Positions 1 to 64,000 are shown, counted from the stretch's first letter. The stretch: DNA of 64,000 nucleotides from an uncultured delta proteobacterium (GCA_963848135.1 CAWKCK010000005.1:434001-498000); one strand, 5' to 3'. Notes: a model not told the origin generated them from the sequence alone. A program made the numbers and translations.

Positions 1-687
1 CCGTTGAGTATGATTGATTTGCCTCTGGGTTCACGTGTGAAGTCCCTTCACTGATGGCTATAAACAGCGACGATTTGCAAGGCACCGGTTGGTTCTTTTG
101 ACCGCCGCGACATGATGAGATTCTTTATCCGACCGTCAATAGCCGCCAGTCCGAAAACGATAATCCAAATGCCCTTGTTCGCTGATCTGTTCATCCTAAG
201 GTACCGCCCTCCCTTTTCCGTAATCTCATTTTACCGACAATATGACATAAGACGGACTGAGGCTATCCGTTTCTTGCGGTCAAATTAATTTTTATTAAAT
301 TTTGCATATCAAACCCGTATGAGTCCTCCGCCTGAATCGCAAAAACTAATGCGGCTGCAGCGTCCTGAATATCTCAAATACATGCCATTTCGGTGACTCA
401 TACGAAATATAATTGCCGGAATTTCCAATTTGGCCTCGTCCCGATAAACGGTTTCCGGTATAATAAACTTTATGATTCAGTGATCTCGTAGTCGGGTGAA
501 AGTATGAATTGATGTCAGAACGAATAAACAGGCTGTTAAAAATATATTACTCTTGGCAATACGGCGATAAATATTTTCTCAAAATGCTCATTTATTAAAC
601 ATAAACTGCGCTTTTCGTCGGATTTTTCGTTGTCTTGCCAGTGCTCATGACGTTTTTCAACACACTGTAAATCTTAAAATACGTCGT

Positions 688-2292
688 ATGCTGAGTGGTA
701 ATCTGAAAAAACGGACTGTATGGCTCGGATGGTTGGCCTTGGGAATCATTATTTTCGGTTTTCAGGTGATCGGTGCCACTGTTAGAAAAATAACACCGTC
801 GGAGGGGTCGACGACCGTACTGTTCTACATGAACGGCGATAACGATCTGACCGACGAAGTTTTGTCAGCTGTTGATACAATGGAAACAGTTGGCTCCACA
901 GCCAAGTTGAACATCGTCGCATTGGTCGATGGTCATCCCGATGGTATTTCACGTTTTGGAAGCCAATGGATTGGGACCCGCCTGCTGCGTATAACGCCCG
1001 ATGTTCAGGTCGCTCAAATCAATTCCGAAGTATTGTCCGAATGGGGAGAGCGGGATTTGGGAGACCCGGACACTTTAACGCAGTTCATACGGGTTTCCCT
1101 CAGTCAATTTCCGGCTGAAAGATATATATTTTGTGCCTTTGCCCATGGCAAGGGTGTCATCGATACCGGCCGGCTGACAAGTGGATCCAAACAAAAAACT
1201 TTGAGCATATCTCCTGATGCAACCAGTCAAACGATTATGCCGCTGACCGCATTCGAGCGCGCACTCAAGAACGGTTTGGATGATCGTCGGTTTTCTCTGA
1301 TGGTCTTGTTTTCTTGCCTGTCCAGCATGGTTGAAATCGCCGATGCCCTCAGTGATGTCACCGATTTTCTGATCGCCAGCGAAGACGAAATCCACCTCGT
1401 AAACGAGCCTCCCGGCACGCACCAATTGCGTGGAATATCATTTGGAGATCTTCTGCGGGATTTGAAGACCTACCCCTCTTTTTCGGATATCGAATTAGGC
1501 CGCCGGATCATCGACCGGTTCGTCGAGCCTTACAACCGAGAGATTTACACGCTCAACGGCAGCGGCAGCGAGGTGTCCCACCGTTACCCCGCAGGCCTCG
1601 CCCTGATTGACTGCCGCGCGACAGATCGCCTCGTCGCGGCTTTAGATAGATTGGCCTACCTGGTGATCGATGATCTGAACCGGCCCGATACCTTATTATC
1701 GACACTGGCCAACTTGCAGATTACACTGAAAAATACGCCGGCCTTCAAGAGTTTTCTCAACCTTGAATACTTCGACTTATTGGGTCTGCTCGATCAGTTG
1801 ACTCAGGTCACTACCAACTCCGATATCCGTGATACAAGCCTTCTCTGCGCGAATCTATTAAAATCCGAGGTGATCAGATACGAAAGACACACCCCAGGCG
1901 CCAAATCAAACGGGATGTCCATTTTCTTCAGCCATTTCCTGGTGCCCGAAAACGTCTATGTCGCTCACCTCAAGATGTATCGCCAAACGCGTTTCAGTCG
2001 GCGAACCCGCTGGGATGACCTGATCCACACGTACCGGACTCAAACTCAATTGCGTCAACTGGACCTGTTATTGTATCGAAGCCGAAAGGCCTATCACCAG
2101 GGAGATGGAGAATTGTTTCAACAGTTGTCGGAAAAAGCACTGCGGGTGCTTTCCCGTCGAATTAAGGATGGTCGCATGGAAGGCACCCGAGAATACATCG
2201 CATTTCTTCAGAGTCTTCCGAGCAGTCCTCTGGTGAAGCAACTCACAGACGATATCGAAAAACTGGTCGATCGGGACATTGGCTCGCCATAG
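688..2292 (+). CDS. Clostripain-family (peptidase C11) cysteine peptidase with N-terminal membrane anchor
   Basis: N-terminal hydrophobic helix; VLFYMNGDNDL motif, AHGKG (catalytic His region) and FSCL (catalytic Cys region) as in C11 peptidases. Confidence 0.8.
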   Translation: MLSGNLKKRTVWLGWLALGIIIFGFQVIGATVRKITPSEGSTTVLFYMNGDNDLTDEVLSAVDTMETVGSTAKLNIVALVDGHPDGISRFGSQWIGTRLLRITPDVQVAQINSEVLSEWGERDLGDPDTLTQFIRVSLSQFPAERYIFCAFAHGKGVIDTGRLTSGSKQKTLSISPDATSQTIMPLTAFERALKNGLDDRRFSLMVLFSCLSSMVEIADALSDVTDFLIASEDEIHLVNEPPGTHQLRGISFGDLLRDLKTYPSFSDIELGRRIIDRFVEPYNREIYTLNGSGSEVSHRYPAGLALIDCRATDRLVAALDRLAYLVIDDLNRPDTLLSTLANLQITLKNTPAFKSFLNLEYFDLLGLLDQLTQVTTNSDIRDTSLLCANLLKSEVIRYERHTPGAKSNGMSIFFSHFLVPENVYVAHLKMYRQTRFSRRTRWDDLIHTYRTQTQLRQLDLLLYRSRKAYHQGDGELFQQLSEKALRVLSRRIKDGRMEGTREYIAFLQSLPSSPLVKQLTDDIEKLVDRDIGSP

Positions 2293-2414
2293 AACCAAAG
2301 ATCATGCCAACATATGCTCCGAGGGGGGAAAAGGAATTGGTATGGGCACCTAAAAGGACCGGCGCTAACCTTAAATAAGGCCAGCGCCGGATCAGTCGGA
2401 GGGTGCGGATTGGA

Positions 2415-2924
2415 TCATTTGGGTATCAACACGGTGTCGATAACGTGGATCACACCATTGCTGGCAATCACATCTGTTTTAATCACCTTAGCATTGTCAA
2501 CCATAACGTTACCTGAACTCTCACTGATTTTAAAGCTCTCGCCGTTCACCGTCTTGGCGGAAGACATCGTCACAACGTCCGCAGCCATAAGTCTGCCAGG
2601 AACCACATGATAGGTCAGTATGGCTTGGAGTTTGGCTTTGTTTTCGGGACGCAGGAGATCCTCCAGGGTACCTGCCGGAAGTTTGGCGAAAGCATCATCC
2701 GTCGGCGCGAACACGGTGTAGGGTCCGTCGCCGCGCAAAGTGTCGACCAGGTCGGCAGCTGTGAGGGCCGCTGCTAATGTATTGAACGATCCGGCCGAAA
2801 CAGCCGTATCGACAATATCTTTCGACCCGGACATTGCTTTAGTTTTAGTATAACCGCCGGCTATAAGTAGCGACGGTAGTGAAATCAAAATCGCCGTGAT
2901 AAAAAACAGTTTGAATAGTTTCAT
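2415..2924 (-). CDS. Secreted fasciclin (FAS1) domain protein
   Basis: Signal peptide; [18 protein letters not shown] and [14 protein letters not shown]1 motifs; start moved to ATG 2924 behind an AGGAG RBS. Confidence 0.95.
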
Positions 2925-3285
2925 TGTGGTCTCCTTTTGATTGTGGTTTACCAATTTCGGTACGCCTTTAAATTTCTTTAGTAATTACTGTATTGCATGA
3001 CGCACGATGTCAAAACGTCTTAGGAAATATTTTCGCGATAACATTTAGGAATTTGAACCATTCGGTTTGTCTAAATTTCGTTTTGGTTGTGTATAATTTT
3101 ATTTGGCTGACACAATGTATTTTAATACCAAAATCTTTGTTGTCAACTGGCAAAATGTTTATCTCCCGCCAAAAGGCGCACAAAAATTGTCCGTTTGTAT
3201 ATAAATTGTATAATAATTGTCGAAATATACCTTGCATCTGCAGAGGGTTCCGGCAAAATGTCCCGTCCAGGAGAATTCGTTACAA

Positions 3286-3918
3286 ATGAAAATGGAAAAT
3301 ATCCTTACCCTGAAACAAAAACGTTTCACCGAAATGATTGTCGCAGAAAACGGCTTGGATCGAAACGGATTTGACAGTTGGTTTTTTTGCCCGGGGATGC
3401 TGTTCAATTCTCCGCAAAAATGGTGGGGTGATCACGGTTTGCGGGATTTTCCCCATGAGGGTGTCGACCTGTGCCTTTACAGGGATCGAGACGCCAGAAT
3501 TCAACGCATGGATGAAAACAACCGCATCCCGGTGATTTCCGGCGGCGTGGTCAGGGCCATTTTTACCGATTATCTCGGTAAAGCGGTCATTTTGGAACAC
3601 GAGAACCCGGAGGATAACAATCGAAGGTTCTTATCAATCTATGCCCACACTTCACCACGGGCAGAGGTTAGAATCGGCACTATCGTGAATGAAGGGGATA
3701 TCATTGGCACCATTGCCGACACCAGCAGATCAAAAGCCAAAATCATCCCCCATTTACATTTCTCGCTCGGCCTCCCGTCCCCATTCCTCTCGTACACCCA
3801 CTTTGAATGGGATATCATCCGGCAATCCGACCGGATCACCTTGCTGGACCCCTTGGAAGTCATAGGCTTACCCCACCAAGAGCTTAATTCCGATATTACT
3901 TACTGTGTTGACCTATAG
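3286..3918 (+). CDS. M23 family metallopeptidase
   Basis: HEGVD (HxxxD) and PHLHF (HxH) zinc motifs; AGGAG at 3269-3273 upstream of ATG 3286. Confidence 0.85.
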   Translation: MKMENILTLKQKRFTEMIVAENGLDRNGFDSWFFCPGMLFNSPQKWWGDHGLRDFPHEGVDLCLYRDRDARIQRMDENNRIPVISGGVVRAIFTDYLGKAVILEHENPEDNNRRFLSIYAHTSPRAEVRIGTIVNEGDIIGTIADTSRSKAKIIPHLHFSLGLPSPFLSYTHFEWDIIRQSDRITLLDPLEVIGLPHQELNSDITYCVDL

Positions 3919-3926
3919 TCCCGTTC

Positions 3927-3956
3927 TTGACATTGTGCGCTCTCCTTCCCTATACT
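3927..3956 (+). promoter_or_regulatory. Sigma70-type promoter
   Basis: TTGACA (3927-3932), 18-bp spacer, TATACT (3951-3956), upstream of the 4024 gene. Confidence 0.6.
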
Positions 3957-4023
3957 GCCGGAGAAATTATGGGCGCTCTTGGGAGCGTTCTTTGTTTTTC
4001 AAATAGAAATAAGGAGGAAAATA

Positions 4024-4686
4024 ATGCTGAAATTGGGTGAAAAAGGCGCCATACCTCAACGCGACAACGAAACTTACGCTATTGCTCCGCACATTCCGTG
4101 CGGACTGGTGACACCGGAACTACTGCGACGCATCGCGGATACCGCAGAAAAATACAACGCCAAGGTCATCAAAATTACCGGCGCCACCCGTATCGCGCTT
4201 GTCGGTCTCAAGGAAGAGGATATCGACGGGGCGTGGAAATCGCTGCGCATGGATAAAGGTGCGGCCGTCGGTCTATGCGTTCGCAGTATTAGAACCTGTC
4301 CGGGAAACACCTACTGCAAGCTGGGCCAGCAGGATTCCTTGAAATTAGGGTTGAAACTGGACGAAATCTATCATGCCAAGGCGCTGCCGGGTAAATTCAA
4401 AATGGCGGTATCCGGCTGTCATCTGAGCTGCTCGGAGTCCTGGGTGCGCGACATTGGCCTCATTGGCAAGAAGGACGGCTGGGCGCTGGTTATCGGGGGA
4501 AACGTGGGGGCAAACCCGCGGATCGCAGAGGAGTGTGCCAGCGGTCTCGATGATGACGGCGCACTGGCGGCAATTGACCAGGTGGTCGGCTACTACCAGG
4601 AGAATGCCAAAAAAGGGGAACGACTCGGCAAAATGATCGATCGCGTCGGCTTGGCGGCATTCAAGCAGGCGGTTACTGTGGTATAA
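4024..4686 (+). CDS. Nitrite/sulfite reductase-like protein (ferredoxin-like half domain plus 4Fe-4S/siroheme domain)
   Basis: CPGNTYC and GCHLSC cysteine motifs, PGKFKMAVSGC, GERLGKMIDRVG; AAGGAGG RBS before ATG 4024. Confidence 0.85.
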   Translation: MLKLGEKGAIPQRDNETYAIAPHIPCGLVTPELLRRIADTAEKYNAKVIKITGATRIALVGLKEEDIDGAWKSLRMDKGAAVGLCVRSIRTCPGNTYCKLGQQDSLKLGLKLDEIYHAKALPGKFKMAVSGCHLSCSESWVRDIGLIGKKDGWALVIGGNVGANPRIAEECASGLDDDGALAAIDQVVGYYQENAKKGERLGKMIDRVGLAAFKQAVTVV

Positions 4687-4689
4687 AAA

Positions 4690-5274
4690 TCAATGGCTTG
4701 ATGTTTTAAATTTTGATGCGCGTCTTTTATCAACAAGCCATCCTGTAAGAGGGAAAATGAGCCAAGGTAGGATGTAGTAAACGGTAATGTACCAGTACTT
4801 CTCTAAAAACTTGATGCCATGACCAAGGAAAATTCCGATGTATAAAAGATCATAAATGAACAAAGGGACCGAAATATAGAATGACCACCACAATGAAATC
4901 ATCACCCCTTTGCCCGGCCTGGCATTTTTGATACTGCGATAGACTACGAACCAAATTGGGGGCAATATGGCCAGGTCAAACATAAGCATGAATTTCGTGG
5001 AATATTGCTGATAATAGTCTGGCAGTCCTCCGGCCCAGAACAGGAACCAGGCAATGGAAACGAAAACCAATAGGCGAATATGTTGATGCATCCCCATTAT
5101 TTTCTTGTCACCAAATTTGAAGGTGACGGATTCGATACCGTCGGGTGATGAAAGGGCGACCTCTTCAAAGCCCAATATATCTCTGTAAAATGCAACTGTC
5201 TTGTCAAACTCATGATACGGGACCTTGATGGCAATATTCTTTCCAGGAGTGAAATTTGGTTTTATGATGCCCAC
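4690..5274 (-). CDS. Apparent chimera: truncated VOC/glyoxalase-like N-terminus fused in frame to a multi-TM membrane protein
   Basis: First ~59 aa (NIAIKVP...TVAFYRDILGF) resemble a VOC domain and stop abruptly; from Met at 5097 the product has about four hydrophobic segments. Confidence 0.55.
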   Translation of the reverse strand: MGIIKPNFTPGKNIAIKVPYHEFDKTVAFYRDILGFEEVALSSPDGIESVTFKFGDKKIMGMHQHIRLLVFVSIAWFLFWAGGLPDYYQQYSTKFMLMFDLAILPPIWFVVYRSIKNARPGKGVMISLWWSFYISVPLFIYDLLYIGIFLGHGIKFLEKYWYITVYYILPWLIFPLTGWLVDKRRASKFKTSSH

Positions 5275-5333
5275 CTTTTGTATCGAGCCATCTCCTTAAT
5301 TTTGGATGACCTTTCATCATCTTCGCCGCAATA

Positions 5334-6635
5334 TTAGATTTTTTTCTTTTTCATCGTCAAGAGCGCCTCGATCGCCTTGCATGCAACCGCAACACCGTCT
5401 TCCGAACGCACCTTTTGTCCAATCTGTTCTGCACGATCGATGGCATCGGCGTCCGCCAGCAATTCTTCGAGCACACGGGCCATAGCGCCGGCAGAACATC
5501 GTTTCAAAGGCAGTGTTTTGGAGATCCCCAAGCGTTCGAGCCGTCGCGCGTTGTCCGGCTGGTCGTGAGCAAATGGAACGACCAGGGTTGGCTTGCCGGC
5601 CTGTAAGGCCTGCCCCGTTGTACCGATGCCTCCCTGGTGAACGATCGCGGCGGCTTTTGGAAAAAGTTTCGAGTACGGCACGTAATCCACGGCGATCATG
5701 TTTGGCGGAAGCCCTTCTACAGGGGGATTCTCCGTGTCTTTGCCGACAACAAGCACCGCACGCCTTTTCAGCATATCCGCCGCTTCTGCTGCCATTTGAA
5801 AAAAATTTCCAGCCGTGTATACTGCCACACTGCCCAACGCGAAAACCACCGGTGCCGATCCGGCTTTTATGAACCGTTCGAGTTCTGGAGACAGTTCATT
5901 ATGTTCCTCCGTTGCATCATAAAATCCATAGCCAGTGACGCAGTTATTTATGGGCCAATCGGGGCGGGGTTGCGCCAGAACGCTTGAAAACATGGATAGC
6001 ACGAGATGGGGTGAATATTGTCCTTCGAAAATGGGATGTTTCCCCGGAGCGAGTCCCAGATCCTTTCGCAACCGGCGCACCGGTCGGCACCATCCGCGTG
6101 TGACAGGTTTAATAACTTTAATCAAAAGGCGGTTTGTTGCCGGTTTCAGACTTCCCATATAAATTTGAAATGGAAAGCCCTGTAGCACAGGCATGTCGTA
6201 TGCCGACAAGAAGACGATGGGTGCAAGAACGACCGATATCCAGGCCAGACCCCGTTTTTCGGCCGCGATATGGCCGGCATAGCTGATCGAATGGGTGATC
6301 AGCACATCGGTGTTTCGCAGAAAAGCGTCCAAATCCGTGTAAGTGTCGCGAAGGGACGGAAAAACAATATCCCTTAAGATCACTTCGGTGCCCCGGCGAG
6401 GATGCATGGCCCGGTAAAGCAAGTCCTTATCTTCCGGATCCAGATCCGGTCGGACGGGGTGAAAGGCAATCCCGGCGCCACGAACGGCATCTCTATGGTA
6501 AGCACTGGTGGCGATTACAGGCTGAAATCCCCGGATCTGAAGCCCACGCGCCAGGGCAATAAAGGGATTCAGGTCGCCAAGAGACCCGAAGGTTGTCAAT
6601 ACGATTCGTCCGTCATGGATTTGCGGTCGGCTCAT
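5334..6635 (-). CDS. GT1/MGT-type glycosyltransferase
   Basis: GSLGDLNPF N-terminal motif; HQGGIGTT...DQPDNA UDP-sugar signature. Confidence 0.9.
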   Translation of the reverse strand: MSRPQIHDGRIVLTTFGSLGDLNPFIALARGLQIRGFQPVIATSAYHRDAVRGAGIAFHPVRPDLDPEDKDLLYRAMHPRRGTEVILRDIVFPSLRDTYTDLDAFLRNTDVLITHSISYAGHIAAEKRGLAWISVVLAPIVFLSAYDMPVLQGFPFQIYMGSLKPATNRLLIKVIKPVTRGWCRPVRRLRKDLGLAPGKHPIFEGQYSPHLVLSMFSSVLAQPRPDWPINNCVTGYGFYDATEEHNELSPELERFIKAGSAPVVFALGSVAVYTAGNFFQMAAEAADMLKRRAVLVVGKDTENPPVEGLPPNMIAVDYVPYSKLFPKAAAIVHQGGIGTTGQALQAGKPTLVVPFAHDQPDNARRLERLGISKTLPLKRCSAGAMARVLEELLADADAIDRAEQIGQKVRSEDGVAVACKAIEALLTMKKKKI

Positions 6636-6822
6636 TTTCTATATATACTTAGTGGGTTTCTACTGCTGATTTCAACGGATCATCACAAGATGTTAATCTT
6701 AAACACAGAATACAAAAATTAATAGCCGAATATTTTCCGTTTTTGCACTGATCTGCGTCGTTCAGACCGGATCCGGTGTATTTAATCGCCATATACCTTG
6801 TGGAACTAACAGGAGTGTTCGT

Positions 6823-7790
6823 TTGCCCATGGATTCCCAATTGGAAAAAAAATATCGCAAACAAGCCGAAATGCTGGCCAACCGGGTAAAAAAACGCTTC
6901 AAACACCTGCGCAAACGTTTCGCGCGCCAGAATATTGAGGTTTTCAGACTCTTCGACTGGGAAATACCGGAAATCAGGGCGGTCGTCGATTGGTATGCTG
7001 GGCACCTGGTCATCGGCGAATACACCCGCAAGCAATCGACGCCCGAGTGGTTGCCCATGATGGGGGCTGCAGTGGCCGAAACCCTCGAGGTCGCCGCGGA
7101 AAACGTCCATCTCAAAGAACGGCGTGCAGGCAAACAGGACGGCAAGCGCTACGAGCGCCTCGACCACACGGATCGAAAGATCGTCGTCAACGAGCGCGAT
7201 CTGCTCTTTTACGTGAATCCTTGTGACTATGTCGACACCGGCCTGTTCTCCGACCACCGCAACACCCGCCTTATGGTACGGGAAATGGCTGCAGGCAAGG
7301 ATTTTTTGAACCTTTACTGCTACACGGGCTCGTTTTCCTGCTATGCCGCCAAAGGCGGGGCGCGCTCGACAGTATCGGTAGACCGGTCGCAGACAGCCGT
7401 CGACTGGGCGCGCGAAAACATGGCCCTCAATGGTATCCCCCCAGAAAGAAACGAGCTGTTTCAGATGCCCACCTTCCTGTTTCTGCACAAAGCCCGCCTG
7501 GACAACCGAAGCTTCGACCTGGCCGTGGTGGACCCACCATCGTATTCCACAGATCGGTCTGGCAAGCCCGATTTCGACATCGCCAAGGACCACCCTGAAC
7601 TACTCAGAAGGGTGGTGGCAATCATGCGCAAAGAGGCCACGATTTTTTTTCGACCAATCACCAGGCATTCGAGGCACGCATGAATGGGCTGAAAGTCAGT
7701 AAAATAGAAGAGATTACAGAACAGACAATTCCGGAAGATTACCTGAACAAGCGGAAGCGGATTCATCGGTGCTGGAGAATATATGTGTAA
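6823..7790 (+). CDS. RlmK/RlmI-like class I SAM-dependent methyltransferase, one frameshift
   Basis: DTGLFSDHR, LNLYCYTGSFS, VVDPPS motifs; adding one T to the T-run at ~7643-7650 restores the C-terminus FSTNH...TIPEDY...IHRCWRI ending TAA at 7790. Confidence 0.85.
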
Positions 7791-7858
7791 TGCAGCTATC
7801 CCTGATATTTCATTGGAAATTGGATAAGATTGCAATTTCAAAGCGAGGTTTTTCAATA

Positions 7859-10468
7859 TCACCTCGCGCCTAAAACATCTCGAATGGTCTCAGCAATATC
7901 CCTTGTTAACACGGGCTTTGATACAAACGCGCGAATACCCATTGCCGCTGCCCGTTGTTGATTGATCCGGGCACTGTAACCGGTGCAAAGTATGACAGGG
8001 ATATCAGGTTTTATACGTAGAAGTTCTCTTGCCAACTCGTCACCGGTCATATTCGGCATGGTCATATCGGTGATTACCAGATCAAAGCTATCGGGCTTGG
8101 CCTTAAACAGTTCCAAAGCCTCTACACTACTGGTCCTGGCTGTAATTTTATAACCCAGAGATTCAAGCATTTGTTTTCCAATTTCTACAAGAGCGGGTTC
8201 ATCATCTACAAATAGAATTCGTTCTGTCCCGGTGGGATAGAATCGCCTTCTTGTGGCAGTGCTGCTCGTAACCTTTCGACAGTCGGAAGATAGACTTTAA
8301 AAGTAGATCCTTTACCCACTTCGCTGGAAGCGATGATCTTACCGCCATGACTGCCGACAATACCATGAACCACCGAAAGACCCATGCCGGTGCCTTCACC
8401 TTTTTCTTTGGTGGTAAAAAACGGGTCAAAGATTCGATCGAGCATATGTGCTGGTATACCATGTCCCGTATCGCTTATTGTCAATTCAATATACGGGCCG
8501 GGTTTCAATTCGGGGTGCTCGACCGTTATATCTTCTTCGAATATCTTATCTGTCAGCCTCACCGTTAACACACCGCCTTTTTCCCCCATCGCATGACCGG
8601 CATTGGTGCAAAGATTCATTAAAAGTTGATGTATCTGCGTGGGGTCTGCTATCACCAGCGAATCACTATTTATTTCCTGACGTATTTCAATGGTCGTCGG
8701 GAGTGATGCCCTCAGAAATTTAATCACCTCTTTACACATGAGTTTTGGCTGAATCGGTTTGCGCTCGCGCTCGGCTTGACGACTGAAGGTGAGAATCTGT
8801 TTGACCAAATCTTTCGCCCGCTCACCCGCCCGGAATACTTCCTGGAGATTTTGGCTGAGGGTTGACTCTTTTTCAACATCGATCATGGCCAGTTCGGTGT
8901 ACCCTATAATAGCTGAAAGGATGTTGTTAAAATCGTGTGCAATACCCCCTGCAAGGGTGCCGATGGCCTCCATTTTTTGAGATTGTTGAAGTTGCAGTTC
9001 AAGTTCTTTTTTACCGGTAATATCTTCTATGATTCCATCGTAGTATTTAACATCGCCATTTACGTCCTTGACAGCCACCGCAGAGACCGATCCGATAAAA
9101 GGTGTTCCATCTTTTTTCTTGAGTTTGACTTCATACTTTTTGACCGATCCATAATTTAATATTTTTTTATTAAATTTTTCCCTATCGTCCGGGTTTTGAT
9201 ATAAATCGGCCACATTTATTGCTTTGAATTCATCTCTGCTCTGATAACCGAACATTTCCACGATGGCGGGATTGGCCTCGATAAACCGGCCCTGCGGTCC
9301 GTGGTATTGCGGTAAATACCGACATGAAGATTGTTTGTTAGCGTTTTGTATCGTTCCTCGCTCTGCCGCAAAGCAGCCTCCGCCTGCTTGCGCGCTGTCA
9401 CATCGAAAAACATGGTGGCCATCATACCCGGTCCGGTCTGGAACGCATGAACTTCGAATGCGCCCTTTATCTGCCCATGCGCGTATTCGATTTGGTCATT
9501 TCGATAATGGGTGCCATCGGTGCATACCTGGCAATAACGATCTGGAATCTCCGTTTCTTGCAAAGGCGGAAAGGCCTCTTCGATGGTTTTTCCAACAAAT
9601 TGCAAATTATCTATTCCGAGGATTGAATCCGCCGACGGATTGGAACCCGTGAATACAAGCCGACCATCAGCCTCCAATTTATACATATGCATTCCCATGG
9701 GTGACGCTTCGACAATTTTACGAAAATTGGCCTCGGATTTACGAAGAGCTTTTCGGCGGATTTCCGTTGCTGGTAAAGATCATCGAGTTCCCATTTCACG
9801 AGCTTTAAGGCCTCAAAAACGAGGTGGAAAGGATCAGCCGGGTCTTTCTCTTCTATTTGACTGATTCCGTCGATTTCCCAGTTGATTTGCTCGATATAGC
9901 CAAGCAACTCCTCGGCATATTCCTGGATCTGTCTCGATCCCGAATTTTCTCCAGTTATGTTTAAATTTAAATTGGCAACAAATTAGCTGGCATGAATACG
10001 CCTGGAATCTTCTTCGGCGATGAACTCATGGCTTTATCTAAATCACTTGTAACACGAACCTTGAATGGGACGAAGGGTTTCGCCAGATTGATCGCTGCGG
10101 TTAACAGCCTGTTGGAACCATAAAAGATCAAGAGTTTGAAAGGATATTTCTCAAAGTATGTCAATATAGCGTTAACGTAACTTTTACGGGCCTTTTGACC
10201 GGCGCTTTCGATTCCGGTGAGCCCCAGAACGAAATAGTACGGACCTGAATCCAGGCCCGTTGTCGTGATTATGGTTTCCTTCAATTCGACCGCCGGATCG
10301 ATAAAGCGTTCTTTAACCTTTCCTTCGAATCCCATGCAGAACATTCCCATTAAGCACTTCAAAATGTAACAAAAAATTATTGGCTTGAAATTGCCAATCA
10401 GGTTTTCAGCACGTACCAGTGCCTGCCCTTGACTCTAGAAATTTATTGAATGCTATCAGATTTTCCAT
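7859..10468 (-). CDS. Hybrid PAS-PAS sensor histidine kinase with receiver domain, several frameshifts
   Basis: Consecutive fragments give PAS domains, H-box [15 protein letters not shown]1/F/G2 boxes ([19 protein letters not shown]) and receiver ([12 protein letters not shown]); 5' boundary approximate. Confidence 0.85.
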
Positions 10469-10778
10469 TAAATTCAAGATGGTATGCCTATTTTTTCAAA
10501 ATCGTGGAATAGATGCATCGAGTGGATATATTATCGGCGTTATTCGTAATAACTTTATAAAAAGTCTTTCAGTGGGATCATTGGAATTCGAACACGCTGT
10601 TAAGAGAGAGGAGAGCAAAAAGAAGAGGTCATGGACTAAAGGAAGATGACAAGAAGAAAAACGATAAGTTTTTCCTTGAACGGCTCGGTATAAATATCAG
10701 TATATTGTTTCTGTTTTTCTGACGGTGCTGCAAGCGGTAGAAGGACCGCCTGCAGCATTTTCGGGAAATTGATCCGCT

Positions 10779-11084
10779 TCAGGCGGCATTTTTGAATACA
10801 CCGCGATAATTTACGTAGATATCGTACAGTCGCCGTTTAAGCTGCTTGATCCGTTTGGAATCCTCTTTCGAGGACCATCGCGGCTCGCTGATCGAAAACA
10901 AGGCGTTTCAGTTCGTCGAGGACATGCTCGGTCGCGTTGCACCACTCATTGGTGCAGACACCGGCTATTTCTTTGGTCTCTTCGATATCTCTATAGATCA
11001 TGTCGAGCGACTTTCGAGCGCTTGGACGTAGGTATTCCAGGCGTCTGCTATTTCTTTCTGGATTTCATCTTTCGGCATCGGCAT
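10779..11084 (-). CDS. Small hypothetical protein (~100 aa), frameshifted
   Basis: AGGAG RBS, ATG 11084; joined frames read MPMPKDEIQKEIADAWNTY...VCTNEWCNATEHVLDEL...LFSISEPRW...YRGVFKNAA* after two indel corrections. Confidence 0.55.
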
Positions 11085-11541
11085 TGAATTTTCTCCTTTC
11101 CGGCACCGGCCAGTGTTTTCATTGTTCATTATTGGTAATGCGGAAGAGCAAGGCATGGAGCATACCTTTTATAATTTTAGGCCCGCCCAGGTCGGCCGGT
11201 CTTTAAATGTTTTTTTATGATGTATATAATATCAACATAGCTGTTTGTGAGCAATATACAGTGAGGCCGAATGACCAGTCATCACCATGAGTTGATATGA
11301 TTTTTTAAGTATTTCTATCTGTGCATTATTATCATCGTCCCATAAGATTGTTCACTCCAGCTACTCTAGAACTTTGTAGAGTTCCGCACAATGGGTATAT
11401 TTTATCGATGATAACAAAGTAGAAAATAATTATTTTGTCTCCAGGGTTCAAGGCAGCCCGAAACGAATCGTCGCCGCCGCAACTCCCGATGGATCACCGA
11501 AAGCAAGACTCTTATCGTACCGGATGAAAGGAAACTCAGGC

Positions 11542-13944
11542 ATGAACGACGCACCGTTGGCCTTCGCAAGATTCCTTCCCGATCATCTCGTCGAACGGAC
11601 GAGGGCTGGAACCGTAACCCATGAATAATGATGGAAAATTTGTCCTCTACTGGATGCCCATGCGGTCAGATGTCACGAAAATACGGCCCTCGATTATGCA
11701 ATCACCGTTGCCAAAAAATTGAAAATGACGGTATTGGTATACAAGGGGATGGGTGGCCGACACCCCTACGATTCCGATCATCACCACACATTTATTTTGG
11801 AAGGCGCACGCGATGTGCAGAGGGACCTGGCACAGCGAGGCATCTCCTATTGTTTTCACTTTGCCGAAGACAGCCGCCGCCAAACGCCACTCAGGGAACT
11901 GATGTCCAAGGCAGCACTGACCCTGACCGAAGATTTTCCCGTACCCCTTTGACCCTCTGGAGCGACACCTTGCCGCATTGTCCCCGACCACTTCCTGGGT
12001 CATTGACACAGCTTGCATTCTGCCGATGCAATTATTTAAAAAACCCTATGCCAGAGCATTTAGTTTCGGAAGGACACCTCGAGAGAATTTGAAAAGAGGA
12101 TTTATCGCCGCTACGAAGAGCTGGAAACCGAAGCTCAGCAGTATCGCGGCCGCATTGGTTTCGTTTCCATCGATCTGGCTTCGGCCGACATCGCCGCGTT
12201 GTGTGCAAGATGCCACATCGATCACACCGTTGGACCGGTTGCGGACACTTGAGGCGGGTCGGTCACCGGTACAGCCTGGGAACTGTTCAAGCGACACAGA
12301 TTGCGAAGATACTCCCGCACGCGGAACGATGCGGCCATTGAGTCTCCTGCAGGTGTCAGCCGCATGTCCGCCTACCTGCATCATGGCCATGTGTCACCTT
12401 TCCGTATCGCCAGGGAAACCGCTTCATCCGGTGCCGCAGGTGCCGTAAAATTCCTGGACGAAATGCTGGTCTGGAGAGAACTGGCCCACAATTTTTGCTT
12501 CTATCATCGTTATCCCGACACCATCCATACATTACCTGACTGGGCGGTCAAGACCCTCAGAGACCACGGGCAGGACCCGCGACCATCGATTCTTCCCTGG
12601 GAACAGTTGGCAAGGGCCAACACCGGAGACCGCTTTTGGGATGCCGCCCAAAGTCTCTTCTCATCCATGGCGAACTGCACAACAACATTCGCATGACTTG
12701 GGGAAAAGCCTTTCTTTATTGGACCCGTTCGCCGGAAGCGGCGTTAAAAATGATGATCGACCTGAACCATCGCTTCGCGCTGGACGGCAGCGATCCCAAT
12801 TCCTACGGCGGGATCCTGTGGTGTCTCAGACTCTTCGATCGCCCCTTTCAACCCGCACAGCCGGTCATCGGAACCCTGAGGCCCCGATCGATCCAATCCC
12901 ATGCCGCACGCCTCGAATTGGCTGCTTACCCATGCAGAATGTCCAAAGAAGCGGTCTTGCCGTCGCTTCGTATAGCGGTTATCGGCGCCGGCGTGTCCGG
13001 CTTGATCGCCGCCCGTACGCTGTCAGATCACGGACATGAGGTGCAGATTATCGAAAAGGCCCGCATACCCGGCGGAAGAATTTCCTCCCGACGAACCGAT
13101 TCTTATGCTTTCGATCATGGCGCCCGGTATTTTACGCTAGGGACGAACGATTCCGGACTGTCGTCGACAGCGGCTACAGGCTGGCATCGTAAACCTGTGG
13201 AACGGACGAATCGTATCGTTCGCAATGGTGAAATTCGTACAGAAAAAAATATGCATCAACGTTACGTGGGGGTTCCCGACATGATATCGGTTGCCCGTCA
13301 CCTGTCGGATTCTCTGGACATCCGCTGGCGCACCCGCGTGCGACGCGTTACCAGGGAAGATCAAGCCGTATTACTGACGGATGAGAACGGTAAATTTCTC
13401 GGAAGCTTCAATGCTACTAGATCGTCTCTACGCCACCGGAGCAATGCGCCGATATACTCGAAGACCTCGCCCCAGTGGTCGATCAGGTGCGTTCAATTCG
13501 AATGTCCCCATGCTGGGCGGTGATGCTGGCCTTTAGCAAACCCCTCGGTCTGCCGTTCGACGGCGCATTCATCGATGATCCTACAATCACCTGGGCGGCC
13601 AAAAATTCGAGTAAACCGGGGCGTGGAACGGCCGAATGCTGGGTTCTGCATGCCGATGCCGGTGGTCGGCCGACCACCTCGACCTCGATCCCGGCGAAGT
13701 CATCCGACAACTTACCGCATCGCTATTTAGCGCTACCGGCAGCAGGTCCAGCGAACCGGTATTCGCGGCCGCCCACCGTTGGCTTTTCGCCCGGGCGCAA
13801 AACCCCATCCGCAACGGATGTCTTTGGGATCGACGGACGATGATCGGCGTCTGTGGGGATTGGTGTAACAACTCGAGAATCGAAGGGGCCTTTCTCAGTG
13901 GCGCGGCGATGGCCGGTAGAGTGTTGAGCGCCGTGGAAAACTGA
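11542..13944 (+). CDS. Class II-like DNA photolyase fused to a renalase-like FAD-dependent oxidoreductase, multiple frameshifts
   Basis: Fragments: FVLYWM, SRMSAYLHHGHVSPF, HGELHNNIRMTWGK, LDGSDPNSYGG (photolyase); then in the same ORF IAVIGAGVSGL, GGR...FDHGA; later CGDW...IEGAFLSG (renalase family). Confidence 0.8.
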
Positions 13945-14004
13945 TTGGGAGTTTATGCTGTCCGTTTGCGAGAATAACCACGGGGGTAGAACAATCGACG
14001 GATA

Positions 14005-14982
14005 TTAAAGTCGATCGAGGTTGGACGGCAACCAGTAAAAAGAGATACAGTCGTCCAGAACGTCTGGGATACCGTCATGGATGGTTGGAAATTTAGGTTT
14101 CAAGCCGGTCGCCTGCTTCATCGTCCCGGGTACGACCGGCAGACGCAGATTCCAGCAGGATACTGCCCCACTCGGATACGGATTCGGGCGACCGGTCAAT
14201 CCATAAAAGATATCCAGTACGAGCGTTCCCAGGTGAGACAGCTTTTGGGGAATATGCATCACGCGAAGTCTCGGGTAGTAGGTTTTGAGAGAGTCGAAAT
14301 AATCATTCCACGTGCAGGAGAGTTCATCGGCGACCACCCAAGTACCCGGTCGACGGTTTTTAGCGGCTTGAATCAAAGCGCGGGCGGCATCGAACACATG
14401 GATATGCGCGAACGGGTTTTCACCACGCCCCGGGAAGAAGACCCTGCCGTGCCGAACTTGGTCGAAAAGCAGGCTGTGAGCCCCGTAAACATGCGGAAGA
14501 CGTAAGGAAACAAAGCAGACATCATTCTCTCGAGCCATCTTCTCAAGACGTTGTTCCGCCCGTAACTTGGCCTGCCCGTAACCAGACATTGGTGACGGCT
14601 GGGAGTTTTGATCCAGAGGATTGTCAGTATCACCGTAGACCAACAAACTACCACCAAAAACAAAATTGGAAACTCGCGCTTCGATTGCCGCCTGCATGAG
14701 ATTTGTCGATCCGATGACAATGGAGGGATACAATCGTGGGTAAGGTTCGAAGGCCGCACGGGCACCGAGATGAATAACGGTATCGATGCCCTCAAGGATA
14801 CGGCGCAGACTCTTGGGGCTGCGTATGTCGGCCTGCATAATTTCGGCATCCAAATTCCTCAGCATGAGACCACGCACAGGCCGCCTGACCATCAGCCTGG
14901 GACGCTTGCCACGTTCAGCGAGCTGCCGCGATACCTCAATGCCGATGAATCCGGTGGCGCCTGTAACCAAAACATTATCCAT
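14005..14982 (-). CDS. NAD-dependent epimerase/dehydratase (extended SDR)
   Basis: VLVTGATGFIG Rossmann motif and YGQAK (YxxxK); start set at MDNVL 14982. Confidence 0.9.
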   Translation of the reverse strand: MDNVLVTGATGFIGIEVSRQLAERGKRPRLMVRRPVRGLMLRNLDAEIMQADIRSPKSLRRILEGIDTVIHLGARAAFEPYPRLYPSIVIGSTNLMQAAIEARVSNFVFGGSLLVYGDTDNPLDQNSQPSPMSGYGQAKLRAEQRLEKMARENDVCFVSLRLPHVYGAHSLLFDQVRHGRVFFPGRGENPFAHIHVFDAARALIQAAKNRRPGTWVVADELSCTWNDYFDSLKTYYPRLRVMHIPQKLSHLGTLVLDIFYGLTGRPNPYPSGAVSCWNLRLPVVPGTMKQATGLKPKFPTIHDGIPDVLDDCISFYWLPSNLDRL

Positions 14983-14999
14983 GATCAATGCTGAGAGCC

Positions 15000-15425
15000 T
15001 TAGATTCCTATAGAGAATAACCTTGCCAACCAAAGGGTGATCGCTGAAGTGAATCCGGTCAATAATGTTCCCCAAACAATATCGATGACTGTAATGAAAA
15101 TCGACCAGTTCCGTATGAGCGCAAGGCAGGTGAGATCGAAAGTGCAATAGGCGAAAAAACCGAGCAAACCTCCAGTAATGGCGGTTTGCAAAATGCCTTG
15201 ACCCTCTTGGAGCGCCGGGATCAATACGAAGTACTGGATGCCGCCGATGTACATGAGATAGAACAGAATTGCAGCCGTCCAATTCACGTTTTCACGCAGA
15301 AGACTGCCGATGTGTCGCTCGTAGAGTCCCTTGGCGGCGGCACCCAGCCAAAACAAGTCTATAATGAAGAAAACGCCGGCCGTCAAACCATAAACGACAA
15401 GCATGTTTCCGAATCCAATTTTCAT
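15000..15425 (-). CDS. DUF2177 family membrane protein
   Basis: IDLFWLG...Y, GFFAYCTFDLT, DIVWG pattern; four hydrophobic segments. Confidence 0.8.
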   Translation of the reverse strand: MKIGFGNMLVVYGLTAGVFFIIDLFWLGAAAKGLYERHIGSLLRENVNWTAAILFYLMYIGGIQYFVLIPALQEGQGILQTAITGGLLGFFAYCTFDLTCLALIRNWSIFITVIDIVWGTLLTGFTSAITLWLARLFSIGI

Positions 15426-15441
15426 TCGACCTTCCGCACAA

Positions 15442-15678
15442 TTACATTCCGCCAGTTGGCGGAACCAATGACACGCGGTCACCGTCTTTCAAAGGTTGAT
15501 TTAAACCCGAGATCTTGTGATTCAAGAAAACAATCTTTGCTTCTTCCTCTGTTATTCCGAAAGCATCCAGGATCTTGGACACCTTCTCGCCCTCGGTCAG
15601 TTCGATTGCCGTGGTTTCGTTGTGATTACATTCGTATTTTTCGGCTAACTTGCCGAAACATTTAATGTCTACTTTCAT
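15442..15678 (-). CDS. MoaD/ThiS family sulfur carrier
   Basis: 78-aa ubiquitin-like pattern ending LKDGDRVSLVPPTGGM. Confidence 0.85.
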   Translation of the reverse strand: MKVDIKCFGKLAEKYECNHNETTAIELTEGEKVSKILDAFGITEEEAKIVFLNHKISGLNQPLKDGDRVSLVPPTGGM

Positions 15679-15751
15679 TTTACTTCTCCTTGTAATTTAA
15701 GCAGTTTCTTTCACGGATAGCAACTGGAATAAATTGCTTTGGCATTTTAGA

Positions 15752-15916
15752 TTAAAGTCTGCAATTGTGTAAGACTCTCATGGCGTTACGAACCTCTTCA
15801 GGTGAGAGTATTCCGGCGGATAGGTATTTTTTGATCTCAGCCTCTGTTATATCGCCGTCACGCAAACCTATATCCGTGATGTCCTCGACACGACATTGAT
15901 CTGTTTTGATGGTCAT
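15752..15916 (-). CDS. Small hypothetical protein
   Basis: AGGGA RBS upstream; 54-aa ORF co-oriented with neighbours. Confidence 0.45.
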   Translation of the reverse strand: MTIKTDQCRVEDITDIGLRDGDITEAEIKKYLSAGILSPEEVRNAMRVLHNCRL

Positions 15917-15935
15917 TATCATTATTCCCTTATTT

Positions 15936-16115
15936 TTAGAAGCGATCGATAACATTAAGATTCCCCGAATACCGTCCTGCTGTCGACGCTTCCACACAGT
16001 TGTCGAGTTCCCACTCGGAAACCATGTGATTATCCGACACTGCTTTGATAGGGCAATAGTATTCTTCACCTGTTTCATTTTCAAACTTTCCGAACAGCTC
16101 GTTTTTTGTCTCCAT
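15936..16115 (-). CDS. Small hypothetical protein (59 aa, below ORF-track cutoff)
   Basis: AGGAGG RBS; METKNELFGKFENETGEEYYCP...NCVEASTAGRYSGNLNVIDRF*. Confidence 0.6.
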   Translation of the reverse strand: METKNELFGKFENETGEEYYCPIKAVSDNHMVSEWELDNCVEASTAGRYSGNLNVIDRF

Positions 16116-16250
16116 AAAGCAACCTCCTGTTGTTACAGACTATTGAGTAAAAACTTTAAGTGCATAGGTGATCAGAGAAATGTAAGAGTAAAATGGGCAT
16201 TGAGATGCCATGGGGCAATGCGAGCTGATTGACAGACTATTGAGGGTATA

Positions 16251-16371
16251 ATCCTATTGATCCGACACAGCATATAGGTCACACCCCGCAGGCATATTGA
16301 CGTATGTTGAGGACCAGAGACAAGGGCTCAACGCCGATATCGGGCGAAAAGATTTTTTGAGATGCCTTCTA
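16251..16371 (+). repeat. Palindromic intergenic repeat family A, partial copy
   Basis: Aligns by eye with the right part of 25181-25393 (CACAGCAT..GGTCA..CCCGCAGGCATA..GTATGT.GAGGAC.AGAGACAAGG..TCAACGCCGA..TTTTTTGAGA). Confidence 0.8.
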
Positions 16372-16703
16372 ATCTCCCATGACGGGTAAATCGCCTTGAC
16401 TGCGCCCAGGTGCACCTTCCTTGACAGCTATTCAGCGACTTATTACTGTCTTACCCTGGATGCCATGATCTTGAATCACAGTGCTCTTCAACCTCGGCTG
16501 CGGTCCGCAATGAGGCGTATCGTCCCTAAATTTTAATCAATATCACCGGAAGAAAAAATCTCTCTCATCATGGTGATGATGTTTTGCCGTGGTCAATCGT
16601 TCAATTGCACTCAGTGGCCGTAAAAAGCTCAGATTAGCTGTGTTCCACTCAAGAGGATGTTGAGCTGTACCTCTATTTTTTCAAAACTCCTAAGGACATT
16701 ACC

Positions 16704-17243
16704 ATGACATCACCAAGTAATTTACCAGAATCACGCATTGCCGAAATCATCGAAAGTCGCTCACCGGCCGGACAACAGGATGCCGTCCAGGGATGGCACA
16801 ACTTGCTTAAAAACCTTCTTAGTCAAATGGGTCCATATCTGCGAGACGGTCACCTGGTTACCTTTCGCACATTGAATGATCAGGAAAGAGTAGTCTTCGA
16901 ATATCTCCATCGTAAAATTAATGTGCCACCCTCCGCCAGCGCCCTATACATGCCGCCAAGTGTCCGTTATCAAATGCTGTACAACAGACCAGAGGGCCGC
17001 CTTCAAGCGCTGCCCGATCATTCTCCTGATAATCCGCCGGATGAAGGTATCGTTCTTGCCTGTCGCCAAGGCTTCCTCGATGTCGTTGTCAACGCTCTGC
17101 TGGCTAAACCCCCGTTTACACCAGCCATCGATGTTTATGACAACGGACAGCTTTTAGCTGGATATGTCTACAATACAATCGACGATTGTATCGGCGAACT
17201 GACGAAAGTCCTGCGGATCCATCTGCAACCGGGCACAGAATAG
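16704..17243 (+). CDS. Hypothetical protein
   Basis: 179-aa ORF with AAGGA RBS; no family recognised. Confidence 0.7.
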   Translation: MTSPSNLPESRIAEIIESRSPAGQQDAVQGWHNLLKNLLSQMGPYLRDGHLVTFRTLNDQERVVFEYLHRKINVPPSASALYMPPSVRYQMLYNRPEGRLQALPDHSPDNPPDEGIVLACRQGFLDVVVNALLAKPPFTPAIDVYDNGQLLAGYVYNTIDDCIGELTKVLRIHLQPGTE

Positions 17244-17621
17244 AATTGAGTAAGGAAGAAAAGGTAGGTCGATTGTATTGCGGCACCAGAAACTTTCTCA
17301 GTTAATAATGACCTTCGATCTTTATCCCCGAATTTTCTCATCCCTAATTTTGCGTTTTCCCCCGCTTAGGCTTTCCAGAATGGGGTTATCTTTAGTTAAT
17401 TAATGTTATTATAAGGAAATTTATAAAGTCAAACCACAAATTTATTGACTCTATCATCACATTTTCCTAATTACTAACATCGCTTGCGCCCAGAGTGCAA
17501 GCCTCGCAGATAAATTGGAATGGGCTAAGGATATAAAATCAGACCGCACAGAATGTTGATGACCTCATCCTATGTGCCGGCCGTTAGGTGCGACAAATCG
17601 ATAGACAAAGGAACGTAAAAA

Positions 17622-18461
17622 ATGTTGAAAGGCGAGATTAAGACAACTGTATTTCTATTAATAATTTTTATTTCTCTTTTTTTTGCGGCCCCGGTACCGG
17701 CAGAAAGCGGAAATTCATTGATGATGGCCACCACCACGAGCACCGACAACACCGGCTTGCTGGATTACCTGGCACCCAAATTTCAAAAAGCCACAGGCAT
17801 TAAGCTCAAATGGACGGCCACCGGTACCGGGAAAGCTTTGAAACTGGGCGAAAATTGCGATGTCGACATTCTCATGGTACATGCGCCAGCGGCTGAGAAA
17901 AAATTTGTTGCCGATGGTTTCGGAACCGATCGACGTGAAATCATGTACAACGATTTTGTCATCATCGGTCCCCAAATCGACCCGGTTGGAATAAAATCAC
18001 TACCGATCGCGGAGGCACTGCAAACAGTCAGGTCTAAAAAGGCTATCTTTGTCAGCCGCGGTGATAACTCTGGAACGCACAAAAAAGAAGTCTCTTTATG
18101 GAAAGCCGCCGGTATGCCGGTGCCGGAAAAGGAAAGCTGGTACGTTCAAACGGGCCAGGGAATGTTGGCGACAGTCAATATCGCTGCCGAACGGGACGGC
18201 TATACGATGGCCGATAGGGGAACCTACATCAAATACGAAGACAATTTGGGTGGTAACCCCCCACTTATGATCCTCGTGGAAGGCGATGCCGTTTTGCTGA
18301 ATCAGTATAGCGTGATCGCTATCGATGTGAAGCATTGCCCGAAAGCTAAAATTGAGCAAGCAACGCAGTTTATCGACTGGATCACAGGCCCTGACGCACA
18401 ATCTCAAATAAAAGATTTCAAGCTTCTGGGCAAGCCGCTGTTTACACCAAATACCAAGTGA
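17622..18461 (+). CDS. tupA: Tungstate ABC transporter substrate-binding protein
   Basis: Signal peptide; ATTTS tungstate motif, GTGKAL, FVSRGDNSGTH. Confidence 0.92.
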   Translation: MLKGEIKTTVFLLIIFISLFFAAPVPAESGNSLMMATTTSTDNTGLLDYLAPKFQKATGIKLKWTATGTGKALKLGENCDVDILMVHAPAAEKKFVADGFGTDRREIMYNDFVIIGPQIDPVGIKSLPIAEALQTVRSKKAIFVSRGDNSGTHKKEVSLWKAAGMPVPEKESWYVQTGQGMLATVNIAAERDGYTMADRGTYIKYEDNLGGNPPLMILVEGDAVLLNQYSVIAIDVKHCPKAKIEQATQFIDWITGPDAQSQIKDFKLLGKPLFTPNTK

Positions 18462-18594
18462 ATAACGCTGAGCGTACCGGTTTGCGTCAAATCCAGATTC
18501 AAAAAAAACAACCACCGACGTTTCCTTACGGCTATATCCTCTGACTGAGTGCCGCCCTGTGATATCGTCGTAATATTTTGCGGGCAAGGGCAAA

Positions 18595-19284
18595 ATGGAT
18601 TTTATACTCGATGGGTTTATACGGGCCATAGATTTACTGTTCAGCGGCAACGCCGAAACCTATTCTGCGATTTTCGCCACGGTGAAAGTGTCGAGCTATT
18701 CCATTGTATGCAGTCTCATTATCGGCATCCCCCTGGGGTTTGGCCTCGGTTATTTCGATTTCAGGACCAAAAAGACGATGCGAACGGTTGTGGATACCCT
18801 GATGGCGCTGCCCACAGTGTTTATTGGCCTTCTGGTGTATGCGTTCCTCACCCATCGCGGCCCTATGGGACACGCCGGTCTGCTTTTCACGTTGCCCGGG
18901 ATTGCCATCGGGCAGACCATTTTGGCATTGCCGATCGTCATTGGCCTGACTGCGACAGCTGTCGAAAGCCTGGACAACCAGCTTCGCATTACCATCATGT
19001 CGATGGGAGCCAATCGGCGCCAGCTTTTCATAAGCAGTCTTTGGGAATCCCGCCATGGCATCCTGGCAGGGGCGATCGTCGCCTATGGACGCGTAATGAC
19101 AGAGGTTGGAATCTCGATGATGGTTGGCGGCAATATCAAATGGCATACCCGCACCATTACTACCGCGATCGCTCTGGAAACCAACAAAGGACAGTTCGGT
19201 ATGGGCGTTGCGTTGGGCGTCGTCCTTTTAGCCATTGCATTCTGCGTTAACTTTTCGGTCTCGTTATTGCGGCGCAGACTGTAG
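18595..19284 (+). CDS. tupB: Tungstate ABC transporter permease
   Basis: ALPTVFIGL, EVGISMMVGGNI...TRTITTAIALET motifs; follows tupA. Confidence 0.92.
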   Translation: MDFILDGFIRAIDLLFSGNAETYSAIFATVKVSSYSIVCSLIIGIPLGFGLGYFDFRTKKTMRTVVDTLMALPTVFIGLLVYAFLTHRGPMGHAGLLFTLPGIAIGQTILALPIVIGLTATAVESLDNQLRITIMSMGANRRQLFISSLWESRHGILAGAIVAYGRVMTEVGISMMVGGNIKWHTRTITTAIALETNKGQFGMGVALGVVLLAIAFCVNFSVSLLRRRL

Positions 19285-19448
19285 CCCGCATATTTCATGA
19301 CTTTTTTCCAAATGACCGAATTCGGACCGATAAAAATGCGGACTCGCCCGAAATACATGGGTCAGAAATACGCCAAGACCGCATTTGATTGGCCTATAGA
19401 CCGTATGACGAGCGCTCGAAAAAGGTAAAAATCGGGGCAAGGATAGTG

Positions 19449-20459
19449 TTGCCGATTTTCGAAATCACATCACTCAAACATACATACGCCGGTAAGACAG
19501 TTCTGGACATTGACCGTCTGACTGTACAGCCGGCGTCCATCGTCGGGCTCATCGGACCGAATGGGAGCGGTAAAAGCACCCTGTTGAGGCTAATGGGGCT
19601 GATAGAAAAACCCAGCCAGGGTAAAATCCTGTTTAACGGCCAACCGGTTGAACCTTTTTCGGACGTTGCCAGATTTCAGATTACCATTCTGCCGCAAGAA
19701 CCCTTTCTCTTAAAACGCAGTGTATTCAACAATGTTTCCTATGGGCTGAATCTTCGCGGCGATGCCGCTGATGTATCCAACCGCGTGGACAAGGCACTTT
19801 CACTGGTTGGCTTGGGCGGTAATGATTTTATGCGGCGGCCCTGGTATGCCCTCTCGGGCGGGGAAGCCCAGCGGGTGGCATTGGCAGCCAGGCTTGCCTT
19901 GAACCCCAGGGTCCTCTTGATGGATGAACCCACAGCCAATGTCGATGCCGCCAGTGCAGCGCTCATCAGGGAGGCCGCACTGAAAGCCCGCAAGGAATTG
20001 GGTACGACACTTGTCGTTGCCAGTCACGACTGGCACTGGCTATATGACGTCTGCGACGAAATCTTGCACGTGTTCAAGGGTAAGATTTTTGGAACAGGGC
20101 ATGAGACCCTGGTTTTTGGTCCATGGAAATATCTGACAGATGGGAAATGGGGCAAACAATTGCCTGACAGGCAACTCTTGTGCGTACCCCGGCCACCGCA
20201 CAATGATGCTGCGGCCGTCATCGACACCTTTTCAGTCGAGGAATACGACTCTCAAACTCCAGCCGAAGTGGAGGTTCTGAAAGGCATTGTTTCCCGGCTC
20301 AGCCTGGAAAAAAAAACAGGGCAGATATTGGCCACCATCATGGTGGCTGATCTTCCCTTTTCGATCGGCTTGACCCCACAACAAACGCAAGGGCGAACGA
20401 TGTTTCCGGGTAAGACCGTATTCATTCATTACCGACCCGACCGGATCCAATGGATGTAA
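19449..20459 (+). CDS. tupC: Tungstate ABC transporter ATP-binding protein
   Basis: Walker A GPNGSGKST, LSGGE signature, LLMDEPT; start codon uncertain (TTG 19449). Confidence 0.88.
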   Translation: MPIFEITSLKHTYAGKTVLDIDRLTVQPASIVGLIGPNGSGKSTLLRLMGLIEKPSQGKILFNGQPVEPFSDVARFQITILPQEPFLLKRSVFNNVSYGLNLRGDAADVSNRVDKALSLVGLGGNDFMRRPWYALSGGEAQRVALAARLALNPRVLLMDEPTANVDAASAALIREAALKARKELGTTLVVASHDWHWLYDVCDEILHVFKGKIFGTGHETLVFGPWKYLTDGKWGKQLPDRQLLCVPRPPHNDAAAVIDTFSVEEYDSQTPAEVEVLKGIVSRLSLEKKTGQILATIMVADLPFSIGLTPQQTQGRTMFPGKTVFIHYRPDRIQWM

Positions 20460-20479
20460 ACCATTCCGACATTTTTTTC

Positions 20480-20508
20480 TTGACAAGTACGAACGATCGT
20501 ACTATTTT
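20480..20508 (+). promoter_or_regulatory. Sigma70 promoter with palindromic TetR operator in the spacer
   Basis: TTGACA 20480-20485, 17-bp spacer, TATTTT; palindrome AGTACGA-ACGA-TCGTACT at 20486-20503. Confidence 0.75.
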
Positions 20509-20515
20509 ATAAACC

Positions 20516-21097
20516 ATGACCAAAGGCGAAGACACAAAACGCGTCATCCTGGGTGCCGGACTCAAGATGGCCACTCAATTGAGCCTCGAAAGCGTTACCA
20601 TCGGTAATTTGGCCAAAGTGACCCAAATGTCCAAGAGCGGTCTGTTTGCGCATTTCCAGTCCAAGGAGAACCTTCAGGTCGATATTCTGAAACATGCCGG
20701 TGAACTTTTTGCCGAAGCTGTGGTCATTCCGGCTCTTTCAGAAGAAGCCGGCATCCCGCGCATACAGGCATTGGTGAACAATTGGATAAAGTGGAGCACC
20801 CGGATGACCGGCGGTTGCATTTTTGTCTCATCCAGCACCGAGTTTACAGATCGCCCCGGCAAGGTGCGGGACTTCTTACTGGCACAGCAGGCAGCATGGA
20901 TCGACAGCTTGCGTCGCATTGCCCGATCGGCCATACGGGTCGGTGATTTTAGGGAAAATATCGACAGCGACCAGTTTGCCTTTGAACTGTATTCCCTCCT
21001 GCTTGGGTTTCATTACTACGACAAACTACTTAAAAATGAAGAAACCCTAAAACGCCAGGAAACCGCCCTGGAACGGCTGCTGAACAATTTCAGGTAA
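20516..21097 (+). CDS. TetR/AcrR family transcriptional regulator
   Basis: N-terminal HTH TIGNLAKVTQMSKSGLFAHFQSKE; GGC motif in C-terminal domain. Confidence 0.93.
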   Translation: MTKGEDTKRVILGAGLKMATQLSLESVTIGNLAKVTQMSKSGLFAHFQSKENLQVDILKHAGELFAEAVVIPALSEEAGIPRIQALVNNWIKWSTRMTGGCIFVSSSTEFTDRPGKVRDFLLAQQAAWIDSLRRIARSAIRVGDFRENIDSDQFAFELYSLLLGFHYYDKLLKNEETLKRQETALERLLNNFR

Positions 21098-21152
21098 GTT
21101 GGCGTCATCTTCGGTTACAACGTATCATCCAAATGTAGATTAAGGAGGAATC

Positions 21153-22121
21153 ATGGCTGTACACATTAGAAAGCGTTCCGATATAAGCACGAACGTTCGT
21201 ATTTTAAAATTAAGGCGGTTTGCCACCCATTTCATTTTAACCCTTTGCTGGTATCTCCGACCGGCGTGGGCCGTGGCTTTAGTAAAAAGACATGTCTTCA
21301 GACCGGCAGGTTATCGAACACGCGCGGAAGAAAATCAGTTTCTGGGTTCCGGTTCGAAGTTTCAGATCGATATACATGGCAAAACGGTACAGGGTTGGAA
21401 ATGGGGCGAGGGGCCCGGCGTTCTTTTTGTTCACGGATGGAACGGCCGCGGGATCCAATTCCACCGCTTTTTTACACCACTGATAGATGCGGGCTTCGCG
21501 CCAATAACCTTCGACGCACCGGCCCATGGCGAATCGAGTGGGAAAACATCCAGTTATTTTGAATGGACAGATACGGTCAGAGCCCTTCTGAATTCAAAGA
21601 ACGAGCTGAACATCAACGCTATCGTTGGTCACTCTCTGGGCGGATCGGCCGTGATCAATGCGCTTTACAATGAAAAGATATCCGTTCCGACAGTTTTGCT
21701 TGCGCCTGTATTCAAACTCCAGGAAATATTGTTCAATACCTTTAGTCACTATGGGATTCCAGCGTATGTATACCGCAAAGCGATCGAAGAATACGAACAC
21801 CGATTTGGATACACGCTGAAAAACGCCAATCCCTGCAATCTGCTGCCGACCGTCGACACGGAATTCCTGGTTATCCACGACCGGCAGGACCAGGCCATTC
21901 CGTTTCAAGATTCCGTGGAAATGGCCGCAGCATGGCCGCATGTCATCCTTCACGAAACGACAGGCCTGGGCCATCGGCGTATTCTGTCGGACCGTGAAAT
22001 TGTTGAATTTACGACGAAATATCTTATCGGCCGAATGGAAACACCCGAAATACCGCAACTGGGATTCGAACAACATCCTGAAGCTGGTTATCAGTACGGG
22101 AAAATATCGGCCGCAATGTAA
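21153..22121 (+). CDS. Alpha/beta fold hydrolase
   Basis: VHGWNG, DAPAHG, GHSLGG nucleophile elbow, HDRQD, GLGH. Confidence 0.9.
   Translation: MAVHIRKRSDISTNVRILKLRRFATHFILTLCWYLRPAWAVALVKRHVFRPAGYRTRAEENQFLGSGSKFQIDIHGKTVQGWKWGEGPGVLFVHGWNGRGIQFHRFFTPLIDAGFAPITFDAPAHGESSGKTSSYFEWTDTVRALLNSKNELNINAIVGHSLGGSAVINALYNEKISVPTVLLAPVFKLQEILFNTFSHYGIPAYVYRKAIEEYEHRFGYTLKNANPCNLLPTVDTEFLVIHDRQDQAIPFQDSVEMAAAWPHVILHETTGLGHRRILSDREIVEFTTKYLIGRMETPEIPQLGFEQHPEAGYQYGKISAAM
21186..21203 (+). promoter_or_regulatory. Second copy of the putative TetR operator, inside the hydrolase CDS
   Basis: AGCACGAACGTTCGTATT vs AGTACGAACGATCGTACT (15/18 identical). Confidence 0.65.
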
Positions 22122-22152
22122 AAATCTACAGATCAATCATAGGGAGGCTAAA

Positions 22153-22368
22153 ATGCAGAACCATCAAGAAATTATCGAAACGTACCGCCGGGCCGATTTT
22201 GAACACCGTTTATCTCTTTTTCTTGAATACCCGTCGTTTCGCACGTCATTCGTTCGAATCGATCATAGTGAATACAAAAGAGAAGCTATACCTCAACAAA
22301 ATTCAGTAAAGCTTATAATCGGCCGCTGTTGGAAAAACATGTGGGCCCGCGGATTGTTGAAGTTTTGA
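22153..22368 (+). CDS. Small hypothetical protein
   Basis: GGGAGG RBS before ATG 22153; 71 aa; follows the hydrolase. Confidence 0.6.
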   Translation: MQNHQEIIETYRRADFEHRLSLFLEYPSFRTSFVRIDHSEYKREAIPQQNSVKLIIGRCWKNMWARGLLKF

Positions 22369-22447
22369 CCGGATGACATGAATCCATCAGTGTTGGGCGT
22401 ATCCCGGCAGAAGGAATGCCGGGGGGGCATTTTTGGGAGAGCTCGGT

Positions 22448-23386
22448 TCAGGATGATTCTACGCCAACCGTTTCTGCTGCACTGGCCGGAAAAACCATCT
22501 TGCCGCAGAGGTCCAGACTGTAGCCACTCAAAGAAGCAGCGAATTTTCGGAACTCATTTTCGTGCAGCAATCCCAAAAAGCGCTGGACACCTTCTTCGAA
22601 AAATCGATCTTTGTTAATCATTAGATCGTAGCGCTCCCAGCGTAATGGTAAAAAACCGATGTCGAGCTGATCGGCTACGACGCGGATGGCAAGGCCGGCA
22701 TCGGCCCGACCGGAAAGAACTTCAAGACCCACATCCAGGTGGCGGCCCACCTCGTGGCCGTATCCATTGAGCCTGGAACCCTCGTCTCCGCACTTCTTGA
22801 GTTCGAGATCCAGCAGCAACCGGGTCCCGGTACCCAGGGGGCGATTGACGATAGTAAGACCCGATTCCCTGAGATCAGCGATCGAGGTGATATTTTGGGG
22901 ATTTCCCTTCTGAACCAGCAGGCCCTGTTCTCGACGGCAAAAATTGATGATTGCCGGCACGCTATCGAGCTCTTTAGCCGCAAAATCGAAATTGTACTCT
23001 TCGTCGTCTTCCTGAAGCAAGTGACTGGAGGCAATGTGGCACAAATTCTGCCGCAGGGCCTGCAGCCCGCCCATACTGCCGAGATTCCCGAAAACGGCAA
23101 CGTGCCCGGGGTAGCGGGTATTAAACAATGAGATGGCCCTATCCAGGAGAGGGTCGTTGCTGCCGGTCACGATCAGCAGCCCGTGGTAAGGCGGTAGTGG
23201 ATGACCGTTATCAGGGTAGTTGACGGTGTGGGCTTCGAGCCACTGCTGCACGAGATGGAGGGGAAAGAGCCACTTCCCGGTAACCTTGGTCGCCGGCAGG
23301 CCTTTCTCCGAAATTAAAGTATAGACCATCTTCTCATTGACATCCAAAAACTTGGCCACCTCTTTGGTCGACATCATCGATTTCAT
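22448..23386 (-). CDS. Excisionase-type HTH plus periplasmic-binding-protein-like domain regulator (probably molybdate/tungstate responsive)
   Basis: MSTKEVAKFL...LPATKVTGKWLF Xis-like wHTH; GSND, GSMGGL, REQGL, NRPLGTGTR PBP-like motifs; GGAGGA RBS; near tupABC. Confidence 0.85.
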   Translation of the reverse strand: MKSMMSTKEVAKFLDVNEKMVYTLISEKGLPATKVTGKWLFPLHLVQQWLEAHTVNYPDNGHPLPPYHGLLIVTGSNDPLLDRAISLFNTRYPGHVAVFGNLGSMGGLQALRQNLCHIASSHLLQEDDEEYNFDFAAKELDSVPAIINFCRREQGLLVQKGNPQNITSIADLRESGLTIVNRPLGTGTRLLLDLELKKCGDEGSRLNGYGHEVGRHLDVGLEVLSGRADAGLAIRVVADQLDIGFLPLRWERYDLMINKDRFFEEGVQRFLGLLHENEFRKFAASLSGYSLDLCGKMVFPASAAETVGVESS

Positions 23387-23769
23387 GTGGCATCTCCTCC
23401 CTATATCATCCGTGTGTATCCCAGAGAAAAGGATTATTGGCAACAGTGCAAGGTGTCGCTTATACCTTAAAGTCGTTTTCTGTCAAGCCGAATGACCCAT
23501 AGGCACCGGTGAAAACCCATATTGACCGATTATAACATTAACTGGCAAGGATTCAGGATCGCCTGTGCCAGTTTTCCCCTGCCCTCCGCTTTTTCTGTTT
23601 CTCCGTTTAATTCGTGATTGATCTTTGCTGATTGAACACTTAAAAGTAGGAAATGCCGGCCCAAGGCCGGAACCGGGGCTGTGGTTGGCAACCGGTTAAG
23701 TGGTCTCCATCCACGGTCAGTGGGTGACATCATTGGCTGTCCAGATCATAAATAATGTAAGGAGGAAAT

Positions 23770-24252
23770 ATGAAGGTTCTGGTGTTGTACTATTCCAAGG
23801 GAGGTAACACACGCCAACTGGCCGAGGCCATCGCCACAGGTATCGAACAGGTCGACGGAATCACGGCCGTAATGCGCCATACGCGGGAGGTTTCCAAAGA
23901 AGATTTTGTGGCCGCCGACGGGCTGATTGTTGGCTCGCCGGTATATTTCGGAACCATGGCTGCTCAGTTGAAACAGATCCTGGACGATTATGTCGTTGTT
24001 CGCAAAAAGATGGAAAACAAGGTCGGGGCGGCATTTGCCACATCGGGAGATGCCACAGGCGGCAAGGAAACCACGATGATGTCCATCATTCAGGCTCTGC
24101 TCATCTATGGTATGATCATCGCGGGTGATCCACTGTCGGCCACCGGACACTACGGAACCGCCTGTGTAGGCGCACCAGACAGCGACACCAGAGAAAACGG
24201 TCGCCAGCTGGGACACCGGGTCGCCGAGCTTGTCAAAAGACTCCACGAATAA
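23770..24252 (+). CDS. Flavodoxin/WrbA-like NAD(P)H-dependent oxidoreductase
   Basis: YYSKGGNT FMN loop, GSPVYFG, GGKETT. Confidence 0.88.
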   Translation: MKVLVLYYSKGGNTRQLAEAIATGIEQVDGITAVMRHTREVSKEDFVAADGLIVGSPVYFGTMAAQLKQILDDYVVVRKKMENKVGAAFATSGDATGGKETTMMSIIQALLIYGMIIAGDPLSATGHYGTACVGAPDSDTRENGRQLGHRVAELVKRLHE

Positions 24253-24266
24253 AAAGAAATTATCCC

Positions 24267-25142
24267 TTGCGATACGAAGGCCCCATATACCGCCCCCCCA
24301 GTGAAGCCGACAGCCTTTTAATTCAGGCCACGGTGGGGTGCCCGCACAACAAGTGCACTTTTTGCACGGTCTATAAGAAAGGTCCATTCTATCGGGTCAG
24401 ACCAGTAGAAGATATTTGCGAGGACATCGATGAGGCGTTTGCCGTCACCGGGGGGAAGGTAAAGACTCTTTTTTTCCCATCCGGTAATACCATAGCCATG
24501 CCGACCGAAGATCTCGCCGCCATATGCCGGTATAGCATGGTAAAATTTCCCGGCCTTGAAAGAATCACCGTGTATGGTTCTTCACCGTACATTGCAAAAA
24601 AAGGACTGGTCGAGATGAGGATGCTCCGTGAGGCGGGCCTGAGCCGAATACATGTGGGGCTCGAAAGCGGTGATGACGGTGTTCTGAAAAGAGTGAAAAA
24701 AGGAACCACCGCCGAGGAACAGATAAAAGCCGGTAAGATTATAAAAGAAGCGGGTATGGAACTCAGCGAGTATGTCATTCTTGGTTTGGGAGGCGTTGAA
24801 AGATCAGAAATTCATGCGCTGAAGACTGCCGCTGCACTCAATGACATAGTGCCGGATTTTGTTCGGCTGCGAACTCTTGTACCCAAAATCAATACCCTTT
24901 TACTGCACGAGATCAATAAAAACCGCTTTCACCTTCTTACACCCCACCAGATTCTTGAGGAAACAAGACTTTTGCTCGAGAACCTTCAGTGCCGTACCCT
25001 CCTATCCAGTGACCACTACACCAACTACCTGAACTTATCGGGACATTTACCCGAAGATAAAGACAGGCTGCTCGCCGAGATTGACCACGCCTTAAGTTGG
25101 TCCCCAGACCAATTTCGGCCTAATTTTATTGGGACTCAGTAA
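24267..25142 (+). CDS. Radical SAM protein
   Basis: CPHNKCTFC (CxxxCxxC), GLESG, SDHYTNY. Confidence 0.9.
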   Translation: MRYEGPIYRPPSEADSLLIQATVGCPHNKCTFCTVYKKGPFYRVRPVEDICEDIDEAFAVTGGKVKTLFFPSGNTIAMPTEDLAAICRYSMVKFPGLERITVYGSSPYIAKKGLVEMRMLREAGLSRIHVGLESGDDGVLKRVKKGTTAEEQIKAGKIIKEAGMELSEYVILGLGGVERSEIHALKTAAALNDIVPDFVRLRTLVPKINTLLLHEINKNRFHLLTPHQILEETRLLLENLQCRTLLSSDHYTNYLNLSGHLPEDKDRLLAEIDHALSWSPDQFRPNFIGTQ

Positions 25143-25180
25143 GCCAGCAGGATAACATGATGAATGCGCTGTCATTTGAC

Positions 25181-25393
25181 TAGAAGCGATCTCAAAATTT
25201 GGATTTTCGGTCAAGATCAAGGCGAGACCGAGGATCCCCGCTGCGCGGGATTTCCCATCCAATCCATCACAGCATGTGGGTCATAACCCGCAGGCATACT
25301 CATGTATGTCGAGGACTAGAGACAAGGTCTCAACGCCGAGATTTATCCGCCTCTGGCAGATCGGGTGAAAAGACTTTTTTGAGACAGCTTGTA
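25181..25393 (+). mobile_element. MITE-like palindromic repeat family A, full-length copy
   Basis: Imperfect terminal IRs TAGAAGCGATCTCAAAA / TTTTGAGACAGCTTGTA; related copies at 16251 and 26541; no coding capacity. Confidence 0.7.
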
Positions 25394-25394
25394 A

Positions 25395-25919
25395 TCAGGC
25401 GGATAAAGCCTTGATCAACTCCCGACAATAATCCGGGATATCCGCTACCACGCGTCCCCACACCAAGTTTCCCTCCCGAAAAGCCGGTTCGTCCACCCAT
25501 GTGGCACCGGCGTTTTCCATGTCGTCTTTGATACCGGTACTGCCTGTTACCCGTTTACCCGTACAAATTCCCGCGCTGGCCGCGACCCAACCGGCATGAC
25601 AGATAAATCCGAGTATTTTACCCTGGGCATTCATCTCCCGAACAAGTTGCAGGATATTCGGATCCCGGCGTAGTTTGTCCGGGGCCCAACCGCCCGGCAC
25701 CAGCAGCGCCGCCAGCTGGTCGGCGGATATATCTTTGGCGGCAACTTGGCTTCCGGCGGTCAGCCCACCGCTTTTACTTCTATAAGTTGCACCATTCTTG
25801 GTCCCAATCACCTCAACGTCTGCGCCTTCCTCTATCATGCGCATATATGGCACCCAGAATTCCAAATCCTCATACCCGGGTCCAACGAGAATACCGACAG
25901 TTTTTCCTTTGAGCCGCAT
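25395..25919 (-). CDS. PfpI/DJ-1 family protein
   Basis: GYEDLE, VPGGWAPDKLR, ICHAG. Confidence 0.92.
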   Translation of the reverse strand: MRLKGKTVGILVGPGYEDLEFWVPYMRMIEEGADVEVIGTKNGATYRSKSGGLTAGSQVAAKDISADQLAALLVPGGWAPDKLRRDPNILQLVREMNAQGKILGFICHAGWVAASAGICTGKRVTGSTGIKDDMENAGATWVDEPAFREGNLVWGRVVADIPDYCRELIKALSA

Positions 25920-26019
25920 CCTTCCCTCCCATGGTCATAGATTGGACTATCCCGAAGTTATCATGTCATTTACGGGATAGGCATTTTAGATCCATTGGAA
26001 TAGCAACTTTGGCAAATGG

Positions 26020-26220
26020 TTACTCTGACCCGGGCATTTTCTCACTCATATCTTTAATTCTAACGGCAGCCTTATCAGCAGCTCTTTCCGCTCGTTCAGT
26101 ATACTGCTTCGCCTGCGTTTCTGTGACGCCGCTCGAATTATCGACACCCATATTTTTGGCAACCAGAATTCCCACAATCAGCATTACGACGGCAAGGCCG
26201 ATGAACAATACGCCACGCAC
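26020..26220 (-). CDS. Small membrane-anchored hypothetical protein
   Basis: AAGGAG RBS, GTG start, N-terminal TM helix. Confidence 0.65.
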   Translation of the reverse strand: MRGVLFIGLAVVMLIVGILVAKNMGVDNSSGVTETQAKQYTERAERAADKAAVRIKDMSEKMPGSE

Positions 26221-26268
26221 AACCGTTCTCCTTATTGTATTTTAATTCACCACAAGACCACATGAATT

Positions 26269-26426
26269 GTAGCCGTTCACAGGGTTGCAACGTTTAATGC
26301 GCACCAACCCACCTATTTGTAAACTTTTACAGGATGACGCAAATGTAAGGCGTCGGGCGCGCGGACGTACTTTTGTACTTCAAGTGTCCGACAACAAAGC
26401 AGATGCGTTGCCCTGTGAATGCTTAC
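26269..26426 (+). mobile_element. IS66-like MITE (family B), copy 1
   Basis: 158 bp, ends GTAGCCGTTCACAGGG / CCCTGTGAATGCTTAC; flanks CATGAATT / CAGGAATT (7/8 direct repeat). Confidence 0.7.
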
Positions 26427-26540
26427 CAGGAATTATATCACAAAGCCGGAAAAAGGCGGGCAAATTTTTGGATATGTCATAACCTTGCTGCAGGAAGACA
26501 GCTGCAGGTTTTGCTGTTTTTTGAAACGGCAGTAGCCTTC

Positions 26541-26816
26541 ACTTTTACCCGAGTTGAGCGCTTCGTATTTTCGAAAAAAGTATGTCGAGGACTTGAGTCA
26601 AAAACTCAATGTCGATGTTGGACGAAATGTCTTTTTTGGTATCGGTTCACAGGGCTGCAACGTCCGATGTGCTTAAGACCACAGAATTGTAAGCGCTTAC
26701 AGGGTGCCGCGGTTACAAGGCGTCGGGCGCGCAGACGTACTTTTGTACTTCAAGTGCCCGACAACAAAGCAGATGCGGTGCCCTGTAAATGCTTACCTTT
26801 TTTGAGATGCCTTCTA
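26541..26816 (+). repeat. Family A repeat interrupted by a family B MITE
   Basis: GTATGTCGAGGAC...TTTTTT[insert]TTTTTTGAGATGCCTTCTA; left boundary approximate. Confidence 0.7.
26639..26796 (+). mobile_element. IS66-like MITE (family B), copy 2
   Basis: 158 bp, ends GTATCGGTTCACAGGG / CCCTGTAAATGCTTAC; perfect 8-bp flanking duplication CTTTTTTG. Confidence 0.8.
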
Positions 26817-26838
26817 TGCCGTGACAGCGATGCCGCTG

Positions 26839-27912
<1,074 letters not shown>

Positions 27913-28379
27913 CTAATACATTTAGCCGTGACCAACAATACCTGAACTCTTTATCCATGAAAAATCGGTTACTGAAAGCAATTCGATGCGGCCACGAAAG
28001 GGGGGTTGCGCCACTGTGAGGTGGTTCGAAAACTGGGAATGCCTATCAACGATCCGGCCACGCGTTTTGACGCAAAAAAACTCGTGCGCCCCGGCAGGTA
28101 ATCCTGGTCGTAATCCTCAAGTCAGCTCCTTTTCGGGACAAACCAATCATACGTTAACAAAAGTTCTCCATCGAACCTTCTCGCCCTCACTCATCGCCAT
28201 TGATTGTCACACCCGTAGTGCATCAAACATCAGTAGACTCTCAAATACCCCACTATGTGCTACATGAAACGGATATAAAGAGTAATTTTTCAAAATTATG
28301 CTTGACAAGCGTCTCTAATTATTCTTGATCTGTATATACTTATAAATTTAAAAAGCGCTCAACAGAAAGCGAGGTATAT

Positions 28380-28625
28380 ATGAGAAGGGTTGTTCATTTT
28401 CTAAATATCGCCATTTTGGCATTTTTTGCGAGCTGTATTATTTTGCTGTTTGGTGGGATCGAATATCGAGCCGCGGATTTGATGCAGCGAATCGATTATC
28501 AGGAATCTCCCAATTCAATCGATGACGATGAATTTATAGAGGAATTAAATCCACGAAGCGATTACTATTTGCCCTATAATGATATGTTTCAAGAAGAGAG
28601 AAATAGCGCGATAATATATTTGTGA
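28380..28625 (+). CDS. Small exported or membrane hypothetical protein
   Basis: GAGGT RBS; N-terminal hydrophobic helix, acidic tail. Confidence 0.5.
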   Translation: MRRVVHFLNIAILAFFASCIILLFGGIEYRAADLMQRIDYQESPNSIDDDEFIEELNPRSDYYLPYNDMFQEERNSAIIYL

Positions 28626-29278
28626 TGAATTTATTGCGTCATCGTTTCACCAACACTTTTCTCAACCTTTCTGGTTGCAGGTACTACGACACTATGGGAT
28701 CCACCGGGGTGGATGAACGATAGGCACGTTTGATGCGGCTTTACGCGAAAAGCCTCTCGAACATATTTTGAATGAGGGGGCACGGGCTGCACCGCCAACT
28801 TGTCCGACATCGACCAGTTCCATATCGATCTATCTGGAAACAGCATCCCCGTTCTATGTGCCGGCTTGGCGATTTCCCGCAAGAATCTCGGTTATCCCCT
28901 CCAAAAAATAAACTATCCGCTGCTGCACCGGTCCTGCGCAAACGGCATCCGGGAATCCACCAGATGAACCCGCGAGCGAGTTGGATTCCATCCCGCCCGG
29001 GTGGGTTACATTTATAACTGGGATCTCTGCACTGAAATCAGAAACTACCGCGTGCATAGCACCACCGAGACCTGTACCGATTTGAGACTGTTGGCTTTTT
29101 ACTCCTCTAAATGGGAGGGAGCCTCAATCGGAGCCGTCTGCCCGGCGATTATTTGTGCGCCTCCGACAGCGGCCGAGAGTAGTTCAATGCCGAGAAATTG
29201 GACACTATATCATCGACTCGCCAATACGATCCACAGTGTTTTGAATACTTTTTTAATGGCCATAATGAGGATATTACA

Positions 29279-29599
29279 ATGATCGTAACGACGACGCCAA
29301 CCATCGATGGGAAGAAAATTAGCAACTACCTCGGCATTGTAACAGGAGAAGCAATTATGGGGGCAAACATGTTCAAAGACATGTTTGCCGGGATAAGAGA
29401 TATCGTCGGTGGCCGTTCCGGTACCTATGAAAAGGAGCTGCGAAAGGCGCGGGAGCTTGCTTTCCGGGAGCTCGAGGATTCAGCCAACGCACTTGGGGCG
29501 AATGCTGTCGTTGGCGTTGACATCGACTACGAGGTCTTGGGCGAACGAAATGGTATGCTCATGGTGAGTGTGAGCGGTACAGCTGTCAAAGTAGACTAG
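29279..29599 (+). CDS. YbjQ/UPF0145 family protein
   Basis: [11 protein letters not shown]...[14 protein letters not shown]...GANAVVGV...SGTAV. Confidence 0.93.
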
Positions 29600-30222
29600 A
29601 ACCAATGATCGTATCCACCAGCCAGCCATATTTTGCGCCCTATCCAGGGTTCTTCTACAAAGCGCATCTTTCGGACTTTTTTATCATTCTCGATGAGGTG
29701 CAGTTCCCGCGAAAAACAACCTGGATCAATGGCAACAGATTCAAAAATGCAATTCATAGATAAGGAGGAATATCGGCATGAACAGCCTAAAATACTGGCG
29801 TTTGGGACCGGCTGTCGGCGACTGCTGGAATGTTGGAAAATCGCTGAAAAGAAAATAAAAATTTACCCGATTCCTCGGATAAATTCTTGCTTTGATAGCG
29901 CAATCGAGGCACTTTTCTATCGGGTGACAAGTACCACCAAGCGGGTTTGGTCGATTTTTGATTGCTTGACAGGGTACAAGGCGATGGTTACCCCAGTGGA
30001 TGGTGTTTTTCGATTTTAGTCATTTTCAAAACTTAGCGGGTGACCCTGACTCATTCCTGCGCCAGTTGAAGCCGGTATATTAACGATCATGCCTCATTCG
30101 GTTTGTTAATTAAATAGTGTGACTCCACCCGCAGGGCAGGAGTTTACATAAGCAATACTGAGGGCATCGACAGGCGGACTAAACGAATAAGCCCGACCAC
30201 CAACATAGAAAAGGGGTATAAG

Positions 30223-32214
30223 ATGACAAATGAGGCGCCGAAAGACACGCAGGCAACCTTTGACGCCGATAATCTCGAAGCGTTGACCGCAAGCGTGAAA
30301 CGTGTCCTCGATATCCGGGATCGCAAATATGGTTTGCCGCCAAAAACCTACCTTAAGTGTTTTGTCGGCAGCGAGGCGGTCCGCACGATGGTGGTCGAGG
30401 GCATCGCCGGTGATGAAGAGGATGCCGTTCACATCGGCAACATGATGCTGAATGCCGGGGTGTTCCACCATGTGTTGGACGCCCACACCTTCGAGAACAA
30501 GAATTTGTTCTACCGCTTTATCTCGGATGAAGATCACGGCAGGGCGGCTCGTGAAACCGATGGCCGTGCCGTCAGTTGGGGGGATTTCGTTACACCCCTT
30601 ACATCTTCAAAAGAACAGGCATTTACGCTGCAGCCCGCCATTCCTGAACCCGACCCGGATCTGGCGAGTTTTGCACAGGTAAACCTCAAAACGTGTGGTA
30701 TCTCACCGCTCGATGAGCACAACATCGGCCTGCTCGACAGTGTACATCCCAAAGAGTGGGTGGATCCAACACCCAAGCCCACCTATAATCTGGTCGTGAT
30801 CGGTGCTGGTTCCGGCGGCCTGGTGTCCGCCGCGGGTGCTGCGGGGGTTGGTGCGCAAGTGGCGCTCATTGAATCACACCTTCTCGGCGGTGACTGCCTC
30901 AACGTGGGCTGTGTACCGTCGAAAGCATTACTGCGGTGCGCCAAGGCCGCCGCAGCCGTACGCGACGCCGCCGCATTCGGCGTCAAGGTCAGCGGCAAGG
31001 TCTCGGTCGATTTCGGATTCATCATGGAACGCATGCGTCGGCTTCGCGCAAGCATTGCGCCAAACGACTCGGCCAAACGCTTCACGGATAAACTCGGCGT
31101 GGACGTTTTTCTCGGCAAGGGCAAATTTACCGGGAAAAACAGCATCGTCGTCAACGGCAAGACGCTCACATTTACCAAAGCGGTGGTGGCCACCGGCGGC
31201 ACGGCTGCCATCCCGGACATTCCGGGACTGCAAGGCGTGCCGTATCTCACCAATGCCACAATTTTCAACCTGACGACATTGCCCGATCGTCTCGGCGTCA
31301 TCGGAGCGGGCCCCATCGGTGTCGAACTTGCCCAGGCGTTCCAGCGTTTCGGCTCGCAGGTGACGGTCTTCTCACGCAGCGGCAAAATCCTGGAAAAAGA
31401 AGATCCGGACGCGGCCAGGATCGTTGAAACGTCGCTACGGCGCGACGGGGTCACCTTTGCGTTTCACACCAGATATAAAGGCGTGGAAAGCCGCGGCGGG
31501 GAACCGCCAATAACGGTTCTACTCGAAGACGGCCAAGGGATGGAACGCTCGCTTGAATTTGACGCTTTGCTGGTTGCCGCAGGACGCAAACCGGCGGTCA
31601 ATGACCTTGGCCTCGGGGCTGCCGGCGTGTCATACGACGAGCGCATGGGCATCGCGGTCAACGACAAGCTGCAAACCACCAACCCGAATGTCTACGCCGT
31701 GGGGGACGTTGCAACCAGATACCAGTTCACGCACATGGCCGACTTCATGGCGCGCATGGTGATTCGCAACGCTCTGTTCTTCGGCCGCGATAAATTCTCT
31801 AACTTCCTCGTTCCGTGGGCGACGTACACCGACCCGGAAGTTGCTCACGTCGGACTATACGAGAAAGACCTAGAAGAAAAAAACATGGAATATGTGACAT
31901 TCACGCGTGAATTCTCCGACGTCGACCGGGGCATTGTCGATGGTGAGACACAGGGTTTTGTGAAGATACACGTAAAGAAGGGCACAGATCAAATTCTGGG
32001 GGCAACGATTGTCGGCAGCCATGCCGGTGATATGATCAGCGAGATTACGGTGACAATGCAAAGCGGGATGGGACTCGGCAAACTGGCCAACGTGATTCAT
32101 CCGTATCCGACCGCAGCCGAGGCCATTCGCCAGTGCGGTGACGCGTACAACCGCGCCCGTCTCACCCCGACCGTCAAAGGAATCTTCAACCGCCTCATGG
32201 CATTGAAACGGTGA
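30223..32214 (+). CDS. Pyridine nucleotide-disulfide oxidoreductase (MerA/Lpd-like, no C-terminal Cys pair) with N-terminal DEP-like domain
   Basis: GAGSGG, GGDCLNVGCVPSK, GAGPIG, HPYPT; N-terminus IRDRKY...CFVGSEAV...AVHIGNMMLNAGVFHHV...F...FYRF matches the DEP pattern. Confidence 0.88.
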   Translation: MTNEAPKDTQATFDADNLEALTASVKRVLDIRDRKYGLPPKTYLKCFVGSEAVRTMVVEGIAGDEEDAVHIGNMMLNAGVFHHVLDAHTFENKNLFYRFISDEDHGRAARETDGRAVSWGDFVTPLTSSKEQAFTLQPAIPEPDPDLASFAQVNLKTCGISPLDEHNIGLLDSVHPKEWVDPTPKPTYNLVVIGAGSGGLVSAAGAAGVGAQVALIESHLLGGDCLNVGCVPSKALLRCAKAAAAVRDAAAFGVKVSGKVSVDFGFIMERMRRLRASIAPNDSAKRFTDKLGVDVFLGKGKFTGKNSIVVNGKTLTFTKAVVATGGTAAIPDIPGLQGVPYLTNATIFNLTTLPDRLGVIGAGPIGVELAQAFQRFGSQVTVFSRSGKILEKEDPDAARIVETSLRRDGVTFAFHTRYKGVESRGGEPPITVLLEDGQGMERSLEFDALLVAAGRKPAVNDLGLGAAGVSYDERMGIAVNDKLQTTNPNVYAVGDVATRYQFTHMADFMARMVIRNALFFGRDKFSNFLVPWATYTDPEVAHVGLYEKDLEEKNMEYVTFTREFSDVDRGIVDGETQGFVKIHVKKGTDQILGATIVGSHAGDMISEITVTMQSGMGLGKLANVIHPYPTAAEAIRQCGDAYNRARLTPTVKGIFNRLMALKR

Positions 32215-32347
32215 TAAACTCTGCCATTCTGCCGGCAAAGGAGATTTCTCCCCGAAAACACGGCTATGAAAACCACATCGTAAGCATTGTCATATCCGAT
32301 CAGCTTCCCGGCTATTGGTCATTTTTGTGTGAGGGAGACCTGTACAT

Positions 32348-32698
32348 ATGAATAAAATCATAGTGAGCGGTATTTATCTGTTGATGTCGATCATAAGCGC
32401 CGATTCCGCACTCTCCTCGGGTATGGGCATTCGATGCGGGGGGGATCTGGTTTCGCCGGGCTACTTGAAATATGAAGTGTTTCAAAGCTGCGGTGAGCCG
32501 CTCTCGAGAGAAATTGTCGGAGAAGTCGAATCCGGAGATTCCGGCAGTATCTACGATCGCCGTGACAACCGATTTAATGATCGGAGTCGCCGGGTTTACC
32601 TCTATTTGGAAGAATGGCTTTATAAGACAGATGGCCTCTATGTATTGCGATTCGAGGGAAATACGCTTGTCAACGTTGAGTCGGTGCGGCCGAAATAA
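32348..32698 (+). CDS. DUF2845-like secreted protein
   Basis: Signal peptide; RCGGDLVSPG...CGEP...EEWLY...LRFEG. Confidence 0.75.
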   Translation: MNKIIVSGIYLLMSIISADSALSSGMGIRCGGDLVSPGYLKYEVFQSCGEPLSREIVGEVESGDSGSIYDRRDNRFNDRSRRVYLYLEEWLYKTDGLYVLRFEGNTLVNVESVRPK

Positions 32699-32838
32699 AC
32701 CGATTCGAGTCGGAAATTGGCGCATTTGTCTAAAGTCTGTTAAAAGAAACCGACAAAATGGTGAAATGAGCGAGACAGATTGCTGACCCAGTGCAGCCAA
32801 AAAATATCAAGCAATTCAAAGGCCTCCGAGGAACCTCA

Positions 32839-33492
32839 ATGGCCCCAAACGAACGCAATGTCCTGATCACCACCTGTTTTGGACACTTTCTCAGCCACTT
32901 CAACATGCTGGTATTTCCCGCTGTGATGCTGCCATTGGCCACGCGCCTGAATCTGCCTCTGGCAGAGGTGCTGGGCATCTCTTTCTGGATGTATTTGCTC
33001 TTCGGCATCACCGCCCTTCCATGGGGATTGGTGGCCGACCACTTCGGGGCCAAACCATTGATGGCGGTCTTTTATGGCGGAGCCGGACTCTGCGGCCTGG
33101 CCGCGGCTGGCTGGATCGATACGCCCGGTTCGTTAACCCTGGCGCTGGCAGGCATCGGCCTGTTTTCAGGGATCTATCATCCGGCCGGTCTGGGGCTGAT
33201 CTCCAAACAAATCACACGTATCAGTTACGGTATGGGCATCAATGGCATGTTCGGTAATCTGGGGCTGGCCACCGCACCGCTGGTGGCCGGCATGGTCACA
33301 TGGTTTTGGGGACCGCAGGCGGCTTACCTGGTTTTGGGCGGCGTTAACCTGATGGGCCTGATCGTAATGATGTTGTTGCCTTTGCCCATCGGTACGAACG
33401 TTCCAGCCAAAGCTGCGGGCCAAAACAGCAGTTTTCGTCGTAAAAATATGAGAGGATTATCTTTATATTGTGCCAGTATAACCCTCGGCTAA
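32839..33492 (+). pseudogene. MFS transporter, N-terminal half only
   Basis: GHFLSH, WGLVADHFGAK, GIYHPAG motifs; about 6 TM then unrelated sequence and stop; no second half follows. Confidence 0.7.
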
Positions 33493-33559
33493 AACCGGAT
33501 TCCTAAAAAGTCGAGGCCATGCAGTGCTAAGGAACGCATAATAAAAGAGGAGGTTTCAA

Positions 33560-34024
33560 ATGGCAGGATTAAAAACCGGTGACAAGGCACCGGCATTCAA
33601 GGCTCAGGACCAGAATGGCAACACGGTGAAACTGGCTGATTTTAAGGGTCGCAAGCTGCTCGTTTATTTCTACCCCAAAGCCAACACTTCCGGCTGAACC
33701 ACTCAGGCCCAAGCGGTGCGGGATGCACTGCCCGAACTGGAGCGTCTTGGTGTGGCGGCTGTCGGTATCAGCCCGGACACTCCCCAACAGCAGAAAAATT
33801 TCGATGACAAATACCAGCTCGGTTTTCCGTTACTCAGCGATACCGAGCATCAGATTGCCGAATCTTTCGGCGTATGGGGGGAAAAGAAAATGTACGGCAA
33901 GACCTTCATGGGGATCGTGCGATCTTCTTTTCTGGTCGATGAAAACGGAAAAATTACTTCGGCTTGGTATAAGATCAGTCCGAAAGATACGGTACCAGAA
34001 CTCTTTAAGGTGATCGGCATCTAA
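33560..34024 (+). CDS. bcp: BCP/PrxQ peroxiredoxin, selenocysteine-containing (UGA at 33695-33697)
   Basis: [27 protein letters not shown] places UGA at the peroxidatic Cys of PxxxTxxC; frame continues to GISPD, LLSD, GIVRSSF. Confidence 0.9.
33713..33731 (+). promoter_or_regulatory. Putative bacterial SECIS hairpin
   Basis: Stem GCGGTGC/GCACTGC with loop GGGAT, starting 15 nt after the in-frame UGA. Confidence 0.6.
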
Positions 34025-34127
34025 TCTCAAATTGACATGCATGCTTATCATGGAATGCAGAAAAGGCAGTGTCATCTTGACCCTGCCTTTTCTGCACCTC
34101 AATAGGGGCTGAAATGGTATATAGGGT

Positions 34128-34556
34128 TTAGATGGGATTACCACCATTCAAACCGAGAATCTGGCCCGCTTCAAGGGGAAGCTTCCCCACGGTATATGGA
34201 ATGTCAATACCTGTAATTTTGATGCGATACACTTCTCCTGGCGTTAGCCAGCAGATGCTGAAATCGGTGTCACCACCCGTTATTGTTTTCGACACTTCAA
34301 GCTGAGTAAATTCTTTATAGGCCGCAATATCAGGTTGGTATACGGAAACAGTCACAACGGCATCGGTATCCAGTAAAAAGGAAGCGTTATTGATGGACCC
34401 ATAAATGGCAGCCGTCTTGGAGGTATCGACAAGGTGTAGGACGGGATTGCATCGATTTTCAAAGGGGTTGAATGAACTGTTACTGCCAGAACCAGAATCT
34501 GTCGATAACAAGACCGCGCCGATACATACTGCAAAGAATATTTTTATAAGCTTCAT
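34128..34556 (-). CDS. Secreted hypothetical protein, possibly an internally deleted DUF4382-like remnant
   Basis: Signal peptide, Gly/Ser linker, then PVLHLVDT and a beta-rich domain; GGAG RBS. Confidence 0.45.
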   Translation of the reverse strand: MKLIKIFFAVCIGAVLLSTDSGSGSNSSFNPFENRCNPVLHLVDTSKTAAIYGSINNASFLLDTDAVVTVSVYQPDIAAYKEFTQLEVSKTITGGDTDFSICWLTPGEVYRIKITGIDIPYTVGKLPLEAGQILGLNGGNPI

Positions 34557-34941
34557 TTTATATCTCCGGTCATACGCAGATAAATTCCATCGACAAGGAG
34601 TGAAAGTGGTTGTTTCGTATACTGGTCTCTTTACCCTTTTTGACTGTGATGGAATAATTCCTAATCTTTCTCACATGCAAAACACATACCATTTAGGTGC
34701 TATTAGGTTTATTCATAATAACCTCTGGATGTTAATCCCTTAAATTTTCACGAACTTGAAAAGTGGTGAGAGAAGTTTGAGTGGTATAACTCAATTTTCT
34801 TGTGGATTCTCACCCAGTAAAAACGTGGGTTAGGCTTGCGGGTAGGATTAAGTATGCGCTGTTATTTTAATATCTTGTTATTATTTTTAGCTAACCTGGA
34901 AACCGAACCGGGTATTACTATAAATATAGTATGTGAAGAAT

Positions 34942-35039
34942 TATAACGTTTTCCAAAATTTAATTCCGAAATTCGGAAGGGTGGTATAAATGATTGAAGA
35001 AAAAACACTCTAATGACGGTAGGATTTTTTGACAACCAC
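34942..35039 (+). repeat. Two-hairpin intergenic repeat family C, copy 1
   Basis: AATTCCGAAATTCGGAAGGGTGGTAT...AAAAAAC...ACGG...TTTTTTGACAACCAC shared with three other copies. Confidence 0.75.
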
Positions 35040-35286
35040 AGAAAATGTTCATTTAAAGCCGCACATTGTCAATTATTCGTCAGGCAATGAAATAATTCGA
35101 TACTCTCAGGAGTAATTTCCGTCTGGCGTGGCATATTATACAAGAAATCACATGAGCTTTTCTTTCTGAAATCATGAAGTGTTTTTCATATTTATCTATA
35201 AAATACTTCTCATGTCTCAATCCACTCGTATCCTAACGCGCGCGTAACAACCCGTAATATAATATAAAATCTTCATCCCTTCTCTT

Positions 35287-35302
35287 TGGCACAATCATTG
35301 TA
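35287..35302 (+). promoter_or_regulatory. Possible sigma54 -24/-12 promoter
   Basis: TGGCAC-AATCA-TTGTA (one mismatch at -12) about 75 bp upstream of the lytic transglycosylase. Confidence 0.4.
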
Positions 35303-35376
35303 TTGGCTGGTATGAACTTAATACAATTATCAACCTGGCCGTGAACCCTCTTCGGTCTTACTTAAAAGGTAGTCAT

Positions 35377-36936
35377 ATGATGCGCCATCTGAATATAATT
35401 AAAATAATTAAATTTAGTAAGTTGAAGATAACGTGGATCGGAATCTATATGCTGGGGGCGATCGTCATTCTGCCTGCGCTGGGGTATGCTGATTTTGATC
35501 GAAATAATTTCCTCACAACCAGTACAAGTACTTTCGGTTACTTAAAAAATCCCGCACAAAAAGATTATTACTTTTATAACGCCTTTGCCGTCGAAACCGC
35601 ACTCATTGGACAAACAAAAGAAAAAGGAGTGCCCGAACAACTGTACGATGAAGAAATCGTCTTTGAAGAAAAATATATCCCTTCAGAAAAAATTGCGCAC
35701 CAGATAATGGAACAAGCCCTCGTGCTTTGTCAGATATCTCAGGAATACCGGCAAAAAAATGAACTTGATAAAGCCATCGAATTACTAGATCAGGCCTATT
35801 TACTTATACTGGGTATCAATACGTATGTGAGTGAAGACTTGATCCAGCAAAAAGAAGATTTGCGATTTATGATCTCAAAGCGCATCATCGAGATATATGC
35901 CTCCCGTGAGATCATTATAGACGGCAGCCAAAATGAAATACCGGTCGTTATAAACAAACAGGTCCAATACGAGGTAGACCTTTACACGAAGGGTGACCTA
36001 AGAAATCATTTCATTGCTTCGTACAGAAGATCAGGGAAGTACCGTCAGATGATTGTCGATCGGTTGAAAGAAGAAGGTCTTCCAGAAGAGCTCTCGTGGT
36101 TGCCGTTAATTGAGAGTGGATTTAGGGTCAAGGCGCTGTCAAAGTCCCGCGCTTTAGGTTTGTGGCAATTTATACCCTCGACAGGATACAGGTTCGGGCT
36201 CAGTCGCAACCGGTACATCGATGAGCGTTTAGATCCGGAGAAATCTACCCAGGCTGCGATTGGATATTTGAAAGAACTTCACAGTCACTTCGGAGATTGG
36301 GCCACTGCACTGGCAGCTTATAATTGTGGAGAAAACCGGGTTTTGAGAGTTATTCGCAATCAGAAAATTAACTATTTAGATAATTTCTGGGATCTCTATG
36401 CAACCTTGCCTCAGGAAACGGCGCGTTATGTGCCAAAATTTTTAGCAACATTGCACATTGTAAAAAACTTGGAAAAATATGGTCTGGATAAAATCGAGAT
36501 CGAACCCCCGTTAAAATTTGAATCCCTGGTAGTCGCAAAAAAGATTCACCTGAAAAGTGTCGCTCAAATTACAGGAATCGATAGAGACGACTTAGAAGAG
36601 CTTAACCCCGAACTTAGACAATACATTTTACCCGGTGGAAACTATCGGCTGAGGATACCCAGGGGAAAGAAGCAGTTACTGCTCGATGACCATGATCAGA
36701 TTCTGCGGCTGAATCCTGCACGTGTCAGTTTCCTCAAACACAGGGTGCAAACTGGGGAAACCTTGTCCTTGATTGCCCATCGCTACCGCACCAGTGTGTC
36801 AAACATAATGCTGGCAAACGATTTGCGCAGTGCAAACCATATCGTGACCGGTAAAACGCTCAAAATACCCCAAAAGAAGAAATCTTCCCAACAAAATGAA
36901 AATGCCAAATTGATAGTCGACAACAGCCAAGGTTAG
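35377..36936 (+). CDS. MltD-like lytic transglycosylase with LysM domain
   Basis: LPLIESG, ALGLWQFIPSTG, ALAAYNCGE, ETARYVPKF; C-terminal LysM HRVQTGETLSLIA; start uncertain. Confidence 0.9.
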   Translation: MMRHLNIIKIIKFSKLKITWIGIYMLGAIVILPALGYADFDRNNFLTTSTSTFGYLKNPAQKDYYFYNAFAVETALIGQTKEKGVPEQLYDEEIVFEEKYIPSEKIAHQIMEQALVLCQISQEYRQKNELDKAIELLDQAYLLILGINTYVSEDLIQQKEDLRFMISKRIIEIYASREIIIDGSQNEIPVVINKQVQYEVDLYTKGDLRNHFIASYRRSGKYRQMIVDRLKEEGLPEELSWLPLIESGFRVKALSKSRALGLWQFIPSTGYRFGLSRNRYIDERLDPEKSTQAAIGYLKELHSHFGDWATALAAYNCGENRVLRVIRNQKINYLDNFWDLYATLPQETARYVPKFLATLHIVKNLEKYGLDKIEIEPPLKFESLVVAKKIHLKSVAQITGIDRDDLEELNPELRQYILPGGNYRLRIPRGKKQLLLDDHDQILRLNPARVSFLKHRVQTGETLSLIAHRYRTSVSNIMLANDLRSANHIVTGKTLKIPQKKKSSQQNENAKLIVDNSQG

Positions 36937-37069
36937 CACTTTAGAATATTGACTGATATCCAGATTCGTCAACTGGATGCTCCTGGATGCGGATAAATTC
37001 GTCTATCTTCTTTCCGCCAACCACATTAAACCCCTTAACGGTTTCTTTGTCTGGAATCCCGTTTTTTAT

Positions 37070-37194
37070 CATTTCTTTTGTTGTCGGGCACTTGAAGTAC
37101 AGGAGTACGTCTGCGCGCCCGACGCCTTGCATCCGAGGCACCTGTAAACGCTTACATTTGTGGACTTAGACGTTGCAACCCTGTGAACCGATAT
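37070..37194 (-). mobile_element. IS66-like MITE (family B), copy 3, truncated
   Basis: Reverse complement reads TATCGGTTCACAGGGTTGCAACGTC...CAAGGCGTCGGGCGCGCAGACGTAC..TGTACTTCAAGTGCCCGACAACAAA. Confidence 0.75.
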
Positions 37195-37584
37195 GCTGAT
37201 TTATGTACGAGTATACGCGCTGACGTCGCTGATCACCCCTTCCTCCTAAAGGATCAAGATTATTTTCCGACAGTTCGACTATTCACGCTTCCAGCAATCC
37301 GAATATACAGGCGAATTGTCGCTGATAAAATTTATCCGACCTATGCTTATCTGCAGCGTTTGGCAGATGGTCCGACACCCCACAGTTGCTGGGCGCTGAA
37401 TACTTTCACCCGTTGAGATATTCCGGTGAGCGAGGGCCAACTGATATTATCGGGTCCTCAGAAATAGAACTGCCAAACCCGATACAGGATATCTCTTGAC
37501 ACCCCGATACCGACTCGTTACCTTAGGAAGAATTAATTTTAAATGGTGATATCAAACAGTTAAACAAAATATGCTCCCAATACG

Positions 37585-38487
37585 ATGCCCAAGACATTGA
37601 CTAAACGAATCGGATGGGTGGCGTTCGGCCTGCTGGTATGGCTCACCTCCTCTGTACCGCTGTTCGGCAGTGCCACCGATATCTTGAAATACGACCTGCA
37701 ACAGGCGCGGGAGAAGCTGCATACGAACCTGGCCTTCAGAGACCGTATTGCCACGGAAATGAAAACGCTCGAGCAGTCCAACAATCCCGATCCCGGCACA
37801 GTCGCCGCTTATAGAGACTATTTGGACCAAGTGGATGCAATGGTGGCGCAGGACCGCAAATCGGTGGCTCAACTCGAGGCCCTGGTTGCCAAATATGATG
37901 CGCCTGCGGTATCATTGCCAATGGAATCGGGCGCTGACACCCAACAAACGCTGGACCCGAACATTCCCGAGGAGCAGGTCTCGGATGAAGTGGCCGCTTT
38001 AGACCGAAAATTGGATTCTTCCCTGGCAACTTTCGATTCCATGCTTCTGAAGGAGTTGGAGTTGATCCGTGCCAAGTCCACGGCTCGAATGCGGGACCTG
38101 ACTGAAGAAGCCGCCGCCGCCGCGGAGCGCCTAAAAGAAAAGGGTATCGATCTGGAATACGAATCCTCGTCTGGTTCCACTGAAACCGAAGATGACACCC
38201 AAAGACAGGATCGCTCTGAAAACTCAGAATCCTCCACCGATGAAGCTTCATCGTCCCAAGATGCCCGTACGGGAGAAAATCAGGTCGTCAAGGATCCGTC
38301 AGCACAACAGCAAACCGGTACGGGGGGAACCCCGCGGGACCGTGATGACCGTACTTCCGGCCAAGACGACGACATCGTCGCTCGGCAGCTGCGAGAAGCG
38401 GCCGAGAGAGAAACCGATCCGGAACTCAAAGCAAAACTTTGGAAAGAATATGAAGCGTACAAAAAAAACCGTAAGCAAATTGATTGA
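37585..38487 (+). CDS. Exported coiled-coil protein with acidic low-complexity linker and helical C-terminal motif
   Basis: Signal/TM helix; heptad-rich region; Ser/Glu/Asp tract; C-terminus DDDIVARQLREAAERETDPELKAKLWKEY. Confidence 0.8.
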   Translation: MPKTLTKRIGWVAFGLLVWLTSSVPLFGSATDILKYDLQQAREKLHTNLAFRDRIATEMKTLEQSNNPDPGTVAAYRDYLDQVDAMVAQDRKSVAQLEALVAKYDAPAVSLPMESGADTQQTLDPNIPEEQVSDEVAALDRKLDSSLATFDSMLLKELELIRAKSTARMRDLTEEAAAAAERLKEKGIDLEYESSSGSTETEDDTQRQDRSENSESSTDEASSSQDARTGENQVVKDPSAQQQTGTGGTPRDRDDRTSGQDDDIVARQLREAAERETDPELKAKLWKEYEAYKKNRKQID

Positions 38488-38506
38488 GTTTTCCTGCCAT
38501 GTTCCG

Positions 38507-39760
38507 ATGAATTTGTTGACCCGCCGTAAAAAGCGCATCCAGCCATTTTTTTTTCTGGTGGCAATAACCGTTCTCGTATTTCTCTCCGGTTGTGCCACGA
38601 CACTCCGCACACAAAAAGTCGTCCCTACCCAGATCCTACAGGCCCAGGAAGAAATTCCGGAAGATCAGCTGTTGGATGTCGGTATTCTTGTGTTTGACAC
38701 CAAAGAGATCACGGCAGAGTCCGCGGACAAGGAAAGAACGACGCCTGAGGTTCGAAAAGCGGAATCGAATTACATGCCCAACCACCTGAAAAACACACTG
38801 CAACAGAGCAGCCAGTGGGGAGCGGTGCGGGTTATTCCGAATGAGACCGCCAGCAATGATGTTGTGGTAAAAGGAAAAATCGTCAAATCTAACGGAGAGA
38901 AATTGGTGATGGAAGTTGAAATCATCGATGCCACCGGCACCGAATGGTTTCGAAAATCCTACGCCATGGGCGCCAATCGAGCAACGTACGCTAACACCCA
39001 AAAGGGAAAGAAAGACGCCTTTCAGGACTTGTACAACACGATTGCCAACGACATGGCAAATTACAAACAACGCCTGTCTCCAGAGGCGATTCTAAACATC
39101 CGAACGGTTTCTCAGTTGAAATTCGCGGAAGATTTCGCACCGGTTGCCTTTACCGGCTATTTGACCGTGGATAAAGGCGACAAGTTTACCATCACTCGCC
39201 TACCGGCCGATGACGATCCCATGGTGCGGCGATTACACAGAATAAGGGAAAGAGAATACATGTATGTGGATGTGCTCAACAATTACTACGAGGAATTTTA
39301 CAATGAAATGTGGTCGCCTTACGAAAATTGGCGTCATCTGAGTTTCGATGAGCTCGCAGCCATGAAGAAAATCAAGCGCGATGCTCTGCTGCGCCAACTG
39401 GCCGGTGCTTTAATGATCGCCGGAGCGGTTGCGCTGGGCGTCAGCGATATCGACAATACGGCCGTATTACAGACTGGAATGATCATTCTCGGTGGTCAGG
39501 TTCTCATCAACGGATTTAACATTTCCAAAGAGGCGCAAATTCACTCCGAAGCTATCAAGGAATTGAGCGAATCATTTGGAAGCGAGATGAAACCTGTGGT
39601 GATGGAGTTTGAAGGAAAACAATACGAATTGACCGGTTCCGCTCAAGAGCAGTTTGATGCCTGGCGAAAACTGTTGCGCCAGATTTACTATGCCGAGACT
39701 GGTTTTGGGCCGGATGGGTCCAGTGACCCGGAGAACCCGGCACTGTCGACCGATCCCTAA
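38507..39760 (+). CDS. Lipoprotein of unknown function
   Basis: Basic N-terminus, hydrophobic core, lipobox LSGC; late Gly/Ala-rich hydrophobic hairpin. Confidence 0.8.
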   Translation: MNLLTRRKKRIQPFFFLVAITVLVFLSGCATTLRTQKVVPTQILQAQEEIPEDQLLDVGILVFDTKEITAESADKERTTPEVRKAESNYMPNHLKNTLQQSSQWGAVRVIPNETASNDVVVKGKIVKSNGEKLVMEVEIIDATGTEWFRKSYAMGANRATYANTQKGKKDAFQDLYNTIANDMANYKQRLSPEAILNIRTVSQLKFAEDFAPVAFTGYLTVDKGDKFTITRLPADDDPMVRRLHRIREREYMYVDVLNNYYEEFYNEMWSPYENWRHLSFDELAAMKKIKRDALLRQLAGALMIAGAVALGVSDIDNTAVLQTGMIILGGQVLINGFNISKEAQIHSEAIKELSESFGSEMKPVVMEFEGKQYELTGSAQEQFDAWRKLLRQIYYAETGFGPDGSSDPENPALSTDP

Positions 39761-39858
39761 TCCGCATCATTCCACCGTATTTTTCATCCCTGCGGATAAG
39801 AAGATGACACGATACGTGTGAAAATACCCTGCTGGTAAACTTTGAAGGCGGTTTTATA

Positions 39859-39950
39859 GTGGATGTTAAAAATTCGTTCCGTTATTCGATTTTTTCCACC
39901 AACCTCTGATGCCATCCGTATTTCGGAATTTATTATCGAAAAGCGGTATA
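39859..39950 (-). repeat. Repeat family C, copy 2
   Basis: Reverse complement TATACCGCTTTTC..AATAAATTCCGAAATACGGA...TCGAATAACGGAACG..TTTTTAACATCCAC. Confidence 0.7.
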
Positions 39951-40034
39951 GTTATTTGATTGATGGCCCAGGATAATAGTCCACCGCTTGAACTCTTGAA
40001 ATAAATCTGGGAATAAGAAACGCGTCGGAAAATC

Positions 40035-41582
40035 ATGCCGCACCCATCGCGAAAAAAAGGCGCCTCGGAAAGGGCCGCCGCCGAAGTCATCGTTCCCCAG
40101 TCCATTCAAAGACCAAACAACTTGCCGGACCACCCTCCGCCTGGAAGACACCGCCATCGGATTGTTCCTTTGTTTGGCTTGATAGTGATGACTGTCATTG
40201 CACTGGGTGGATGGCTGCTGTACCACTTAAAAACCCACCCCAATATATCAGAACCGATGACCATCTCACCTGTCGCCAATGATAAAGGCAGCACGGTTCC
40301 ATCGGATTCGATAAACACCCCCACCGCTGGTCCGGGTTTAACCGAAACGCCAGAACAGGAGGTGGAGAAAACACAAACCGCACCGCACGCTGAACTATCT
40401 AAAATCGTATCGAACCTTGAGGACAAAGGCGTCGCCGAATGGGGCGAGCCGTTATACTCAGAAATGATCAGCCTGGTGCGGGAGGGTGACACGCTGCTTT
40501 CGCAAAACGCCGATATTGCCGCAAATGACCGTTACACTGCCGCCCTCGAAAAGGCCAACCGGCTAAAAAGTGGATCACCGGCAGCTCTGCAGCGATTCAT
40601 CGAAGAGGGACTGGCGGCACTGGCCAGAGGGAGCGGCCAGACAGCGCGGGACAAATTCCAAGCCGCCCTTTTGATAGACCCTGCCAACGCGGCTGCCCGC
40701 CGCGGCTTAGACAGAGCCGCACACGCCGAAACCGTGAAACGCCTCGTCGAATCGGGTACCAACCATGAGGGCGACAGAAAATACGCTTTGGCCCTGACCG
40801 ACTACGAGCAGGCATTGGCGCTGGATCCTGAAGCAGAGCAAGCGGTTACCGGTCGCAACCGGGTAACGGCAAGACTCGAACAAGAAAAGTTCAAGCAGCT
40901 GATGTCGGCGGGACTATCGGCTTTGAACCAAAGCGATCTACAGACGGCCCGATCCCGCCTGCTGGAGGCCAGCGTGATTCGACCGGATGATCGTGGAGTC
41001 GTCGATGCACTCGCACAGACGGATCAGGCCATGCGGCAGAAACGGATCGAGGCTCTGCACCGGACGGCCATTCGCGCCGAACAAGCGGAAGATTGGGAAC
41101 AGGCGTTGGTATCCTATCAAAATGTCCTAAAAGTGGACGGCAACATTCGCTTTGCCCTTCAGGGCGCAGCACGCTCTCAGGATTACATCCGTATAAACAA
41201 ACGGATCCGTTTTTTTCTCGAGAGGCCCACAGCTCTGGAAACCGATCGACAGCTTCAAAACGCGCTGTCTGTGCTCGATGAAACCGAGGGCTTAAAAACA
41301 AGGGGCCCTCAGTTGAACGCCCGCATCGATCAACTGAAAGCACTGGTTTTAGCGGCCCAGACACCGGTGCGCTTGATCATCGAGTCGGACAACTACACCG
41401 AGGTCGCCGTTTACAAGGTCGGAAAATTCGGTCGATTTACCGTTCGTGAGTTGATCCTCAGGCCAGGCACCTACACGGTGGTCGGTTCGCGGGAAGGCTA
41501 CCAGGATGTCAGAAAAACATTTCGGGCCGAACCCGGTCAGATACCTCAGCGCATATCAGTTATCTGCAAGGTCAAGGTGTAA
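40035..41582 (+). CDS. Membrane-anchored TPR-repeat protein with C-terminal PEGA-like beta domain
   Basis: One TM; TPR-like helices (ALLIDPANAAA, YEQALALDPE); C-terminal LRPGTYTVVGSREGYQD. Confidence 0.8.
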   Translation: MPHPSRKKGASERAAAEVIVPQSIQRPNNLPDHPPPGRHRHRIVPLFGLIVMTVIALGGWLLYHLKTHPNISEPMTISPVANDKGSTVPSDSINTPTAGPGLTETPEQEVEKTQTAPHAELSKIVSNLEDKGVAEWGEPLYSEMISLVREGDTLLSQNADIAANDRYTAALEKANRLKSGSPAALQRFIEEGLAALARGSGQTARDKFQAALLIDPANAAARRGLDRAAHAETVKRLVESGTNHEGDRKYALALTDYEQALALDPEAEQAVTGRNRVTARLEQEKFKQLMSAGLSALNQSDLQTARSRLLEASVIRPDDRGVVDALAQTDQAMRQKRIEALHRTAIRAEQAEDWEQALVSYQNVLKVDGNIRFALQGAARSQDYIRINKRIRFFLERPTALETDRQLQNALSVLDETEGLKTRGPQLNARIDQLKALVLAAQTPVRLIIESDNYTEVAVYKVGKFGRFTVRELILRPGTYTVVGSREGYQDVRKTFRAEPGQIPQRISVICKVKV

Positions 41583-41593
41583 GTATAGCGCAT

Positions 41594-43696
41594 ATGGTCG
41601 ACAAGCCTAATGATAAGCGGTCACCCGCCGCCGAAACTATCACGCCGATTCCTTATCGTCCCGCAGTCCGAAATCGCCGCATCCTCCCCGGAATCTCATT
41701 GAAATGGTTGATCGGGGCCAGCCTGGTGATGGTTCTTTGCGGTCTCGTTGCAATTGCCGCCGTCGTTTTTACGGCCCGTCAGGTAATAATTCAGATCGAA
41801 CCGACACCGGTCGATATTTCCATCCGCGGTCGCCTTTTTACCGCGCGCTACGGTGACCATTATCTGATGCGGCCTGGAGAATATACCATTCAGGCCACCA
41901 AACCGTGTTATACTCCGCTCGAGGCCCAGTTGGTCGTCGGTTCAGAAAAACGCCAGCACTTTCGCATGACATTACAAAAACTTCCCGGTAAGATTTCGGT
42001 ACGGGTTCACCCGCAGGGCGCCCCTAATGAAGAGATTCGAGCCGCTCGGGTTTACCTTGACGGTGAAGAAGTGGGGTACAGCCCGCTCATTGAACTGGCA
42101 GCTTCGACCGGCGTCCGCCAGATAGATGTTCAGTCCGAACGTTACCAAGATTATCATGGTACGGTGACCATCGAGGGCTGCGGGCAACACCAGGAATTGA
42201 ATCTGGCACTGACACCCGGGTGGTCCGACGTCGTGATCAGCTCTGTTCCTGCAGGAGCACTCGTAATGGTTGACGGCGCGCAAGTCGGCGAAACGCCAGT
42301 AACGCTGGAACTTCCGGAAGGAACCCATGAGGTGCAATTGACCGCCGAGCGCCATAAAACGTGGCAAACGCGACTGGTGACAGAAGCTGGTGTTCCCATG
42401 GAACTCAGCGGTATTCGGCTGGCACCGGCTGACGGTAAATTGGTGCTAAAAAGCTCACCTGCAGGAGCGCGGGTGATGATCGGAGATCGGTATATCGGTC
42501 AAACCCCTCTTGAGGTGACCCTCACGCCCGCAATTCCCCATGTTGTTCATCTTTCGAAGACTGGTTATAAAGATGCTGCCCGCAAGGTTCAAATTGAAAC
42601 TGACGCTGAACAGACGATGGAGGTCCGCCTGGAAGCGGTCAAAGGACTGGTCCACTTTTCCATTCAACCGGCAGGGGCCGAACTGCTAATAAACGGCCGA
42701 TCAATGGGAAAAGTACCCCAGCAGTTGCGTCTCCTATCCACGGTCCAATCGATTGAAATCCGGAAAAAAGGATATCAACCCTATCGAGCCCGCATCACGC
42801 CCCAACCCGGATTTCCCCAGGAAATCAAGGCCGTTTTGAAAGCGCTCACGCCATCGGCAACCTCATCACAAGAAATTGTAAAAGCGCGCAACGGGTATGC
42901 CTTGAAACTCGTTCGGCCCGGTTCGTTCGTGATGGGATCTTCCCGCGGGCAACAGGGACGTCGTGCGAATGAAACCCTACGAAAAATCAAACTGGAACGC
43001 CCCTTTTACATGGGTATCACGGAAGTCACGAACCGCGAATTCAAAGAATTTTTGGCCGATCACGACTCGGGTGTCATAAAATCCATCAACCTGAACACTG
43101 ATGAGTTGCCGGCGGTACAGATCTCATGGGAACAAGCGGCCCTGTTCTGCAATTGGCTGAGTGCCAGAGAATCTCTGCCAGCGGCATATGTCCTGAGAGA
43201 CGATAAACTGGTGGCTGCCGAACCCATGACCACCGGATATCGCCTGCCCTCCGAAGCGGAGTGGGAATACTGTGCCCGTTATACCCCCAGCGGCGTTAAA
43301 CTCAAATATCCGTGGGGCGCCAAGTTTCCACCGAAACCGATGTCCGGTAATTTTGCCGACGTTTCCGCACAAGCCCTGCTGTCAAATACAATTGATGGTT
43401 ACGACGACGGATACCCGGCGGCTGCACCCTCAGGAAAATTTCCGGCCAACGCTCTCGGGTTCCGCGATATGGGCGGCAACGTGGCCGAATGGTGCAACGA
43501 CTACTACGACATTTACAGTTACAATGCCGATAAGGTGGTCACGGATCCTACCGGACCCAAGGACGGCTCATTGCGCGTCGTCAGAGGCTCCAGCTGGCGA
43601 CATGCCAGTATCAGCTCCCTGCGGCTGACATACAGGGACTATAGCAACACCAAACGTCCGGATTTGGGTTTTCGAATCTGCCGGTATGCAAAATAG
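41594..43696 (+). CDS. Membrane-anchored PEGA-repeat protein with C-terminal FGE/SUMF1-fold domain
   Basis: TM; repeats S.P.GA.V.VDG..VG.TP; F.MGS, TEVTN, YRLPSEAEWEY, DMGGNVAEW, GFRI. Confidence 0.9.
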   Translation: MVDKPNDKRSPAAETITPIPYRPAVRNRRILPGISLKWLIGASLVMVLCGLVAIAAVVFTARQVIIQIEPTPVDISIRGRLFTARYGDHYLMRPGEYTIQATKPCYTPLEAQLVVGSEKRQHFRMTLQKLPGKISVRVHPQGAPNEEIRAARVYLDGEEVGYSPLIELAASTGVRQIDVQSERYQDYHGTVTIEGCGQHQELNLALTPGWSDVVISSVPAGALVMVDGAQVGETPVTLELPEGTHEVQLTAERHKTWQTRLVTEAGVPMELSGIRLAPADGKLVLKSSPAGARVMIGDRYIGQTPLEVTLTPAIPHVVHLSKTGYKDAARKVQIETDAEQTMEVRLEAVKGLVHFSIQPAGAELLINGRSMGKVPQQLRLLSTVQSIEIRKKGYQPYRARITPQPGFPQEIKAVLKALTPSATSSQEIVKARNGYALKLVRPGSFVMGSSRGQQGRRANETLRKIKLERPFYMGITEVTNREFKEFLADHDSGVIKSINLNTDELPAVQISWEQAALFCNWLSARESLPAAYVLRDDKLVAAEPMTTGYRLPSEAEWEYCARYTPSGVKLKYPWGAKFPPKPMSGNFADVSAQALLSNTIDGYDDGYPAAAPSGKFPANALGFRDMGGNVAEWCNDYYDIYSYNADKVVTDPTGPKDGSLRVVRGSSWRHASISSLRLTYRDYSNTKRPDLGFRICRYAK

Positions 43697-43708
43697 AGGA
43701 TAGATGGA

Positions 43709-44062
43709 ATGGCACGTTGGACCCTCATATTCTGGGCCGTTTTCGTTCTGCAGTTGACCCAAGCCCGGGAATACAGCGATGTAAGTGTTTATTTCCTCTA
43801 TCCTTTGTCCGGTCGAATGGATCGGCTGGTGACATCGATCGATCGGCCGTTATCATTTCAACTGACGGAAATCGACGACAGCGGTCCGCCCAAAGACCAG
43901 GTGCCGGTCGCAGGCCCGGAGATGGAAAATCTTGCACCGCCACCGGAGAAAAAACCCCAATCAGGTAACGGGCGGCGCGACCGGCAGGTGCCCTTGAAAC
44001 CAGCACGCCCATCTGAGGAAATCAAAGCGGATCAAGCGGTCGATTTTCCTTATGACATATAG
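43709..44062 (+). CDS. Small exported Pro-rich protein
   Basis: Signal peptide, Pro-rich linker, C-terminal PSEEIKADQAVDFPYDI. Confidence 0.7.
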   Translation: MARWTLIFWAVFVLQLTQAREYSDVSVYFLYPLSGRMDRLVTSIDRPLSFQLTEIDDSGPPKDQVPVAGPEMENLAPPPEKKPQSGNGRRDRQVPLKPARPSEEIKADQAVDFPYDI

Positions 44063-44075
44063 GTCCGAAATCATT

Positions 44076-44176
44076 TATACCATTTTTCAGAAACAAATTC
44101 CGAATTTCGGAAGGGTGGTATTAGTGATTTTAGGAAAAAACGTTCGAATAACGGGATGTTTTTTGATGACAACCAT
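44076..44176 (+). repeat. Repeat family C, copy 3
   Basis: TATACCATTTTTC...AAATTCCGAATTTCGGAAGGGTGGTAT...TCGAATAACGG..GTTTTTTGA..ACAACCAT. Confidence 0.75.
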
Positions 44177-44237
44177 ATGATCAGCGGATGAAGCTCGAGA
44201 CCTAATAAACGATTACCCTGCGCAATGGACGTCAACC

Positions 44238-45041
44238 ATGAGAAAAAGCTTTCCAATTTCGTTTGAATTCGCCTACCAGCTATTTGCCCTGATACTGATC
44301 GTCATCGTTGTACATGCGGTCTATATTGGAATCATCCGCCCCAAAGCCAACACGATTTTGGCCCAACAGGCGGCGATGGCAAAAACGGATGCCACTCAGA
44401 CCACTGAAAGATCGGTCTATGTCCTTGTCCGCGATTACGAGCAGGAGGCTTGTTTCATTTTACTGTTCTGGGCGCTGGCGATCATGCTTTACAAAGGGAT
44501 CACGACAAGCCGAAATCGGGCGTTGCTGCAAAAAGACCTGCTCCCGCTGGCCGAAGGCGACCGCATTCTGCCGGAAGACACCCGCGAGTTGGCCCGAAAA
44601 ATCCAGGCCTTGCCGAATCCCCAGCGCCATGCGCTCCTCCCGCGTGCCCTACTGGCGGGTCTGCAGCGATTCCGCACCACCCGCAACATCCAGGATGTTG
44701 CCAGCGCCACGCATGCCTACTGCATGGCAGAGGGGGAGCGGTTGGAATCCGAGCTTTCCATGATCCGTTACATCGCCTGGGCCATTCCATCGATCGGTTT
44801 TATCGGAACGGTTAGGGGTATTGGCGATGCTCTGGGCCAAGCCCACAAAGCCATCGAAGGTGATATCTTTGGTGTGGTTCAAAGCCTGGGGGTCGCCTTC
44901 AACTCCACCTTGATTGCACTGTTATTGAGCATTGTTCTCATGTTCATGCTTCATCAGTTGGAGCTGCTGCAGGAACGCTATGTTTCGGAAACTGACGCGT
45001 ACTGCGAGGAGAAACTGACGAGCCACCTGCATGCGGCATAA
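44238..45041 (+). CDS. MotA/TolQ/ExbB ion-channel family protein
   Basis: Four hydrophobic segments; AIPSIGFIGTVRGI and LGVAFNSTLIALL match the family TM hairpin. Confidence 0.9.
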   Translation: MRKSFPISFEFAYQLFALILIVIVVHAVYIGIIRPKANTILAQQAAMAKTDATQTTERSVYVLVRDYEQEACFILLFWALAIMLYKGITTSRNRALLQKDLLPLAEGDRILPEDTRELARKIQALPNPQRHALLPRALLAGLQRFRTTRNIQDVASATHAYCMAEGERLESELSMIRYIAWAIPSIGFIGTVRGIGDALGQAHKAIEGDIFGVVQSLGVAFNSTLIALLLSIVLMFMLHQLELLQERYVSETDAYCEEKLTSHLHAA

Positions 45042-45152
45042 CCGCACTTGTGTCGCACCAACCAGTTATTGTTTGGCATGATGGCAGCATATTCCGGCCA
45101 TCAATCGCACGGATGCCAAATATAAAGCCTGCATAAGGCAAAGGTCGATACC

Positions 45153-46571
45153 ATGGCGTTATTATCTATTGAACTCAGTGATGCCGGCATCTTGGCGGCG
45201 GGTCATCAGCCGCCGCAACTGCTGGCAGTCGATGGACCGGAAACCGAAAGTCCCGGCTTTGCGCTGCCGCAAAAAAATGGGCTTGTGGTGGGCCAGGCTG
45301 CGGCAAATCAAGCCCGGCTTCAGCCCCAAAAGGTCCAGCACCGCTTCTGGGATCAATTGAGCACCGACCCGCTTAAACCGACCCAGCGCTTTGCGGGAAA
45401 CCATGCGGAGATGGCTTTTTCTCATCTGGCCCACGTATGGGAAAAAATCAAACCGCATGGGAACGAGGTCATTATCACCGTTCCGGCCTTTTACAGCCGT
45501 CATCAACTCGGACTCCTGCTCGGCATGACACAGGAATTATCCATCCCGATCAAAGGTCTCGTCATCCAGGCGGTGGCAGCAGTACCGCGTCCTTATCCGG
45601 GGAGCCATTTGTTTTTCATAGATGTGCACCTACACAAAACTGAGGTGACTCTTTTCGAACAGGACGAGCAACTACGCCTTGAAAAAACGGTGACCCTGGA
45701 CGAATGGGGGCTTATCCACCTTTACCGTATCTGGGCCGAAACGATGGCTGAAGAATTCGTACGAACCACACGCTTCGATCCGCTGCATGATGCCGTCAGC
45801 GAACAGGCCCTCTACGATCGAATGCCGGAAACACTGAACCGCCTGTTGAATGATGCAACTGCGACCATAGAACTGCGTGCCGGCGCCGCCGTCCACCGGG
45901 TGGCTCTGAACCGGGATCTTATCGTTCGACAGACCGCTTCTTATATTGACCGGGTACGCGACACCATCCGTTCGGTAATCGAACAAGCCCGCCGGCCGCA
46001 GGGTAAAGTAACGGCCTTGATGAACCATCGATTCGCCCGATTACCCGGAGCGGCGACAATAATGTCCGGTTTTGATCATCCGTACCGGGTTGAACTGGAG
46101 AACGGCGCAAGTGCCCTGAACATACTACAGATCTGGGACCAGTTTGATTTTCCGACAAGCGGACACGGCGCTGCTTTTTTCACCAGCCGGCCATGGCAAC
46201 CGGTCGATACAGCCGATTCGCTGCAGAGCGAGCCGGTAAAATCGACAGTGAGACGCCCCACCCACCTGCTCCATAACAATTTGGGCTATCCTCTCTCCGA
46301 CACACCTCTTTTTATCGGGAAGAAAGACAGCGCCGCGGGTGGCAGGGTTCTGATCGGTCTTGGATCGTCAGAAGCCAATCCCCAGCAGTGCGCCGTCCAT
46401 CGAGTGGGTGAAGAGGTTGTTTTAACGGTTATCGAAAAGGGACAAATTTTTATCGACGACCAACTGCTGAAGAGCGATAGCACGGTTTTGAACCTCGGCC
46501 AAACCCTTCGCGTGGGAACATCCGGGGAGAACATTCGGGTAATTGCCTGTCTGAATGCCGATGAAACGTAA
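45153..46571 (+). CDS. Degenerate Hsp70/actin-like ATPase-fold protein with C-terminal FHA-like domain
   Basis: SIELSDAG, VVGQAA, VIITVPAFY, AVAA, FIDVH follow Hsp70 NBD order; C-terminal PLFIG...IFIDD...LNLGQTLRVG. Confidence 0.6.
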   Translation: MALLSIELSDAGILAAGHQPPQLLAVDGPETESPGFALPQKNGLVVGQAAANQARLQPQKVQHRFWDQLSTDPLKPTQRFAGNHAEMAFSHLAHVWEKIKPHGNEVIITVPAFYSRHQLGLLLGMTQELSIPIKGLVIQAVAAVPRPYPGSHLFFIDVHLHKTEVTLFEQDEQLRLEKTVTLDEWGLIHLYRIWAETMAEEFVRTTRFDPLHDAVSEQALYDRMPETLNRLLNDATATIELRAGAAVHRVALNRDLIVRQTASYIDRVRDTIRSVIEQARRPQGKVTALMNHRFARLPGAATIMSGFDHPYRVELENGASALNILQIWDQFDFPTSGHGAAFFTSRPWQPVDTADSLQSEPVKSTVRRPTHLLHNNLGYPLSDTPLFIGKKDSAAGGRVLIGLGSSEANPQQCAVHRVGEEVVLTVIEKGQIFIDDQLLKSDSTVLNLGQTLRVGTSGENIRVIACLNADET

Positions 46572-47655
46572 AAAAAGAATAAATGTCTTCAGCCTGTCGT
46601 TTCTCGATTGTATCTCCTGTGGATTGGGTGCAATCATTCTCTTATTCGTGATCATCAACGCCAAGAGTACAGCCCAGCAAGAGAGAGTTACTTCGGATTT
46701 GAAAGCCGAGTCCTCACGGCTGGAAGAATTGGTGCAAGAAGGCCGCAAGAACCTCGTCGCTTTGACAAACACCCTTGAAGAAACAACCGCTCAGATTACA
46801 TCCACTCAGGGGCGGTCCCGGGAGGTGATCGAGACCCTCAGCCCGAAAAAGATTGAATTGGACGATAAAGACAAAGACACCCTTGCCCGCAAAGAGCACC
46901 TAAACAAACTGAAAGCCGATGTCCTTGCCCTGGATGAGGAACTTAAACGGCTTAGGGCTGGCGCCAACACAGAGGATGAACGCGGATCCCGCCTGCGGCC
47001 TTTTCCGGGACAGGGAGACCGACAATACCTCACGGATCTAAAGATGGGCGGGAATCGGATCTTGATCCTCGTGGACGCTTCGGCCAGCATGCTGGATGAA
47101 ACCATCCTCGGAATCATTCGCCGACGGAACCAAAACAAACAGGTGAAGGTCGACGCACCAAAATGGCGACGGGTCGTCGCCACAATCGAGTGGTTGATCA
47201 CTCAGCTTCCCCGGACGGGAAAATATCAGTTGTACGTCTTTAACGAAACCGCTCGGCCGGTCATTGCCGGTACCGGTGGCACCTGGCTCGATACCGGAGA
47301 TGTCGAACGTCTGAACCTGACCATCGATCGATTGCGTCGGGTGGTGCCCGCGAAGGGCACGAGCCTGCTCAATGCTTTCGGGGTCATCAAAGAAATGAGT
47401 CCAAAACCGGATAACATCTTTTTACTGACAGACAGCCTCCCGACGATGGGTGCCGACAAGCCATGGGGCAACCGGGTTTCCGCAAATAAGCGATTGAAGT
47501 TGTTTCGAGAGGCCGCCCGCCAAGTGCCGTCTATGATCCCGGTCAACATTATTCTCTATCCAATGGAGGGCGACCCGATGGCCGCCGACGCCTATTGGCG
47601 ATTGGCGAAAAATACCCGGGGATCCTTCTTCTGCCCTTCAAAGGACTGGCCATAA
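46561..47655 (+). CDS. TM-coiled-coil-vWA domain protein 1
   Basis: FSLSFLDCISCGLGAIILLF TM; coiled coil; MIDAS DASAS; FLLTDSLP. Confidence 0.85.
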   Translation: MKRKKRINVFSLSFLDCISCGLGAIILLFVIINAKSTAQQERVTSDLKAESSRLEELVQEGRKNLVALTNTLEETTAQITSTQGRSREVIETLSPKKIELDDKDKDTLARKEHLNKLKADVLALDEELKRLRAGANTEDERGSRLRPFPGQGDRQYLTDLKMGGNRILILVDASASMLDETILGIIRRRNQNKQVKVDAPKWRRVVATIEWLITQLPRTGKYQLYVFNETARPVIAGTGGTWLDTGDVERLNLTIDRLRRVVPAKGTSLLNAFGVIKEMSPKPDNIFLLTDSLPTMGADKPWGNRVSANKRLKLFREAARQVPSMIPVNIILYPMEGDPMAADAYWRLAKNTRGSFFCPSKDWP

Positions 47656-47721
47656 CCACAACACTGGCAAGGTGAGGTGCCGGTTTGCCGCTAACACGGT
47701 CACCGACCCTGGCCTGTTATG

Positions 47722-47819
47722 GTGGTTGTCAAAAAACGTTCCGTTATTCGAGTGTTTTCTGCACCAACTACTTTTACTGCCCTTCCGTACTGTGGAATTT
47801 ATTTTATAAAAACGGTATA
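47722..47819 (-). repeat. Repeat family C, copy 4
   Basis: Reverse complement TATACCGTTTTT..AAATAAATTCC..TACGGAAGGG...CACTCGAATAACGGAACGTTTTTTGACAACCAC. Confidence 0.75.
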
Positions 47820-47837
47820 AAAAAGTATAAAACGCCT

Positions 47838-48842
47838 ATGAAGACGTCCCGTCGCCAACGTACCGAACTTTTCAGTTTATCTTTTCTGGACTGCATTTGC
47901 TGCGCTTTTGGAGCCATCATTCTGCTGTTCGTCCTGTCTAAGTTCGCCGAGCCGGTCGTCATAGAAAAATTGCGTGAAGACCTCGATGCGGAAATCATCC
48001 GGTTGGAGCAGGAACGGGTCGAAATTCAGGGACAGACGGTCATATTGAACAGGGAATTAACGGCCAAACAGGAACAGCTATCCGAAGAAGAAACGAAGCT
48101 TGCGCGTCTTCAAGGCGATTTGTCGTCAATCGAAGGGCAGTTCGCCACAACTAAAGATGATGCCGAGGTCCAGAACATCATTGAAGGTAAACTGGCGCAG
48201 GCCAAACAGGAACTCACTGCAGAGATGAGGCGGCTCTTGCGACGCCAACCGCCTGAAGCGGTGAGCCGCGTGGGAGGCATTCCGGTGGACAGTGAATACA
48301 TCATTTTCATCATCGACACCTCTGGAAGCATGCAACGTAATGCCTGGGCGCTGGTTCAAAAAAAGATGCGGGAGACCTTAAATATCTATCCTCAGGTAAA
48401 GGGAATTCAGGTCATGAACGACATGGGAGAGTATATGTTCTCTCAGTATCGGGGCCAATGGATTCCAGACAGTCCCGCCCGGCGCCGGGCTATCCTTTCA
48501 CGGCTGGCCGGTTGGCGGGCGTTCAGCAACAGCAGTCCCGTGGAAGGTATAACAGCGGCCATTCGCACGTTTTATTCCCAGGACAAAAAGATCAGCCTGT
48601 ATATTTTTGGTGACGAATTCAGCGGGAATGCTATTCAACCGGTTGTCGATGAAGTCGAACGCTTGAATCGGGCCGGTGCCGGCGGCACCCGCCGGGTCCG
48701 CATCCATGCCGTCGGTTTCCCGGTCGTGATGAATTTCACTGACAAGGGCGGAAATACGGGGGAGCGCTTCGCTGCGCTCATGCGGGTGTTGTGCCAACGC
48801 AATGGGGGCACATTTGTGGGTTTGAACAATACTCGCCCATAA
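47838..48842 (+). CDS. TM-coiled-coil-vWA domain protein 2
   Basis: FSLSFLDCICCAFGAIILLF TM; coiled coil; MIDAS DTSGS; IFGDE, IHAVGFP. Confidence 0.85.
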   Translation: MKTSRRQRTELFSLSFLDCICCAFGAIILLFVLSKFAEPVVIEKLREDLDAEIIRLEQERVEIQGQTVILNRELTAKQEQLSEEETKLARLQGDLSSIEGQFATTKDDAEVQNIIEGKLAQAKQELTAEMRRLLRRQPPEAVSRVGGIPVDSEYIIFIIDTSGSMQRNAWALVQKKMRETLNIYPQVKGIQVMNDMGEYMFSQYRGQWIPDSPARRRAILSRLAGWRAFSNSSPVEGITAAIRTFYSQDKKISLYIFGDEFSGNAIQPVVDEVERLNRAGAGGTRRVRIHAVGFPVVMNFTDKGGNTGERFAALMRVLCQRNGGTFVGLNNTRP

Positions 48843-49312
48843 ACGAAACAAGGCGTTTGAACATTTTATAAAATAGGCGATTATCATCCCACTTATCAAA
48901 CAACACTACAGCAACAAATGCTGTTTGATCATCATAGGTGACATCCACGGCGAATGTCATATCGGAAACAGTTTTCGAATCTTTCCTCTCCATGCCGACG
49001 CCATATTTTCCGAGTCGATAGGGACCATCAAACGATGTATGTGACACCAAGCGATGCCTCGCCCTCAAACCCTCGCAGCTCGAAACCGATACGGCTTCCC
49101 TTGGACTTAATCTCTGCTGCATAAAAACCGGACAGCGTTGAACTTGCTTCTTTGCAGACCCGGGTGATCGTCTCCAACCCCGGTCGGCCGCGATCCACCA
49201 GGGTCAAACCGGCGCCCGATTTTGCCAATAGAGTTGCCAGAGATTTTCCGATGCCGCTGGCTGGGCCGGTTATAATTCCGCATTGATCGCTAAAGTTGTA
49301 GTGCGTATTCAT
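48843..49312 (-). pseudogene. Mosaic of gene fragments: SDR N-terminus, THEP1-like NTPase internal piece, endonuclease V-like N-terminus
   Basis: IITGPASGIGK (SDR); GFYAAEIK..G.RIGFEL / SH...GPYRLGKYGV (NTPase); MTFAVDVTY...AVVLFDKWDD (EndoV-like). Confidence 0.6.
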
Positions 49313-49380
49313 TTTTATCTCCTGGTGAATTCACTTTTGTTTAAAATGCACCGCTAATTACCCAGCCCTCCCCACCGATA

Positions 49381-49941
49381 TCATTTTTTGAGGCGCGTTA
49401 CAAAATCCTTAAAACCATTCATATATTTGGTGAGTTGCTTCATTACACCCTCATCCGTCAAATTGCCCTTCTTATCGAATTTACCCATTGCACCACTGAC
49501 CCACAAAAGTCTCCCGGACCAAACCTGTGCCCCTAACACACGCATAACTGGAAGCCAGGCATACTGTGAGAATGCCGTCCCAAAGTCGCCGGGTGTCGCC
49601 CCCATGAGCCCGACAGGTAAATTCGAAAAGACACGAAAACGGTCTTCAGGTGGTCGCGTCAACCAATCGATGGCGTTTTTGAAGACGCCGGGGATCGAAT
49701 TGTTATTCTCGGGTGTAACCATCAACAAACCGTCGGCATCAACGATGCATTCCTTGAGGTCGGCGACATCCGGTGGAATGCCCTCTGCCTCCTCGATATC
49801 TCCATTGTACAGAGGTATACCTTTAATTGGCCGGATTGTAATCGAGCATCCGTCAGGGGCGGCTTCAACTGCGGCGCGCAAAAGACCCGCATTATATGAA
49901 TACTTCCTGAGACTTCCTGAGATTCCAATAACTTTTATCAT
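49381..49941 (-). CDS. NADPH-dependent FMN reductase family protein
   Basis: GSLRKYSYN, TPENNNSIPGVFKNAIDW. Confidence 0.92.
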   Translation of the reverse strand: MIKVIGISGSLRKYSYNAGLLRAAVEAAPDGCSITIRPIKGIPLYNGDIEEAEGIPPDVADLKECIVDADGLLMVTPENNNSIPGVFKNAIDWLTRPPEDRFRVFSNLPVGLMGATPGDFGTAFSQYAWLPVMRVLGAQVWSGRLLWVSGAMGKFDKKGNLTDEGVMKQLTKYMNGFKDFVTRLKK

Positions 49942-50192
49942 TTCTGTCTCCTTTGATTAAGTTGTCGAGAGATATCTAATTCGAGCGTTTATTATTGATA
50001 AATAATTGAATGTCTTTTTTGCACGTTAAAAGTTATGAACACATTAAAGACAAAGCAAGTTTTGACAAAAAAGAGCACTTTTTATTAAGAAGCCTGTTAG
50101 GGATGGATACTTAATGACCGAAGATCGATGTTATATCAGCTATATTTTTCAATTGATATTTGAGGATTGAAGGGAACGATAGAAAACTGCTT

Positions 50193-51002
50193 CTAAGCGA
50201 ATAAACTTAGCATTGAGCCGGCAGGAAAGAATATATTCGGAACCAGACTGCCATCAGAAATATAAACTTCAGGATCTCTGATTCGGTTTGTATTATCCGT
50301 AATTACTGTAAATTGGTTTGTAATAAAAAAATAGTCATCAACATATTTTTCGTCATCTTTGAGTGGTAATCTTTTTTCCATTGATCTAAGATCGACATAG
50401 TAAGAAAAGTCCACCGCGATCCACTCATCGTCGGATTCTCGACGGTAGGAAACCCATGCATGTCCACCATATGCGGCACCCTCTCCTGCATAGACAACCC
50501 CCCCGTACAATCTTAGCCTCGCAGGATCGACCCCGGCGTTCAATGCAAGGCTCATAATCAGAAATGCGCCATCCTCGCAGTCGCCTTTCATGGTGTTTAA
50601 TACCATAACGGGTGGGACCCAGAGCTCCGCGTAACCATATTGTTCAAAATCTGTCATGTACTCGACGTTAAAGACAACCCATCTTTGAATCTTCTCCATT
50701 TTGACATCATCAGAATCCATCGGATCCACGATCTGCATCGCCAAGTCTCTGATAATATCGTTAGGATATTGAAGCCATATATTGGCCGAACTTGGGTCCC
50801 GAATAATTTTATCTTTGGGACTATATGCATTCAGGTTCAGGTTGTTAATCGTTGTAAAGACAAGTGTTACCGGATCCGTTTTGGCGGCAGCCCTTCCATT
50901 GATATCGTCGAAAACGGTCGTCTCACTCGGTCGAAGCATATCGACAAGGAGTTGGGGGTTACACTGACCACAAGCATCTAAACCTAAAGGCGGTACCCTC
51001 AA
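50193..51002 (-). CDS. Transglutaminase-like cysteine-protease-fold protein
   Basis: GDCED, GHAWV, W...D triad motifs; GGAGG RBS before TTG start. Confidence 0.8.
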   Translation of the reverse strand: MRVPPLGLDACGQCNPQLLVDMLRPSETTVFDDINGRAAAKTDPVTLVFTTINNLNLNAYSPKDKIIRDPSSANIWLQYPNDIIRDLAMQIVDPMDSDDVKMEKIQRWVVFNVEYMTDFEQYGYAELWVPPVMVLNTMKGDCEDGAFLIMSLALNAGVDPARLRLYGGVVYAGEGAAYGGHAWVSYRRESDDEWIAVDFSYYVDLRSMEKRLPLKDDEKYVDDYFFITNQFTVITDNTNRIRDPEVYISDGSLVPNIFFPAGSMLSLFA

Positions 51003-51211
51003 TTACACCTCCGTTTTGGGTAGCGAAGACAGCTGCATAGTTTACAATTTGGCCAAGTTTATTATTTGCCGGGTGGAAAATTGGATTTTGTGTAAGTTGC
51101 TTCTTACGACTTTGACGGCAATCCCCACTTGCCGATAAACACTACTGGCTGATATTGACCGATTTAGCTTATTAGATTGCTTTCTTAAGTTTTCTACTCT
51201 CGCTTCGAATT

Positions 51212-51227
51212 AGCAAAACGAATACCA
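51212..51227 (-). promoter_or_regulatory. Sigma54 -24/-12 promoter
   Basis: Minus strand TGGTAT-TCGTT-TTGCT, about 210 bp upstream of the transglutaminase-like gene. Confidence 0.5.
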
Positions 51228-51664
51228 AAAACTGACCCCTTATAAAAATACTGCTGGGTTTGCATTAACATCTCGTTTTTATTATTTAATATACATTTCA
51301 ATTTCTCTGTTTAACCACAAAAAACTACTTTGTACTACCTTTCTATGTGTACTTTAATACTTACTGATGATGACCCCATTACATATTCAGGATCTGTTTT
51401 AGCGCGTCAATTGTGCCAGAGGAGTGATCCCTGTGGAATGCCCTATCCAGGAGGGAGGAGTATTTACTGAAATGTGGATAATTGAACAGCTGGAGAGTTT
51501 TCGTTTCTCTTGAAGAGGAAGGGGATAAACTTTTAGTAGAGAAACACTCCGACCGGTGAAATAGCTGACCCTTCGGAGAGTCCTTCTATATCTTTCAGGG
51601 AGATTACCATTCTCTCAGTGCCCGGTTTTTCATAGAACCTAAAATTAGGTAGAAGATTCTCATA

Positions 51665-52267
51665 TCAATCCCCCACAAAGTAGCCGTATTCCTTGGCGTT
51701 GACATTGTTGCGCTTTTCCCAACCGATGGTTGAAGAAGGCGTGGGACCGTAGTTATGGCCCGGCCAGACGATAGTGTCATCCGGCAGCTTCATCAGGTGG
51801 CGAATCGATTGGCCCAATGTTGGGCGATGCCCGCCGTGGAGATCGGTACGGCCGCTATCACCGACAAACAGGGTATCGCCTGTAAACAGGTTCCCCTGCT
51901 CATGAAGACAGATACCGCCGGGAGTGTGGCCGGGAGTATGAATAACATCGAAAGTTAAATCGCCCAACTGAAGCGTTTTTTCCTCGTTTAAGTGAACATC
52001 TGCCTCGGGGGTGTTGTCGGCATCGAGAGCATGAATAACAATTCTTGCCCCAGTTAAAGCCTTCAATCTTTTATTCCCGGCAGTGTGATCACCATGGCCG
52101 TGGGTGTTAACGATGGTGACGATTTCAAGGCCTTCATTTTCGGCTGCGGCCACGATCTGTTCAGCATCATCGCCAGGATCGATCACAAGTGCTTTGCGGG
52201 TGTTTTCGCAACCGACGAGGTAACAGAAATTTTCCATGTATCCAATTTCAAGCTGTTTGATGATCAT
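51665..52267 (-). CDS. MBL-fold metallo-hydrolase (glyoxalase II-like)
   Basis: THGHGDH, HTPGHTPG, FTGDTLF, PGH. Confidence 0.93.
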   Translation of the reverse strand: MIIKQLEIGYMENFCYLVGCENTRKALVIDPGDDAEQIVAAAENEGLEIVTIVNTHGHGDHTAGNKRLKALTGARIVIHALDADNTPEADVHLNEEKTLQLGDLTFDVIHTPGHTPGGICLHEQGNLFTGDTLFVGDSGRTDLHGGHRPTLGQSIRHLMKLPDDTIVWPGHNYGPTPSSTIGWEKRNNVNAKEYGYFVGD

Positions 52268-52309
52268 GATCTTATACCTTATCCTTGGAGACTATAAATT
52301 AACGACAAT

Positions 52310-52696
52310 CTATAGATCGTTCCCTGGTAACCTCCCACTGCGCTTCAAACGACGTTTGACACGGCGGTGGTAAAATTTCGCAAGGATCGGACGAATCCGA
52401 GGGCGGCCTATCAACCAGGCAGCCGGCCTTAAAAGCGGCACTTTGCTCATCAAAACGATGTAGGCATCGATCTCCGACAGCACCGCCCGGTCCTCGGTCA
52501 TGATGTGAAGTTCGGTCAGAGCCTTAATGGGATCGATACCCATATTAAGGAGTACGTCATCTTGTCCTGTAATATCAAACCAGTTGACATCCCTGCCAGC
52601 CTCACCGGATAGTTTTTCATAACTATACCGGTCCCGAACACATGCAGGGCAGGCACCGTCGTAATAGACGGTAATTTTCAGATTTTCGTGCCTCAT
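52310..52696 (-). CDS. DCC/DUF393 thiol-disulfide oxidoreductase family protein
   Basis: YYDGACPAC (DxxCxxC) at N-terminus. Confidence 0.85.
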   Translation of the reverse strand: MRHENLKITVYYDGACPACVRDRYSYEKLSGEAGRDVNWFDITGQDDVLLNMGIDPIKALTELHIMTEDRAVLSEIDAYIVLMSKVPLLRPAAWLIGRPRIRPILAKFYHRRVKRRLKRSGRLPGNDL

Positions 52697-52898
52697 TTTT
52701 AATTCCGTGACAGAGGATATTTTATCCTTATCATTCCGGAAAATTACGTGTTGACTTTGGCCGCGTAAATGCCATTTATAATACGAAGCTAATCAGAAAT
52801 AACCCACCCTGCAAGGGTACCTTCTGGCACAAACAAATTTTATGAGTATATTACGGGTTAAATTGATAGCCTCAAATTCAAAACCAATGGCGGTTAAA

Positions 52899-53414
52899 AT
52901 GAATCACCAGCAAATCATCGTTCAATTGGGGGTCAACGGTGATACGTTCAAGCATCTATTTAAAAACCTGGTGGATGAACAGGCCCGTTGGAATCCCGGT
53001 GCGGGCAGGTGGTCCCTGCTGGAGGTCATCAATCATCTCTATGACGAAGAGAGGGAAGATTTCCGGAAACGATTAACACTGGTCCTCCGTAATCCCGACG
53101 AGCCATGGCCGGCCATCGATCCCGAGGGATGGGTGAATCTACGCGGCTACAACCAGAGGGGATTCAATGACTCTCTGAACAATTTCTTGAAAGAGCGTGA
53201 CATCTCATTGAGATGGCTGCACACGCTTGATTCTCCCGACTGGCGGTCAACCCATCTTCACCCCAAAATGGGCCCCATGTCTGCCGAGTTGCTGCTGGCC
53301 AACTGGTTGGCCCACGACCTGTTCCACATCCGGCAGGTTAATGATCTGCATTTCGCCTTTTTGAGTAGAATGGCATCGCCGGTATCTCTATCTTACTCGG
53401 GGTGGGAATCTTAG
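52899..53414 (+). CDS. DinB family protein
   Basis: WSLLEVINHL, HDLFHIRQ; start uncertain. Confidence 0.85.
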   Translation: MNHQQIIVQLGVNGDTFKHLFKNLVDEQARWNPGAGRWSLLEVINHLYDEEREDFRKRLTLVLRNPDEPWPAIDPEGWVNLRGYNQRGFNDSLNNFLKERDISLRWLHTLDSPDWRSTHLHPKMGPMSAELLLANWLAHDLFHIRQVNDLHFAFLSRMASPVSLSYSGWES

Positions 53415-53546
53415 TCGGCTATTGAAAAACGTCACGAGCGCCGGATAGACAAGGCAAAATTCGACGAAAAACGGAGTCCATGTGTGCATTTTGAGGAGGA
53501 TTTTAGCACCGTGTTGTCAAGCGAAATCGTTTTTCAACAGCTGTTA
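53412..53546. repeat. MITE-like element with terminal inverted repeats
   Basis: GCTATTGAAAAACG ... CGTTTTTCAACAGC with TA-containing flanks; overlaps the DinB stop codon; single copy here. Confidence 0.55.
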
Positions 53547-53624
53547 GAAATCGATACGAATTTTTTGAGTGAAGTTTATACAAATAAAATCGAATAGTTA
53601 ATCTAACCGTATTCAATTGATCAT

Positions 53625-54980
53625 TTGATAAGGAGTCTTTCAGTGCTTCCGCAGGATTATTATAATAAAGTTTTCGATCGCCTGAATAACTGTTTCGAAA
53701 ATTACGACTATTTCATAGCAACCGGCGTTGAACTGGCAGACGAAGGCTGCGATCCGGCTTTTCCCGCCTTGGCGGCACCACTTGACCAGTTGGCACATTA
53801 TACCATCGAGCGCGCGCTGCAGGTCCATCTTCCCGTCATTGGTGCAAGGTCGCGGTCGGTTCTGATGCCGATTGACTTCGAGATTTTCCTCGGCGACGAC
53901 AACCACCGGTTGTATCTGGAAAAGGAGACCCAGAAAAAATATTTCGACCAGATCAGGCCGGTCGCCGATTTCATCGAACAGATCTTTCGCTCGCGGGGTC
54001 TGCCCTATCTGCTAGATTACACTCCCTCTGGCGGTCACTTCCTTTTCCAGAATCAACTCGGCGAACCGGCAACGCAGGCGCTCGTGGGTATAGGATATCT
54101 GGAAGAAGACCTCATCAAGGCTTGCAACTACATCGACCCACACGACCCTCGGCGAAAATTCGGGGTTACCCTCGATGCGGCGCGTGCTTTCAGTGGCCTG
54201 GGTAAACTCACCGAGTACATTGCCCTGTTAACCATGGACGCCTTCCAAGACAACGAGGCAAAAGGCCTGTATCCTGTCACCATTTCAGACAGCGTCGAAC
54301 GCTGCATCAATTTGGACAATACCTGGAACGAAGGGTCACCGTTTATGCGCTCCATACGCAGTCCTTTCAGTTTACACAAGAAAAACCAGGAAAAATATGG
54401 AAACGATCATCAACCGCCACTTGTGGACGTTATCGGGGCGATTTATGATGGACGGGATATCGAGCAAGAAAAAGACATGGACGTCATCATAGACTGTATG
54501 TGGGACTTAAAACAGGCAGCAAAGCATGCCCAAAGCACGACCGGCATTATTCCCAATTCTAATGAAACCCTGATCGATTTTATCATAGAGTATCAAAAAT
54601 CGGATCTATACGCATTTCATCAGGAATTCGATGGGGAACCCGATTTACCGCGGGGAAAAGCTTTGTTGGACGCCAAATATGAGCCAAACATCCCCGATTG
54701 GGCCCGAAACATTCTTTACAGCCCTAACCCCTTGGCGCTGCAACCGAAGAATCTTATCGGTTTTGTCTATGACTTCTGCATCCATGCGAACTGGAAACCG
54801 AAGCATATTGCCAATGTGCTGCGGGACCTTTATCAAGACCCCGCCCATGGCTGGACACAGGATTTCTTCAAATACCCTGCAGAAGAAAAAGCGAATTATT
54901 GGGCCAGGGTTTACAGTGCAGTGGCCCTGTGGAGAACCGGCAGTTTGAGTATGTCGGCACCGCCTGTCTCTCGTCGATAA
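53625..54980 (+). CDS. Hypothetical protein with archaeo-eukaryotic primase (AEP)-like motifs
   Basis: PIDFE, TPSGGH, INLD...RSIRSPFSLHKK in AEP motif order; start uncertain. Confidence 0.55.
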   Translation: MIRSLSVLPQDYYNKVFDRLNNCFENYDYFIATGVELADEGCDPAFPALAAPLDQLAHYTIERALQVHLPVIGARSRSVLMPIDFEIFLGDDNHRLYLEKETQKKYFDQIRPVADFIEQIFRSRGLPYLLDYTPSGGHFLFQNQLGEPATQALVGIGYLEEDLIKACNYIDPHDPRRKFGVTLDAARAFSGLGKLTEYIALLTMDAFQDNEAKGLYPVTISDSVERCINLDNTWNEGSPFMRSIRSPFSLHKKNQEKYGNDHQPPLVDVIGAIYDGRDIEQEKDMDVIIDCMWDLKQAAKHAQSTTGIIPNSNETLIDFIIEYQKSDLYAFHQEFDGEPDLPRGKALLDAKYEPNIPDWARNILYSPNPLALQPKNLIGFVYDFCIHANWKPKHIANVLRDLYQDPAHGWTQDFFKYPAEEKANYWARVYSAVALWRTGSLSMSAPPVSRR

Positions 54981-55117
54981 CGCCGGCAACGGCAGCGGCT
55001 TCAAATTCAGTTGGAGTTTACCTGTCCTTATGTAGGAAAGACACGATATCTTGGTAACGGCTGCGCCGGACGCGGTCGATCCAAACGGCTCGAACGCAAA
55101 TTTCAGAGGAGAAAAAA

Positions 55118-55456
55118 ATGCAAAAAACGTGGTCCTATAAAGTTTATGAAATCGCGGAAGGGCTGAAGCCGGGAAGTTCCCAGTTTCGCTATTTCTTTAC
55201 TGTTTCCGCAAATGGTGAGAAGAAGTGCCATTATTGCGTCTGGATTTTAGATGATGCGCTCTCCGGTTTCGATCCGAGCAAGGACTTTAACGCGATTATC
55301 TCTTCTCAATTAGAAATCTGGCACAAGTGGGTCAAGGAAAAAATCGATGCCAAAGATTTCAGCAATCGCGCGCTGAAATTCGACCAAACGGGAAAGCACG
55401 AAATCAACCTATCGGAAATGACAGCGCATATCAAAATGAATGAACATACAAGATGA
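55118..55456 (+). CDS. Hypothetical protein
   Basis: GAGGAG RBS; 112-aa ORF. Confidence 0.7.
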   Translation: MQKTWSYKVYEIAEGLKPGSSQFRYFFTVSANGEKKCHYCVWILDDALSGFDPSKDFNAIISSQLEIWHKWVKEKIDAKDFSNRALKFDQTGKHEINLSEMTAHIKMNEHTR

Positions 55457-55498
55457 ACATTTAAATGGACGAACTTCGTCGCAGGCAGGTATTAGATT

Positions 55499-55786
55499 AT
55501 GTGGTCAAAATTAGGAATCGGGGCTCTTTTGGTCAGTATCCTTCTGTTGGGCTACCACGTATTGGTTGCCATTATGCGAATGGGGCATACTGATCGGTTC
55601 TTATTCGCCCCGACGAGTCTCATCAAAATTCTGGGTACTGAGACATTTCTTTGGATCAACGACATACCCATCGGCTGGGTTCAACAGTTTGCCCTTACAA
55701 CAGTGAACATGCCTCTCTCTTTTCTGATATTCCTTATCGGCATTTTGTTCTTTTTCATCCACATGTTCGCTTCTAATGCTTCCTGA
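55499..55786 (+). CDS. Small membrane protein
   Basis: Two hydrophobic helices; co-oriented with the previous gene. Confidence 0.65.
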   Translation: MWSKLGIGALLVSILLLGYHVLVAIMRMGHTDRFLFAPTSLIKILGTETFLWINDIPIGWVQQFALTTVNMPLSFLIFLIGILFFFIHMFASNAS

Positions 55787-55858
55787 TCATCGCAGGAATA
55801 ATCCGCTTAGCCAGGCTATTGAATGTGGTTTTAAAACCTCATCTCACACCCAATCGGG

Positions 55859-56488
55859 CTAACGGTTGCTGCCACTGCTCCCGGGGACGGCGTTAATCAG
55901 AAGCCCGGTGAGAAAAGTACCTCCGATGGCAAGGCATTCCATGTCAAGGTATTTTTCGGCGGACTGCCGAAACAGCATCGAAGACTGGGCGGGAAACTCA
56001 TCGTCCCGGTCATTGAAGCGGAAATATACGGCAATGCGCGGCAGAAAATCAAAGGTGGCGGCCAGGTCGAATGAGGACACGTCGACAAAACGCCCCCCTG
56101 CACTTTGACAGGCAGTCTCGAGCACGGAAATTTTACCTGCAAAGGTGGTTTCGATAATTTTGTTCGTATTCGTCGTAAAATAACCGGTCAACGGTGCTGC
56201 ATCCTTAAACTCCCGGTAGGTCACCCATTCGCCAGACGCAGGCATCGTTTCCGGGCACTGCAACACGTAGCGGCAGACGACAACACTCACCGCGAAATTG
56301 GCTCTTTCCCCGGATGCATTGAAAACCCCCTTTTCAGAGACGCGAAGGGGAGTCCCGTAAAATGGAATGATCAACGCCCCGCCATCGGCCGTTGCCCCCA
56401 GGGCATCTGCCCGGGACAACAGGTCGGTGCCGCCGACTTGTGTCAGGTAATCCTCAAGGGTAGTATCGAATACCTTGGCTTTTTTCAT
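55859..56488 (-). CDS. DUF3786 domain protein
   Basis: IPFYG, WVTYREFKD, FLPRI, DDEFPA..MLF, YLDMECL pattern. Confidence 0.8.
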   Translation of the reverse strand: MKKAKVFDTTLEDYLTQVGGTDLLSRADALGATADGGALIIPFYGTPLRVSEKGVFNASGERANFAVSVVVCRYVLQCPETMPASGEWVTYREFKDAAPLTGYFTTNTNKIIETTFAGKISVLETACQSAGGRFVDVSSFDLAATFDFLPRIAVYFRFNDRDDEFPAQSSMLFRQSAEKYLDMECLAIGGTFLTGLLINAVPGSSGSNR

Positions 56489-56559
56489 GAATCCTCTTTC
56501 AGGGCTGTTGGCCCGAACCCGCGATAGCAAGATCTCTCGAATAATGCCGAGTCTGGATC

Positions 56560-56733
56560 CTATTTTTTCAGCTGTTCGATCTGCTTCAGGATGTCATCGT
56601 ACTCATCTTCGAGCGCCAGCAGGTCCATCATCACCGGTGGTTTGACCGAGTGGGCCGGAAGCCTCTTTTTGGTTTCGGCAATCTCCTTGGCAAGTTCGCC
56701 GAGCCTTTGCCTGAGCAGTTCCATTGTTTTCAT
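56560..56733 (-). CDS. Small coiled-coil protein (57 aa, below ORF-track cutoff)
   Basis: MKTMELLRQRLGELAKEIAETKKRLPAHSVKPPVMMDLLALEDEYDDILKQIEQLKK*; fills the gap between co-oriented genes. Confidence 0.7.
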   Translation of the reverse strand: MKTMELLRQRLGELAKEIAETKKRLPAHSVKPPVMMDLLALEDEYDDILKQIEQLKK

Positions 56734-56754
56734 CGTCTCTGATCCCCATCCGAT

Positions 56755-56997
56755 TCAGTATCCAATGCCGGCGGGCATGACATTCTCTGAATTGTCCGAA
56801 TGACATGGTGTCACCGAATAAACCATGTCGCAGTCCGGACATTGCGCCAGCATGGTCCGCATGGCAAATGTTTTGTCGCAGTTGACGCAGACAATCTCAA
56901 GCGGATTCGCCACAGGCATATTTTCGAATCCTATCATTCTGACCTTGTCTGCAACCTGTTGCCCGTTTAAAAAATTTCCTGAACAACCTGCATGCAT
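56755..56997 (-). CDS. Small Cys-rich putative metal-binding protein
   Basis: MHAGC N-terminus, CVNC, CPDC, TPCH; AAGGT RBS. Confidence 0.75.
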   Translation of the reverse strand: MHAGCSGNFLNGQQVADKVRMIGFENMPVANPLEIVCVNCDKTFAMRTMLAQCPDCDMVYSVTPCHSDNSENVMPAGIGY

Positions 56998-57274
56998 GAT
57001 AATACACCTTTCCATTTGGGTGAACAGCCAATACCGTATCACGCTGAAAAACCGAGAGTGTACTCGACAATTTCTCCGCCTGATTGCTTTATTCTAATTA
57101 ATAACCCATCGGCACACGGCCGTCCTTGGCTTAAGTTAAATTTTGATCTCTCATCCTCATGAATATTTTCAGTTGCCGCAGATCGTTTGCATGTTTATTA
57201 TTCGATTATGTATTTTCCAATCACGCCAGTCTATTAGCTGAAATTCAAAATACGAAGCAGAGGAGAAACATCCT

Positions 57275-58012
57275 ATGAAATCCATATTCACTTTATTATT
57301 TATATTTATGGGAGCGTCTTCAGCCCTATCCGCGGGAATGAACGTGACCTACGAAGTCAACGGCGCTGCTTATAAAGGGTATTATACCAGTCCGTCGGCC
57401 AATGCCCCCCTGGTGCTATTGGTCCATGATTGGGATGGCCTGACAGAATATGAAGTCAAACGGGCCGACATGCTGGCCACAATGGGGTATGCGGTGTTTG
57501 CAGCCGACCTTTTCGGGGCCGGTGTCCGGCCGACCAAGATGGAAGACAAACGGCAGCATACCGGTGAACTCTACAAGGATCGTGAAAAAATGCGCGCCCT
57601 GCTGAATGCGGCATTGAAAACGGCCCAGTCCAAGGGCGCCAATGTCGACAACGCCGTGGTCATGGGTTACTGTTTCGGCGGTGCCGCTGTCCTGGAATTA
57701 GCCCGATCGGGGGCCGACATGAAGGGCTTTGTCACTTTCCATGGCGGATTAAGGACTCCGGAAGGGCAGGACTATTCCAAGACCAAAGGCAAACTGCTGA
57801 TTATGCATGGCTCGGCAGATACGGCCATTTCCATGGAAGATTTTGCCAAACTTGCCGTCGAATTGGAAACCAATGGCGTTTCCCACGAAATGATTACTTA
57901 CGGCGGCGCCCCCCATGCCTTCACCGTTTATAACGACGAGCGTTACAGAAAAAATGCGGACATGAAATCCTGGCAGCGTTTTACGGAATTTCTGAACGAC
58001 ACGCTAAAGTGA
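57275..58012 (+). CDS. Dienelactone hydrolase family protein
   Basis: Signal peptide; HDWDG, GYCFGG, HGSAD, HAF. Confidence 0.93.
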   Translation: MKSIFTLLFIFMGASSALSAGMNVTYEVNGAAYKGYYTSPSANAPLVLLVHDWDGLTEYEVKRADMLATMGYAVFAADLFGAGVRPTKMEDKRQHTGELYKDREKMRALLNAALKTAQSKGANVDNAVVMGYCFGGAAVLELARSGADMKGFVTFHGGLRTPEGQDYSKTKGKLLIMHGSADTAISMEDFAKLAVELETNGVSHEMITYGGAPHAFTVYNDERYRKNADMKSWQRFTEFLNDTLK

Positions 58013-58226
58013 TGATCCAGAAATATTGATGATGAGCCATCTTCCGGAGCCTTTTGAAAAAATAAACGGAACGCCGTCAGCTGAAAGGTCTGTTTAAATT
58101 CCACCACTCTGTTTATTTAAAAATATTTGCAGTCTTCGTTTGGCTATAACTTTTAGGCATCAACATCTTTATTAAAATACCAGTTAAATCTATGCCGTTA
58201 GAGTTTGTAAAGGCGGCTTTTCAGAT

Positions 58227-60155
58227 TCAATTAGGTGTCAATTCAGTACCCCGGAAAAATTTTGGTACTCCAGGCATGACGGAAAAATTCTTTACCATGG
58301 ATTTATAGCCTTCGGCTTTAATCGTAAGTTTGTAATTCCCGGCAGGCAATCCAAAGAAACCAAAACATTCATTGTAGCAGAAATCGGCACGCGAGATTAA
58401 ATAATCATTATCGTTGACATATTCACCCCTAATGGGCTGAAGTATCCGATCGATACCGTTGCCTTTTAATGTTATCGATTCAAAATTAATCTTTCTATCG
58501 TCCGATCGATATTTATAATCCGGCATCCCAACAAATTTGTCTTCCGGTTTCTGTGGAGTTGTGACACATCCACGAATCACCCCGTCTGGTGTGAAGACGA
58601 AATCCAGATCACTTGTTTCGTTGCTCTCAATAGAGACAGGGACATATTTTTTGCTTGGTTTGCCGGCCGTTACCGTTGTTACTATGCTGGCATTGTATTC
58701 CCCGGTAGGAAAAGGTCCTATGGCTCTGCCATTGTCATTGTCACTTAAGAAGGTTACGGTTTCCGACCCTTTTGTCCCGGTGGGGGTGAGAACGAGCATG
58801 GGCCTGGGTATCACGCCGTCTAAATCATAGTTATATGCAAAGTGAATCTTAAGGTAACCCCCGGAGCGATGAAGAGACCCGCCTTGTTTGTCATCAAAAT
58901 CATTGAGAATTGTATTATACTGTGCCAACACTTCCTTGCTGAAAAGTATGCTTGCATGGTCCTCATTAAATGCATAATTCATTTTAGCCTCGGATTGAGG
59001 CCTGTAGTCCAGGAGACTGGATAGGGCAATTGTTCCATCATTGTTCGATCTAAAAGGGCTCCTACTTCCCCTGTGGCCGGAAAACATATAAAAGCTGATG
59101 TGGTCCGGCATTTTTATTCTGTATAAAGATGCGATAAATTCACCTTCTGGTTGCATATCTATCCAACTCGGAATTACCGCCGGAGATTGCTGAACTCCGT
59201 ATTCTGCCATTCTATCTCCACCCCAAGGTGTTGCCAGTGAAATAAAAAGTTTTACATAGGGGAATTGCAGGCCGTAATTGACAATAAAAGACCTGGCGAC
59301 CAGCCCGCCCATGCTGTGCGCTGTAATATAAATTGTGTTGAATTGATATTTGGCTTGGAGGTTAATTAATTTCCATAACAACAAGTATGACATACTGCTA
59401 AGACGACTTCCACTCGGATAATAAAAAAACCATGGCTGAAAACGTGTTCTATCGATATTATCAACAAAATACCGCCAGCCGCTAGGAGTGCCGGCGGCGC
59501 CGTGGATATAAAGAATAGGTGTTTTTTCAGGATCATATTCCTCGAGGAAAAAGATGTTTCCACCCATCTCCTTGAAAAATGAACCTGGCTCCCAAAAGCC
59601 TTTTGTACCATATTCTTCAGCAAAGCGCTCATCATCTAAATCCGTTATGGCTCCGGCCTGCCGACTGAGGAGTTTTTGAGGTTTAACCGATGCGATTATT
59701 GACCCGTGGGATATCTCTATATTTGTTCCCTCTTCTGGAATAACAATATCAATATCAAAAACAACACCAACCGCCGGAGCGCGGACCACTTTTGGATCGC
59801 CATACTGCCCGGCCGGTTCACCTGCCTCATAAACCAAGTTGCTGTTTTTGTCCCAATACGCAAAGACGTAATATTCTCCTTGATCAACCATGAGTTCATA
59901 CTCACCGGAACTGTGTAAAACCGTATAATGAGCGACTTCTTTTCCTTTATCCAGTGAGCAAGCTGCGACAATTATCGGCCCATTTTCCAAGAACTTTGCA
60001 TCAATACGTCCGACGATAACTGTGGATTCCTGACTTCTATTTATGTCTTTTTTTAATTTTATCAGAGTGCAACCTATCGTAACAAAACATATTATAAAAA
60101 GAGTAATGCTCACCAATTGTGAAACCGATGGCACGTCTGCCTTAAAGTTATCCAT
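58227..60155 (-). CDS. Alpha/beta hydrolase-domain putative lipoprotein with flanking beta-sandwich domains
   Basis: TIGC lipobox-like; IHGAAG, AHSMGG, NDG, DH; start uncertain. Confidence 0.8.
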   Translation of the reverse strand: MDNFKADVPSVSQLVSITLFIICFVTIGCTLIKLKKDINRSQESTVIVGRIDAKFLENGPIIVAACSLDKGKEVAHYTVLHSSGEYELMVDQGEYYVFAYWDKNSNLVYEAGEPAGQYGDPKVVRAPAVGVVFDIDIVIPEEGTNIEISHGSIIASVKPQKLLSRQAGAITDLDDERFAEEYGTKGFWEPGSFFKEMGGNIFFLEEYDPEKTPILYIHGAAGTPSGWRYFVDNIDRTRFQPWFFYYPSGSRLSSMSYLLLWKLINLQAKYQFNTIYITAHSMGGLVARSFIVNYGLQFPYVKLFISLATPWGGDRMAEYGVQQSPAVIPSWIDMQPEGEFIASLYRIKMPDHISFYMFSGHRGSRSPFRSNNDGTIALSSLLDYRPQSEAKMNYAFNEDHASILFSKEVLAQYNTILNDFDDKQGGSLHRSGGYLKIHFAYNYDLDGVIPRPMLVLTPTGTKGSETVTFLSDNDNGRAIGPFPTGEYNASIVTTVTAGKPSKKYVPVSIESNETSDLDFVFTPDGVIRGCVTTPQKPEDKFVGMPDYKYRSDDRKINFESITLKGNGIDRILQPIRGEYVNDNDYLISRADFCYNECFGFFGLPAGNYKLTIKAEGYKSMVKNFSVMPGVPKFFRGTELTPN

Positions 60156-60357
60156 AGTGAATTTTAATGCTTTCAAATTGTAAGTCTCCAATTGGCCTCG
60201 CAACAGGGGTTTCTCCCCCCCAACTATGCGAATTTTAGTACAAGCTACAGAGTGAGGTCTGATTTGGTGATATATTGAGACTATCTGGAATTTCTCTGAT
60301 TTGTCAAAACTTGTGTTAGAATACTCATGTCACTAAGCAAAACCACAGGATTCACCA

Positions 60358-60407
60358 TTTAACTTGATAATTCCCTGTAGCTCACTACGGGGAATTATCA
60401 AGTTAAA
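60358..60407. repeat. 50-bp near-perfect palindrome (terminator or REP/MITE remnant)
   Basis: TTTAACTTGATAATTCCCTGTAG-CTCA-CTACGGGGAATTATCAAGTTAAA, 23-bp stem with one mismatch. Confidence 0.8.
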
Positions 60408-60552
60408 ATATCAAACTGAACTATTTAATCTTCATTCATAAAAGCAACTGGAGGCGGAGTTTCATGTCGGTCGAACCCCGCGTCCCAGTTGGAGAAATGA
60501 TTGATATTCCATTCGTGTAATTGGGCAGAATCGAGCCTTGCACTCATAGACC

Positions 60553-61803
60553 CTATTGACCGATGTTGCTTTTGTAATGTTTCTGCACTTCCACAAGCTC
60601 CTCGGCAGTCCTGACGATCTCCTCTCCTTGAATGGATACGAAGATGCGCGGAATGGAAAAACCAAATTCCTTGTCCCACTTGGTTTCACCCCACAAACAA
60701 TCCTCTATGACCGAATGGTCAGCACCCACCATGATCTTCCAGCCTTCTGGGGTTTCCCACGCCAGCGGCTCTTTTTCCACCGCCTGAATGATCTTTTCGG
60801 AATTGGTAGTTCCGGCCCGCTCCACTGCCGATTTGATGAAATAAACCCCCGCATAGGTCTCCGCTGCCATATAATCCGGGTATTCCTTAAACCGGTCATA
60901 ATAGTCTTTGACGAATTTTTTGTTCATGGATGAGTTGGGCGATGTAAAAAAGTAACGGGAAGAAACATAGATACCCTCGGGCATCTCCTTGCCCAATGGA
61001 ATGAGAACTTCCAGGGCCCCGGCAACGGGAAACGCAAATTTGACCTTATCAAAAAGTCCTGTGGGCAACGCCTGCCGTATGAATGTAACGGCATCGCCAC
61101 CCCAAAGCGGCGACCAGACCACATCCGGTTTCAACTCTTCGATCTGTTTGATATACTCCGAATAGTCTTTGGATAGGAATTTGGGAAACAGCTCCCCTAC
61201 GATTTCGACATCGGGCCGGAGTTCCTGGAGCTTGGATTTGAACATTTCCCAGGATGCGTGTCCATAGGAATAGTCGGGCCCGATGCACATGTAGCGTTTG
61301 TATGGTTTAGTCGCCAGAAAGTAAGCGCCGGAGCGGGAGTGCATCATGGCATTGCTTAAGGTACTAAAAATGTATGGATGTATTTTTGCACCGGTAAGGG
61401 CATCGGTGGCAGCCTGGGTAGTTACTAGAATTTTTTTATATTCTTTGGCAACCTCGGTGAGTGAGAGGGCGATTCCGCTGGAGGTGGGGCCCATCAAAAA
61501 GTCAACCCTGTCCTCGGTAATGAACTTTTTGGCCAGGTTGATGGCAATATCCTTTTTAAGAAGCGTATCCTCAACTGTGGCTTCTAGTTTTTTACCTAAA
61601 ATACCACCGTTCGCGTTGATTTCATCCACGGCCAGTTCAATGGCCTGCTTCCCATGTTTGCCGTAACCCCCCATCTTTCCAGATGAGATAAACATAGCTC
61701 CCAGTCTGACAACACCTTCATCAGCAATGGCTGCTGGAATGATAACTTGCCCAAGGATAAAAAAGAATACAGCTAAAGTTGCGAAACATTGTTTTTTCCT
61801 CAT
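60553..61803 (-). CDS. Branched-chain amino acid-type ABC substrate-binding protein
   Basis: Signal peptide; AVDEINANGGILG, GPTSS, DYSYG. Confidence 0.9.
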   Translation of the reverse strand: MRKKQCFATLAVFFFILGQVIIPAAIADEGVVRLGAMFISSGKMGGYGKHGKQAIELAVDEINANGGILGKKLEATVEDTLLKKDIAINLAKKFITEDRVDFLMGPTSSGIALSLTEVAKEYKKILVTTQAATDALTGAKIHPYIFSTLSNAMMHSRSGAYFLATKPYKRYMCIGPDYSYGHASWEMFKSKLQELRPDVEIVGELFPKFLSKDYSEYIKQIEELKPDVVWSPLWGGDAVTFIRQALPTGLFDKVKFAFPVAGALEVLIPLGKEMPEGIYVSSRYFFTSPNSSMNKKFVKDYYDRFKEYPDYMAAETYAGVYFIKSAVERAGTTNSEKIIQAVEKEPLAWETPEGWKIMVGADHSVIEDCLWGETKWDKEFGFSIPRIFVSIQGEEIVRTAEELVEVQKHYKSNIGQ

Positions 61804-62150
61804 ACTTCCCCCATTTCGTCAATGTTTGTGTTGCACAACGGTCTTTATATCCCACAACATTATTAGTCTTTAGGGCCAGTGGATTCGATCACCTCCTCTC
61901 TGCAGGCAGACGGTTGTCCATGGTTGTCGCCAAACTGGTAATTAAATTAGTGGAGTCCATTTCACAGATTTGGAGATTATATGGAATTTGTGGGGTGGGT
62001 CAATACTATTGATTTCTAACCACTGAATGACATAAAAGGAAATCGACTGTTTGATAGCTCAGGGATCATGCAGATAGATCAATTAAGCCTTTGTGACAGA
62101 TAAGCTGTCATTTTAGCTGGTTTCTTGGGAGGCGGGTTTACTGTGATATT

Positions 62151-62212
62151 CTTCAAGGTTTGAAATGGGCGGCCGCAGAGCGAAGGCAGTCCGCTCGATG
62201 GAAGGATTAGGT
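62151..62212 (-). other. Degenerate integron attC-like site downstream of the PaaI gene
   Basis: Minus strand ACCTAAT-CCTTCCATCGAGCGGAC...GCCGCCCATTTCAAA-CCTTGAAG has R''/L''/L'/R' spacing with mutated cores. Confidence 0.6.
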
Positions 62213-62251
62213 TTCAGACAGTCTCTAAGAAAAAATTGGCGGTTTCGTATC

Positions 62252-62653
62252 CTACCGTGGAATCGAGTACGTGCCGACGACATGGGCCACAGGTTCTTCG
62301 ATACCCTCCGAGTACAAAGATACCTCACCGACTGCCAACGATTTGCCCATTTTCATGAGATTGCAGACACCGACGATGGCTCTGTCCGCTGACGGTTTCC
62401 GCATGAAGTTGATGCTCAGGTTTGTTGTGACAATAAGGGGAACGATTCCGATTTCGCCAAGAATTGCCACATAAAGCGCGACGTCAGCGACGGTCATGAG
62501 CACGGGACCGGACACGGTTCCACCTGGTCGTAGTTGGTGGGCACCGACCTGAAGTTTGACAGTTGCCGATCTGCCCCCAACCGCCTCAACGGTGCAATTG
62601 GTATGGGGATACTCCGCGGCAAGGAATTCAACAATCTCTGCCCTGGTTGCCAT
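62252..62653 (-). CDS. PaaI family thioesterase (putative gene cassette)
   Basis: LRPGGTVSGP...ADVA, TTNLSINFMRK. Confidence 0.9.
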   Translation of the reverse strand: MATRAEIVEFLAAEYPHTNCTVEAVGGRSATVKLQVGAHQLRPGGTVSGPVLMTVADVALYVAILGEIGIVPLIVTTNLSINFMRKPSADRAIVGVCNLMKMGKSLAVGEVSLYSEGIEEPVAHVVGTYSIPR

Positions 62654-62669
62654 ACGCTCCTTTCCTGAA

Positions 62670-62759
62670 ACCTAATGTTCAAGGTAGCCGACCGCCGCAG
62701 GCCTGAGGGAACCTGCAAGCGTGGCTTGCAGGCGGACCGAATTGACCGAGAGGCTAACC
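62670..62759 (-). other. Degenerate integron attC-like site downstream of the GNAT gene
   Basis: Minus strand GGTTAGC-CTCTCGGTCAA..CCGCCTGCAAGC..GCTTGCAGG..GGCGG..GGCTACCTTGAAC-ATTAGGT; imperfect palindrome overlapping the stop codon. Confidence 0.65.
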
Positions 62760-63155
62760 ACCCTTCAGCATCCATGCCCGAGGAGTATGTTCGAAGCCGA
62801 GCCTCGGGTAGTAATCATTTGCTTCGGGTGCGGCCAAAAGGACGATCATGCACTCAGGCCCCAGACGGCGCTTAGTTTCTTGGATGAGCTGCTTACCGAT
62901 GCCTTGTCTTTGATAGTCCGTGTCGACAACGAGGTCTGCAAGGTAGGCGACGTATGTGAAGTCGGTCAGCGATCGTGAAATGCCCACCAAACGCTTGCCA
63001 TGCCAAGCCGAAACGGTGAGGTTCGCGTTCTTCAGCATGCCTTTGAATATGTCGGGGCGATCGACAGGCCTTCTTTCGCCAAGAGTTGACCTCTTGTAGA
63101 GATCAATTGCGACCTCGACAGTGATGTCGGCATCATCGCGGTATTCAATGTCCAT
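62754..63155 (-). CDS. GNAT family N-acetyltransferase (putative gene cassette)
   Basis: YLADLVV...YQRQGIGK motif A; YYPRLGF. Confidence 0.92.
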   Translation of the reverse strand: MDIEYRDDADITVEVAIDLYKRSTLGERRPVDRPDIFKGMLKNANLTVSAWHGKRLVGISRSLTDFTYVAYLADLVVDTDYQRQGIGKQLIQETKRRLGPECMIVLLAAPEANDYYPRLGFEHTPRAWMLKGG

Positions 63156-63245
63156 CGGAGCTCAACTGAAGTGGCTAACAATAATTAGATTGATCCGCAC
63201 AAAATGCGGACTTCCTTGTTTCTGTCCGCATAAGACACCTTAAAT

Positions 63246-64000
63246 TTACTTTGATCCGGTCAGTTTCAGAATGATTCCGGAGGGTAACGACTCGCCGAAC
63301 ATGGCCTTCTGTTCCTGACGCGCAATCGGCATGGTTTTGCGAACCGGATCGATCAGATCTGACGGCAATTCATTTTCTTGCATCCAGGTCAACACCCGGG
63401 TGCGCATTTTTTCATCCAGGTCCCGGATTCGGTCGTTTGTTTTTCGGGCCATTCGGGAGACCGCCCGGGCAATCGTGATCGGATTGGAACGGTCATAACC
63501 GAGAAGTCGTTCGATCCAGGGTACCACCTCCGCCGGCGGTATAACGCGGTCTACCGGACCGTATAGCAATTCTCGGGCCCCAAGCCGGGATAACGCCCAT
63601 AGATGCTGCGCTTTAATTTTTCGGGGGGGCACCTCGTCGATCAACCGCCCTCCCAACGCGGCTTTTTCCTTGGGATCGAGTTTTTCCATATTTGCTACCG
63701 CCATCCAGATTTCAAGACGTTCCTGGAGCGGGATTCTGGGTGAAGCGGTTTTCTTACCGAACAACACCATGGAAATATTTTGGAAAAACTGCCTCTGCTG
63801 GCCGGGAGTCAGGCCGGCCGCGACACGGCGCCACAGAATCCACCACTCCAGCCGGACCCGGGGATGTTTGGGATGTTTCAGGCCGCTCATGTATAACTTC
63901 CATACGTGGCCGATGCGCTGCTTGTCGAAGCTTTCGCCGATACCGGGGCGCAGGCAAAAGCCCAGCAGGTTCATCCAGCCGCTCTCATGAACAGGGCTTA
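63246..64000 (-). CDS. C-terminal part of a large Hsp70-associated (DUF3731-like) protein, truncated by window edge
   Basis: NLLGFCLRPG.G, WWILWRRVAAGL, WALSRLGAR...YGP, FGESLPSG motifs. Confidence 0.75.
   Translation of the reverse strand, partial: SPVHESGWMNLLGFCLRPGIGESFDKQRIGHVWKLYMSGLKHPKHPRVRLEWWILWRRVAAGLTPGQQRQFFQNISMVLFGKKTASPRIPLQERLEIWMAVANMEKLDPKEKAALGGRLIDEVPPRKIKAQHLWALSRLGARELLYGPVDRVIPPAEVVPWIERLLGYDRSNPITIARAVSRMARKTNDRIRDLDEKMRTRVLTWMQENELPSDLIDPVRKTMPIARQEQKAMFGESLPSGIILKLTGSK

Follow-up and report, generated by a model that had tools for sequence, protein, structure and literature searches.

In GldLM, a motor of the 5:2 type, the dimeric subunit reaches across the periplasm, and the motor meets an FGE-fold protein of the GldK/GldN ring under the outer membrane. 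Zorya consists of ZorAB together with ZorC/D, where ZorA carries a long tail and ZorB a peptidoglycan-binding domain, and an inward signaling logic starting from this MotAB-like unit has been proposed.

Closest to the locus treated here is a core predicted computationally in 2025 (Mol Biol Evol, PMC12204202), in which a TolQ-like protein is combined with paired TM-vWA proteins in AlphaFold3 5:2 models. According to the main text of that paper, the second of its vWA families (Fig. 4c,d) comprises a tolQ-like gene and paired 'TPH-vWA' genes, with a range centered on Proteobacteria and the PVC group. The main text gives no function for this core, proposes a role in gliding for its other family of vWA transducers, one with tolR genes, and is silent on the other six genes considered below (PEGA, sulfatase, and Hsp70 have 0 occurrences each). 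What is in print so far, as far as this main text goes, is the three-gene core only, and the conserved nine-gene set described here goes beyond it.

A related set of domains is found in TagQ/TagR/PpkA/Fha1, which senses damage for the H1-T6SS of Pseudomonas aeruginosa and, as outlined in PMC13713981 and PMC3224232, joins an outer-membrane lipoprotein, a periplasmic FGE fold, an anchored periplasmic vWA, and a cytoplasmic FHA in one chain.

A conserved nine-gene unit

The window analyzed here, the whole stretch of 64,000 nt (GCA_963848135.1 CAWKCK010000005.1:434001-498000), stems from an uncultured delta proteobacterium. Its positions 37585-48842 hold an operon of nine ORFs (g1 to g9), all co-oriented on the + strand. 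The first-pass annotation had described nine co-oriented envelope genes with given domains, and the ORFs and domain searches bear this out: all nine predicted genes were judged real, with domains as stated, and two starts were revised, that of g2 to 38507 (replacing 38192) and that of g9 to 47838 (replacing 47685; the median homologue length is 332 aa). Because other phyla have homologues of every gene (E 1e-8 to 1e-189) with the gene order retained, the cluster is far beyond chance.

Conservation was assessed on 47 loci with enough flanking DNA, drawn from the 80 nearest among at least 595 matches. Within this sample, homologues of g3, g4, g6, and g9 are each present in 47/47 loci, as is that of g8, paired with g9; g2 follows with 46/47, g1 and g7 with 45/47 each, and the gene order is colinear in 44/47. 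By phmmer alone, g5 was detected in merely 3/47 loci; an ORF that ends in its conserved C-terminal motif separates g4 from g6 in all 62 loci where both of these flanking genes were detected. Related loci belong to Gammaproteobacteria, Kiritimatiellia, Myxococcales, Desulfuromonadales, and Vicinamibacteria. Among 41 relatives, g8 is found in seven, g2 in eight, and full-length g7 in eight; the union is nine genomes, six of which hold all three, and the remaining 32 are without g8, g2, and g7 save for weak matches to the FHA part only (E 7.9e-8 to 7.3e-4) in six. The nine genes are one conserved unit, present or absent together, as had been supposed from the window: they are colinear in nearly all loci, are jointly present or absent among the relatives, and co-occur in other genomes of several phyla when the gene neighborhoods of the 47 loci are compared. 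The operon is a complete copy of this widely spread set. The unit does not extend to an upstream MltD-like gene (35341-36936; SLT and LysM), whose transglycosylase had been linked to the system; 0/47 loci have an MltD homologue nearby, which places the gene outside the unit.

The operon is patchily distributed (7/41 relatives, 4/15 other genomes of the genus, and 9/401 in a phylum sample), and its occurrence in several phyla fits horizontal spread. Both would suit a Zorya-type defense against phages, with infection sensed by a MotAB-like unit, a reading to which we give very little credence. Like Zorya, the operon is accessory and contains a nonflagellar MotA-family channel, and g6 gives a weak ZorA match in PADLOC (5.9e-4, residues 161-257). 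However, no other Zor model was matched, g6 is without the ZorA tail, and the nine proteins show neither a ZorB peptidoglycan-binding domain nor ZorC, ZorD, or any other PADLOC match beyond coiled-coil noise, so that membership in Zorya was ruled out. The operon furthermore encodes no nuclease or other effector, its neighbors within the window are housekeeping genes, and its conservation is unusually high (mean column identity across phyla of 64% for g6 and 56% for g8 and g9). Although 11 of 120 random flanking ORFs (61-locus draw) match PADLOC, the models are generic (SspA/DndA-like 2; mads_2 5; mads_3/8 2, with AriA on one; RT-protease 1) and form no coherent system.

Channel and predicted axle proteins

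g6 (44238-45041, + strand, 267 aa) encodes a channel subunit of the MotA/TolQ/ExbB family, putatively a pentamer. It matches Pfam MotA_ExbB (PF01618, 2e-13), and in a comparison of the family profile with PDB sequences TolQ was the sole MotA/ExbB-family match, a weak one (E 5.9e-4, positions 147-256). The profile aligns with TM2-TM3 of TolQ, and T191 and T224 match the TolQ Thr positions in GTV and ATA. T191 (IGFIGTVRGIG) and S223/T224 (AFNST) are invariant (30/30), and the cytoplasmic loops are strongly conserved. Judged from its sequence, g6 has diverged strongly within the MotA/TolQ/ExbB family and has retained both pore-lining Thr positions.

g8 (46555-47655, + strand) and g9 (47838-48842, + strand) are the predicted axle subunits A and B, which share a plan of trans-pore helix, coiled coil, and vWA domain. 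In g8, the TM segment covers residues 16-34, with Asp18 in the N-terminal trans-pore helix; F16, D18, G23, G25, S176, and D293 are invariant in 38 diverse sequences (31-51% identity) and 35 locus sequences. A coiled coil of ~100 residues follows (profile positions 43-154 match only coiled coils in PDB), then a MIDAS vWA and an invariant C-terminal DWP. The VWA_2 match of g8 itself (5.2e-4) is below the Pfam cut-off, and VWA_2 is found at E<=0.01 in 35/35 family members. When the two families were compared by hhalign, g9 and g8 proved to be full-length paralogues (probability 99.8%, E 1.9e-27, 314 columns). In g9, SFLD including D18 is invariant (30/30) and the DTSGSM MIDAS motif nearly so; its vWA call is weak, with Pfam VWA in 6/30 family members and absent from the g9 of the window. 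Both vWA domains have the conserved DxSxS...D MIDAS motif, and both proteins cross the membrane once, by an N-terminal helix whose invariant Asp lies close to the cytoplasmic end and which by TM prediction tethers the vWA heads to the inner membrane, away from the cell surface. The TolR-like, ExbD, and MotB proteins of the same genome carry an Asp at the matching spot, where the TM helix begins.

The earlier statement that no canonical ExbD/TolR/MotB is present holds insofar as none of the nine proteins matches the ExbD (PF02472), TonB, TonB_C, TolA, TolB, Pal, or OmpA families, and falls short insofar as an equivalent exists in the trans-pore helix of g8/g9 with its invariant Asp. By these features, the two TM-coiled-coil-vWA proteins are the predicted stand-ins for ExbD/TolR/MotB. 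The genome has three ExbD-family matches, all on other contigs (C9, C2), and its canonical TolQR-like, ExbB-ExbD-ExbD, and MotAB units likewise lie elsewhere, with a MotA-MotB pair on contig C3.

With the TPH-vWA family, as presented in the main text of PMC12204202, the locus shares a tolQ/MotA-ExbB-family gene adjoining the vWA genes (g6, g8, and g9 in 47/47 loci), a cluster with no tolR/exbD/motB gene, an Asp-bearing TolR-like trans-pore helix followed by a vWA (D18 in 38/38, 35/35, and 30/30 sequences), a heterologous vWA pair (g8 and g9 in 47/47 loci), a channel Thr ring (g6 T191 and T224, invariant in 30/30), and a range centered on Proteobacteria and the PVC group. It differs by six further conserved genes, which encode a lipoprotein, a TPR protein, a PEGA-FGE protein, two disordered proteins, and an Hsp70/FHA protein. 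The first-pass annotation had the system match nothing known; for the core, a TolQ-like protein with paired TM-vWA proteins, this no longer stands. The g8/g9 family is identified with the TPH-vWA family, which has an Idiomarina seed, by these shared features and not by alignment, and no Idiomarina names occur among the 120 matches listed or the 80 loci.

The likeness to TolQR-TolA-TolB-Pal and ExbBD-TonB consists of an inner-membrane MotA/ExbB-family channel, a partner with an Asp-bearing TM helix, and a trans-envelope reach to a lipoprotein, and a TPR protein is part of the operon in tol-pal (CpoB) as it is here (g3). Unlike in TolQR and ExbBD, however, the periplasmic part of the partner is a coiled coil plus vWA instead of an ExbD/TolR domain, and there is no TolA/TonB-type third subunit, TolB, Pal/OmpA domain, or TonB-dependent receptor. 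A flagellar MotAB/PomAB stator was ruled out, as g8/g9 have the coiled coil and vWA and not a MotB-type plug with an OmpA-like domain. Features that define flagellar MotAB, Ton, Tol-Pal, Zorya, and GldLM/T9SS are missing from the locus, which in this respect upholds the earlier view of a separate system.

Proposed envelope scaffold proteins

g4 (41594-43696, + strand) encodes a bitopic inner-membrane protein with a TM segment (40-58), one weak CarboxypepD_reg-like module, four PEGA modules (Pfam PEGA 1.9e-52 in 4 stretches), and a C-terminal FGE-sulfatase-fold domain (6.3e-44 at 439-696). Catalytic formylglycine-generating enzymes have a conserved catalytic Cys pair. Across 35 g4 sequences, no Cys falls in a column that is invariant or nearly so; such an enzyme was ruled out on this ground, and the domain is read from its sequence as non-enzymatic.

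g2 (38507-39760, + strand, 417 aa) encodes a lipoprotein whose lipobox Cys is invariant (30/30). In its AF2 model (pLDDT 80.7), a PelC/FlgT/TolB-N-like alpha/beta domain is followed by a long hairpin of helices whose hydrophobic tip is rich in Gly. VIA-align relates the model to the LPHT ring 8z5n (Z 10.1, rmsd 4.9, 174 aligned), PelC 5t10 (Z 9.2, rmsd 2.3, 108 aligned), TolB 7mx5 (Z 8.7, rmsd 2.7, 101 aligned), and the curli complex 6lqh (Z 8.6, rmsd 3.5, 121 aligned), and Foldseek gives weak matches (E 1.8e-4 to 1e-2).

These two proteins invite the reading of a motor for gliding, adhesion to surfaces, or a step in export, comparable to GldLM/T9SS or AglRQS/Glt, which we judge distinctly unlikely. 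The FGE fold is that of GldK/PorK (NCBIfam 3.3e-34) and GldJ (8.1e-12), g2 resembles PelC and CsgG-type export-ring lipoproteins, and gliding is proposed in the main text of PMC12204202 for the other vWA transducer family, that with tolR genes. The GldK/PorK score of g4 is, however, far under the cut-off (118.9 against 350 bits), and g4 is held at the inner membrane through its TM helix and PEGA modules and has no lipobox, so that its assignment as GldK/PorK was ruled out. Likewise, g6 belongs to the MotA/ExbB family and is not GldL, and GldM, GldN, and Sov genes are lacking here. No GldL/M/N, secretin, outer-membrane barrel, adhesin, glycosyltransferase, or cargo gene is found in the operon or conserved beside it, and the inner-membrane-tethered vWA heads are not surface exposed.

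g3 (40035-41582, + strand) encodes a bitopic inner-membrane protein (TM segment 43-61) with periplasmic TPR repeats (TPR_2 7.2e-9) and a conserved C-terminal beta-sandwich, where a weak CarboxypepD_reg match lies at 461-503 and S451, D452, T455, G466, L475, G478, Y480, G484, and D491 are invariant in 35 sequences. g1 (37585-38487, + strand) encodes an exported, mostly low-complexity acidic protein with a hydrophobic, signal-like N-terminal segment (residues 9-27) and no Pfam or NCBIfam match; its C-terminal motif of ~40 residues, DDDIVARQLREAA..E.DPEL..KLW.EY..YK, is invariant or nearly so in 25 sequences. g5 (43709-44062, + strand) encodes a short exported protein that combines a low-complexity linker, a signal-like N-terminus by inspection, and the conserved C-terminal peptide F.PSEEIS.D..VSFPVDI-COOH; the copy in the window ends RPSEEIKADQAVDFPYDI.

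The cytoplasmic protein and the proposed machine

g7 (45153-46571, + strand) encodes a protein predicted to be cytoplasmic, with no hydrophobic segment, that combines an Hsp70-NBD (actin-like ATPase) fold with a C-terminal FHA-type beta-sandwich. Its AF2 model (pLDDT 90.4) matches DnaK/Hsp70 in Foldseek (E 1e-19 to 1e-17; TMt 0.70-0.76 and rmsd ~4 Å for NBD-only targets). The g7 of the window has no Pfam match of its own, and in the beta-sandwich region Pfam FHA is detected in 12/32 family members (best 4.5e-14). The phosphate-2 loop of DnaK is DLGGGT. At this position, the g7 family has the consensus HLDLxLH (the alignment reads D-V-H-L-H), which makes ATPase activity doubtful. An Hsp70 chaperone was rejected: the NBD fold is there, but the Gly-rich phosphate-2 loop is not, and the FHA-type sandwich takes the place of the substrate-binding domain.

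Four domain types of the locus occur in the same compartments as in TagQ/TagR/PpkA/Fha1 as outlined in PMC13713981 and PMC3224232, the likeness of g2 to TagQ being one of lipoprotein role in the domain chain, by analogy. On this pattern, the machine could chiefly detect damage to, or contact of, the outer membrane or peptidoglycan, which we regard as unlikely but worth weighing. g2 and g4 would report the envelope state to the vWA heads in the way that TagQ/TagR inform PpkA, whereupon the g6/g8/g9 channel would be unplugged or stalled and a signal passed inward to g7 by a Zorya-like logic, or the output would be a mere change in ion flux. The strongly conserved cytoplasmic loops of g6 and a conserved surface motif of g7, RFDPLH.A..EQ, are consistent with such signaling. 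Compared with the Tag chain, however, the vWA is fused to a motor trans-pore helix instead of a Ser/Thr kinase, and a TagS/T ABC transporter and T6SS are lacking here; domain searches of the Pfam/NCBIfam type detect among the operon's products neither a kinase or phosphatase nor another output enzyme. In the g7 of the window, the phosphopeptide-binding motif of FHA is degenerate. At 2/47 full loci g7 was not detected, and more widely it is missing from some loci (L022, L028, L033, L049, L084), whereas g1-g5 are constant, which points to a periplasmic task.

With moderate confidence, we favor as the most likely reading a 5:2 motor of the MotA/ExbB type, driven by protons (or other ions). Its two axle proteins would end in integrin-like MIDAS vWA heads, which the coiled coil would bring to a scaffold below the outer membrane, and the nine genes would form one trans-envelope machine. 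From analogy and the published models we infer the stoichiometry and a g8/g9 heterodimer, one copy of each forming the dimeric axle within the g6 pentamer. Ion flow at the Asp/Thr site would rotate the axle against the pentamer, and the coiled coil, ~15 nm if extended, would pass the movement to the two vWA heads. These would lie roughly at the height of the g4 FGE-fold head, raised on about five beta-sandwich modules, and near the outer-membrane lipoprotein g2 with its presumably ring-forming PelC/FlgT/TolB-N-type domain. The scaffold would comprise g4, g3, g2, and the two disordered adaptors g1 and g5, with g3 and the adaptors joining its parts via the conserved terminal peptides. In geometry, the machine would resemble GldLM on the GldK/N ring, with a periplasm-spanning dimeric subunit of a 5:2-type motor and an FGE-fold protein under the outer membrane, and in domain content the outlined TagQ/TagR/PpkA/Fha1 chain. 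The motor would work on the scaffold beneath the outer membrane or read its state. Since neither a peptidoglycan-binding domain or outer-membrane barrel nor a substrate or effector is encoded by the nine genes, its target is a guess; putatively, energized envelope tethering or remodeling, or outer-membrane surveillance, is ranked ahead of motility, secretion, and defense. g7 would bind the cytoplasmic face as regulator or output and appears to be dispensable in some lineages.

Gene content and the probable motor core

The interval 37585-48842 is occupied by nine plus-strand ORFs (g1-g9), and the operon they form most likely encodes a further MotA/ExbB-type 5:2 motor, with an unprecedented axle of coiled coil and vWA/MIDAS domains and with seven fixed partner genes. 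In Pfam, TPR was matched by g3, FGE-sulfatase (6.3e-44) and, in four stretches, PEGA (1.9e-52) by g4, MotA_ExbB (2e-13) by g6, and VWA_2 weakly (5.2e-4) by g8; the sole matches of g9 were two weak ones of coiled-coil type (E about 0.005-0.008), and g1, g2, g5, and g7 had no Pfam match. NCBIfam matched g6 to TolQ (1.3e-5), g4 to GldK/PorK below the threshold (118.9 bits vs a cut-off of 350), and the gene upstream of the cluster (g0) to MltD. A hydropathy scan delivered a single N-terminal transmembrane segment each for g3, g4, g8, and g9, signal-type segments for g1 and g2, and no hydrophobic segment for g7. The starts of g2 and g9 were revised using homologue lengths: the g2 start at 38507 gives the lipobox LSGC, and the g9 start at 47838 gives a protein of 334 aa (homologue median of 332). 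Rfam had no match in the operon region, and a scan for transcription signals returned 21 promoter-like sites (10.2 expected) and 19 terminator-like sites (15.6 expected), none of them convincing enough to delimit transcription units. No RNA run containing the window is listed; only sediment-metagenome DNA runs contain parts of it. The neighbouring genes of the window encode an MFS transporter, MltD, an FMN reductase, and transglutaminase-like, metallo-beta-lactamase-fold, and DCC1-like proteins.

The channel protein g6 belongs to a family with a mean column identity of 64%; T191 of IGFIGTVRGIG and S223/T224 of AFNST are shared by all members compared (30/30). When its profile was compared with PDB sequences, TolQ was the sole match from the MotA/ExbB family (E 5.9e-4), and the Thr residues of g6 aligned onto the GTV and ATA motifs of TolQ. 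An acidic stretch, (R)DxEQE at residues 66-70, directly precedes the second hydrophobic segment, and D66, E68, Q69, and E70 are each invariant (30/30); if the N-terminus of g6 is cytoplasmic, this stretch would sit at the periplasmic mouth of the channel.

The putative axle subunits g8 and g9 are paralogous over their entire length. Both start with basic residues followed by FSLSFLDC…, and the Asp in this segment is invariant in 38/38 diverse g8 relatives, in the g8 of 35/35 loci, and in 30/30 g9 proteins. An Asp is found at the equivalent place in the TolR-like (…PFVDVMLVLL…), ExbD (…SLMDIFTIL…), and MotB (…TFGDLMSLLL…) proteins of the same genome, whose three ExbD-family matches all lie outside of the window. 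The transmembrane helix is followed by about 100 residues that match coiled coils only; in the comparison of the g8 profile with the PDB, no ExbD, TolR, or vWA entry was listed. VWA_2 is recognized in 35/35 members of the g8 family and VWA in 6/30 of the g9 family, the DxSxS…D motif is conserved in both families, and g8 ends in an invariant DWP.

Including the one of the operon, five MotA/ExbB-family loci are present in the genome. The four other units (L091-L094) are found on contigs C9 (68800-70400), C2 (390000-395100), and C3 (203600-205600) and comprise a pair of TolQ-like and TolR-like genes, an ExbB gene accompanied by two ExbD genes, a MotA-MotB pair, and a second, near-identical ExbB-like gene that precedes the gene for an OmpA-type lipoprotein.

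Conservation and distribution of the unit

The g8 family is large: of 8000 candidates scored, at least 6736 proteins reach E<=1e-3; clustered at 50% identity, 1499 protein clusters lie at E<=1e-3 and 281 of them at E<=1e-30. A scan of one genome per species delivered at least 597 stretches with g8 relatives, of which at least 595 were confirmed, a figure in which g8 and g9 of a single operon may both be counted. The best 80 of these stretches (L011-L090), the closest relatives found, stem mostly from Gammaproteobacteria (Woeseiaceae, Halieaceae, Steroidobacteraceae, and Pseudomonadales) and also take in Kiritimatiellia, Myxococcales, Desulfuromonadales, a 'Deltaproteobacteria' MAG, and Vicinamibacteria.

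The proteins of the window were compared by phmmer with the six-frame ORFs of these 80 loci, 47 of which extend at least 9.3 kb upstream of g8 and are here called full loci. Homologues of g3, g4, g6, and g9 were found in all 47, of g2 in 46, and of g1 and g7 in 45 each, and strand and gene order are preserved in 44/47. By sequence, g5 was detected in only 3/47 loci; it is mostly low complexity and was therefore missed by this search, and an ORF ending in F.PSEEIS.D..VSFPVDI lies between g4 and g6 in 62/62 loci that hold both flanking genes. The MltD-like transglycosylase, of which the first-pass annotation had said that it could open the peptidoglycan, has a homologue in 0/47 full loci and was therefore rejected as a part of the unit. 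In the Myxococcales MAG locus L015, g1-g4 lie inverted downstream of g9 (12127-18274, minus strand), so the g1-g4(g5) and g6-g9 parts of the operon can evidently come apart as separate blocks.

Of 41 genomes related to that of the window, seven contain g8, eight g2, and eight full-length g7; nine genomes hold at least one of the three and six hold all of them. In two relatives with partial gene sets (G009 and G022), the matches lie at contig ends or within a few kb of them, and in a third (G016) the g2 region was not located. The other 32 relatives have none of the three genes; six of them show only weak matches (E 7.9e-8 to 7.3e-4) to the FHA portion of the g7 profile. In an even sample of the phylum, g8 is found at E<=1e-30 in 9/401 genomes, the window's own genome counted. 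Based on these distributions, the operon is an accessory module of patchy occurrence that moves as a whole. A far more divergent g8 relative is encoded by G149 (C1:3005534-3006589; E 2.9e-69 vs 1e-126 to 1e-155 for the others), a genome of this phylum that is near-complete in two contigs and could show a variant architecture.

The operon is common in sediment and marine bacteria; among the matches listed, the copies with a named source bear no label other than 'VWA domain-containing protein', 'hypothetical protein', or a generic mislabel. Cultured hosts include Congregibacter variabilis, Pseudohalioglobus sediminis, Biformimicrobium ophioploci, Pseudohaliea rubra, Chromatocurvus halotolerans, Parahaliea mediterranea, and Kineobactrum salinum. 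To look for a link to Idiomarina, the source of the seed protein of PMC12204202, the g8 homologue of the related locus L047 was used as a query; among the matches listed, only Halieaceae-type proteins appeared.

Partner proteins and proposed mechanism

The AlphaFold2 model of g7, built from a 32-sequence alignment (pLDDT 90.4), matches Hsp70 nucleotide-binding domains over residues 1-350, and its C-terminal sandwich is called as FHA in 12/32 family members. The phosphate-2 loop of DnaK is Gly-rich; at its place the g7 family carries D-x-x-L-H. A motif, RFDPLH.A..EQ, is nearly invariant in the family alignment. No g7 was found between g6 and g8 in two full loci (L028 and L049) and in three shorter ones (L022, L033, and L084), the five belonging to Desulfuromonadales, a 'Deltaproteobacteria' MAG, and two Gammaproteobacteria; the extra space in L049 contains repetitive DNA only. 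Copies without the FHA part are encoded in Kiritimatiellia and Vicinamibacteria (L011:8949-9998 and L041:7448-8482). Both g7 and its FHA domain are thus optional.

For the lipoprotein g2 (AlphaFold2 model, pLDDT 80.7), residues 40-190 resemble a chain of the LPHT ring (8z5n; Z 10.1, rmsd 4.9, 174 aligned), PelC (Z 9.2, rmsd 2.3, 108 aligned), the N-domain of TolB (Z 8.7, rmsd 2.7, 101 aligned), and the curli complex 6lqh (Z 8.6, rmsd 3.5, 121 aligned), Z values that are middling for the aligner and indicate a fold class rather than a family; the Foldseek matches are weak. This domain is followed by a helical hairpin of 75 + 43 residues with a Gly-rich, hydrophobic tip. In the protein atlas, g2 matched only unnamed 'hypothetical protein' clusters.

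The FGE domain of g4 has no conserved Cys and is therefore probably a binding module; a non-enzymatic binding role has likewise been argued for TagR (PMC13713981). Furthermore, g3 has an invariant C-terminal beta-sandwich block, and g1 is of low complexity except for a conserved C-terminal motif. Complex predictions of g5 with the periplasmic part of g3, the FGE domain of g4, and the vWA domain of g8 scored 0.23 against a mark of 0.32, which speaks neither for nor against binding.

Judged by topology and lengths, the vWA heads, carried by about 100 residues of coiled coil, would stand roughly 15-20 nm above the inner membrane, and the FGE head, on about five beta-sandwich modules, would reach a similar 15-20 nm. 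Both would thereby come near the height of the outer-membrane lipoprotein, which suggests a 5:2-type motor whose axle may act on, or read, a scaffold beneath the outer membrane. In type 9 secretion and gliding, the GldLM motor meets a ring of FGE-fold GldK, a partial precedent for the geometry of the operon. The domain chain in turn has a partial precedent in TagQ-TagR-PpkA(vWA)-Fha1 (PMC13713981 and PMC3224232). A more far-reaching possibility, which we consider rather unlikely as a whole, is that the operon represents a class of its own among ion-driven envelope machines, in which the ExbD/MotB-type axle has been remade as a heterodimeric coiled coil with two integrin-like MIDAS heads. These would grip, turn, or release an assembly of FGE-fold protein and lipoprotein beneath the outer membrane. 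The machine would then be either a motorised version of TagQ/TagR, the sensor of outer-membrane damage, or the proteobacterial equivalent of the GldLM-GldKN gear, and the cytoplasmic Hsp70-fold/FHA protein would couple the motor state to the cell interior.

The known MotA/ExbB-type 5:2 motors each serve their own envelope process, namely flagella, Ton, Tol, gliding, type 9 secretion, and Zorya. The three-gene core (g6, g8, and g9) is already published as a prediction (PMC12204202), in which AlphaFold3 models place two Asp residues within a Thr ring and to which no function is assigned. Full-text searches found no publication on the nine-gene machine, and nothing on its docking motifs, on the partner with Hsp70 fold and FHA domain, or on the fold of the lipoprotein; the genes next to the core may be shown in the supplement of PMC12204202. 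An eLife 2020 paper on conflict systems describes MoxR-vWA and GTPase systems without a MotA-type gene, and these were rejected as a match for that reason. Against PADLOC, the nine proteins gave nothing beyond a weak ZorA match and coiled-coil noise. In a random draw of 120 flanking ORFs, 11 matched PADLOC models, all of them generic, and on this sample a defence-island context was rejected. With the full parts list, the conserved putative docking peptides of g1 and g5, and cultured hosts at hand, the function is directly testable, and study of the operon could reveal by what means an adhesion-type domain is linked to a rotary stator.

Downstream genes and a dispersed repeat

A plus-strand gene for an OmpA-family Gly-zipper protein follows g9 in 16 gammaproteobacterial loci, and two ~235-aa proteins of unknown function and an M48 peptidase are encoded downstream of g9 in 22-27 of 55 loci (for example, L023:12202-12975, L014:11313-13558, and L013:4156-4860). 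These genes, which have no equivalent in the window, may reflect lineage synteny or may be optional parts, e.g., a peptidoglycan anchor.

A dispersed repeat, about 100-130 nt long and with CGTTCCGTTATTCGA as its core, has one copy in each of the operon's three widest intergenic gaps, namely between g2 and g3 (39840-39970), between g8 and g9 (47718-47821), and, in the opposite orientation, between g5 and g6 (44074-44177). Over 104 nt, complementarity between the two best copies is 74%, and with <=1 mismatch allowed the genome contains 46 occurrences of the core (0 for the reversed control). It has no Rfam match; the copy at 44070-44200 folds with a z of -2.77, and the other two fold no better than shuffled sequences. 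The repeat is probably a REP/MITE-like element, and its presence accounts for the wider gaps of the window compared with most related loci, in which the g8-g9 gap spans only ~0-40 bp.
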